A DNA stretch of 64,000 nt from Tubiluchus corallicola (lineage: Eukaryota > Animalia > Priapulida). The stretch covers positions 84,306 through 148,305 of the forward strand of contig JAQGDQ010000540.1 in NCBI GenBank assembly GCA_030141605.1, read 5' to 3'. How positions within the stretch are numbered: the first letter of the stretch is position 1; every line of letters starts with the position of its first letter. Shown here piece after piece: positions 1-64,000 of this stretch. Below the pieces are notes generated by a model. It was not told the DNA's origin, did not search any database, and saw only the letters and a program-made list of their open reading frames with translations. The translations under genes were made by a program, and so were the position numbers.

Positions 1-518
1 TCCTTTGGGAGGCTGTTCACCGGACTAGTCGACGGAATTCAAGGTGTTCTCGATGCTGACGAGGAGACCGGGGCAAGTTTGTTGGAACTCCCAAATTTAT
101 TGCCTCGAGCCTTGGTGAAGCTGTCAGGAGTGGATTTAACAAACTTGATTCGAAAAAATTTAGTTCGTCTCCGAGATGCTGGATGGGACCAAAAACAGAT
201 TGAAAACCTTGAGACAGAATTTCATGGTCTGAAGAGAGACTACAGAAACAACGAACCCACCAAGACGGCATTGGATTCGATGACGGACGACACCATTCCT
301 CCAAGCTTGGAAGAACTTCGATCGCTACTCTTTCTTGATGGAATTTTCTGGAGGACATGCAACTCTCTTTCCGTCAACTGCTACTGTAGAGGCTGACTTT
401 GGCATTGTTGGGGAAATCAAAGATTGCTACAAGCAGAGTATGACAGACTTCAGCCTGGAAGGGTGCCTCCAAGCAAAACAGTTTTCTGAAATGATGAAAA
501 TGTGATAACTGATAATGA
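1..518 (+). mobile_element. 3' part of hAT transposase gene (partial array unit, right TIR missing)
   Basis: Matches 4207-4724. An alternative frame encodes ...FPSTATVEADFG...MTDFSLEGCLQAKQF.. with TGA at 503-505. Confidence 0.9.
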
Positions 519-870
519 CACAGTGTTGTTTACCAGACATGGAAGAAAAATAAATACGAGGCAAAATCAAACTAAAGATAAACAAATCAAGATCTAATAC
601 ACTAGATACTCACTAATTACCCTTTCCCCGGGAGGTGCACTGAAAAACCTGTCCACACTGAGATGCATTAACATCTTAGCACATTTTTTGGCATACCACA
701 TAAGTCATTGGTAACATCACTGGAAACGAAGTCTACACTGTCCAGTAGATGAGGTAGGTGAGTTAACATCGAGAATGGTTTAGCTTCCCCAGAGGCTGGC
801 GTCAGGTAAATTTATGTGGTGATATTCATTCCAACCTCCCACGTGAACAGTAGCAACACTACAAACGGAT

Positions 871-1120
871 TAAGCAAACTGTCCCAAGTATCCACTTGGC
901 TGTAAATTCCGATAGTGCACAGAATGCATCATAACATATCTGGACTGCTCGAAAACGTTGCTGTCCTTTAACTGTAATCACAGTTATAAAAATGCTAAAT
1001 GCCAAATTGTAGCAAATTACATAGCCCACTGGCAAAACGTACAGGGGAAAAAGTCTTTACATCCTAGCGAGAAACGTGCCAATTGAAGCCGTCGAAATAA
1101 AATAGGACGACAACCTAGTT
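871..1120 (+). repeat. Dispersed repeat, with a diverged copy at ~16808-16990 and an array copy at 5077-5326
   Basis: Colinear blocks shared by eye: AAACTG(T)CCCAAGT, TGTAAATTCC, ACATATCTGG, AGTTATAAAAATGC, TGCCAAATTGTAG, TTGAAGCC..AAATAAAATAGG. Confidence 0.7.
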
Positions 1121-1899
1121 TCCGACTTATGCACTTGTTGAAAGGCTTGTTCAAATGTTTAAGTGCACTTATGTCCAAATGTAATGTTTTCTAATTTTAC
1201 TACATTATTGATTGCATAAACTGGAAAGTTTTAGGACGGTAAAATTAAAAAAAAGACGTGTGAAAAGTCTGACGTTAACATATTTTTGGTTATGGTCGAG
1301 TGGGACAGGGGCACATTTTATCACCAACTGGCCATAATTGTGCGCTAAAATGATGTAATGTATTATTTAAAATATATGTGATCACGTGCATTGTACTGTT
1401 GTGAGTAACGTTGGAGTGTAAGTGTATAGTGTAATGTTGGAGTGCAGAGAAATTCAAAAACATTACATTGGAACATAAATGCATTTAAGGAAACATGCCT
1501 TTTTGGGAGTTAACGTGTTCCGTCTGTTGACGGAATAATGCTATTCCAGACCTGTAGATATCTTTACCTGGATACAGTATTCCTTTCTCTAAAATACGGA
1601 AGCATAAAAAGGTAGTTATTTGTGAGGTCTCAAATCAATGCTTTAATAAACCCAATCACATAAAGAGTGCTTTGGCTTCGACTTCAACCTGCGAAGCTTC
1701 CAAGGTCAGTTCCTGGTATAATAATCTGTCTTTCTTTCTTATAATCTGTCTATAATAACTTACTTTCCTGGATCAACGTGTTCTGATTATCAAGACGACA
1801 GTCAACTATATTACTCTCGTCTACACACCATTTAAAACAAACCTATCCTCGCCTGGTAATACTAGGCGATTTTAATGACATTTCCTTGGCGCACAATAT

Positions 1900-2591
1900 C
1901 AAATCATTTCGACTTGAAACAAGTTGTTAAAACTTAAACATGTGACAAAAAACTTTTTAGACATCATATTCAGTGACCTGTCAGAATTTTCTATGAAGAA
2001 ATTTTTTCTCATCACGGAGTTCCGAATTGTTTTCAGCCAATGCCTGCTATTCGAGTGCAGGGTTCTCTATATTCGCCAAGGAATTTCAGACATAAAACCT
2101 CTAGCCCTCATTTTCCTCAAGCCAATGGTCTTGCAGAAAATTCGGTGAAGATTGTAAAGAGAACCTTCAAGAAAGCACATGAAGGCAAAGAAGATCCATT
2201 AATGGGGTTGATGATCTAGCGCAACACCCCTCTCGAGAATGGATACTCCCCCCCGGCCAATTGCTAATGAACCGCTCTACACGTACTAGATGGTTGCAAG
2301 CCTCTTAAAGGTCGCACCTCTAATAACAATGTGCTTAAACTATAAACTACAACAAAATAATTACTTCAATAATCAATCTAGCCATAGCCCCTTACTAGAA
2401 CTTGTACCTGGAAACACTGTTAGCGTACGAACTTCAAAAGGATTAGTCAGAGCAAGGAGAAATTGCAAAACAAGTAGCCCCCCAGATCTTACCTAGTGAG
2501 AACAGAAAATGGAGCCCTACACAGAATAAACCGCAAACATCTTCTGAAGATTAGAGACATGCCACCATTTGTCATGACTAACACTCATGCA
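1900..2591 (+). pseudogene. Decayed Gypsy-type integrase fragment (array copy)
   Basis: From 2091 the frame reads HKTSSPHFPQANGLAENSVKIVKRTFKKAHEGKEDPLMGLMI*RNTPLENGYSP. After a frameshift it reads SYLVRTENGALHRINRKHLLK. These are typical integrase core and C-terminal motifs. The left boundary is approximate. Confidence 0.85.
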
Positions 2592-4724
2592 CAGGCCACT
2601 TTATTTAGGTTGTTTAGGCCTAAAATGACCTAAAATGACCTAAATAAGATTTGAAAAATAACCTAAATAACATTTTTGCTCTTTTTCATTTTTTGGATCG
2701 TCGCTGCTTTTTTGCGCGTCAGAGGAGCGAAAATTAGAAGAAACAAGCCACGTGGCGTCCCGTAATCATTGTGACTAGTCATTGTGACGTCATTGATTGT
2801 TGCGTCGTCAAACCCCCATACTTTCTTTTACTTAAACGAGACTAGGCCTACTCGTTTTAATTCTTCCTTGTCTCTCCTCAGTTATAGATGGCTTCTTTTA
2901 GTCCATCCCACGAGCTTGCTTATGGGCTGAAGATTGTGCAGAGGCACCCGAAGACGCAGGCAGTCGTGGCTTCACGATGTGAGTTTTGTTATTATTTTGG
3001 TCGCGAGGAGAAGCCAGGAGCCAAACGCCAGCGAACAGAAAACGTCAAGCTGTTCACAAGATTTCGAGCAGGTCCCTACAAACAACATTTAGAAAATGAA
3101 CATAGAGTTGGGTGGAGATATTATCAAAAACTCAGCTCAGAAGATAAGAGGAAATTCTTTGACAAAACTGTCCCTCGAGAGCAAACTTTGGCGATCCATT
3201 TTGAAGGCGAGGCACCTATTTGCTTCAAAGTGAAAGCTTCAATCGTGAATGACATCATTGGTGGGATGTTGCTCGATCCTGATGACCTCGAGGGACTTTC
3301 TTTCGCTCGTGCAATGGCAGTGTTCGAGGACACGGATGACGACAATCAACTTGAGGTCAACCTAAAGTCGTCTTCTCAGTTTCGACTAGCAGTCAAGTTT
3401 ATTCGCGATGAGGCCAGTTTCCGACAAGCTGCGGCTTTGGTTAAGTCAACAAAAGAGGAAACAACCTCTGCTGTTTATGTGGGCTGCACCGAAGGAAAAT
3501 GTGCAACGTTTGTACGTGTTGTTGTTGCAGCGAACCTGCAAAAGCTCTCAGACATCCTAAGCAAGTGTTGGGCTTTCTCAATTGCAATTGACTCAGGCCA
3601 CAGATGTGGAATGAACTACCTCGACATTCGCGTCCGATTCTACTATGCTGGAGATGTGCAGAATCTCCACTTGCTCGCTGTGCCAATGCATTACCGGAAA
3701 ACTGCTGCAAACATTTTCAATGCATGCGTCAAGTTGCTGGACGCGATTCTGCCAACCGGAGGCAATACAACCTACAATCCGAGATGAAATCTACCTGTCC
3801 GCGGTTCGTGAACACGAGGTGGAGCTCGATGAAGCAGGTGACTTCTTGGCTTGTGGAGCACAAGGAAAGAGTGCTTGAGTACTTGGAGGAAAAGAACCCT
3901 GGTGTAGGTGAAGCTCGTAAACCCGGACCGTGGTGGGTCCTACTATGTGGACTGAATTTGGTTGCCACTGATGTCCAAGTTACAGTGTCTTACCTACAGG
4001 GAAAGAAAATTCACCTGATGGAGCAACGAGAGAAAGTCAGGAAACTCATTTCGAATTTAAAGGAGCTGTGTGAGGTTGAAGAAGATGACGATGGAAAATT
4101 CATGTGTTCCGATGAAGAAGGGGAGAGGTTCACTTTCAATTTGGGTTTGTGGGTCTCAAATGTACTGGATGGCTGTACGGAAGATGAGAGGGTGAAGATT
4201 TACCAATCCTTTGGGAGGCTGTTCACCGGACTAGTCGACGGAATTCAAGGTGTTCTCGATGCTGACGAGGAGACCGGGGCAAGTTTGTTGGAACTCCCAA
4301 ATTTATTGCCTCGAGCCTTGGTGAAGCTGTCAGGAGTGGATTTAACAAACTTGATTCGAAAAAATTTAGTTCGTCTCCGAGATGCTGGATGGGACCAAAA
4401 ACAGATTGAAAACCTTGAGACAGAATTTCATGGTCTGAAGAGAGACTACAGAAACAACGAACCCACCAAGACGGCATTGGATTCGATGACGGACGACACC
4501 ATTCCTCCAAGCTTGGAAGAACTTCGATCGCTACTCTTTCTTGATGGAATTTTCTGGAGGACATGCAACTCTCTTTCCGTCAACTGCTACTGTAGAGGCT
4601 GACTTTGGCATTGTTGGGGAAATCAAAGATTGCTACAAGCAGAGTATGACAGACTTCAGCCTGGAAGGGTGCCTCCAAGCAAAACAGTTTTCTGAAATGA
4701 TGAAAATGTGATAACTGATAATGA
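2592..4724 (+). mobile_element. hAT DNA transposon, left TIR plus transposase gene, truncated 13 bp after the stop (no right TIR)
   Basis: CAGGCCACTTTATTTAGGT at 2592 is preceded by CTCATGCA. The sequence is nearly identical to 6798-8930 and then switches to array flank. Confidence 0.92.
2888..4711 (+). pseudogene. Defective hAT transposase (internal deletion/frameshift ~3755, second frameshift ~4497)
   Basis: N-terminal C-x2-C...H-x4-H Zn finger, FSIAIDSG (first catalytic D), CPRFVNTRW, and in a third frame FPSTATVEADF...SLEG (catalytic E / dimerisation region) ending TGA 4709-4711. Confidence 0.85.
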
Positions 4725-6105
4725 CACAGTGTTGTTTACCAGACATGGAAGAAAAATAAATACGAGGCAAAATCAAACTAAAGATAAACAAATCAAGATC
4801 TAATACACTAGATACTCACTAATTACCCTTTCCCCGGGAGGTGCACTGAAAAACCTGTCCACACTGAGATGCATTAACATCTTAGCACATTTTTTGGCAT
4901 ACCACATAAGTCATTGGTAACATCACTGGAAACGAAGTCTACACTGTCCAGTAGATGAGGTAGGTGAGTTAACATCGAGAATGGTTTAGCTTCCCCAGAG
5001 GCTGGCGTCAGGTAAATTTATGTGGTGATATTCATTCCAACCTCCCACGTGAACAGTAGCAACACTACAAACGGATTAAGCAAACTGTCCCAAGTATCCA
5101 CTTGGCTGTAAATTCCGATAGTGCACAGAATGCATCATAACATATCTGGACTGCTCGAAAACGTTGCTGTCCTTTAACTGTAATCACAGTTATAAAAATG
5201 CTAAATGCCAAATTGTAGCAAATTACATAGCCCACTGGCAAAACGTACAGGGGAAAAAGTCTTTACATCCTAGCGAGAAACGTGCCAATTGAAGCCGTCG
5301 AAATAAAATAGGACGACAACCTAGTTTCCGACTTATGCACTTGTTGAAAGGCTTGTTCAAATGTTTAAGTGCACTTATGTCCAAATGTAATGTTTTCTAA
5401 TTTTACTACATTATTGATTGCATAAACTGGAAAGTTTTAGGACGGTAAAATTAAAAAAAAGACGTGTGAAAAGTCTGACGTTAACATATTTTTGGTTATG
5501 GTCGAGTGGGACAGGGGCACATTTTATCACCAACTGGCCATAATTGTGCGCTAAAATGATGTAATGTATTATTTAAAATATATGTGATCACGTGCATTGT
5601 ACTGTTGTGAGTAACGTTGGAGTGTAAGTGTATAGTGTAATGTTGGAGTGCAGAGAAATTCAAAAACATTACATTGGAACATAAATGCATTTAAGGAAAC
5701 ATGCCTTTTTGGGAGTTAACGTGTTCCGTCTGTTGACGGAATAATGCTATTCCAGACCTGTAGATATCTTTACCTGGATACAGTATTCCTTTCTCTAAAA
5801 TACGGAAGCATAAAAAGGTAGTTATTTGTGAGGTCTCAAATCAATGCTTTAATAAACCCAATCACATAAAGAGTGCTTTGGCTTCGACTTCAACCTGCGA
5901 AGCTTCCAAGGTCAGTTCCTGGTATAATAATCTGTCTTTCTTTCTTATAATCTGTCTATAATAACTTACTTTCCTGGATCAACGTGTTCTGATTATCAAG
6001 ACGACAGTCAACTATATTACTCTCGTCTACACACCATTTAAAACAAACCTATCCTCGCCTGGTAATACTAGGCGATTTTAATGACATTTCCTTGGCGCAC
6101 AATAT

Positions 6106-6797
6106 CAAATCATTTCGACTTGAAACAAGTTGTTAAAACTTAAACATGTGACAAAAAACTTTTTAGACATCATATTCAGTGACCTGTCAGAATTTTCTAT
6201 GAAGAAATTTTTTCTCATCACGGAGTTCCGAATTGTTTTCAGCCAATGCCTGCTATTCGAGTGCAGGGTTCTCTATATTCGCCAAGGAATTTCAGACATA
6301 AAACCTCTAGCCCTCATTTTCCTCAAGCCAATGGTCTTGCAGAAAATTCGGTGAAGATTGTAAAGAGAACCTTCAAGAAAGCACATGAAGGCAAAGAAGA
6401 TCCATTAATGGGGTTGATGATCTAGCGCAACACCCCTCTCGAGAATGGATACTCCCCCCCGGCCAATTGCTAATGAACCGCTCTACACGTACTAGATGGT
6501 TGCAAGCCTCTTAAAGGTCGCACCTCTAATAACAATGTGCTTAAACTATAAACTACAACAAAATAATTACTTCAATAATCAATCTAGCCATAGCCCCTTA
6601 CTAGAACTTGTACCTGGAAACACTGTTAGCGTACGAACTTCAAAAGGATTAGTCAGAGCAAGGAGAAATTGCAAAACAAGTAGCCCCCCAGATCTTACCT
6701 AGTGAGAACAGAAAATGGAGCCCTACACAGAATAAACCGCAAACATCTTCTGAAGATTAGAGACATGCCACCATTTGTCATGACTAACACTCATGCA
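6106..6797 (+). pseudogene. Decayed Gypsy integrase, 5' part, interrupted by the hAT insertion
   Basis: Same as 1900-2591. The frame ...RKHLLKIRDMPPFVMTNTHA ends in the TSD. Confidence 0.85.
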
Positions 6798-9141
6798 CAG
6801 GCCACTTTATTTAGGTTGTTTAGGCCTAAAATGACCTAAAATGACCTAAATAAGATTTGAAAAATAACCTAAATAACATTTTTGCTCTTTTTCATTTTTT
6901 GGATCGTCGCTGCTTTTTTGCGCGTCAGAGGAGCGAAAATTAGAAGAAACAAGCCACGTGGCGTCCCGTAATCATTGTGACTAGTCATTGTGACGTCATT
7001 GATTGTTGCGTCGTCAAACCCCCATACTTTCTTTTACTTAAACGAGACTAGGCCTACTCGTTTTAATTCTTCCTTGTCTCTCCTCAGTTATAGATGGCTT
7101 CTTTTAGTCCATCCCACGAGCTTGCTTATGGGCTGAAGATTGTGCAGAGGCACCCGAAGACGCAGGCAGTCGTGGCTTCACGATGTGAGTTTTGTTATTA
7201 TTTTGGTCGCGAGGAGAAGCCAGGAGCCAAACGCCAGCGAACAGAAAACGTCAAGCTGTTCACAAGATTTCGAGCAGGTCCCTACAAACAACATTTAGAA
7301 AATGAACATAGAGTTGGGTGGAGATATTATCAAAAACTCAGCTCAGAAGATAAGAGGAAATTCTTTGACAAAACTGTCCCTCGAGAGCAAACTTTGGCGA
7401 TCCATTTTGAAGGCGAGGCACCTATTTGCTTCAAAGTGAAAGCTTCAATCGTGAATGACATCATTGGTGGGATGTTGCTCGATCCTGATGACCTCGAGGG
7501 ACTTTCTTTCGCTCGTGCAATGGCAGTGTTCGAGGACACGGATGACGACAATCAACTTGAGGTCAACCTAAAGTCGTCTTCTCAGTTTCGACTAGCAGTC
7601 AAGTTTATTCGCGATGGAGCCAGTTTCCGACAAGCTGCGGCTTTGGTTAAGTCAACAAAAGAGGAAACAACCTCTGCTGTTTATGTGGGCTGCACCGAAG
7701 GAAAATGTGCAACGTTTGTACGTGTTGTTGTTGCAGCGAACCTGCAAAAGCTCTCAGACATCCTAAGCAAGTGTTGGGCTTTCTCAATTGCAATTGACTC
7801 AGGCCACAGATGTGGAATGAACTACCTCGACATTCGCGTCCGATTCTACTATGCTGGAGATGTGCAGAATCTCCACTTGCTCGCTGTGCCAATGCATTAC
7901 CGGAAAACTGCTGCAAACATTTTCAATGCATGCGTCAAGTTGCTGGACGCGATTCTGCCAACCGGAGGCAATACAACCTACAATCCGAGATGAAATCTAC
8001 CTGTCCGCGGTTCGTGAACACGAGGTGGAGCTCGATGAAGCAGGTGACTTCTTGGCTTGTGGAGCACAAGGAAAGAGTGCTTGAGTACTTGGAGGAAAAG
8101 AACCCTGGTGTAGGTGAAGCTCGTAAACCCGGACCGTGGTGGGTCCTACTATGTGGACTGAATTTGGTTGCCACTGATGTCCAAGTTACAGTGTCTTACC
8201 TACAGGGAAAGAAAATTCACCTGATGGAGCAACGAGAGAAAGTCAGGAAACTCATTTCGAATTTAAAGGAGCTGTGTGAGGTTGAAGAAGATGACGATGG
8301 AAAATTCATGTGTTCCGATGAAGAAGGGGAGAGGTTCACTTTCAATTTGGGTTTGTGGGTCTCAAATGTACTGGATGGCTGTACGGAAGATGAGAGGGTG
8401 AAGATTTACCAATCCTTTGGGAGGCTGTTCACCGGACTAGTCGACGGAATTCAAGGTGTTCTCGATGCTGACGAGGAGACCGGGGCAAGTTTGTTGGAAC
8501 TCCCAAATTTATTGCCTCGAGCCTTGGTGAAGCTGTCAGGAGTGGATTTAACAAACTTGATTCGAAAAAATTTAGTTCGTCTCCAAGATGCTGGATGGGA
8601 CCAAAAACAGATTGAAAACCTTGAGACAGAATTTCATGGTCTGAAGAGAGACTACAGAAACAACGAACCCACCAAGACGGCATTGGATTCGATGACGGAC
8701 GACACCATTCCTCCAAGCTTGGAAGAACTTCGATCGCTACTCTTTCTTGATGGAATTTTCTGGAGGACATGCAACTCTCTTTCCGTCAACTGCTACTGTA
8801 GAGGCTGACTTTGGCATTGTTGGGGAAATCAAAGATTGCTACAAGCAGAGTATGACAGACTTCAGCCTGGAAGGGTGCCTCCAAGCAAAACAGTTTTCTG
8901 AAATGATGAAAATGTGATAACTGATAATGATAAGGAATAATTTGGTACAATTTAATCACTGTGTTGAAATGAAAGAACAAAATAAATGAATAACACTATA
9001 AGAGCCTAAAAATCTGACTTTTTGGCATCGAATTCAGCACTGATTTAACAAAAACCTAAAATGACCTAAATAAAATCTGAAAAACAACCTAAATGAGCTA
9101 TTTAGGCTATTTAGGTCAAATGACCTAAATAAAGTGGCCTG
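6798..9141 (+). mobile_element. hAT-superfamily DNA transposon with both ends (2344 bp), non-autonomous
   Basis: Perfect 19-bp TIRs: CAGGCCACTTTATTTAGGT (6798-6816) and ACCTAAATAAAGTGGCCTG (9123-9141). 8-bp TSD CTCATGCA at 6790-6797 and 9142-9149. Subterminal (TG)ACCTAAA/TTTAGG repeats at both ends. Confidence 0.96.
7094..8917 (+). pseudogene. Defective hAT transposase (same lesions as 2888-4711)
   Basis: ORFs 7094-7993 and 7810-8808, plus a C-terminal frame PFLQAWKNFDRYSFLMEFSGGHATLFPSTATVEADFGIVGEIKDCYKQSMTDFSLEGCLQAKQFSEMMKM* ending 8917. Confidence 0.85.
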
Positions 9142-9149
9142 CTCATGCA

Positions 9150-9284
9150 CCATCTGTGAAATCACAAGTGTCTGCTAGCTAGACTACTGTTATTAACCCA
9201 CCTAGACAACAACTGCCACAAGGTTACATAATCAGATTGGGATAAGTTAGCAAACCACCTAATAGACTTATTGAAACTGCATAG
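9150..9284 (+). pseudogene. Decayed Gypsy integrase C-terminal tail, continuing after the hAT insertion
   Basis: Removing the element and one TSD restores the frame: TNTHA-PSVKSQVSAS*TTVINPPRQQLPQGYIIRLG*VSKPPNRLIETA*, resembling the typical TRSGRxxKPPxRL tail. Confidence 0.75.
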
Positions 9285-9422
9285 CTTGAATTATACATGT
9301 GTGAAGCTTGTTTGTACTTAAACTGCAATGCTGAATAGTACTTTTTATAGAGTTAGCTAGACTTAATTAGAATGTCCTACTGCGTTTTAATATTTAAAAA
9401 AGTGAACAAAGCGGCATGCAAC

Positions 9423-12400
9423 ATGCCTAGCTTCGATTGCCATACTATGGAAGGCATCGGTGTTCGATGGACCAAATATATTGCTCGTTATAACAACACG
9501 ATGCGTGTGTTTAACGTTAACGACCCTGAGCAGTTCCTTGCATTTCTTTTTGACTTTGGTGGTGAGGATCTATATGATATATTTCATAATATCCCCAAAG
9601 AGCATAGGCAAGCCATTCCAGCTGTTGATGGTCCTCCTGCAGTAGAGGCACAGAATGTCTACCAACGAGGCATTGAAGTCCTAACGACATATTTTTCAGC
9701 TCGACAAAATACTGAATACCGGCGTTATGAATTTAGACACACAAGGCAACAACCTTCGGAAAGTCTAGTTAAGTTTATCAATAGACTAAGAGCTTTAGCA
9801 GCCACGTGTGATTTTCACGACATTAATTGCTAGCTGAAATCGCAAGTTTTAGCAGGTTGCACTTTTCAAAAATGCGAAGAAAGGGCTTAACAGAACATAC
9901 TTGGGACTTGGCAAGATTAACAGAAACTGGAAAAGCGTATGAAATCGCTGAGGCTCAAGCACATGACATTGGGCAAACTACTAGTTCAGTGCATTCACTT
10001 AGTTTATCTAACAAACGAGACAGTACTAGTACTGATACCAAAACGTTCAGAGCAATGGCAAGAAAATGCTGGAATTGCAATGGTCGACATTCGTAAAGAG
10101 ATAGATGCCCCGCTTTAGGCCACATGTGTAATAATTGTGGACTTCAAAACCATTATGCAAATTCACGCAGGTGTCACGCAGCCACTAAAGGAAAACAATA
10201 TAAGCAGTGCAATAAAATACTGCATTTCGCCACAAAGTGTCGATCGAATAAACAAAGTGTACGTCATTGGCGTCCATTTCACTAAGATAGAGTTCACACA
10301 TTAGCAGGTGGACGAGAAGAGCTTCCGCCACGTGAGAGTGCACGTGAAAGTACTATAGATAGTGATTCTGATCAAGGATGAGCAGTTAACCAACCGAATA
10401 CAAATGATTCCCAACCGGTGTTCACAATAATGATTAATGGTGTAAAAGTTGACGCCTTAGCTGATTCGGTAGCAGTGTGAATGCATTTACCTTGTGTGAT
10501 TCTGAAAAATTACCAAATAAGCCTCATCTCACGAAACATGACCATAATGTGTATGCTCATGGCAACAGTGTACCAATGAAAGTGAGAGGCAAATTTGTTG
10601 CAGAGTTGAAATCTTCAAAAGCTACTTGTAAAACTAGTGTAGTAGTGGTAAAGGACACAACTAGATTCTTCTGAGTTGGGATACGCCTAGAAAATTAAAG
10701 TTGCTTGATACAGTTGCTGTTGTGTCTAAAGACACGTCTCGTGAAGTCAAAAATCTTGTTGAAAAATATAATGATATTTTTCAGGGTGTTAAAAAGCTGA
10801 AAGATGTAAAAGCGAAATTACACATTGCTAAATCAATGCCCCCTGTTGTGCAAAATCAGCATAAAGCTCCATTTCAGTGCATAAAGACATAGAAAAACAG
10901 CTTAAGCTAGATGAAGAGCGAGATACCATCGAGCCATGGTCAGAACCGACACCAATCACAACGGTTCCAAAGCAAACTCCAGGTGAAATTCGTGTCTGTG
11001 TTGATATGCGTGCTGCTAATCAAGCCATAAAAAGAGAACATCATGCATCTCTTACATTGAGTGAGCTAGCCCAAGGTCTAAATGGTGCTACAGTGTTTTA
11101 CAAACTAGATCTTTGCCAAGGGTATAACCAGTTAGAGCTTGAAAAAGAATCACAGTATATTAAAATCTTCACGACCCACGTTGGGCTGAAGCTGTACAAA
11201 CGCTTATTCTTTGGCATTAATAGTACAACTGAAGTGTTCGAAAATGAGATTCAAAAAGTGCTTAGCGGTCTAAAAAGCGTAGATGACATCTGTGTCTTCA
11301 GGTAGACTACTGAAGAGCATCTTGAAAATCTTTGTGCAGTGATTTATCGTCTTCGTGAGAAAAGGTCTCACTCTAAATGCTGAAAAGTGCTGCTTTGAGA
11401 AAGAAGTTGAATTCTATGGGCATATCTTTTCATGTCGTGGCATTGTGCCTAATCCCAAGAAGATACAAGCTATCCTCAACATGGGTCCACCTCAGAATGT
11501 AACTGAAGTTCGAAGCCTTTTAGACATGGCTAGCTACTGTAGCCAATGATTCATAAAGAATTATGCTACAATGATATATGAGCTTCGTGAGTTAACCAAG
11601 AAAGGTGTTCAATGGCCGTGGACTGAGAAGCATCATCAAGCATTCGAAAACCTTAAACATGCCTGACAAAAGCTTCAGCTCTGGAATACTTTCACTTGAG
11701 AAGAGAAACTGAAGTATACGTGGATGCCAGTCCAGTTGGTGTATCTGCCATACTCATGCAAAAGGACCCTCATTCTGAGCATCGTTACAATGTTCATTAT
11801 GCCAGTAGAGCTCTCTCTGATGATGAACAATGCTATAGTCAAATTGAGCGAGAGGCTCTAGCAATTGTTTCTGCTTGCAAACATTTAAATATTTAGTTGT
11901 ATGATTCCTATTTTAAGACCATCGTCCACTTCTGCTCTACTTGATAGTGTTGTTTCCAAACCTAGTGCTAGAATACAAGGTTGGGCTTTAAGACTGCAAC
12001 CTCATACTTCTGACCTTGTGTATCAGTCAGGCAAATCAAATCCTGCTGACTATCTGTCGAGACATGTTACAGAGAAAATCACTATCAGTAAAGAACAGAG
12101 GTTGGCTGAAAGTATTGTAAACTATATATCTGAAAATGCTGTACCAAAACCTTTGCCTCTAGATGAAATACAGCATACTACTGAAAATGACCTTACTATA
12201 CAAACTGTAATTAAGGCTTTGACTGATTGGCATATTTACAAAAACGAACCTGGGGTAGATTACACTATTTATAATAGCTGTCAGTTGCTCCAAGCTGAAT
12301 TGTCGGCAACTTCTGACTATAAACTCCTACCTAGGGGCAATCACATTGTGACCCCTAGTGCCTTACAAAACAAGATTGTGAATCTAGCTCATCTTAGACA

Positions 12401-13103
12401 TCAAGGTATAATAGTAAAAACCAAAGCAGTGTTACGAGAAAAAGTTTGCTTCAGTGGAATAGATAACATAACTGAAAAAGTAGTTAGAGACTGTTTAACT
12501 TGCCAAATGGCAACTGACATGAAGCAGAACGAGCCGCTGTCAATGTCTCCACTCCCTCCTGCTCCATGGATGGAACTAAGTGTTGATTTCGGCTATTTAC
12601 CGAACGGTCAACACCTGTTCGCGGTTATAGATCATTATAGTCGATACCCATTCGTAGAAATTCCAATTACCACCTCAGCTAAAACAGTCAACCCCATACT
12701 TGATAACGTTTTACTTTTGAGGGGTATTCCTCTCATCATTAAGAGTGACAATGGCCCTCCGTTTAACAGTTTCGAATTTCAGGAATATGCACTTAAGACT
12801 GGTTTTAAGCATCGGAAAATTACACCCCTATGGCCTCGTGCCAATGAAGAAGTTGAACGTTTTATGGGCACGGTAAAGAAAGTCATTAAAGCAGCTTTTG
12901 CACAGTCTTTAGACTGGAAACAAGAGTTACGTGATTTTCTCTTAGCATATCATGCTACTCCACATAGAACTACAAAGTCAGCCCCGGCTACTTCATTGTT
13001 CGGTTCTGCTATTCGTACAAAACTTCCCGAAATATTACATCCAATCAGTGAAAATGAATCGAGATCACATGATTCTGTTGCAAAAGCAAAAATGAAATTT
13101 TAA
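9423..13103 (+). pseudogene. Gypsy gag-pol polyprotein pseudogene
   Basis: Fragmented ORFs 9372-9833, 9827-10096, 10477-10674, 10701-10892, 10877-11305, 11355-11549, 11696-11896, 11901-13103 in canonical Gypsy domain order. Confidence 0.93.
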
Positions 13104-13871
13104 TCATGATCAAAAACCATATGTTAAGCCGTCAAACGTTTGTAAGGGTGATGATGTAGTTGTACATGACACAACTAAAAGTAAAACCATCCCTTACAAC
13201 TCCAAACCCCATAGTGTTGTAAATAGAAAAGGTTCTATGGTTATTGCTAAATCTAGTAAGCACTTTGTTACACGCAATCTATCACATTTCTCATCCTGTT
13301 CATAGTGATTCTGAGGAATCTGATATTGATGATGTGCCTGTTAAAACTCCACATAAATCTGTTAATGATTTTGGAGGAAATGGAAATGTTACACTAGCAA
13401 ATCGACCTCCTCCAATGCCAAGAAGGTCTATTCGTTCTAGAAACACCCCCCCTTAAAATTTAGAGATTATGTTGCTTGAATATTTTATCTTTACTTAAGG
13501 ATGTGAGCTACATCTACAGTTTTATAGTTGCAAGCTACAAGATTAAATACGCAGACAGTTGTGTGTGTCAAGTATACACTCAGTTTTATTTGATAAGCTG
13601 TATCAAACACATAAATTTTAGTTACAAAGTTTTGCTTTGATAGTTACTATAATTAGTGATACAGTAATACGTGACATTTAAAGTTATTGTTCCGAAGTCA
13701 CTTATATACTAACTTTACAGTTCTACATTTACAATTGTAGTATTACGTAGTAGTCGTATCTACTTGTTGGATTTAATCATGGTTCACATTACAATTTATT
13801 GCGTTGCATTCACACTTGAGTTGCAAACATCTTTTAAAGTTCTATTTTTAGTGATATGGTACTTATCTTAT

Positions 13872-14045
13872 AGTAAGGAAGGAATGTGATATAGTGATAT
13901 ATCACTCTTTGTGTATGTCACTTCCGGCTTTACGGAAGTAGTTATTTTAGACTGGTTTTGTGAATAAAGTCACAATTTTATAGCCCCCTATAGAGTACGT
14001 CTATTGCAGCTACATCAGCTGACTGAAGACGACACTAATCCACAA
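13872..14045 (+). repeat. Polypurine tract and probable short 3' LTR
   Basis: AGTAAGGAAGGAA directly followed by TGTGATATAG (13885), with AATAAA at ~13963. The right end is a guess at a CA near 14043. Confidence 0.6.
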
Positions 14046-17000
14046 TAATCTTAGTTTAAAGTCTGGTCATTGTGCCGTAATCATTAACTATAATGATAAT
14101 GAACTTTATTATATTTCAAAAAATAGGCTGGTGAGGTATATGAAGAAATTGTATTCTGTGTCTGTTTAACACGAAGTGAAATTCAGTGGAAAAACAGTTG
14201 GGCGTGGACGTGGTAGCTATGTGCCTATACAGCTTTGCTGAAGTTAGTGCTACTGCCAAATTCACACTCTTATAGTTACAAGTTTAGCTTATACCTGACT
14301 AATTACATTAATATTATAACAATTAAAAATGATAGCAGTTTTTTTGAAAACATTTTACAAATAAAAGAATACTGCAATATCGTCTCATTTAAATGAAAGT
14401 GTAGGATGCTGTTACCTGCAAAAAGACCTAGTTGATGCTTTTTTGCCCGATTTGAACATTTACAAATAACGTAGAGGTTGGGCCCTTTTAAGTATTTCGC
14501 TATTTTACCACAAATTCACTAAACGGAGTATGTGTAACGAAAATTATTGCAAAAACTTCACACGCACGCACAAGAACGAATAGCAGAAACCAGCAGCTTG
14601 CCTAACAGCATGGTGCCTATGATTGCGTCACTTTTTCGCAATTTCTCTCTGAGGACGCACCGTTTAATTCTCTGTGCCAAGTGATCTTGGGTGTGTCAAC
14701 GAAGGAACGCCGCTAGTGCGTGTTATTGCCATGAAATTTGAGAACCTGAAGTTCGAAGAGAGTTCGCAACATCCTGCTCAGTTATTTGTTAACATCATAA
14801 TCTGTATTTATCAGTGCGAAGTGCTGAAGAAAAAATTATAGGTAGAATTTAGAATAATCTTTTATCGAAAAATAAAAATTTACTACCACTGTGTTTAGTA
14901 GTGCGTTCGAGCTTCTTTAGTTATCAGTGACAGTACTAGTAGTAAAATTATAATAATCAGTAATTAAATTTTATTTAAATTTGCTTTTGGTATGTGTGCT
15001 ATACACTGCACCTAGACGATTACAGTAGTATTTTATTATAGTAATAGTAGTATCCTGTTACTACTGTTATTAATAATAACATTTCCTCTGGAGGTTGGAC
15101 AAACATTAGATCTGACACCATGAAGACAAATGCACTTGCAGTAAATTTTGTTTGAGATGTTCCACATCTGAAACAGCAAAAGAATTGATATTAGTGCATG
15201 TAGTTTAACTTTCGTGTTTGCTTTTTAATTGTCTTTGCTGCAAAGTGGAAATTTTATGAAAATTAATTGCTTTTTTCTTGAGAGATGCTCCCAGCCCAGG
15301 ACTTGATTGCAAAAGTTTATTTGTAGTACAGTAAGTGCTCTCTTAATGACTCCTCATTTAGCTATGTTGCATTTTAATGACGCTGAAGATTTGACGCCTT
15401 TTTTTCACTTAACGACTCTTCGTTTTGTTTTAACAACAATTTTTTTGCTTTGCACAAAGCCAATTTTTATTTTATCAACAACTTTTTTTGCTTAACTTGA
15501 TGCCTTTAAACAGTACATATTGCATTATTCTGTTCTAAAAACACACTAGTAATGTAAACACTAATGCTAGCCGTTCGTGTCAAGCAGCGCCGGGGAGCAA
15601 ACTATATGCAACCTTTTGTTATAACAACCAAACTAGTGAGTGCTAAGTTTCTAGATAAAATTCCCAAGCTCACCCCAGGGCTTGGCTTTGACTCTGCTGC
15701 AGTGTTTATTGTTTAGCAGTTGCCTAAACTTAAAGTCAACCAAAGAGAAACCGCTGGCTAGCTAAGTAAGCTATATAGGTAGTTTCAAGCAAGTAGAAGA
15801 AATTAATTTGTAGAAACGTGAGTACAGCTCGTAATTTGTATGATTAAGCAGCATTGATATTTGCCTCTGGAACGTATCCCAATTCTTTTACATTACTTTC
15901 TTTGGAAGTCTTGGCTCCATTAGTGATGTTTCGCTTAATGTAGCATTTTGCTGGAATGCATTAGCATCGTTAAGCGAGGACTTGCTGTATTTATTTTTCT
16001 GCTAGTCATTGTATAACCCTGGATATTCATAGATGCAGAATACTTGCTTATAAATCTTGTTTTTTCTGTCGGTTCTCATCAATGAAGATCTTTACCAGAA
16101 ACTTGTTTTCCTTAGGCTTACAACCTCACGATTCAAGAAGAACATCACTTTGAGTAGTAATTGGCTTTGTTTGGGATCAGTATTTATTAAAAGAAATCCT
16201 CCATGTAACAAGTGTAATCTGCGGGAATGACATCAAAACTGCAAGTTTAAACTGCGGGAACAAACTGCAGTTTGTAGCAAACTATGTGAAATGTTGAAGT
16301 CGAGTGGCCACTAAAAACTGCTGTCAATTTCTGAAATTTATGTATATTATGAGTTGTAACTTACAGAACTTAGATCGTGGAATATTGATAAATTCTGGGG
16401 AAATGAAAATCTAACAACTTTCCCAAGCCACATTTAACATTCTATTTCTTTCCAAGTCCACTAAAAAAATTGAAATTTTTCATCACAGTCTATTTTGCTG
16501 AACTTTTTTACTCTGTTTTTAATCAATTTTTAGGCTGTCGGCATTAAATGGTAGCATTAAAATACTATAGGAATGAAAGCATTGGAAAATATTTTGCAAA
16601 TAAATTGAAAATATTATGTTGTACATTGTCTTTGTAATAATTTAATCATTTGTTTTCTCTAGCCACTCTATACTTAGGCAGCTTTGTTTACTTTTTTATA
16701 GGCCTGTCTGATTATTGTTGTTAGTCGCTTTGAACATTCTGGGACTGTGTTTATTTGTTGATTTTCTGTGTATTTATTCTGACAATTTTCAAATGTCGTA
16801 AAAAAATTAAGGAAACTGCCCAAGTGTCCATTTGGGTGTAAATTCCAATTAATCCATAAAATGCATTACATATCTGGTCTGCCTATGAGCATTTATGCTC
16901 ATTAGCTATAGTCATAGTTATAAAAATGCCAATTGCCAAATTGTAGTCTGAACTTGAAGCCTTCAAAATAAAATAGGTCAGTAACCTACTTTACAATGTG

Positions 17001-17254
17001 TGCATTTTGAAGGACAGGCATGTGGCTTTTCCATCTACCTGTACTTACAGTACCTGTTCATAATAATACTAGCTAAACATTTATCTATAGTAAGCTATTT
17101 ATCGAAACTCGTACACACAAACTGTCATTACATTATATTACAACCTTATAATAATCTAGCTGCAAATAGTATGTTAATACCCCCGTTCATGACACACATT
17201 GTTACAGTATAAATTTATTATATTAAGTCAACATGGTTAACCAATAGGCATGTA

Positions 17255-17436
17255 CAGTCAAACCTTTATATACTGCCTACTTTGGGACTGCAAAAAAGTT
17301 GGTGTTACGGAAAGTTTGTTATTATAACGAGGTGCAAACAAGTCTATGCAGACATATATATTTTGTTTTGCCAAAAATTTCGTATGAAGCGAGAGGTTGG
17401 CATTATGAAGAGGGGCATTATAACGAGGTTTGACCA
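17255..17436. mobile_element. Tc1/mariner (pogo/Tigger-like) MITE
   Basis: TA|CAGTCAAACCT ... AGGTTTGACCA|TA: imperfect TIRs with TA flanks and internal repeated TTATAACGAGGT. Confidence 0.65.
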
Positions 17437-17873
17437 TATATCACTAATATGATTAGACTCTCAAGTTTACCGGAAGGTATTTTGTACATTATAGAGAATT
17501 ATTTATTACATTAAGTTAAGATTGTATATACTATTTTGACATGTTTCATAACCTACAGGTGGCCCTATTTGAAACAAAAACTTCCTACATGCAGACTGTA
17601 GGCCAAGAGCTTTTAATTGATGAATGCATAGATGTTTGTGAATGTTAGAACCTGCTAAAGACAGTTATCTTAATAATGATTTAGAGTGAGCTCTAGGTGC
17701 GATTTTTATTGCAAATGTTTTTTTATATAATTAATAAATATATTCAACAATTACATAATTAATTAATTGGTGTAATAAATACTAAATTGAGTTGTTTAAT
17801 AAGTTAATTCTTCTTAATTATTTAATTCTTAATAAATTTAGTTAGCTGAACTATTCAAGTTTTTGCAGAAAGC

Positions 17874-18089
17874 ATGAGTGTGCCTTACGGAAAGATGGGT
17901 GAGGTGAACGACGTGGAGCCTCATCCTCAGCCTGCAGCTGCTCCTCCACCAGCAGTACCTGCAGTAGTCATACCTGCAGCACCTGTTCAGATACAACACG
18001 TAACTGCTGTACCTGGAGTGACACAACCTGCACAGCCGCCTGAATCAAAACTGTCTGTTAGATATGCAAAACCTCTATCAATTATACAG
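17874..18089 (+). CDS. First coding exon of an MS4A/CD20-like tetraspanning membrane protein gene (Pro/Ala-rich N-terminus and start of TM1); putative shared constant exon
   Basis: Acceptor TTTTTGCAG| at 17868, ATG 17874, 72 codons ending KPLSIIQ, phase-0 donor CAG|GTAATC. It joins in frame to VLCGCIA of the downstream exons. Confidence 0.85.
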
Positions 18090-19731
18090 GTAATCTTTAA
18101 TCTTTGTAATGAAATTAGTTGGCCACAAAACATGGCAATAGGTTTTTAGATATTGAACCAGATTGAACCTATTGATAAACCAGAACTAATAAACCAAAAA
18201 GTATATATCTAATCAACGATTAACACATCCTCTATCATAGTGATTACTCACAAAGTCCTTACTAACCCTTCTAAACCCTGCTTAACTTGTTTTGTCCTGA
18301 TTCACTGTTTCGTTTTCTTCTTAATCTTTTCACATTTTATTGAAATCACTTGAACAACCTCTGCTGTAAACAAGATGACAATTAGTTTAAAATTTTCAGC
18401 ATCTGGTAAAAATCTTGTATATGTTTTCAAATGCGTGGTTGTTATGACATAGTAATGTTTAATGTATTTTGTCGAAATAAAAATAAACCTTAACATGAAC
18501 TAACTTAATGGGTTAATGGTTAGTTAATTAAAGGAGAAATTAATAGTCGCAATTCAATATTAAAGGATCTGGGACCAAATTAGGGCCTGATCGAACATGT
18601 GACGTGCTAGCTATATATATATGGCCCCCCAAAATAGCTATATTGCCGGAAACTTATTGCTTTCCAAGGAGCCTGGGAGTGGCTTCTAAAATTTCCTGAC
18701 TGGATAATGGAGATAACCTCCATTTTACATTCAAACACTCAATCCAATGGCATAATTATTACAAAGATGCTGTCTGCTTCTTTGTATAAGGTGAGAGATT
18801 TTTACAGAGTGAGATAAGTAAGAGAAAAGAACACTGAGGAATATGTAAATCCTTCTATAAGTGAGGAAGCAGTAAGTTGAATTGGCAATGAATTCAGTGA
18901 AACCTTATTACTTGAGCTTTTCAAGGTGCTCGTTATTACCTGAAAGACATTTTTGACTTGCTAAACCTTTAATTGGGCTTTGTAGTTTCAAATCATCAAC
19001 AGTTTTTGGTGAACTGTGAACATGTTTCAATTGTGGCATAACTAAAAATGGGACGTATAATAACATTGCTATTGCATGAAGAGATGATCGTCACCTTTTA
19101 GGTTTCAGCTGTTTAACCACCTCAGGCTAATAAGAAAACCATGAAGAGTTGTGCACTCCAGAGCACAGCATTTTTTGTATTGCAGAAGTTTTTGTCTTGA
19201 TGTAGTTATTCAGCCTGCAGTAGAAGTGCTATATTTGTTGTAATATTTGCATCAGTTTTCATATTTTGCTAATGAATTTCTGTCAATTTGATCTATTTTT
19301 TTGACATTTTTTATTTATTTTTGGTATCGTGTCTCAAGAATGTTTGTCATGTAGGTGCATGGATTAGACTTCAAAGTGGGCAATCTTGACCTTGAATAGT
19401 CTGTAACATTATGCATGTGTTTTTTCTTCTGTCACTTACTCAAAATAATAAGTCATGGCCTGCTGTGATGCTGTGTGTAGTGATAGGATGACCTTTGCAG
19501 TTATGCACCTTTGTCGTCTGCATCTTTCTTGTGGTTTCTTGGTGAATTCCATTTTATGTAGACGATGATGATGCTAATGACCATTTTGACTCGTGATCTC
19601 ATGGTCATAAATTTTTCAGTGACTATGTTCAATGAACTAACTTCAATGTTACATGAAAGTTTTTTTGCCATTGGCTTGTGAGGTAGTAGTTTCTGGAAGT
19701 TTGTTCTTATTTTTCACCTTAACTTTCTCTC

Positions 19732-20278
19732 GTTTTGCCCGGCAACACCATTATAACATCCCTGTAGGGTGTGGCTTATGGCGTGGAATTTTTTCGTCAT
19801 TACCGGTGTTATTGGCCTTGCTGCTTGTGTGAAGCCAAAACACAGAGGCATGATAATTGCATTGATGGCCTTGTCAATTATAGCAACAGTGTTTGCTGTC
19901 AAAATAGTGATAATAAGTTCAATATACATAGCGATTACCTGTAGTTCTTTTCGATATCAATGTTGAGCTTCCAACTCTTGGTATGGATACTAATGTATTA
20001 TGCATGCCGGAGAGCAGTCAGATGTTCCTTAGCTGCTTATTGTATTCAACTGCTAATCGGAATAATGGAACAGGTATCATCTATCTGGCTGTCTATTCTC
20101 TGTTCTAAAGTTATCTGTTGTGGAAACAAGTATCATCTTCTGATCATGTACTACACAGCTGGTCAGCCACCACCACCTGTTTCTGACCCCATTGCTGAAG
20201 AACAAACTTTTCAGCAAGTTGGACATGTTCACACAATATCCAGGAATGCAAATTCACCCAACGTCCTACAGGCATAGA
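19732..20278 (+). pseudogene. MS4A-like terminal exon, decayed copy 1
   Basis: FARQHHYNIPVGCGLW..., 1-nt loss in the T run ~19790, loop deletion/frameshift ~19960-19995, acceptor region absent. The downstream sequence is homologous to 22545-23160. Confidence 0.88.
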
Positions 20279-20989
20279 GGTACTCTTTCACTAGCTAGTT
20301 GCTTTGTAGGGAATCAGGTTAGCTATATTTTCACTTGCTGGTTTTACAGGTTGGCTGACTGTTGGCTGATATAATTGACTTGTGACCTATTTACTTACAA
20401 CTACAGATATGAAATTTTGCATAAGTGAAGCTTGTCGCTGGTTACATAAACATATTTTATAGGCCTTTTTTAAAGTTCTTTGGGGTGAGAGGAAGGCCAG
20501 CCATACAATGGACAGCCCAAACATTATTCATTACAAGGCTACAAAATTGGACTAATTGGTCATTTTCACTATTTCACTGTTCTGCAGTGATAGAACTTAA
20601 TAGCCTTCTAGTCCTCGTTTCAGCCACAACGATAAATAAAGAAGATGTGAATTATTACAGCTTTCCAACACAACATTTTCTGCTTAACTATACCTTATAT
20701 CATTATTAATATATACGATACCAATACCAATAATTCCTGCATTCTTTAAACCAGTTTTATCAAAAAAAACATACTCCATTCCATTTATCACAGTTTTTGG
20801 CCAGCATAATTTATAATCTCTTCTGCACCTTAAACCAAAGTTTAAGTGACCAAACTCGATCTAAGATGACTGGAGACCCACTTACGTTCTAATTGACTTA
20901 CAAAGAACAATTTCATTTGTTGTTGTTTGGTCAGTCACTTACAGTTACTGAGTGGACTAATATTTTTTCATTTGTATGGAGATGATATC

Positions 20990-21290
20990 GTTTTTGTCAA
21001 CTTTTCCTTTACTGCCGATGCTATTGGTCTTACAGCTTGTACAAAGCCAGAAAAAAGGAGCTGGATTATTGCTTTGATGGTCATGTCAATTATGGCAGCA
21101 CTGCTTGCTGGAATTTTTATGATAGCAATTTCAATAAACATATCTATTATGTGGTTCACTTCCTTGTCACTGCTAAGATTTTAGCTATTCGTGTAAAAAA
21201 AACGAATCTACTTGCGTGTGTGAGTGCTAGAGGATAGCTAGATGTTCCTTGGCTGCAATTTGTGTTCATCTGTTAAATGGACAAACGTGA
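20990..21290 (+). pseudogene. MS4A-like terminal exon, decayed internal fragment (copy 2)
   Basis: AIGLTACTKPEKRSWIIALMVMSIMAALLAGIF..., then AGATGTTCCTTGGCTGC matching RCSLAA. Both ends are lost. Confidence 0.82.
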
Positions 21291-21938
21291 CTCAGTGTTT
21301 ATCCCTTTCTCTTTTCTGCTCTTTCAATCATATAAGCATTATCATAATAAAATCAGTTTTAGTGAATAACCTACCTATACAGCTATGATGCAACTTTTGC
21401 TTGCTGTATTGTCAAGTAGAGCTCCATTGGATGTGTCATAGGCACCCAGCTAAGCTAAGCAGTTTAGGTAAAATGTAATTATTATGGTTTGCGCAAACCC
21501 TGTGAAAGAATGTCTAAATTTCTAACTGTTTTCTAAATAAAACCAATTATAAATTTACAAATCAGCACGCTTCTACTTAATTCAGCAATATATATTAAGT
21601 TATTACAAAAACGAATAATTATTGTACCCATACAATGCATTATGTATGTAAGGAAAGTGCATGGTTCACTAAAAAATGGTTTTTTTCTGCCGGACTAATA
21701 GACAAAAATCACCATTAGATTTAATAGAAATGAAAGATGGTAATAACACTTTGGCCAAGATAAAAGTGATAGCTATAATTCCATTACTTATCATAATACC
21801 ATTCTCATTTCTCACTGGCATGATCTAGTCAGCAGAATATTTATTTTGCACTTGTTATTGCCTAATGTGCTAAATTTTTTGAATTTTTCTGCCACAAAAG
21901 TTCCAAATGAATTAAATATGCACTTTGTTTTTCTTCAG

Positions 21939-22544
21939 GTGTTATGTGGATGCATTGCCGTCATTGCAGAGATAACTGCAATTATTGTGTTTGCCCGGCA
22001 GCTCCGTTATAATTTTCCTATAGGACAGGGCATATGGTGTGGAATTTTTTTCGTTATTGCTGGTATTATTGGTTTTGCTGCTTGTGGAAAGCCGAAAAAG
22101 AAAGGCTTGATAATTGCTTTGATGGTCTTGTCAATTGTAGCAGCAGTTTTTGCTGGCATTTTATTGGTATCAAGTTCAATATACATGGCAGTTACAAGTG
22201 GTTATAATCGATACCGCTGTCAAGATTCTAGCTACTCAGACGAAACTAATGAATATACTTACACCTATGATTATGCATGCCAGAGAGCACTAAGATGTTC
22301 CTTAGCTGCTTACTGTATTCAACTGCTAATGGGAATAACGGAACTGGTGTCGTCTATCTGGGTGTCTGTTCTCTGTTGCAAAGCTGTCTGTTGTGGAAAC
22401 GCGTATCGTCCTGTGATCGTGTACTATGCAGCTGGTCAGCCACCGCCTATTTCTGTCCCGATGGCTGGAGGACAAACTTTTCAACAAGTTGGACATGTCT
22501 CTCAGTATCCAGGAGTGCAGATTCACCCCCCTCCCTATGTATAG
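21939..22544 (+). CDS. MS4A/CD20-like terminal coding exon A (intact; 273 aa when joined to exon 17874-18089)
   Basis: Acceptor TTTTTCTTCAG|GTG, phase 0. Four hydrophobic segments, GQGIWCGIFFVIAG motif, two Cys in loop 2, CC..VCC cluster, C-terminal PPPY. Confidence 0.9.
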   Translation: MLCGCIAVIAEITAIIVFARQLRYNFPIGQGIWCGIFFVIAGIIGFAACGKPKKKGLIIALMVLSIVAAVFAGILLVSSSIYMAVTSGYNRYRCQDSSYSDETNEYTYTYDYACQRALRCSLAAYCIQLLMGITELVSSIWVSVLCCKAVCCGNAYRPVIVYYAAGQPPPISVPMAGGQTFQQVGHVSQYPGVQIHPPPYV

Positions 22545-23982
22545 GCATAGAGGTACTATTTCACTAACCAGTTGCTTTCTAAGAATCAGGTAAGCTAATT
22601 TATGCAACTTCACTCGTTGGTCTCACAGGTGGGCTGATATACTTGACTTGTGACATATGCACTTCCAACAACAGAATGAAATTTCGCATAAATGAAGCCT
22701 GCTGCTACATAAACTTATTTTATGGGCCTTTTTTAAAATAGCTACAGCATGAGGGGAAGACCACCATACAAATAGGCAGTCCAGTCACATTTATAAGCTA
22801 TAAGTTCTATGCAAATATTCATTGCAAGGCTACAAGATTTGAAGAATTGGTCATTTAACATAGAACGTTTGACTTCTACTCCCAGTTTCAGTTACATTGA
22901 TAAATAAAAATGATGTAAATTATTAAAGCTTGCTAATAAGACATTATCTAATTAATTACGTTATTATATCACATAGTATTACTAATAATTGCTGTATTTT
23001 TAAAACTAAGGCAGTTTTTGCATGAAAAAACATACTCGATTCAATTTGCCACAATTTTTGTTGCCAGCATAGTTTGTAGTCACTTCTACATCCATACCTA
23101 ACTCAGTCTAAATCAATTGGAAATCTGCTATTTCCAAACTGACTGACGAAGAACAACTTCCTTTATAGTCACTGGGTAGATTATGGCTTTGTTTCTTATC
23201 CTTTGCAGCACAGGCATTTTATTTTTTTTCTTTGCCAGACACTGGCTCATAACATTACTTTGTTTTGCTGCATAGGCATTTCACAATTCTCTCTTCCTCT
23301 GTTTCAGTCATTCTCTGACTTTGCAGCCTTGTGACATAGTAAAAATCTAAAGTCTTAGAGACCTCTCTATATCTGTGAGGGTTCAATAGCTGATATTGCT
23401 AGGCAACTCTTAGACTGAAAGACCTGTGTACTGAGGCTCCAATACTGAGATCAATCTTGAATCAAAAGATGAAATAGTGAGACAAAAGAACATTGAGGAA
23501 CGAACCAATAGGTGAGAGTAAAGTTAACCGAGTGGGCAGTGACCTGAGGGAAGTCTTCTTACTTAGACTCTCTAAAATGTTCTTCGATTACATGAAAGGC
23601 AATTTTGCTTTGCAAGAACTTCAGTCTTGGTAATTTAGCTTTAATTTTTTTACTTTACTGAAAAATATTTATGAAGCATCGGTACACAATAGCATGCATA
23701 CTGCATTAACATAGTACATAGTACCATGGTACCCATTCCATTTGTTATTAAGTTCTGGGATGATAAAAAATGGCACGAAGTTTATGTTGGTTTTCCTGAA
23801 TGAGCTGCAGTTGCTTTGTTTGATTTGCTAAGTTGTACTGGTATCCATTACTCCAGTTCTAGGCAACATTGCGTTACGATTAGATCAAAGGAATCTGATC
23901 TATACCTTTAGGTACAAACTTTCAAATTAACACCAAAAATGGTCCAACTTAATTAATTTTGCACTTTTGTTTTTTTCTTCAA

Positions 23983-24112
23983 GCATTATGTGGATGCATT
24001 GCTGTCGCCGCAGAAATAACTGTGATTACTGTGTATGCCCAGTAGCTCCATTATACAACACTTATACGGCAGGGCGTATGGTGTGGAATTTTTTTCGTTA
24101 TTGCCGTTACTA
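23983..24112 (+). pseudogene. MS4A-like terminal exon, 5' fragment (copy 4)
   Basis: Acceptor mutated (TTCTTCAA|GCA), reads ALCGCIAVAAEITVITVYAQ*LHYTTLIRQGVWCGIFFVIA, then truncated. Confidence 0.85.
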
Positions 24113-26029
24113 ATATATTTTTCATCGATAAAATACAATGCATTCAAGTAAGTGTGGACAAAGCTATGATTTGACCTTAACGTTAAAAAATGCTTCAGCG
24201 ATTGCCCTAGTCTCTCCGTTACTGGCATGCCGATTAAGCTTTCCCACATGTAAATACAGCGAGAGTTAGTGTTACACTAGAGGAGTACACACTATAACAA
24301 ACCTAAACTGTCATGATCATGCAAATGAAAACACCAAATACACGAAATTTAAAGGACGTTAAAACAAATAAAAAATGACTGAATTTTTATGGACTCTATG
24401 GAAAATTGTGTTTGAGAATTACATCAAAATAATCAAATTAGTACGTTGTCATTTTCTTTTTCAATGGTTCATGTGTTAGTCCTTTCTTAATCTGCTAACC
24501 TTAATATTTCATCACTTATATAAATTACTAGGTAATAATTTCTTTATCCAAATTATATCGTTACTCCCACAACTAATATGCTTTCATACAGTCCAGTTCC
24601 TCATTTTAGCTTTGTCAGATTTACAAATTTTATTTGTTTGTTACTACTGACAGCCTTCACATGGAATATTGTGGAAACTAATTATTGTGCACTGCTTAGT
24701 ATTATGCACAATATTGTATAATACTGTAGTGACTTAAGAGATTCGCTTGCTTCTGGGCCAGAATAAGAGCTGTGATATCTTTAAAATTGCATCTGGTTAT
24801 GATTTTACCACAGGAGGCACAGTTACTGGCCATAATGATTTTGGTGTGCCAGCTTCAAAAACATATATTTTGTGCCATCAAGAGAAAATGTTGAGACACC
24901 TCAAGTGTTTTTTCCATCATGTATGCTTGAATGTGCATTCGTTTCATTTTCCCTAAATGCTTACATTGTTGATACGCACAGCTTTGCACTGGAACAATCT
25001 GATAATGGTTGAAACGCCATCTAATGGCCTTAGTAACACATGTTCTATGCATCTTACTGTGCCATAGGACTATCCTAGTTTCGGCCATGGTACTACATTT
25101 TGAGTAGGCTTATCCATAGTGTGCATTGATGAATATAGTGGCTTGACTCCATCGTGCTACTATGATATTGCCAAATGCAGGAGTGCCTAAGTACATTCAA
25201 AGTGTTTCTGTTTCATAGACTAAGTGCATAACCTCTTATCATCTCTGGAATGATGCTTTGATGATTCTTCATCACTGGTTAGCACTTGTCATTTACCAAT
25301 TTTATTAGTATGGGCAAATTATGATGCAAAAAGTGATAAAGTGAAACAGTATAATCCGTCTGTGACATCTGAAAGAATAATGTTCATTACTGGCTAGTTT
25401 TATGCGTCACTGAACTTTTTCTTTGTGTGTTCTTTTCAGCCGGTCCGTTTCATTCAGCAGTTTCGGCAGTTTGATTCAGTTGTGAAATTTATTTCTTCTG
25501 CTAGGGCTGCCTGGCCAATGGCCAGTTATTTCCAGCTTAGCTTTGATGTTGGAAGTGAAGATAATTCATGGGACAGAACTTCGCTGTTGTTTGTGTTATG
25601 GTTGAATTCCACTAACTGTTAAATAAGTTATGTCAATATAATGTATTTTGCTCAATCCAACTTGTATGGGGCTTCTTCATCAATGCCATGTGCATTCATT
25701 GAGGTTGTCTCGTAGACCCTTGTGACCACTTACTTTCAAAATACGATTGTACTGGAATAACCATGTTACCGAATTGACTACACTAAAGATAACAGCACAT
25801 GTTTCCTGTTTATAACATTAACTATGCTGAGGGTGTTGTTGTGGAGCTAAAAGATTTATACAAACTCCTAGTTTTTTGCAGAGTTCTTGCTTGTTTATAA
25901 TATCTGCGGCTATTCTGATTTTGGCTTCTATCTTTTATGTGCCTTGAAGTATGGCGCTATCTGTGATCGTGCCTCATAACTGAAATGTTCTTCTTAGAAT
26001 CTCTCTTTCACAACAAACATAATGACTGA

Positions 26030-27076
26030 GTGTATCCCTTTGTCTTTTCTTCTCTTTTAGTCAAACAAACATCATCATAATGAGTTTTACTAAATAACCT
26101 ACCCATACAGCTATCATGCAACTTTTAGTTGCTATATTGTCAAGTAGAGCTCCATAGGGCATGTCATAGACATCTAGCTAAACTAAGCATTTTAGCTAAA
26201 ATGGTATACTTGTGATTGTTATGGTTTTCCCAAACCCTGTGAAAGAATGTTTAAATGTCTAACTGACACCAATTATAAATTTACAAATCTTCTACTCCCG
26301 GTTTCAGTTACAATGATAAATAAAAATGATGTAAATTATTCCAGCTTGCTGATAACACGTTATCTAATTAATTACTTTATTATATCACATACTAATAAAT
26401 AAATGCTGTATTTTTAAAACTATGGCAGTTTTTACATAAAAAACATACTCGATTCAATTTCTCCAATTTTTGTTGCCAGCATAGTTTGTAGTCACTTCTG
26501 CATCCATACCAAACTCAGTCTAAATCAATTGGAAACTTGCAATTTCCAACTCTTACTAGGAACAACTTCCTTTATGGTCGAGTTTCTTCGTTAGTCACTG
26601 GGTGGATTGGCTTTACTTCAAAACCAGCTGACGAACCATACGTTTCATGGCTTTGTCTCTTACGTTTTGCTGCGCAGACATTTCATTTTTCTCCTTGCCC
26701 GACACTAGCTCTTAACATTACATTGTTTTGCTTCATAGGCCCTGTTTTTTTAACTTTACTGAAAAATAGTGATAAAGCAACCGTATACAGTAGCATGTAT
26801 AATCCATTACCGTAGTGCGTAGTACTCATTCCATTTGTTAAGTTCTAGGATGATAAAAATGGTACGAAGTTTATGGTTTTCTGGTTTTCCTGAACGGGTG
26901 GCAGTTGCTCTATTTGATTTGCTAAGTTGTAGTACTGGTGTCCCTTACTCCAGTTCTAGGCAACATTACGTTGCGATTAGATCAAAGGAATCTGATCTAT
27001 ACCTTTAGGTGTAAACTTTCAAATTAATTCCAAAAAATGTCCAAGTTAATTAATTTTGCACTTTGTTTTTCTTCAG
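26030..27076 (+). repeat. Mosaic duplicated intronic flank
   Basis: 26030-26290 matches ~21295-21565. 26290-27076 matches ~22873-23982 with an internal deletion. Confidence 0.8.
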
Positions 27077-27685
27077 GTGTTATGTGGATGCATTGCTATC
27101 GTTGCAGAGATAACTGCGATTATTGTGTATGCCCGGCAGCTCCATTATAGAATACCTATAGGACAGGGCATATGGTGTGGAATTTTTTTCATTATTGCCG
27201 GTATTATTGGTCTTGCTGCATGCAGAAATCCGAAAAAGAGAAGCTTGATAATTGCTTTGATGGTCTTGTCAATTGTGGCAGCTGTGTTTGCTGTCATTTT
27301 TCTGATTTTAAGTTCAATATACATATCGATTATAGGTATTTCTCTTCGGTATTTCTGTTACAGTTATGTCTATTCGTATCAAGCTAGTGAAAATATTTAC
27401 ACTTACGATTATGCATGCCAGAGGGCACTCAGTTGTTCTAGAGCTGCTTACTGTATTCAGCTGCTAATTGCAATAATGGAACTTGCATTTTCTATCTGGG
27501 TGTCCGTTCTCTGCTGCAAAGTTGTTTGTTGTGGAAAGACCTATCGCCCTGTGGTCATGTACGATGCGGCTGGTCAGCTACCATCTATTTCTGCCCCGGC
27601 GGCTGGAGGACAAACATTTCAACAGGTTGAACACGTCACGCAATATCCAGGAACACAGATCCACCACCCGCCTCCCTATGTATAG
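27077..27685 (+). CDS. MS4A/CD20-like terminal coding exon B (intact; 274 aa with the shared exon)
   Basis: Same acceptor TTTTTCTTCAG|GTGTTATGTGGATGC, phase 0, open to PPPYV*. The ORF-track start is a TTG in the polypyrimidine tract, so the exon needs an upstream exon. Confidence 0.88.
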   Translation: MLCGCIAIVAEITAIIVYARQLHYRIPIGQGIWCGIFFIIAGIIGLAACRNPKKRSLIIALMVLSIVAAVFAVIFLILSSIYISIIGISLRYFCYSYVYSYQASENIYTYDYACQRALSCSRAAYCIQLLIAIMELAFSIWVSVLCCKVVCCGKTYRPVVMYDAAGQLPSISAPAAGGQTFQQVEHVTQYPGTQIHHPPPYV

Positions 27686-30600
27686 ACATTGAGGTAATCT
27701 TTCAGTTCTTGATCGCTGTGCAACGAATTTGCAAGCTATTGCATGCAGTTTCACTCGTTGATCTTGCTCTTGGATTTAGATACGTTGACTTGTGGCTTGT
27801 ATGAAATTCCCCCGTAAATGGAACTCCTCGCCTAATACATGGTAAAAATACAAAGGCATAGGGGAATGTCACCATTCGAATGCACAACAGTTTTTGTAAG
27901 AAACTTCAACTGATAATTATAAATAGTCAAAACACAAAACGTTTTTGCTGGTTTTCTGAAACCTAAGTTACCAGCTATTTTTGCTCATTTTTGCAATTTT
28001 TTTATGTTTTAAGTTGCTAAATTATTGTTTTGTAAATTGTTGTGTTGTACTGTGTTGTTGTATAATTGTATTTAGCATAGTTTTTTTTTGCTACTGGCCT
28101 ATTATTCCTGCTTTGGTGCTAAAATTGGCTATTGTAATTGGCTGCTTCAAATTAAAATTCCAAAGAATATTTTTTGCTTAGTTAAATCTTGGTGTAGCCA
28201 ACATTCATAGTATGGGATTGCATCTTCAAACACCAGCTCTTCCAAATATAGTATAAATATTTTAATAATGGAATGTGCAGTTGTATTTCAGGCATTTCCT
28301 AGCATTTTTATATCTGCATAACATGTTAAGGTTAAGCTCAGCATACCTTTGAGCACTATAATCTTCCTGGAAACTTTTGGATAAATGGTACTATAAATTT
28401 ATATAATGCTGTGCTTAAAACATCCAACCTGAAGTAATTTTGATTAAGATTTTGCCACAAAGGAAGAGTTCTGATTATTGATATTAACTATTATGAGCAT
28501 TATTATGCTGATTTCTGACAGTTTTTTCTGAATTGAGTTTCAACTAGCATACTTACAGTTATGATTTACCATAACTGCATAAGTAATTCAAGCTGGGCTG
28601 CTCTTATTCTTATTGTTTCCATTTTTCTCTTACTTTTAGCTCCTTTTAAAGTCTTCTGCCAAATCACAAAATAGGAAATTCACTTCCTAATCTGATAAAC
28701 TCATAAAGATTCATTTACAGATGCTTACATTTTATATATTTACATTTAATATATTCACATAACTGTAATACTTTATAATCTTGTAGTCTTTGCAATAAAC
28801 ATTTGCACAGAAATAGTATGCCATGCCTATAAAAAGAAGAATAGTTTTAGAGAATTGGGGCTCGATGAAAATGATAATGGAGAAGTAACTATAACAGTAA
28901 GAGAAAATTAGTCGTCTCAGCTAACTATTCCTTATGATTTTAGATGCCAAATTGCAAAATTTGTATATTCCATTGTTACAAAAATGGGTTATCCATCTTT
29001 TGTTCAAACCAGGTTGCAGTGCAGCTACTTGTAGACAAGTTGCAGTACAAGATGGTATTGTCTAGGTCTTCTTTCCATCTAAGAGATTGTGAGTTGATTA
29101 CTGCGGCCGGAAAATACCAAAGGTTTTAAAATTGTACCTGCTGTTACTCTGCCTGCAGTGTGGTAATTAGGATAAAAGTGGGGTAATAATAGTCCCTGTT
29201 ATGTAGATATAGTTTGTTATTTACAGCCAGCAAAACGCTCTTTGAGTTTAGTCTTAAATGTTTATCTAAAAGTCGACTTTAAATAAAGACCTTATTATTA
29301 TTTTTTTTATTTTTTTTTATTAAGCTAGCAAACTGGTTATCGCAATGTTCTTAATACTCACTCATTTTGTTCACAATAAGTCAACAGCAATAAAACAAGA
29401 ATTTAACAAGTTTTTTCTGCTGTGGCCAAAATGCAAGCATGTGCTTAGTTACTTGTAAAAAACAAGTGTGCGCTTGGTTAGTCGCAAGAAATTTTGCTAA
29501 TTGCCAACTGAAATTACTGCCTTGTTGGATTTTCATCGTTTTGGACTGTGGACTATTCATTTGGAGAGTATGGCAAAGCTACAGGAAAAATGAAACAGGA
29601 CAAGGTAGTCTGTTAGTTTAATTATGTCTTTGTGTGATTAAATATTTACTTTTATGCTTAGGTTAGCAAATTCAGATTAGTGAGTTTTTTTGCAATTTAC
29701 ACAGTACTAATAGCTAATAAAAATGATAAATAAAATAAAATGATGTCACATGCAGACTAGAGAGTTCTCTCTCAACTTATTGTGCAACTTCTCTCTGAGA
29801 GTAAACTTGCAAGTGTGAACGGCTTGGCAACTTCTCTCACAACTTATTCTGGTGCTGATTTAGATTATAATGACGAAGCCTAGCCAAATTGTGTAATAAC
29901 TGATAAATTACGATCTAATACTGTATGTGTTATGTCATGCAGAATTTAGGTTTGTACATTTCATACAAATTCGTTTCATATGATATTAAACTTATTATTG
30001 AATTAAATTGCCCCGAACTGTAATTAAGCAATGCATTTTGTATAATACTAAGTTAACTAATTGAATCTCATTTAATTTGCTCTAAATATTTTCGCGAAAA
30101 CTAATGACTTTTAATCAGTGCACCTTGGAGCTGCATATGTGCCACCACGCGCGATATGACAGAATTTTATTTGGCATTTACATTGGCATTCATGAACTTA
30201 ATAAGTAAGTTTTTTCTGGAAAAATAATAACAATTAAAATAAATGATACTGTAATCACTGTAGTCCAAAAAGTGGTATGATTAAGTACTTGCTTCATTAC
30301 AGAGCACTATAATATGGATTTCTGTTTCATTGTTTGAATAGATTTCTGTTTCCCGACTCAGTAAAGTCTCGAATAATTTCAATAATTTATTTGCATGAGT
30401 TAGAACATAGCGAGTGAATAGTTTATTGATAAAGAACGATAGAAGGTCGTTATTGTTATGAGATATTTATGATATACACGAAGTCTCTGTAACAATGTTG
30501 GTATGTAAGTTCAGCTCCATGTGTTCCAAAAATTTTGCATGATAATGTAAGCACATTAGAATTAATTACATGTATAATATCTACTGCTAGAGATAAATGT

Positions 30601-32922
30601 GTCGTATTTAATGTGCTCGGTATCTGATTTTAAATATAAGCATTAGTACCTTGCAGTTTATGTGTGAATGTATTTTTATAGTTAAAACACCACAACTTTA
30701 TTAAAACTTTTAATTTACATAGTTAAAAATCATGTCAAATGTTTCGAATAGCTAAATAGGTAATGAATAAGCAGACCAGTAGAAACGAAATTAATACAGT
30801 GAATTATGCGCTAATTATATGCAGAAAGCCAAATAGGTAAGGATTATGCGGACTTGTAGAAAAGAAATTGATATAGTAACGTATAGTTGAGTGTTTGAAA
30901 ATAAAGTTAAGGGAATTGAACTGCTTTGTACATTAAGAGAAGGCTTATTAGGCTACATTAATAGACTTTGTTTTATTAATAAATTTCAGTTATTGCTAGC
31001 TCAGTGCTGAAATTATTAAAATCAGCTTTGTGACCAGAGACACAATAATGGTCATTAATGCTGGACTGAGGAGAATTTTTTAATTTCGTGCCAGTTCTAG
31101 ATGAAATACTTAAATGTTACTTACTTATACCTATATGGCCAGATATCTTGATAAGCTGTGCTTGTTTGATTATGCACAAGCACCTGGATCATTAGGTTTC
31201 AAAGATTGTCATTGATTATGGTATAAACAGTGTCCTAAGAATCAGAAGTGCGGCGATAACTTCCAGAACAGAACAGTTTACTTCCAGTGAACATTGAATG
31301 ACTGAGATGACAGAGCAATGGACCAGTAAACAGGAATTATCCATATTTCATGACTGATATACGAATCGGATACATAAGCTGTCAAATCAGCAATCACCTC
31401 ACAAGATGCAAGAATTAAGAATGTAGCTATGCACAGACACTTGCCACTTTCTCACGTCGGTCAAATTAGCTCAGAAAAAGAATTTATCACGTTTGTTTTG
31501 TTTCGGAAATCTTTCATCAATGCGTGCGCACCGAAGACAGGAAGCGATAAGAGTTTTATAAAACAATCAGAGACCTGCAGAGAACCCAGCGACTAGTATA
31601 TTTTCATTTTTGCAAATGCTAATTATTTTCAGACCACTCTCACTGCCGGTCTGGGACCGGGAGTCGGCGCGGGCAACGCCTCCTGTGAGATCAAGATTCG
31701 GGCATCCAGGTGCATGGCATAAATACCACTCTCTCTCTCTCAAGATGGCCATATTCCAGGAAAAAATAAGGGGATGACGATTGAAATGAAATCTGAAAAA
31801 TATCAATTGAACAGTGGAAAAGACTATTTTCTAAAAATATAAAGGGCAGTTCTGCCCGAATTTGGGCGTCAATTTTGCTCGAATTTTTTGAAACCCGAAA
31901 ATTTGGGGGGCAGTTCCCCCCTGCCCTGATGCATATCAACTGTTTCCATATGTCAGAAAATGCATGTTAACATAGCTCGTGATGCTCTTTTGGCCATTTT
32001 GATTGCTATTTATGAAAATTGGAAGTAATACTTTTTGGACAGTTACTACAGAGGTGGCATTAGTGTATTATTGTACTATGAGTGGGAAAAGAAAGCAAAG
32101 CACAGGTTTTGTTTACATAAATAATTTAGGGTAGAGAACAATCTGCAGCCTATCATCACTTTGTGAAAGAACTGCAACTAGCTGCAAAACAACATAATTA
32201 TAAGCTTTTTCTTCTTTGCAAAGTGTATAGATCTTAAAATGAATGAGCAAAACTCGCCCGACCAGGAACTCAGTCATGCAAAAATGGTCACTGGAAACTT
32301 GAAAACTTGCTAAATCATCATAAAGGCAATTTCCCGTCTACGCATTGCCGCATGATGCATATTCATGTGATAACGATCATGTTCGAATGAACACGGAAAT
32401 CATCACACATTATAGATTTCGTATTACATACACATGGAAACACTTCCACTTATTTAAATATAAACTGATGTGTACGCATCACGGCTCACGCATTATACAT
32501 TACCTTAAGAGTTCTTAAATAATCCCAGTTTTCTATTCATTACTTACTATTAATGAAAGTTCTCAGGGTAATTCATCAGGAGTCAGAATTATGGAAGAAA
32601 GTTTTACGCACTTACACAATTAAGAATTTTGTTATGTTTAGGTATGAGTTAATAATATATCTGTGTAAAGTAGTCTGTGAACTAGTTAAAGCTACTGGCA
32701 TCTTAAAAACAAATTTTCTGTTGAATTCTGTCTAAAATAAATGGAATGAAGTGATGGATTTGATTTTTTTTCTTTGTGTTTTGGATTGCAAACATAATTT
32801 GCATCTATATTAATTTTTCAAGCATTCTTTTACTTCATGCTGAGATCTGATGTGCTTCGAATTACTTTTGGTTTGTATAAAAATTGTCAAAATGAGTTGC
32901 AGCACTTTTTCCTTTTGTTTAG

Positions 32923-33534
32923 GTGACATGCGGATGCATTGCAAGCATTATAGAGGTAGCTGCTATTGTTATATAAGCCCAAGGACACTATCGGATTCTC
33001 CCAATAGGAACTGGTTTGTGGTGTGGATTGTTCTTCATCATTGCTGGTTCTATTGGTCTTGCAACGTGCGCAAGTCCTGGAAGAAAAGGCCTGATTATTT
33101 CTTTAATGATCTTATCCATTGTAGCTGCAGTGACTGATACCATTCTTATGATTGCTTGTGCGATATACATACCCATTTCTAACATATTCATGTCAGATTG
33201 TACAAGTTCTCAGTATTCATATGAAACTCAAGGCTTCAATTACACAACTGATTATGTGTGTCTGAGAGCAACTAGGTGGGTTTTGGCTGCATATTGTTTG
33301 CAATTGATGATTGGAGTTGCAGAGATGGTGTCTGCCATCTGGGTGTCAATTCTCTGTTGTAAGGTTCTGTGTTTTAGAAACACATATCGCCCTGTACTTG
33401 TTTACTATGGAGCCAGTCAGCCACCACCTAGTTCTAGTCCATTGACAAGTCAAACTTTTCAGCAAGTTGGGTGTACCTCACAGCACCCAGGTATTCAAAC
33501 ACAACCACCTCCTTACACGCCAGTATATACATAG
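32923..33534 (+). pseudogene. MS4A/CD20-like terminal exon C, full length with one premature stop (TAA 32974-32976)
   Basis: Acceptor TTTTGTTTAG|GTG, phase 0: VTCGCIASIIEVAAIVI*AQGHYRILPIGTGLWCGLFF...PPPYTPVYT*. The stop aligns to TAT/TTT in the paralogs. Confidence 0.8.
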
Positions 33535-34880
33535 ATTTTTTTGCTTCTGAGACTTTTTAAAAGAATACAAAATGATTTCAGTGAGGGCTTGGGGTTTTCT
33601 GAAGTTACAAGAAATGCGTGCCGTGCAGCAGAAAGTGCCAGACAATACTATTATGTATTTTGATTCCAGATATTTAATAAAATAAAAACTCATAATTTAT
33701 TAAACCAGTACAGTAGTTATCAATGGCTTGATATTGCTGAATGCATAGACTGTAATAAAATAGTTACCTGGCAGTCAGTAAGGATTATACTTAAGTAAAG
33801 CCTGTAAAATAATATATTATTAAATTTATGTGATGATCTTTCTAATCTGATTAATTATGGTATAACTTGCATAATGGAGATTCTTGTATTTGGGCAAAAA
33901 TTGTGAACATTAAATTTAGGTTATGGCCTTGGTAAATGTAAATCATAATCCTTATACATATCACTAAGAAGTGGGCATGTGACAATCATGATTTTAAACG
34001 TTTTCCACGTCTTAATGAGCACAAAGATGCTGGCTTTGGGATACGCTAATAGATACACTAAGTTATTCTCGGTATTATTCAAAATTGTCATATTTACACC
34101 ACAGTTGTTTATGGTACATGATAATGATTGTAATACTAATTTTGATTATGATGTTGATTTGATTTGAAAGTTGAATATGTAAATTTACATACAATGTTGG
34201 TGGATTTGGTGTAAGTTAAGGAATATTGAGTTTTTCTGGACAATATTCATAACCACATTTTGTCTTTATTTGGGCCTATGCCCTTTTAGATTTTTTTTGT
34301 TATGAATGCAAGTTTTTGAAAAAACTCAAATGTCAAAGGCCTAATATGTTGCGTGTAGATGTTGTTTACAATTGAATGATGAAATTGGTACATCTCATCA
34401 AAACTGATTTTGTAATGATTTTATTTATCATTTGTTCTCTATTACTTTTTTGGAGTTTGTTTTAGGTTTCTATGAGAATCTAACGTTATTATTTTTGTTC
34501 GAATTAATAGTTTGTTCATATAATATGTTAATACAATTGTATTTCATTTATTTAATATACAACTGATTTTTATTGTAATGTGATAGTGATTTGATTTCAT
34601 TAGCACTAACTTGAGTATCATGTAGATAATGCTTATATCTTTTGAGAATCTCCAACTTATGTAATCATATTGTACAATATAATTATATACTATGTAGTTA
34701 ATAATGTCATAATCTTAACGCTGAGTTTACTTTATTGTTTTTTCTTTTATAAAAAGTATTTTTTGCTAAATTGCTTCCAGTTTATCATTTTTGCAGGATG
34801 AACGTTGGCTTCGCATAATATACAGTAATGTCAGCAATTTATTTTGGATGTATTTATACAATTAGTAACATTTTAGAACG

Positions 34881-34882
<2 letters not shown>

Positions 34883-34961
<79 letters not shown>
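34883..34961. repeat. (ATT)n microsatellite
   Basis: Direct reading. Confidence 0.95.
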
Positions 34962-34962
<1 letters not shown>

Positions 34963-35499
34963 GTATTAATAATAAAACTCCACCTGCAAAAGTGTTAAAT
35001 GAAATCATAAAATCGTTTATTGAAAAATCTGCATAGTATGGAATAACCACAAGAAATGCATTGTTGCATATTGCATGATTGCTATTACTGATAGTTAATA
35101 TCACTTAATCAAGTATTGGAATGTTATTTTTTGCAATTCATGTATATTTATCATTATCCCATTTCACTCATTAATCCCTTGTTTTTATTTTTGTGACTTC
35201 CACGTACAGTTTGACTCAAAAATTACTGTGTCAACAATGATAACTCTGAAATACTGTGTAAATCAGTTTCATATAAATAGTTTTACTGACAAACATGTAA
35301 AATAGCTATACGTGAATGACTTAAGTATATTATGCTTATTGATTACGACTGTAATAAAACTATTAATGTGAGTGTCATGTATGCGTACCCCTGTAAATTT
35401 TGTTTGTGTAAACTTGTGAATTAAATAGTAATGTACCGTGCCAGTTCAGAAATGTGCGTAATGATTTGCTATTTCAGTCCACACATCGTATGATAGCTT

Positions 35500-35890
35500 T
35501 GTATATCTACTGATACCCTCCCGCATTTTCTGATATCTTCGTACATCTCTTGATAGATTTTATGTCTTTACACATCTTTTGAATATCTTTATACATCTTC
35601 TGATGTCTTCACACATGTTTTGATAGCTCCGCACGTCTTTTGGTAGCATTACACATCTTCTGATGTCTTTACGCATCTTTTGAAAGCTTTAAATATCTTC
35701 GATTAGCTTCATGCATGTTTTCATGTCTTCAGTATTTTCTGATAACTTAATGCATGTGATAGCTTTAGCTGTCTTCTGATAACTTTATGCATCTTTGTAC
35801 ATCTGATATGTTCTCACACATTTTCATGTCTTATGTGTACTTGCTTCTGCATTCTAGCTGCTTCTCGAGGCTTCACAAGTCTTTTAAACA
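35500..35890. repeat. Degenerate ~20-21-bp minisatellite (ACATCTTYTGATRKCTTYAC-like)
   Basis: Recurrent CATCTTCTGATGTCTT / CATCTTTTGA units. Confidence 0.7.
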
Positions 35891-37265
35891 CTTAGCTCAT
35901 TTTCTGGCGTCACGTCTGGTACACACTTTTTCTCCGCCTTCTCAATAGATAAAATAACCTATTCCTTTAACGGCAAACATTTTTTGTACAATTCTGTATC
36001 ATGAACGTCAAAATCCAGTACTCAGCAGCAGGTCCTGCTCAAATTGGATGGCAAAACTGGGACCTGACTGATTTATTTATCAAGACTGGCTCTAGGATGA
36101 ACCATTGATCTCAGTTGCATTCGGATGTACATGTACAAGTTGCAAGTATATACAGCCTTCCTTTCCACTAGGCAAACACTAAACAGCCAGAACTTATATG
36201 ACAAATGAAACTGCCACGGTGAGGATTGAAGCGATTTATACATCCACTGATGCCTCACTGCCTTTCTTAACTTACCTTTCTTAACTACCAAGAACAACCT
36301 CGCAACCACTGGGCCATGCAGCTCGCCTCGGGTTTGCAGCGGCTTATCAGATTCTATTGGAACTGACACGTTGGATTGGATGTTGAAGCTCCCTCCATTG
36401 GTGTTAATTTCATTAAAATCTTGCAACTTTGTGTATTATTAAATTGAGGCTGAACGATAACTAGGTGTGAGCATCAAACATTCGAATTCGATTCTACTAA
36501 ACTTATAGATTTGAATAATCAGCATAATTTAGCTGCGATTATTGGGCAAAAAAAAATTCAAACAAATTTTTAGTAACCAACCTGGACATTTTCAGACACC
36601 AACACTGACTCCATCTATAAAATCTGAAGCTTACGAAATCAAGCTTATTGGGTAGAAGCTGCTGTAAATCCATAAAGATCCGGGAATGTGTTTGTTAAAG
36701 GCTCGTGTAATCCCAACAGACATTGAATGAAGTTTTTTAACGCATTATTGTGTTTATATAAAGAATTCATACTTATTAAAGAAACTAAATTAAATAACTT
36801 ACCTTTTTCTGGCAAATTTCGAATTCGTGCATTGCCGTAAAGATTGCCATGTTACGCATCTTTGGTGCGAATGAGCGAGAATGACGTACGATGTACAGAA
36901 AGCGTCTTTGGTTGCCGAGCTTTGGTGACCTCGTGACTGTACTCCTAAAGTCATTCGTCTCGCGCAACAAAAAATGGCTGTTCTTGATTTAATACTGCTA
37001 ACAATAAAGTAATAAAAATCAAAAGAAACAAGTTTTATAGTAAGTTTATAATAAAATAAATTGAATTGTCGTAATGAGAGTAGAATTTTAAGTTGTGAAA
37101 GCTTATATTATAGTGAGAGTTTAGTTCGACTTTTAGTAAAAAAAACTTATTTTTTGCTAGGGCATTTGCATCTATCAGATGGCTTAAATTGATAGATCTT
37201 CAACGGAGGTGAAATTTTGGAACCTATAAACTAGCAAACGCATAAACAATAGACTGTAAACAATC

Positions 37266-38168
37266 ATGGTTCCAGTTAACCACCCTGTTCTGCTCCGTAT
37301 GATCCGAGCATCTGTGGTTGCTGCCAACCATGCTGGCAACATCATTAAAAATGTCTTGAGAAATGGAAATCTGGCCATTGTTGAAAAGGGACATAACGGT
37401 CCACAGACTGAAGCTGACAGATTGTCTCAATATGCCATTGTTTCTTACCTTTCTAAGAACTTTCCCAGATGTGAAATAAAAGCCGAGGAAGTTGTAGACT
37501 CCATATCTGTAAGACTGCCTGAACCGATTATCTTAAATGCTTCTGAATCTGAACTTATTAACATTGCGTGTCCAAAATACTTGCAAAACGTTACTGAAAA
37601 AAATATTGTCGTCTGGGTGGACCCTCTGGATGGCACTGCAGAACTGGTTAAAGGATCGTTAGACTGTGCGACTGTGTTAATTGGATTATCTGTAGATGGT
37701 GTTGCAATTGCTGGCGTTATTCACCAACCATTTTACAAATCGAGCAGATCAGGCCGAACAGTTTGGGGTCTTATTGGCTATGGCGCTCATGGTATTAAGG
37801 CAGTTAGTCCTCCCGAGGACAGAACAATAATCACTACTACTAGATTACAGGCCAGCAAAAGCGTCCAAAACGCCGTTGATGCTACTGCTGCAGATGAGGT
37901 CTTATACACTGGTGGTTGTGGTAATAAAGTACTGATGGTTATTGAAGGTCAAGCTCACGCTTATGTGTTTGCGAGTGATGGATTAAAGAAATGGGATACT
38001 TGCGCTCCTGAAGCTGTGCTACATTCAGTAGGTGGACGCCTCACTGATGTTCACGGTAAACAGATAACGTACCGCAATGATGAGAGTGCATTAGTCTCCA
38101 GTGGAATTCTGGCCACATACAAAAACCATTCTTGCTACTTGAGTAAAATTTCACCTATGCGAGGCTAA
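37266..38168 (+). CDS. BPNT1: 3'(2'),5'-bisphosphate nucleotidase 1-like (inositol monophosphatase family), intronless CDS, 300 aa
   Basis: QTEADR, AEE, VWVDPLDGT, AGVIHQPFY, GRTVWG, GGCGNKV, KKWDTCAPEAVL..GG.LTD motifs. Possible 5'UTR acceptor TTTTTTGCTAG at 37160. Confidence 0.92.
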   Translation: MVPVNHPVLLRMIRASVVAANHAGNIIKNVLRNGNLAIVEKGHNGPQTEADRLSQYAIVSYLSKNFPRCEIKAEEVVDSISVRLPEPIILNASESELINIACPKYLQNVTEKNIVVWVDPLDGTAELVKGSLDCATVLIGLSVDGVAIAGVIHQPFYKSSRSGRTVWGLIGYGAHGIKAVSPPEDRTIITTTRLQASKSVQNAVDATAADEVLYTGGCGNKVLMVIEGQAHAYVFASDGLKKWDTCAPEAVLHSVGGRLTDVHGKQITYRNDESALVSSGILATYKNHSCYLSKISPMRG

Positions 38169-40919
38169 GGTTGAGGTGAACAACAGAAGTTGACCTATTA
38201 TCATAATTATGTCTGGCACGTGATTTATGTTAAAAATCACTTATTGAGTTTTTTTGCCATGTTTTACGGTCTTCTGGCTGCTAGGTGACCATAAATTATA
38301 TTGGTCTTTCGCCAACTGGTCTCAGTACAAATATAGTAAAATGTGTATGAATAAATATTGTATAATGTATATGAAATGAGACCAATGAACTCTAAATCTA
38401 ATATAACCTAATCCTGGTTATGAATGTATATCACTTTACCAGTGCACAAATCGTCAGTGGTACAGCTTGCCATTGGTACATTTTGCCAGTGGTACACTTC
38501 GCCAGCGGAATGTTTTGCCAATGCACATTTAGCCAGGGGTATGCTTCACAAGTAAAATTTCTATGCTTTATTAGAACCTTAAAAATTTCTTTTAGCAAAA
38601 CGTTTCAGTTCGCCAATGAAAATTTCTCTGTAATGTTATTATAAATCATTTAACAAAGTCTTGAAGTTTTGATTGCAATGGTGTGGCTGCATTATTCCGG
38701 AAAGTCATTGAGAGACACTAATTAGACAGGAGTTTTTCGTACCTTTCTTTACAATGATTGTAAAACATTAACAGTAGGGTCCCTACTATTTTGTTATTGT
38801 TGTTTGCTGAAAGACCGCTGTTTTTTATCATGTCCTGTACAATGCTCGCTCTGCAAATTGAAATAATAATAATACTGACACATCTATAAAAGCAAAAATA
38901 ATTTACAAACGTGTTTTATTGTCACAGGAAGTTACACACTCCAACACTCCTAAAATTTAATCCTCAAGTCTATTGTAATAACAACTTTACTGTTTCTATA
39001 AAGTGCAGTATAAGACTCCTATGCCTTTCAAAAACCATTTGTCACGCCTAAATGCTATGTAAAAGTTGGAATTCCATCTAATTACAAGACTCTGCAGTTC
39101 CAAGCAAGTAAGCCTTGACAAGTTTTCCTTATTCCATTTCACTAATGGGTGATCCTTTGACTGCTTTTAAAGTGTGGAATGTGGTTCTTCGATTAGTAAT
39201 TCTTTGCCTGTGGTATGCCTTTGACTAGTTTCCGTTTTGTAAATTAGAATTTTTGTTTGTTTTGATAGCTGTCCTCTGATTTGTCGAAGTACTTTAGCTG
39301 GTGCTAATTTTTATTACAATAATTGGTAAGTTATACGTTTATGCGTTTTTTATACATTTTACTATTAGTGGCGAAAAGACACAAAAGTAGTCGAGTGCAG
39401 CTGCTGTGCGAATAGAATATTACGTCATTGACTGGTGGTCCTCAGACTGCCCAAGTTGTTAAATATAAATGACACGCATGCTGGTCTTATTAGTATTATT
39501 AGAATTTTACTTCAGTTCGGGTGACCACAAAAAGCAAATATTTACAAGATAAAATGAAAACTATGTTCATTAAGAACTAAAGTAATAAAAGTGTATATAA
39601 CTTCATAAAAATTAGGACTAAAGTGACTGCAGTGAAGTGACCTTTCATATAAACTTTAGCCTTAATGCAAGCCAATCAACAGCAGCAACCTGGTAACGAA
39701 CGTGTCTACAAATCATTCGCGATTTAATCTTGTTAGACTACATTATAGGTAACCGGAAATAATGGACTGACATTTCTTAGATATATAGATCCTGTCTTAT
39801 TACCATTACTGATTTTTATTTCAGTCCAGGTAACCTAAAAAGCAAATATTTACAACTCTTACCTCGCAAGTAATTATACACTTTTCAGATACGATATTAT
39901 CAATAACTGCTTCGCTTTAAATGCCAAATAACATTCAAAATGATTGATTGCTGACAAAACGTGAAACACTGATATGTGTCATATTAATGCCTACAACAAA
40001 GGTAATAAATACACTGGCTGAGCTGAAACATTTTGTTTAAAAATGTAGTAACGCAGCAGAGAAATTTTGCTGGCAAATGTACTGTTGACAGACTGAATCA
40101 TTTTGTTACAGGAATTAGGTGATACATGTACTATAACACAGAAATTTTACTGTCAAAATGTACTACTGGCGAGGTGTCCACTGGCAAAATGAAATATATT
40201 GTTAAAGGATAAGTTGGTAATAACATAGCAGAGAAATTTTACAGGCGAACTGTACACTGGCGAACTATATTAATGGCGAATTGCGCCACCAGTGAAGCGA
40301 AATTTATCACTGGAAAACCATAGTGCTCGCGAAGTGCACGACTAAGTAAATGGACCACTGGCGAACTGCACTACTAAGGCGAAATGTCAACTAGTGAAAT
40401 AATAAGATCATTGCCAAATATTTCAGAAAAAATTTTGCCGAATTATGCGTGACATATAAAATGACTGTGTACATTGTAATTTTGTATAAAAATAATTTAG
40501 TAATGTAAATAGAACCGCTACACATGACTCCGATCGTACTTTTAGGAAAATGGTGTCATAATGCTCGTTTAAGCTCTAACAAGAACTTCGGCCAACAGCC
40601 AAATGGAGAAAGTTGAAGAGCAATGGTCTGTGTAGTTGACCACCACGACAAAAAATTATTGGTTCATGATATATGCCTAGTTAATTACAGTTGTTCATCC
40701 ACCTATACGTTTATTTTGAAACGATGACTAATTTAAAATGGAAAGTTTTTGTCTGCCTTTGTAAGTCGATTTTATTTCTTTGAAATAATAAGCATAAACA
40801 TCAAAATTTAATTGTATATGAGTGCAACACAAACAAACCATGGTTCAACAGTAGAATTTTTTAGTTTAACAGAATTTATAAATAACCATTTTTGCAGTAG
40901 TCCATTGAAGAAGAAAAGT

Positions 40920-43900
40920 CTAAGGACGACACGTAAGGTAATATCTTGTCCAGACCTTCGAAGGGCTGTAATACAAAATACAAAAAATCAAATAAATTGC
41001 TTTGTATGTTATGCTTAGTTGTGGCGAAAGCTGTTTTATTTCATACTGCACTTATTTTTCCATCACAATAATAAGTGATTAACCTTATATGTATGACAAC
41101 AAATAAACTTGATCTGGATAGAAATGGAAAGATTCTTACCCAACAATTACGTAAACAGTTTGATGTAACAATTAAGTAATTAATCAATGCTTATTAGTTA
41201 TTAAGTGAACGGGGCAGAGAAAAAAGCGGCATTACGTTTATTTAAGTTTATTGCTATAAAAACATTCATACAAACAATACCGATTTTACATATATTCGGT
41301 ATTGTATTGTATAAATAATATAAATGGAAATAAAAGTTGAAATGAATGTGTTAGTAAGCATAAAAATACAGTCTAAAAAACTTTTTTACATCATTCTCAT
41401 AATATAATTGTGGCTGGCCACGAAGTCATTACACGAAGCTAATTTCCCTAAAATAAATGAAAGAACATTCTAATATTAAAGGTAAAAAAATTGCACAATA
41501 AAAGTTTTTAGCGGTATAAAAATATTAAAATATAATTTCCGTTTTCTTTTTAAAGCACAACCGCGATTTAGTTTCCTTTACATCCTATTCACATTGTTTA
41601 GAAAAATGAATTTATAGACTAGTCACTTATTCCTTATACTCATGAGGCCCACCTGCATTGTCCATCAATGCAATGTTCTACGTCAATCATTCCTTGACAT
41701 CCACATGGGTCGATGCATTTTTCTGATGTTAGGGTCCAGCTCTCTTCTAGCATTGGCCACTCAGCTAAAAAAGAACGTAATAATGAGAAGAAAGGTCCTT
41801 GTTAAAAATTGCCTGTGAATGTATTTTGTGAATCTAATAATTCATCGAGCTTTAATTTAATACTAGAGTCAAATACTTCATCGTACAGAAGCATAATTTC
41901 ACTGTACATATTTATCTTTTGTTATCATCTTGGTGACAGACTAGATGATTTTTGGACATTTCGCCACCGTGTCTCTTGGGGGGGGGGGGCTCTTAACACC
42001 ACCTGTTACTGTTATGTTTGCTTTGCTGTCGAGGCAAATAAATTTTGCATTTTTTTGATCGCAAGTCGGACAAGGCAGTTGTAAGCAGCAAAAAATCGTG
42101 TATAATAAAGTTTCATTAAGCAAACTCATTGTAAAAAAAACATTTATGGGGTCAACTGCACCCTCTATGTCAATATGGAAAAGATTTTATTTGCTTTAAT
42201 ATAATCGGTTTGTCCAGGAAACCACAACAAGTACTGATGTGCTATGCTGTAGTTCTAATTTTGCCAGTTCTGGTTGCAAAAATACCAGTGAGACTACAAT
42301 ACAGTATTTCATTCTATTGCTCAGCAAGTAGGACAATGCAACACATTACTAGATACAGTAATAATGAAATACATACGACTCGAAGTAATTACTGGTGGAG
42401 GAGTGGTTGTAGTAGTAGTAGTGGTCGTCGTCGTCGTTGTAGTAGATGTAGTTATGGGTATTTCCTTGGGTACGGTTATCTTGGGGGGTAACGTTTCCCC
42501 TTCTGGGAGAGCTTCAGATGCAATTCCAAACCGCATGTTGCCAAAGAAATCACTGAAGGGATTAAAGCTAGCCTGGAACATAGGGGGCGGTTCTGCTCCT
42601 GCTGACGTGGTTGGAGCTGAAGTAGTTGGCCCTTGAGCCTGTTTCACGTCGTTGCGGAAGTACAACGGATTTCCAGACTGGAGAAACATCACCGGAGCGG
42701 AACCGACCATGTTTGGGGGTAAAGTCGGAACGCCATTGCTGCCATCTGCTGGAGAAAACTGCCGTTTTACTCGAGCATGCTTGCTTTGAGGTTCATCATA
42801 AGCCGTCTAAAAACATGAAATTTATCACACAGTTAAAACAACTTATATGTAACATACAAATTATAAAAAATTATAGACAGCTTGTTGGTTTCCATTAGGT
42901 TTATAAATTTAGGGTTTCAATTTAGGTTGAAGTTAAGATTCGACATCCGATTTGGTTACGATGCTATAGGTGTCGCAGCTACTATAGCATTATAATCGTC
43001 TCTAATAAATTTAATTCAACGTATTTTGTTAAATATGAGCGTGGCAACACTAAGTGCATAACCATCAACAAAATACTCTAGATAAATGGTTTTGGTACTT
43101 TTCACTCTTCACCTTTGCTAAATATAAGTGAACATTTCTTGAACTGGAATTTCCGAAAATACTCTCAAGAGGCCCTATAGCCATGTATTGTTATATGTTC
43201 AAGTTGTTACTATTGTAGGACAGCTCAGACTTGGCAGACAGGACAGCTCGGAGGTGGCAACCGACAGGACAGCTTTGTGTTAGGTCAGTGGTTCCCAAAC
43301 TAGGGGTAAATTACCCCCCGGGGTAATATGGTTTTTTTTTGGGGGGGGGGGGTAACGGGCACCCCTCTGAAAATTTTTAAAACTTCGCTCGGAATGCATT
43401 TTACGTAGTTTTCTTCTTGAAGAGACTGCCTCCGGTAATACTTGTTTTGGCAACAATACAACAACAACACCTGGAAATTTATTTTATGTCACGAGCAAAC
43501 ATAAATAATTTTGCTTGCTTGTGGCATATACGTGTGTTTACTTTTTGAGTTGGAGAAGTAGTACTAGGTGGGGGGTAATGGACAAGACCGGGTTTCTCGA
43601 TTTGGGTAACGGTCCGAGAAAGTTTGGGAACCACTGTGTTAGGTAATCAAGGCAGGGCAGGACAAAAAGAATAACAAAACAGAGTAGGAGGTGGCAACCG
43701 ACAGAACAGAACAGGACAGGATATATATATATATATAATATGTGTATGTGTGTGTGTGCGCGCGTGCGTGCGTGCGTGCGTGCGTGTGTGTGTGTCCTAT
43801 ATATAATATATCCTGTCCTGATGATAATAATTTTTGCGAAAAGAGAGCAGAAAGGGCCTAAAAGTGGAGATTCGGTTCTTGCTCCATTCGGACAATTGCC

Positions 43901-44175
43901 AATTAAAAAAATTAAAAAATCGCTAAAAAGATACTAAAAAGAATCGGGGGACATAGCTCAACGGTAGCGCGCTCGTGTACCACTCTGGAGGTCGTAAGTT
44001 CCAGTCTCGACCGAGTAATATCAAAAACTTGAAAAATGGTACCGCGGGTTTATCGAAGCAGCGTTCGGGTAATAATAACCGAGCCCACCTTGCAAATAAG
44101 TATTGAGCTACGTAAGGTGTTATCCTTCGACTATGTCCTAAACGAAATTACTATATTATTATTATTATTATTATT

Positions 44176-44219
<44 letters not shown>

Positions 44220-44224
44220 AATCA

Positions 44225-44266
<42 letters not shown>

Positions 44267-44432
44267 GACTCAGACAGTTTGTAAGGTGCATGGAATGTCT
44301 AAAGAAGCGTTTTTACTAGGTTGCTACACTTTTACTTACCTGCTTACTATTGCCAATGACCTCAAACGAAGACACTGGATTAAACAACATCAGCAAAAAA
44401 GCAAACAGTTCTTTGTTACGAAACGCGATCAT
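40920..44432 (-). CDS. Secreted Thr/Pro-rich protein with degenerate TSP1-like Cys domain (gene B). Exons 44432-44340, 42806-42377, 41764-41653, tentative last exon 40965-40920; ~226 aa
   Basis: Signal peptide MIAFRNKELFAFLLMLFNPVSS with CAG|GTAAGT. Phases 0/1/2 are compatible with GT-AG sites. Furin site RVKR, poly-Thr tract, then W..CIDPCGC...C....C. The last exon is uncertain. Confidence 0.72.
43286..43636. mobile_element. hAT (Charlie-like) MITE, 351 bp
   Basis: 16-bp TIRs CAGTGGTTCCCAAACT / AGTTTGGGAACCACTG and a perfect 8-bp TSD TGTTAGGT (43278-43285, 43637-43644). Confidence 0.92.
43946..44265 (+). mobile_element. tRNA-derived SINE with compound (TAT)n(CAT)n(TAT)n tail
   Basis: GGGGGACATAGCTCAACGGTAG (A-box-like), GTTCCAGTC (B-box-like), a non-tRNA body containing AAAAATGGTACC, and a microsatellite tail from ~44153. 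Confidence 0.6.
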
Positions 44433-47283
44433 ATTGACGCTATTTTATTGAAGATTAATATGGAATTAATCCTGACTGGTTTTGCTCAGAAGTTAACCTG
44501 ACATGCACTTATATCGCTAGTTTTATTTTAATTAATTTGAGCTGCTAAAGATTCTAGAGCCACGTGTGCGCAACTAATGTTATTCATATAGTTCATTTAA
44601 ATGATATCATCATGGCAGCAGCTGTCCAGTATCATTCTTGCTGAATGAAATACCCGCAGTTCTTTGTGACTGCGAAGTGAAAATGTCTTAATTTTCTCAA
44701 GAAATTCTTTTTCTTGCATGTAGCTTGCATGGACAGAACAGGGTAGGGCATGTCAACATTGGACTTGGTACTTGGCACACAGGACAGGACAGGACAGGAC
44801 AAAACGGGCTGGGACATGATAGAACATTACTTGTAGAATAAGAAAGGACAAGGCAGACAGGGGGCAGGGGACAGAATAGGACAAGAGACCACCACTCAGT
44901 ACAAAGCAGCAGATCAGGACTGAATAACATTTGGCAGGAGAGAACAAGGCAAAGTTGGATAGGGTAGGACAAAACGAGGCAGGACGAGACTGGAAGTCTG
45001 GAGTGGAAAAGATGAGATAGGACAGGTCAGAAATGGACCAGACAAGGCAGAACAGGCAGACAGACAGGCACGTCAGAAATGGACCATAACACAATAAGAC
45101 TTGGCAGATAGGACAGGATGAGTAAGGAAAGCTTGGTGTTAAGTAATCAAGGGGGCAAGACAAAAAGAACGACAAAGCAGGGTAGGAGATGGCAACCGAC
45201 AGGACAGGGCGAACGGGACAGGTCAGAATAGAATAGAAAAAGAACAGATTGGACTCGAGAGATAAGGCAGGATTGGTCAGAACACTTTTATCATCGCTTG
45301 AGGCCAAGGAAAAACAAAAAATGTGAAAACACTGTGGGACTATGGCATGTAAGACATGTAACAGAAGACGAGAGAACAGGGCAGGAATGCCTAAAGTAGG
45401 ACTAGACAAGAAGAGACAGGACTGGACAAAACCGACAGAAGAAGGCACTAAGAGTCAATATTGGACTAGACATTTGACAGACAGACAAGACAGGACTGGT
45501 CAAAATGCTTGGTTTTACGGTTTTAGAGCACAAAGGACAGGACAGAATATGATAGGGTAGGGTAGAGTAGAATGGGACTCACAGAACAAAACAGACTGGG
45601 CCTGAATATGTTTGGATGGCATAAAGTAGGATAAGTAGTTAAGAACATAGGCATGATGGGACAAGGTAGTACAGAACAAAACAGGACAAGATAGGACAGG
45701 GGAGAGCAGGCAGGTATTGATAGATACGATAGGTTTGTCAAAAAACGAAATTGCAGTTTACAACAGAATAAAAGTCCTTGGCACAAAAACTAGGAAATTA
45801 AAATGGCGTTAATTTAAATTTTATTGAAACTACAAATATGGATGAAATAAAATTGCAAGTCAATCTAAAAATACGATTAAAACAGTGCATACTCAAGGAT
45901 ACAATAAAACTAAAGTAATGAAACAAAGAAACTAAGAATGAAATTAAAAACGCGGATATCCAAAACTTAAGCTGCAAAAGAACAATTAAAGTTTGAGATC
46001 AAAAACAATAAAAAATCAATTTTTCTAAAATATACATCTATTAGATTGTGTTAGGTCTCTGCATTAACAGACATTTTACATATGGAATTGCTGAATAGAA
46101 TATTCTGCCAGTCATACACGAGTCTTCGTTGGTGATTAGGTTTTTTACGTAAGTTGTAACATTGAACTGCAATCGACAAAGTACGTTGATGTTTAACAGA
46201 ATTTTGTTTAAAACTTTAATTGTAGCTTTGTACGGCGCGCTGATAAAAAGCAAGATTTATGCATTTTTATAATTTGAAAGATTGGTTAGGACATAGACAG
46301 GATAGCACAGGACAGGCCAGAGATGGACGGGACACTTGGCATACAGGACAGGACTGGTCAGAACAGTTTGGTTTTGTGGGTTTAAGCAAAACACTGCAGG
46401 ACAGGACAAAGCCGGATAAGACACGACATCTAACAGGACAGGAATGGCCTAAGATTTAAAGACGGGATTTCTTTATTAGCAAAGGTGGAGGACACAATAA
46501 GGCAAGGCTCTCTGAATTTATTGAGTTCGGCCGAATTATTCAAACACGTTTGCAAATAAAATGAAAGACTGTTGTGTAATACAATTAACTTGTTTAATAA
46601 CTGCAGCTATTTGGTTCCAGTGTACTGCGTGCAGATGTTTAAAATAAACGCGATTAAAACAAAATTTATGGTAAAAGTAGGCACAGTTTATTAACAATAG
46701 TTTACAAAGAAAATAACAACAATTTATTTCACATCACGACATCAGTTTACAGATAACGACACTGCTATTGATCAGGCCAATAACAACATTATTAAACAAT
46801 AGAATGAATTGATTAAGACAATATTTTTCTGATCGCTTGATTCACGACGCTCTCAGAAACAACGCTGTCAGAAATCGGTGCTGTCAACATTACTTAATTA
46901 GTCTCCAGGATAGAAATCAAACTTTTTTATTTAATTCAAGTAGAGAAACTTAAACTTAAGAACAAACTGTTGCAAAGATATTCCAACTATAACTACTGCC
47001 TATTGCTTAGGCTATAGATGAGACATGCAGTACAAAAACGGCAGCCCGCTTCTTTCCTTCCCATAAAAAATAGATTGTATTATTGAATACAGACCTACCT
47101 AGAGAAGTGCTTATTACGCGACTTCATTTACCCTACAACTTAAAAATGGCATCATTTTTCATATAGATTTGTATTTTATTACAGCTTTGATATATCTGTA
47201 ATAACTATTGTTTAGATCGAAAATCTCCTCAAAATCAGGTATTGAGCATGAGCCTGTTCTGTTGAGCAGTAAAGTACAGCTTA

Positions 47284-49316
47284 TTAGTGTTCATTCGCGT
47301 GATGCCAATCTGGTGGATAGCATCTTTTGTTCTTTTTTCGAAGTTCCCAGTTTCTGCAGCATGGTTTCTTACTTTTCCACTTAGGACACACGGGTAATGG
47401 TTTGCCACTAGGACAAGATTTTTCTTCCATCGAATGACCACTGAAAGGTAAAAATATGAAGAGTCAACGGCGTTGCCATGAAATGGCTCGTTACTGCCTA
47501 AGAGTGAAAAATGACCAATAAATACATGAAAGAGCCAGCCTCTAGGAATCAACCTGTTTACTGAGAGTAGACGTCTAGACGGTCGTTTCGACTATGATAG
47601 TCATTGTCAATATTACAAATCAAGTTAAAAAAGAAATAATTGGTATATTGGTGATACTAAAATATAAAGGCACAAAATTCTTTACAAATCAACAGATTAT
47701 AACCACGTTTATTTTGACAATTTAAATTCAAATCTGTTAATCGGCATCAAGGAAAAGTGAAAAATCTGACTTAGATTTGTACCAAAAATGCTAGCTTACA
47801 TTTTCGATTACTAAATCAATTAAAAAAATAATCTAATCATTTTATAATTATTCTAAGTAGAAGATTAAGATTACAGCTAGGTTAGAGAGTGTATAAGATA
47901 CACGTGCGGTGCAGTAGTAGATGTGATGCATTAAATCAACCTGGAAGATGACCATTTGAGTGAACCGTTTTCTTGAAATTTAATTTCTAATCCTCTGATC
48001 TGTAAGATTGGTACTCTTGCGTCTCTAAATATAGATTAGCAAAATGCTGTAAAGGCTTGTTTGGCAAGCTTACCACCTGCTCATAGTGAATTACAATTTT
48101 TACAGTGCAATTTTCACACTATTATCTCGGTTTAAGATGTTTTACGTATTAATCCAAGCATTTCTGTTGCAATTAGTAGGATGTCTTGTACATTTAGTGG
48201 ACCATATACTCACATACAGGTATTGAGTAAACATTGTCTACTACGTTTGGTTTCTTCACAGCCACAAGTTCCATAACAGACAGCCGCCCAAGGTCCCCAA
48301 ACGCTCCAACCAGCAACGAACTTAGCATTGTCTAAGACAAATAAAACGCAATAGTGAAGTTAAATAAAAACTTGGAACATCGAACACACAAGAACAGCAT
48401 AAACGCAAGAAAAGCGACTTAGTATAAGACGCCTCAGTAAAATTTCAGTGTATTTTGTGGTTAAACGGAAGCCATTTTACAAAAGTTGTATTATTTATAA
48501 ATAGGTGGAATAACTGGAGTGATGATAAATCAATAGTCCAACATTAATAAAAACGCCAAAAACTGCAAATAATGGTCTAGAGTTGCATGTCAAGATTCGA
48601 AGGAATAAAAGTCCAATAAAATCCTTGGTTTAGCAAATGTCCACAACAACAATTTTGATCGCACTCATAGATAAGCACCAAAGTCTTTGTGAAAACGACT
48701 TTTGGTAAACCGAACGATAGTTAAGTTTTCACTTTATATTACAGCAGGGTGTCACATGTGTCAAAATCTGAGTTTTGATATGTGAATCTATACCTGTTAA
48801 TGGTAAATTTCCAGTTTTTACCAAATTCTCACAATCGAAGTTTTTACAAATCAACATACCACTGATGTCTTCATGATGCTCAAGTAGCTCATTGTGCTTG
48901 TGCTGTTCATCTTCGTTTTCTTCATGTCTTACAATCTGTTGCCTTAACATTGCCGCAACTTCTGGAATGTGGGCTGCATTATTTGATTCTTTTCCGCCAA
49001 GAACTTCACCATTTTCCTCAGTTTGATTTGTGATTGTTTGATTTTTTGGTTTTTCGCCTGTAGTTGTTGAAGTAGTAGTTGTACTTTTTATGGCATCAGT
49101 AAAATGAGGCTGTTCACTTTTTTCTTTCAGAACTCCTCTTGGAAGCATCATTAATGCCAAGCTTTTTCCTCTCAATCCTCTTTGAAACAGCTCATTTCTT
49201 ACTCGGAAACTGCCAAGATGCTGCTGCTCATCTATGGCACGCCTTGAAATATCATGTCTTTGTTCTGGTGGATTCGATAAGTTATTCCAATTGAAGCTAT
49301 CGACAGTAAATTTATT
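47284..49316 (-). CDS. Thrombospondin type-1 (TSP1) domain protein (gene A), 5'-partial. Exons 49316-48860, 48331-48214, 47440-47284
   Basis: GT-AG sites with phases 0/1/2. The spliced C-terminus reads GWSVWGPWAAVCYGTCGCEETKRSRQCLLNTCIGHSMEEKSCPSGKPLPVCPKWKSKKPCCRNWELRKKNKRCYPPDWHHANEH*. First exon not resolved. Confidence 0.8.
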
Positions 49317-49988
49317 CTGAAATTATTTAGTTTACATTCTTTTACTTATTTATTGCACCTTATTTTAATCATGTCACGGTAAACAGCATAAAATAAACAA
49401 CTTGGTGATGAATGCAACAAGTTTACATGCCTCCACAGTACTGCTTCTCAACGTCTCAAAATATTTTCAAGTATATACAAGTGTTGTAATTGTCAGCAGA
49501 AATGAAACCGTGACTGCCGATCTCGAATGGAACAATTAAATTTTGTTTTCCAAGATCTGATATTAAAGCAGTATATCGCTATATTGAATATGGCTTTTTG
49601 AATATTTTCTGGAATATCGAATGGAACTGTAAGCTCAGCTATTATTAAAAGGCATAGCGGTCTCACAAAACTAGATTTATCATAGAACACTTTACCAACA
49701 GTTTACAATACTGAGTACAAAGTGTGAATAAAAGACAACCTCACTCTTTAACCAGTAAAAGCACATTTGCAAGAGCTAAAAAACAAAAGACCTTCACGCC
49801 TTGGAAGCCATTTTATCAACCGATTTTTATTTGTGCAAACAAAGGCAGTATTATAATCAGCCACTCACCTTCTGTTGTTTACTAATTATATGATAAAATA
49901 TAAATTCACTTCTGACTTTGCAAAACTTGCACTGTAAATGGAAGTATGAACTAAACCTATTATGGAATAAAAGTAAAAATGTCAAGTG

Positions 49989-50416
49989 TTAAGTGGCGTT
50001 TACCTGGCTTATGCGTTATGCGGATGCGGAATAGATAAAGTCAGTTTATATAAATTATATTGTTTTCAATGCACCCATTTATCAGACCTGAGTTATGCGT
50101 TATTTTTTCGCAGCTAAGTCCTGTTGATTTTTTTATGCGCTGGGTAACGCATGAAGTGGTGTTTAAGTAGCATCCGGATGCGTATTTGAATACGTTTTTC
50201 ACCTGCGCAACAGCCTGTGGAATAGCTGTGGAAAAAATCAGTAGGATTAGCAGCAGAAAAGAATAACGCATACTCAGGCTGCATAAACGGGTGCATTGAA
50301 AATCCTATAAACTGATTTTATCTATTCCGTACCCCCAAAACCCATTCGCATCCGGATGGTATGTAAACGCCACTTAACACATAACGCAGTCCGGATGCCA
50401 GGTAAACGCCTCTTAA
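49989..50416. mobile_element. Fold-back MITE with TTAA-containing ends
   Basis: TTAAGTGGCGTTTACCTGGC pairs with GTAAACGCCACTTAA (~50363-50377) and with GCCAGGTAAACGCCTCTTAA (to 50416). Internal inverted blocks: TTTTCAATGCACCC/GGGTGCATTGAAAA and TCAGTTTATA/TATAAACTGA. Confidence 0.8.
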
Positions 50417-51911
50417 CCCTAACAACAGCTAGCAGTTGTTGTAATGCTTTATGGACGTTTTTTATTGTTTCATGGACGTCTTTTTATGCACTAATAGATG
50501 GAATAAACTAAACTAAACTAAACCCTACCTGATAACGGCCGTTACGGTGAATATAAAAACCAGTGACCATGTTGCAAATGTGAATGGCTTGAAGCAACGT
50601 GACTCTACTAAAGTTGACCATAATGCATAATTAACAATAACAAGACATATAATCAACTCTAATCATACACGTATTGCTCTTTTTCTTAATTCACGCACGC
50701 ATTTTAGTATTCAATGAAAAAAGTCAACAGAAAATAGGCAAGCTGCAGTCTTGACAACAATAAATGTTGTTCCAGATTCGACCTTCAGGAATCCATTCAC
50801 AATCTATTACTCATACTTCTTAGTTGGATGATGCATAACTTATGGACTCGCAAACTTAAAGATTCTATCATGTGTCACAGCTGCAACTAAGTAATTCGGA
50901 TCCCGGATTCCCGGCGTCCTTTTGATGTTAATTGGAGAAACCATGAGATATGTCAGTTGCAGTGGCACCAAAAATTTTGTATACTCGCGCCACCAGATGG
51001 CAGAGAAATACATTAAATTCTGCGCTAGTAGAATTTATATTGCTGACATAAGACTGCGATAAACATAACGCGTTGGACGGAATAGTATTCTAATGGATGG
51101 GAAAAATACAAAATGCAAGATTTAGTACATGCCAAATAGTACTTGGCGGCAAATCATAAATAATTTGATTTTGATAAAATCATAAACATGCCTTTTTTCC
51201 ATAGTACGTAACAGTAAAAGCAAGATAGACAATTTTTTTGAATTTATGGACCAACAAGCTTGCTTTTTCGTCAGGAAAGCTCTCTAAACCCATTTACAAT
51301 TTGGTTAAAACCATTAAAACTTCCACGCAGGCAGTATAACGTAGAATGTTCGTCTTTCAGTATCTTGTTAGGGGAAGATAATTTTGAAGATTTTTGTACA
51401 GATTTGGTTATGTGCCCGATTGACACTGTGAATGCGATGCAAATAATTATCAAGCGGTATACTGTGCGACATTTGCTTTTTTATTATCAGCTTGTAGATA
51501 CTGTAAAAGGAACTGCATTTATTGCATTTCTGTCAAATTTAGATATAAATACTATTTTTATTGCGAAAGAAACTAATTGTCAACTAAAACTTATGAATCT
51601 TGATAAAGATGATTTTATTTTGTTACTAGCATATCTTGGAAGGCCTATAGTGTAACTATATCGACTGTGAGACTTGTAAGACTCAGTGATAGACTTACTA
51701 CGTTTCATAGTTACTACACTATTTTAAATATGAATGTAATCAAATTGCTTAACTATTAATGTAGGTAATTATGGTATAATGAATTGTAATTTATAACTTT
51801 TCTAAATAATTACAAATGAAATTTGTTCTTACTTGACTTGTTCACTTTGCAATACGATGAAATTAGAAAGATATGCAATTTGTAAATACTTTTCTCATAA
51901 AATAGTTATAA

Positions 51912-51912
51912 A

Positions 51913-51969
<57 letters not shown>

Positions 51970-52035
51970 AATAATAATAACAATATCAACAACAACAAAA
52001 ACACCACCACCACCACCAACAACAATAATAATAAT
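51912..52035. repeat. (AAT)n microsatellite with AAC/CAC extension
   Basis: Direct reading. Confidence 0.9.
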
Positions 52036-52632
52036 ATCTCATAGATCTAAAGAATAACTGTAATAGTTGTCTTGGATATGAGAATGAAAGCTGTGCAATT
52101 GGCGTCTAACATAATGTCAATCATTTTCGTTGACTGCCCAATCAGCGTGCAAGTTATTTCCCACCCCTGCAGAGCTTAATTAACGCCGGTACGTTAGGGA
52201 CATTTAGCTACAGCTCTGTCTAATGCTGTTATGAAAAATGCTCAACTTTTCATTAGTTAGCGGGAGAAATATTGGCCTGGTTCTAGATTTTGTTATTGTC
52301 AATTGAAATTGCAAATGAATTAGTGGAAATATATTATCTAGTTTCGTTTATAGGAAGAAATGCACAACGTTTACGTCTATGAGTTGCTGATTAAACCATT
52401 TTGCAATCAAGAAAATACGCGGTTTAGTTTAGTTTATGGCTTTGCAAGTAAGACAAAAACAACTATTTGATTAACTTTAAATAAGGACAAAACAAAATGT
52501 TTTCTTTTCTGACCAGTTTTTATAAACCTCAATGCGATATTCACAGTCAAAATTAATTCAAATGTAGCCAAAACTTATATTATACATCAATGTAATATTA
52601 ATTAATTTTATGTTATTTTTCTGGTTATAATA

Positions 52633-52827
52633 ATGGTTAAAAGATGCCATTTTGATTTATGTGATTCGGACATTCAATATAAGGGTCGTCTATGGAATGG
52701 AAGAGTCAAATTTATTCCATTTCCGTAGCCTGACAAACGGAAAAATACAAAAACTGAATAAATCTTGTAGATGAGCACAGTAAATAGAGAAAAATACATC
52801 GCAGGCTTGATGTTCGTATGTTTAAAG
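52633..52827 (+). pseudogene. THAP zinc-finger domain remnant, probably from a DNA transposon
   Basis: MVKRCHFDLCDSDIQYKGRLWNGRVKFIPFP*PDKRKNTKTE*IL*MSTVNREKYIAGLMFVCLK: M-x3-C-x4-C...FP...VC pattern with three stops. Confidence 0.7.
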
Positions 52828-55800
52828 GCAAGAGAGACTTAATATTTTTGTCGCTAATTTATTGTAAAGCAAAGCTAACTGGCTTAGCTTCTTTATTATG
52901 CTTATGTCTCTGTATGTTGTAGTGCTTTGAAACTTCGTGTCTACATTCTGTTTAAATTGAAAAGTCATTTTTTGTCTGCTTAAAGTGTTAATTTCGTGTA
53001 AAAATAGCTGCTACTCTGCAAATCTGTTTATAAAAAAGCGCTGATTAGCCATTAGCTGTAACTGTCATGTTGTTTAGTTCAGTTTAGTTTAGCTTAGACA
53101 GTTGTTGTCCTGCGTGAGCTGTTGTTCCGAAGGCTGCTGAGCGTGCTTACGTTACAGCGGGGGCGGAGCGATAGACTAATATGTTTGACGTCAATTCTAT
53201 AGCTGTTCACCACTGGATTTTTGTAATATATCGCACCATTTATACCTTGAAAAGGTTGAACTTGTGTGGGTTTTTTCTAGCACCTTTTTTAACCGCCCCT
53301 CCCCAACCTTACATGAATTTTGCCTTTACGGCAAAGTAACTGTTCGCGGATAGAATACGTATGATTATCATTCATAATTAAATTAGCAAACAAACAGAAA
53401 TTAACCTGGTGAAATACACTTGACGTGACTGACAAAACAATAATTATAACGTTGAGACTATCAAGGAAAATTACTGCCAAAACTCGTGGCATTCTTGGAT
53501 GTTAACATTGCCACCACAAGGTGTCGCGGTACTCTGAGAATCAAATGGCACAAAAGACTTGAAAAAATGTTGCTTAACTGGACCGTTAACATTACTTATG
53601 TGTCATATCCGTCATGATTGAACTTTTTAAATTTTAGATCATTAGAGGCAAGAAGGTGGCATAAAAATTTAGTACTGATTTATCAAATCATATATAAAGA
53701 CATAATATAGACAGAAACCATTTTCTCATCAGTTGTGTTTAGTCGGACAAGAAGTAACAACTTGCTTAAATTGTAAGTCAAGCGATCTGCTAGAAAAATT
53801 TGGTCATTTTTATAATAGGGTTGTTCCGATTTGAAACAGTTTACCAAAATCTGTAAATGATGCACCATTAGTAAAAGCTCAAAATCCAAACCTCTTTAAA
53901 CGGCGATTAAATGATGTTAATTTAAATGTGTCCTTAATATTTACCAGGCATCTGTAAGAAGCGTTTGTTCTTTGTGTCTCCCTCACACCGCCCATCACTA
54001 TTATGTTGTTTTTATGCGTATGTATATATTATAATGTGTATTGCATGCTTTTATACGATGTATATGTGTGTGTGTATGTATATATGTTTTTTATTATTAA
54101 AGTATATCGTTCACTTTTTATTTAATGGGAAATAAACTTGAACTTGAACTTAAAATATATCGCCCGGAAGTAGTAGGTTGAATATCAAGTTACATTTTGG
54201 TTTATTTAATATAATAAAAATGCATTACTTTAGGCAAGCCGTTGCACTGCAGCTCACACACAGCTAACGCTCGTGCATATAGTGTCCAGAATTGCTGACC
54301 TCCATTATGTGTTCACCAGGGACCATGAGCTGCAACTGTTTGCTGCATCAAGGCTTCTTCGTCAATCTGCCAATAATCGTTGTGGATTGATTGCTGCACC
54401 CATTAGTTTAACAAGCTACGAGCATTTTCTCGCTGAATAATATTTGTAATGCATTTATCCACTCGTTTGCATAATTAATGATCGGACCACTACTAGCATC
54501 ATAACTCGTTACAACCACTAATTCTCTGTACTGGGAAAAAGCAGCATGAGAACGATTGACACACTACATGAAATGCGTTCGCACATTATTTATCATTGGA
54601 AAAAGATTGCAAAGTGATGCCGTCATTAAAGTCAATAGTAAAGCCTGCCCTACTCCCGGAACCATAAGACCCTAAAATGGCTTGCCAGGCAACAGGTTCC
54701 GCCCGTACAGAAAAACTAATACCAGGTTCTCAATCAGTACCTCAAAATACCTCTTGTTTCGTAATTTTCAGGTTTATATAGTTAACAGTGGGATCCTTGA
54801 GTTAGGCTCGAAATGTCTTAAAATGGCTCTATTTCTAAATTATTAATAGAAAAAATGACACCCAATTTTTCTACTAGAGGGAACCGAATCCATTTAAACA
54901 GAAAAACGATTTTAGCAAGAAAATCCCACGGGGTGACATAATGACCCCTACTTAGTCTAAAGATGTGATGTGCCAATATTAACAATGAAAAAACAACGTC
55001 CAGGTAATTTAATGGGTTTTAGGAAAACTCATTGCCTTGCATTAGCCCATGCCCAACATTACACCATTTTACTCTACACACTTATAGTCACTTTTCCGAA
55101 TTTTTTTCCAGGCTCTGATAACAAACGTAACCAAATATTGTAATAAGGGAGCGGGCAAAGAAGGGTAGAGTAACATCTGGCAGCACCTGAAAGAATGAAC
55201 ACAGAAACTGATGAGCAATTTTGTGCAAATTCTGCTAAACGAGCCTCTTTGGAAAGCAATCTTTTACAAAAGTTCAAGTTTAATCAAGTCTTCTTCCCAC
55301 CTGTAATGATGTTCACATCATGTAGGACGCTTTTTAATAACCATATAAAGACGGCTGTTTCGTACAGCTTCTCCAACCAGTCACGACTTAAATAGGTATA
55401 TTTACTTCAGGAATGCGAATGACCTAAAACAAATTTTAATTGCAAATACATTACCCGTTGTCGTCATCAGTTACGGTTTTTATTAGATTCGGCGTTGTTA
55501 ATGAGGCTGCAAGTAACTTATTTGTTCACATCTGTGTCCTCATTACAGCAATCGAAGCGAAAGCGCAGTTAATCAAGACAACAGCGGCCGAGGAAGCTGG
55601 AATAGACTGCAGAAAGATAGTGGGCTTCATTACACTGCAAAGGTTATACATATGCAACTCGTGACTGTAGGACAACCGAGCAAATAATAATCCGAAAAGG
55701 AATTAATTGTACATAATAGATCACCGGTCAAAGGGACCATCTTGTCAAAGAATTATTCGAAAAGTTCGCTGATGCAAACCCATCGGAAAAAACGACATTC

Positions 55801-58800
55801 GTTTTAACATCGCCATAGCAGTGAAACACGGGCTACTGTGTTCGCACCGACACGCACATGCACAGATTTTTCAGCGCGCACGCCCGAAAATTTGTTTCCA
55901 CTGTATCCACTCTCACTACGTAAGTAACATTCGTATTGGAAAGAGAGAAAATTTATGCTAGCCTAGGATAAAGAAGCATTTATTTCGTTTTTAATGGTTG
56001 AAGAAAGAGCAAATAGACAAAAATGTTCAAGCACAAGAAACCCTCCACTTACATAAAGCTTTGAAAATTCATCTTGAAATTTTATATCGCTTACATACTG
56101 CCTTTTTGCATGCAGGGCTTGCATCGGCAGTAACGCTGTATAAAAGTTGTAAATTTAAACTCCCGCGTTGACCGTTAGGCGCATCCATTTTAATGGCAGG
56201 TTGTTTGAAACAACTTTAGATAATATTTAGTGAAGTTTGAAAAGTTAATCAGACCATGCGTAACACACAAGTTAGTAACTAAGAAAAAATTTAAATTACT
56301 GTATCTTGTCAATAAGATTAAAAATACGTTTTTTGGTTAGTGAGTGGCGCACCCTGGGCGGTGGACCAGCAACATTTTGCCAATTGACGCGAACATTTCT
56401 TTATAGTTATATAACTCTCCAGCAGGTAAGCGAAATGCTAAGTAATATAACTTTGCATGGAAAGTTTTTTGGAACATAATTTAATATTGCCTTTTCTTCC
56501 CTTGATTTACGTATGCGTAGGTGACGTCATGTAATGGCGCCGTCGGAACAGCATTGCGGGACATTTAAAATGAAAACAAACAAAAATTCCTTTCAGCGCG
56601 AGTACGATATATGCATAAACTGCCGTATAAAGTAATATAAATTTTTAAGGCGATTTTTCTGAAACCTACTTCATGTACTCCTTTTCTTGTCCTTTAAGAC
56701 TGCTACCTGCTACTTTTCGTATTTTACCTGATTTGCACATTGCAGCAACAGGATAGGTAAATAATTACCCTAAATTTAGAAAAATGTGTAGAACAAAGAA
56801 TCGCAAAATTAGGCCTAAATTTACAAAAACGTTGGAGGAAACAAAATATAGAAATGAACTTTTCCGTCGGCAAAAAGATGTTAAAGTACGGATCAGCGCA
56901 AGTACGTTGCGTAACAATGCGTCAGTTTTTTTCCGTGTGACAATACAAAAAAACTTTTTTGTGTACATGTCTGTAGAAAGGCTTAAGGTATGCAGGTTAA
57001 GGTTTTTTCACATGTCCTTCTTGGGTGATTCTTTGAGAGGCATTGTTTGTCCTGTGTGCTTTCGATAGTGTCTGCTGGCGCACTTGCTTGTCCCGCGTCT
57101 CATACAATAATCACAAACCTAGAGTGCAACATGGTTTGTGATTATTGTAGAAGACATTATAGTGGCTGACTGCCGTACAAGACACTTGTTTGGCCAGGCA
57201 AGTGAGTAGTTAAAACAGACTCAGTTTAATGAGGAAGCTTCCAGCTGCTTGAAGACGTGCATAGGTTTGTAGTTGTCACTGTCAGTTTATCGAATTTCTT
57301 GTACGGGTGTTACAGCCACAAGTCACCTGGTGTCCAAAATCCAAACTATTTCTCATAGAAACATGATAAAAGCAGTTATTTCTCAAATATCGTATTATTA
57401 GTAAACCAGTTATGATTAAACTATCTTTTTGTTGTAGCAAAAATTTTCTCCTATGTGACATACTGAGCGTTCCGTCCATTGTGCACTTCAAAGTAAAAAG
57501 AGAAGAGCTGCTTGCATTAAGGGTACTGATAACTCAGGACAGCTGCCGTACTCCTTCGGTGATCTCTTTTTGTAAAAAACAAAAATTAGCAAAAATTTCT
57601 GAAAAAAAATTGTTAAAATTTGAATAATTGCAAAACATTGTTGATTTTCGTTCCTTTGTAAAGTGCTGACGAAATATATAACAATCATCGTAGAAAATTA
57701 TAAACAAACAAGAGAGCTGGAAATCTTGTTATCGCTGCCATAATAATTTTTATTCAGCAAGATCATTATTCATGACTAGTCGATTAAACAAACAATAATA
57801 TTTTATGTGAATCTTCCCGCCTGTGTGTATAGAAAAACTTGGAAAATTGAAATAATTATTTGTAAGATGAAAATTCTTGCTTTATTTCAGTGTAGAAATT
57901 TGTATTCGCCTGCAGCGGTCATCTTGCCATCAAATTAGAAATTACGTTTTATTTCCAGTCACGTTGCAACTAAACTTAATTTCTAGCAGATAATCTCACC
58001 AGAGCAACTCGAAGTGAAAGAAACAGCTAGTTTGCGCGCTGATTTTCTGACAAACAAATAACTTATTTTGCTAACTTTACAGCAATAGTGAAAAATATTA
58101 CATTTAAAATGATATTAATGGCTAATAGTTGCCATAGCAGAAACATTATTATTGTCATAAGCTTACATGCATTTTTATCTCTAGCATGTCAGGTCACATC
58201 TTTGTAACTACAGTGCTAATATGAATTTATTAATTAAAGGTCCACTGACAGCCTGGTAGATACTTGCTGTCAAAATTCACTATTGACTAGCTGATACAAA
58301 AAAGTGGCTTTATTTTCTTATAAACTCGCGTTTCGGTTTGGTTAGCGTTGAAACACTTCAAATTTAGCGCCGCACAGACAGAGAAATGAAAAATTCGAGA
58401 AGCGGAAGTGACATCACGTTAGGAACATCACGTTGTTCGCCCTTATTGCATCCAAAGTGTTATGAAAATATAACATTTACTCGCTAAATTGCAATAGAAC
58501 CATGCAGCATTTCAGGTTCGCGTTTCTTTAAAATGAGTTTTCCAAATGCGCCTTTTACAATAAATACAGTTGATCTGTGTGTGAGCTTAACTCAAATACG
58601 TAATGAATCAACAACCAAAATTAGAAGAAGATGTCGGCTCAAGTTTTCCAGTTCCCCACACAAGAAGTTAGTTCGAAGTTTAAGACTAGGGTTTAGGGTT
58701 AGGGTTAGGGTATTTAAATGGTGTGAAGAATTGCAAACTCCTTCCGCAGTGTCTCTAGAAACTAGTTGAGCCAAACAAAATTCAAACCCAGAACCTTGTG

Positions 58801-60624
58801 GTATCATACGTTCTAACCAGATGAGCTGTCAACCCAAATGGCCAAAACAAGTCTTAGTTCTCATACTAGTCAGCATGCAATCAGTCAAAACCGGCTATCA
58901 ATAGTAAAGCGAAACTAATTAATTAATAACCCCTAACACTGAACTCTTATTAAAAGTCATAACTATCAAAAATTAATCATTACAGGTACTTGACTTATAT
59001 ATACATAATACACATTATATTCATATAGCAAAACAGGAGTCCACAAATCAGTACATTTTTACAAAAATCCAAGTAAACGGAAATCAAAGCCAATCTATAG
59101 CCTTTAGCAGGTGATTTTTGTATACATAAACTTGAACTTGCATATTAAACTGTATAGCATTCTCTACATGTATTCAGCTCTATACTTAAACGTAATACTT
59201 ATTGACATGTGAGTAAGCACCATGCAGCTATAAATTACATCAGTCAGTACAAAAGTTACGCTTGTGTGAACATACAGAGCTATAACTCTAATGACTTTGT
59301 GATTATGGCAGTTACGTGGCTCAGATCCATCACATTTAGGGCTAATTTTCCTGATAGAATAATGCCGGGGTGGCATTAACACTCAGCCAGATTGCAACAC
59401 GGCATGGCACATCAAGAAATAAGCGCAACTGTAGGTAACTTTATTATTATTAAGGACCTCTGCGAATTCTAAATCTGACAAAATGTACATTAAGTTACAG
59501 TAACTCCCTCATCGCCATAATATCAAATACAGCTTTCATTTTGGAATAAGGCTAACTCCTTACAAAGGTCCAAAATGCTGTTATCGTGGCGATCTTTTCC
59601 TGACTTTTTATCCGACTATATTCTAAAAATGGTAACACTTGTCACTAATACTGTTATCCAGTTCATCTGTTTGTTGCATGGTAGGCGTTTAGACTAATAC
59701 GATAAAATTTTGCCCCGAATACCAATAAATAAAACAGATGAAATAAATGTAGTTCATAGTAATACTTGTTGTAGTTTACCAGATTAGTTGACGATACCGG
59801 TCTCGATTTCTTAAAATGATAGTGCTCTTAATTATTTGGGCAATATGACCTCATTTTACCTAAATGAAGCCTTTAGTGAAAGGCGTACACTTCGGCCGTT
59901 TTTTGCTACGTTCGCCGCAACGATACAATTATCGCCTCTGATGCGGCCAACTGTATGAACTTACCATCCTGATCGCCATCTTACTCAAGGCAAGAAATAA
60001 CCAAGCTACTTTTGCACAAACAAAAATTGTACAAAACAATCCTTAAGTCGTTCAAGTTGTGTTTATGTGAATCCACTCTGTGAATTCTTTGCACGCAAGG
60101 CGTTATGAGGAACTTTTTCGCGCAGGATTCAGAGCCAACTCAGCCAAGCAAGGCTAGCTCACTTCTACAATGACGCCTTCCAAAAATTTCTCACCAATTC
60201 ATATCAAGACGGATGCTTTACCACAGAAGCGGTAAAAGGAAGCTAAGCTTCCGAAGCTTGGCCTTCAGTTTGTAAAACATATCACTAATACATCTGCTTG
60301 TAATAATTATATACGTCGGCTTCTATTATATATTATTACTTTAGATACTAGCCTTTTAGATCCAGTAATAGATAAAGGAATGTCTCAATCTATGAGCGTT
60401 CAGACAGTTCTCACTCAAAAAGCAATAAAATCACATAATTATACTGTAATTATTACGGACTCTGTTCATCTGTTGCATAATTAATGATATTTGCATATTA
60501 AAGTTTTGTCACTACAGACCCCTACACACTCACATCATCGTACACAGACTCATATACAACATGGTAATAACAATTACATACACGTACTTTACGTAAGCTC
60601 GTTTAAAAAATCATCGCTATCTCC

Positions 60625-60890
60625 TCTTTTGTTACATTAATTTTGTTTCTGGTCAACTTGTAATCAAGATAATCGGTGACGTCACCATTTTGTATCTCGT
60701 GGTAAAACACGTTTTAAAACACCATATTGGTCCTTTGTTTCTAAACAGTGAGATCAGCTCTTTCGTTACTTTTCATTTTGGTCAACTTGTAAACTGACAA
60801 AGACAATCGATGACGTCACCATTTTGTGATGACGTTGTAAAACACATTTTAAAACAACAGATTGGTCCTTTATTTGTAAACAGTGAGATC
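60625..60890. repeat. Two diverged ~133-bp direct repeats downstream of the SPOP-like stop codon
   Basis: GGTCAACTTGTAA...TGACGTCACCATTTTGT...TTTTAAAACA...ATTGGTCCTTT...AAACAGTGAGATC occurs twice. Confidence 0.85.
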
Positions 60891-60962
60891 TGGCGTGTCT
60901 ATGTTACACACACTCAGCTCTAACCATAAATGCAATCGATAATCAGACGGAGGATGTTCGTT

Positions 60963-61216
60963 TCAAGATGCGTTGGAATTTGCTGGAACCTTGGCGGCTG
61001 TAGCTTTGAACACCGCTGTCATGAGTTCAGCCTTTTCAGCAAGTTTCTTCCAGTCCTCGCTGTCCGTCACCACATCAGTGCCATGTTGACTTATGAACTC
61101 CAGTGCCCTCTGCTTTAATTCTGTAATCTCGTGCTTGTCCGCAAGCAGTAGGGTGTTCACAACATTCTTCGTGGTCATGTTGTGCATCAACTCATGGACT
61201 GCCTCTTGCTTCAGGC
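60963..61216 (-). CDS. Last coding exon of a SPOP-like (MATH-)BTB-BACK protein; upstream exons not seen, probably beyond the window
   Basis: Acceptor TTTCTTTCAG|, phase 1. LKQEAVHELMHNMTTKNVVNTLLLADKHEITELKQRALEFI...SEDWKKL matches the BACK-like C-terminus of the SPOP family. Confidence 0.85.
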
Positions 61217-62151
61217 CTGAAAGAAATTGGAAATATTTAGTTTGCACAAATTTTCAGTGGCTATAGCGTTCTTCGCTAAGCGTTTTTCGGAGCAAAAAGC
61301 TCCTAAGCGGTTACGTTAACGTGTTACGAATTTCAAATTAAGTTTTATTCGTGTAGGAAGTCATTGGGCGATTTTGGCATCCACTTAGAAGCTTCAGAAA
61401 AATCCATGCGGGAAGTGCTTTTGTATCGATTTAACTCACGCAATAAATTAAACGCATTCAGCAATGCGACTTAACATGCAGAATAAATTAGTTGTGCGTT
61501 CTGTTATACGAAAAAGCGCGGAATAATTTGGTTTCGCATTTCACCACTTCTCGGTTACTCAAATTGTAAACGTAAAAATGTCTAGAGGAAACATAAATTA
61601 TTAAATTACATTCAATGTAAATTAGTTCTCATCATCATCACTCATAAACTGGAATTCAAAATTTTTGTACAGTGTGATGTAATGTAATGTATTTTGTGTT
61701 ATTTTGTGTAAGTACACGTTTTGGTTTAGTTTGAGAAACTTTATGCTTGTACTTTTGTAAGCTTTCCCGTTACTATGTGATTTCATCTGCAAATAGGTAA
61801 AAAAATTAATAAAAAGATACCTAGGAAAGTACATAGGAAACTTATCCAACTTTAGTAACTTTAAGTAACGCTCAATTGCAATTACATTTTGTACGTATCA
61901 CTTTGCTGTAAGAGTGTAGATCAAACATCGCAACAACTTATATTTACGGTGATTTCTAACATTACACGTTTTGAGTAACAACGTTCTCGTGTTAAGATGA
62001 CTGACTTTTGCAGACTAATGAACTATCTCTTGCAGTCATATTCAAAATAAGACACATTCACATCTTTCTGCACACTTCTGCATTAAAGGCAAAGGAAAGG
62101 AAATTTCAAAGTATGTCTCAAAAAAATTTATTTTCTTTTTATTATTACTTA

Positions 62152-63020
62152 TCTACTATTATATTAATATTCTTGGTATCTTAATATATATATATATTTA
62201 TTTATTTATATATAAGATTCGAGGCTACAGCCCGGACGAGGGCACCATTTGCGGCGATCTATATATCAAACGAAAGGTCTCGATCTAGTGTCGTGCCATT
62301 GATGGTTTATTTTTCGAATGGGGCCCACCGGGAAGAACGGGAGGCGAAAACCCCCCCAAAATGGCCCTTTTTCGGCCGTTTTTTGCAAAAGTTATACGGC
62401 TGAGATGTAGAGAACGGGAACGGGCCGAGGGTGGTGCTGGGTATGGATAGATAGCCCGTTCAGCGATGGGTGTCATAGGCCTATTTAGAATTCGCGAGAG
62501 GGCTAGGGCGCCCAGCAACGGGCGTTTTCCCGGACCCAACTCGCGATTTTTTCGAAATTTCGGCCAAACAGCCTGCGGGAAAAACGTTCTAGCGGCGCCC
62601 GGTGGGACTCTCGGAAGGAGATATATAGCTCTTTACAAAGAGGAAGGACAGGGCTACACGATGATGTGGGCTTTATTTTAGGGCAGGTCCACCGAGAGGA
62701 GTATCAACGAGTTAATTGGGAGTTCTATTTTCGGCAATTTTCGCTTAGAAAACTGCTGACGCAAAGCTATTGTTGTGACGTCATCCATTGTACTCTGCTG
62801 TAATCTTATAACTTTAATTCAGCAAAAAGCTGCCTGCTACGGGTTTGCGTTAGTTAAACAGACATACAGTAGGCATGATGTTACGGGCTTTGTGTTATAA
62901 ATGAGGACTAGGTAGGATGTTCGCGTATTATTGATTACACGTGTATTTATACGCAAAATCTTTTGCGGGGCCTTTGCTAGTCTATCTATCTATTATATTA
63001 ATATTCTTGGTATCTTAATA

Positions 63021-63060
<40 letters not shown>

Positions 63061-64000
63061 ATTCGAGGCTACAGTATATTATAATAAATCGATGTCTTTC
63101 TTGCAATATTAAGAATTTCAAAACAATAATGTTAAAACTCAGCGTTATGCTATCTTCTATATATTAAAATTCTTGGTATATATATATATAAGATTCGAGG
63201 CTACAGCTCGGACGATGGCACCATTTGCGGCGATCTATATATCAAACGAAAGGTCTCGATCTAGTGTCGTCTCATTGATGGTTTATTTTTCGAATCGGGC
63301 CCACCGGGAGGAAGGGGGGGGGCGAAAAACCTCCAAAAATGGCCATTTTTCGGCCGTTTTTTGCAAAGGTTCTGAGATATAGAGAACGGGAACGGGCCGA
63401 GGGTGGTGCTGGGTATGGATAGATAGCATTTATTGATTACACGTGTATTTATACGCAAAATCTTTTGCGGGGCCTTTGCTAGTTTTCTATTATTTTCTTA
63501 GTATCTACTATTATATTAATATTCTTGGTATATATATATATATATATATATATATAAGATTCGAGGCTACAGCCCGGACGAGGGCACCATTTGCGGCGAT
63601 CTATATATCAAACGAAAGGTCTCGATCTAGTGTCTTCTCATTGATGGTTTATTTTTCGAATGGGGCCCACCGGGAGGAACGGGGGGCGAAAAACCTCCGA
63701 AAATGCCCCTTTTTCGACCGTTTTTTGCAAAAGTTATACGGCTGAGATGTAGAGAACGGGAACGGGCCGAGGGGGGTACTGGGTATGGATAGATAGCCCG
63801 TTCAGCGGTGGGTGTAGTAGGCATATTTAGAATTCCCGAGAGGGCCACGGCGTCCCGCAACGGGCGTTTTCCCGGACCCAACTCGCGATTTTTTCGAAAT
63901 TTTGACCAAACAGCCTGCGGGAAAAACGTTCTAGCGGCGCCCGGTGGGACTCTCGGAAGGAGATATATAGCTCATCAAAAAGAGGAAGGACAGGGCTACA
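62152..64000 (+). mobile_element. Cluster of non-autonomous Helitron-like elements: 62152-62980 (full), 62981-63075 (5' stub), ~63153-63482 (internally deleted), 63504->64000
   Basis: 5' A|TCTACTATTATATTAAT, 3' hairpin CGCAAAATCTTTTGCG followed by GGGCCTTTGCTAG|T, no TIRs or TSDs, and a (TA)n tract near the 5' end. Confidence 0.72.

Follow-up and report, generated by a model that had tools for sequence, protein, structure and literature searches.

A CD20/MS4A-like locus of Tubiluchus corallicola with a single first exon and candidate alternative last exons

The analysis of a 64,000-nucleotide stretch of Tubiluchus corallicola DNA (the window), which is AT-rich animal DNA, pointed to a gene of the CD20/MS4A-like class with one first exon and several tandem copies of its last exon. 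Two of these copies, here called cassettes B and C, are probably alternative last exons of one gene, and a third, cassette D, would have been a further one until recently or may still be so in other alleles; we give this reading a probability of about 0.6. The first-pass annotation had proposed a shared exon 1 joined to alternative last exons. For B and C this stands as the best genomic reading, because there is a single first exon, the duplicated unit does not contain it and C is conserved as a protein; for D it has to be qualified since that copy is broken, and no junction was observed.

The first exon and the array of cassettes

The features of the locus are as follows:

17874..18089, plus strand: first exon, the sole coding one found in 64 kb (ATG at 17874, 72 codons)
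19686..20270, plus strand: cassette A, decayed, with frameshifts, a stop and a decayed 5' end without a good acceptor
20999..21287, plus strand: cassette A2, an internal fragment with stops, both 5' and 3' ends lost
21939..22544, plus strand: cassette B, intact last exon with a phase-0 acceptor, 201 codons plus stop and encoding four helices
22903..22908, plus strand: candidate poly(A) hexamer of B, retained also at 20635 and 26319 in the homologous flanks
23983..24112, plus strand: cassette X, truncated sister of C that has lost its in-frame acceptor and has a stop at codon 21; repeat DNA follows
26289..27076, plus strand: spacer 5' of C, a copy of the B 3' flank joined to a copy of the X upstream intron, without a first exon
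27077..27685, plus strand: cassette C, intact last exon of 202 codons plus stop, phase-0 acceptor
32923..33534, plus strand: cassette D, the most diverged last exon, with a good acceptor, no frameshift and one in-frame TAA
33676..33681, plus strand: candidate poly(A) hexamer of D (AATAAA)

Exon 1 encodes a Pro-rich cytoplasmic N-terminus and the start of helix 1, and ends at a phase-0 GT at 18090, with GTAATC directly after 18089. An AG at 17867-17868, 5 nt ahead of the ATG, suggests a non-coding exon or a trans-splice site farther upstream. The six last-exon copies (A, A2, B, X, C and D) all lie 3' of exon 1, in tandem and on the same strand, and only two of the six, B and C, are intact. Much of the earlier description was thus reproduced: one Pro-rich coding exon with a phase-0 donor, six paralogous cassettes at about the positions claimed, no second Pro-rich exon among them, and phase-0 acceptors at the start of B, C and D, each directly 3' of a pyrimidine-rich AG. 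The three full-length cassettes of that description are reduced to B and C, as the in-frame TAA of D at codon 18 (32974-32976, where B has TTT and C TAT) had been overlooked.

The absence of a second copy of exon 1 within the 64 kb was established by tblastn, blastn and a motif scan, and no other first exon was detected in the window either by a six-frame HMM search of 2856 segments or by tail scoring of 1658 donors; between C and D (27686-32922) a first-exon trace was likewise absent. An HMM was built from 118 of the 150 homologues listed (out of 432 matches), those of 190-340 aa being kept and one protein, P0122, omitted. With this HMM the exon 1 donor ranked first of 881 open phase-0 donors on the plus strand between 60 and 33000, scoring +12.6 bits against +8.2 for the runner-up (mean 1.6, SD 1.9), and B, C and D each gained about 21-22 bits when exon 1 was added. 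A pattern preceding helix 1 and ending in Q is common to exon 1 and the homologues.

The acceptors of B, C and D ranked 8, 3 and 10 of 802 AG sites in 18120-33500 by an ad hoc score; intact acceptors persist on these three copies and are missing from A, A2 and X. In X, an AG one base further on would lead to an out-of-frame product of 11 codons. Joining exon 1 to B or to C gives predicted four-helix proteins of 273 and 274 aa, respectively. The earliest in-frame Met of each cassette is codon 62, the earliest ATG being out of frame, and helices 1-2 therefore need an upstream exon.

The B 3' flank (22873-23277) is copied at 26289-26740 with about 90% identity over aligned bases, the X upstream intron (23645-23982) at 26746-27076 with about 89%, and the 3' flank of A is homologous to that of B. 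These flank copies showed that the repeated unit consists of spacer, last exon and 3' flank, arranged head to tail and without exon 1. The intron of D shares only about 80 nt with that of B, and the gap between C and D comprises 5 kb rich in high-copy repeats, which occupy much of 29100-32700; the history of D is therefore less certain. Its single lesion stands on a long, constrained branch, from which we infer that the stop arose very recently, is polymorphic or reflects an error; before such a nonsense change, which would be very young or confined to certain alleles, D probably served as a third ending.

A downstream AATAAA had been put forward as evidence for the cassette endings. The motif is found 359 nt past the stop of B and 142 nt past that of D, the nearest one to C being about 1.1 kb off, and a copy of the poly(A) region of B is absent after C. 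With 26 occurrences in 17800-34500, or one per 642 nt, it was too frequent to be used and was discarded as support.

The remainder of the window contains a near-identical tandem repeat at 1-9000 (period 4206 nt) with overlapping frames of 299 and 336 aa and no Pfam match above cut-off, which resembles a tandemly repeated DNA-transposon gene, and, at 9357-13103, the broken remains of an LTR retrotransposon, among them a frame similar to reverse transcriptase and integrase frames (Pfam rve, Integrase_H2C2). An intronless gene for 3'(2'),5'-bisphosphate nucleotidase 1 lies at 37266-38168; one relative is 80% identical and others, from invertebrates and fish, about 50%, which suggests that few close kin of the host have been sequenced. 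On the minus strand, the open frames at 42321-42806 and 48729-49322 have no Pfam match and include stretches that are Thr-rich or resemble secreted proteins; they are probably exons of another gene. A 64%-identical repeat is common to intron 1 (18810-18988) and to the insertion between B and X (23470-23636).

Protein family and selection on the copies

The Pfam CD20 profile (PF04103) recognised B (score 36.8), C (37.4) and the part of D following its stop (30.9), all above the gathering threshold of 27.9; CD20-like is used here for a class defined by Pfam, profile and fold, the trees of homologues being without known vertebrate rows. The family profile matches Fc-epsilon-RI beta (E 4e-17) and CD20 (E 5e-12). 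In an AlphaFold2 model of B (pLDDT 84) helices span residues 2-19, 28-48, 53-87 and 110-148, and a hairpin at 93-108 lies in the second outer loop; the model is consistent with four membrane helices, both termini in the cytoplasm and a second outer loop that is the larger one, the orientation being taken from the family. The top match of the model by VIA-align was Fc-epsilon-RI beta (8k7t_B; Z 14.8, rmsd 2.7, 135 residues aligned), a result to be read with the caution due to helical bundles, 9c3c_n following within 1 unit of Z (13.9). The top Foldseek matches belonged to the same family, at E 0.012 only.

In the accessible text of PMC2826416 it is argued that invertebrates are without true MS4A genes, and at odds with this, that of 10.1101/2022.08.15.492342 describes clustered ascidian MS4A genes with variable outer loops. 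CD20 can serve as an odorant receptor in mice according to PMC11026480. From family membership and loop variability, the products of the present locus are predicted to act, probably, at the cell surface as receptors or as subunits of receptors, and the second outer loop would be what makes their contact with ligands differ.

The profile search gave 432 matches at E<=0.001. Among the 150 listed of these, no pair with a shared N-terminus and different bodies was found, in a set whose 50% clustering would hide isoforms. A word-based protein search with B yielded 0 of 324 candidates, an alignment search that scored 7998 proteins gave 17, none a close relative, and a metagenome scan returned 1 locus (L001), which matched weakly over 30 residues. 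P0122 groups with B, C and D (97/97, on a long branch) and leads in the Atlas to CD20-family clusters at 0.92. Its family-like part starts right after Q and is preceded by unrelated residues, as if the same intron position had been read through.

The nearest named homologues are LOC106819398 and LOC106815388 of Priapulus caudatus (XP_014679524.1 and XP_014675327.1), at about 35% to B. They share with exon 1 a short PYGK motif near the N-terminus (pairwise E 0.07, weak). Unlike the present locus they are two separate genes, whose N-termini resemble each other without being identical, and they fall outside the B/C/D group in a quick tree. Each homologue having its own N-terminus, they are taken to have arisen by whole-gene duplication, which counts against the model of alternative last exons.

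Pairwise dN/dS, computed over 198 codons, was 0.46 for B-C (95% CI 0.29-0.74), 0.32 for B-D and 0.30 for C-D, and that of B-C outside the second outer loop was 0.38 (p=1.5e-4). On the individual branches it was 0.88 for B, whose branch is very short, 0.36 for C and 0.28 for D at a dS of 0.98. Purifying selection has acted on B, C and D. In codons 1-61 the ratio was about 0.5 for B-D and C-D (p about 0.04) and 0.73 for B-C (p=0.58). The B-C dS was only 0.14 in these codons, versus 0.31 for all codons outside the loop and 0.35 overall, so that gene conversion could contribute and could inflate the contrast between X and C. Over the 126 nt shared by X and C, 15 changes fell on X and 2 on C (p=0.002).

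By codon position, the differences from B in a 56-codon block numbered 5/6/16 for C as against 8/8/7 for the dead A; between X and C the changes were 5/9/4. The dead copies A and X look neutral. The probability that the frame of C survived neutrally since the X/C split was about 0.002 with the indel rates of the flanks and 0.19 with substitutions only. In the 3' block the C lineage had 10 synonymous and 9 nonsynonymous changes; the pooled synonymous to nonsynonymous counts, 7:23 in dead versus 16:20 in live lineages, did not differ significantly (p=0.12).

The second outer loop is 31-35% identical among B, C and D, whereas the helix and tail blocks are 53-81% identical. Positive selection on the outer loop found no support in the B-C loop dN/dS of 0.67 (p=0.58), a value from 27 codons of copies too few for site models.

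Sequencing runs and the weighing of explanations

Two sequencing runs were compared, X1, of unknown kind and possibly from the source sample itself, and X2, which is probably RNA. Contigs of X1 were identical to the window over 17892-18243, including the exon 1 donor region, and over 23221-24126, including the lesions of X. The X1 contig across the TAA of D has 3 differing letters and 2 gaps somewhere along its length. X2 contained B-like contigs (two variants over 22386-22480), C-like and D-like contigs, 87-94% identical to the window. Among the 8 pieces listed of 18 records no exon 1-cassette joint was present. At 80% likeness exon 1 had no cover in X2; B and C were likewise bare in their 5' parts, as was D at its 3' end. 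One D-like contig starts at the AG of D and is preceded by about 6 unaligned letters (read from the record coordinates), which are compatible with splicing and too short to assign.

One loose end in X2 resembles a small-RNA library adapter and would presumably fit an RNA library. In record 8 (33091-33383) the last 29 letters of a D-like contig are similar to the beginning of that contig; this 293-nt back-jump would shift the frame and is either a library chimera or an internal duplication. Over 21939-22540 and 32921-33383, the 5' part of the family was D-like only and the 3' tail B-like only in X2, with summed depths of about 142 and 140; the organism of X2 possibly has mosaic cassettes.

The locus could instead be an ordinary two-exon gene, exon 1 plus B, trailed by silent partial duplicates, with C young or repaired from B by conversion and D dead. 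We consider this possible but rather unlikely. The broken state of four of the six copies, which birth-and-death churn predicts and which is a point against the alternative-last-exon model, would suit it, as would the low B-C dS at the 5' end, which fits conversion, the 0.19 survival of the C frame when substitutions only are counted and the missing junction among the X2 pieces listed. It is hard to reconcile with a B-C dS of 0.35 overall, the C branch dN/dS of 0.36, the C-lineage changes in the 3' block (10 synonymous, 9 nonsynonymous), the restriction of intact acceptors to B, C and D, with none on A, A2 or X, and the C-like contig of X2.

It appears quite unlikely that D, and perhaps C, were once separate two-exon genes whose own first exons were lost recently through repeat insertion or deletion, the stop in D coming later. 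The absence of a first-exon trace in 27686-32922 argues against such a loss, and the DNA upstream of C has been a 3'-flank copy since at least the X/C split, even though the long, constrained D branch (dS 0.98, dN/dS 0.28), the high-copy repeats over much of 29100-32700 and the whole-gene duplication in relatives would be in keeping with it. Trans-splicing is known for lola and mod(mdg4), and an N-terminus supplied in trans, or by a first exon outside the window or in a distant paralogue, could explain why X2 has no exon 1 cover yet a D-like contig starting at the AG of D, as well as the AG 5 nt before the exon 1 ATG. Since the cassettes are all on one strand, 3' of a matching donor, cis-splicing suffices; no positive sign of trans-splicing was seen and the literature search gave nothing relevant, and we hold this origin to be very improbable.

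The reading of B and C as alternative last exons thus remains the preferred one. A CD20/MS4A-like gene would have had its last exon, and not its first, duplicated in tandem. From a single promoter, exon 1 would be spliced to B with the transcript ending there, or the transcript would be read through and exon 1 spliced to C, the choice probably being a competition between ending after B and reading on to the acceptor of C. The outcome would be two four-helix proteins with a common N-terminal tail and different outer loops. Broken upstream copies, being without working acceptors, would probably be skipped. The first-pass annotation had called the choice mutually exclusive; this is trivial for terminal exons and hence no sign of regulated choice.

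Relation to known cassette genes

Protocadherin and UGT1 are variable-first-exon clusters, in which a constant part is combined with one of several large variable exons in tandem by promoter choice. The polarity of the present locus is opposite, and the choice would be made by splicing and 3' end formation. Insect GST genes are a further precedent, for which no paper was found in the literature search.

The closest design is that of the 3' tandem variable cassette genes, of which fly and human examples are described in the accessible text of PMC6191721; to call the system undescribed in kind is therefore too strong. The Drosophila examples given there are PGRP-LC, CG42235 and Pip. In these genes the 5' exon or exons are common and are joined to a single 3' cassette out of a duplicated set, in which every cassette carries its own end; PGRP-LC is a receptor, and what varies in it is the extracellular domain responsible for recognition. 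Duplicated terminal cassettes behind shared exons were thus already known (PMC3228551, PMC6191721, as far as their accessible text goes), and ordinary competition between splice sites can be enough at 3' clusters according to the same part of PMC6191721.

Within the 64 kb, similarly, one shared upstream exon stands before cassettes without first exons of their own, and B and C, unlike D, are homologous terminal cassettes with same-phase acceptors and their own stops. Unlike in the fly genes, the cassette is a single exon encoding about 74% of the protein and nearly all of the four helices. The locus, known here from its genomic layout, further differs from the fly genes in having only two to three live copies and no docking/selector RNA pairing above shuffles, the best duplexes (-22.8, -27.1 and -22.4 kcal/mol) lying inside the range of 8 shuffles each. 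The design is known from Drosophila, and what is distinctive is that nearly the whole membrane protein forms the variable part.

Variable outer loops and conserved helices are shared by the MS4A/CD20-like family and the locus. Ascidian MS4A genes form clusters of separate genes, 29 in Ciona in the accessible text of 10.1101/2022.08.15.492342, whereas here the expansion is inside one gene. No MS4A/CD20-like gene with alternative last exons was found in the literature searched, which consisted mostly of papers open without subscription, without their supplements. A bolder picture, in which a single promoter and N-terminal tail would be combined, in each cell, with one whole four-helix last exon picked from an array under birth-and-death turnover, so as to diversify chemosensory or immune receptors of MS4A type, the stop in D being a segregating null or a base error and cassette number varying among individuals and species, we regard as unlikely.

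If the junctions are confirmed, the MS4A/CD20-like family would be expanding here by last-exon duplication within one gene, and the locus would offer a small natural test of the birth and death of a 3' cassette array, with two copies live, one just broken and three dead. At such loci gene predictors will miscount.
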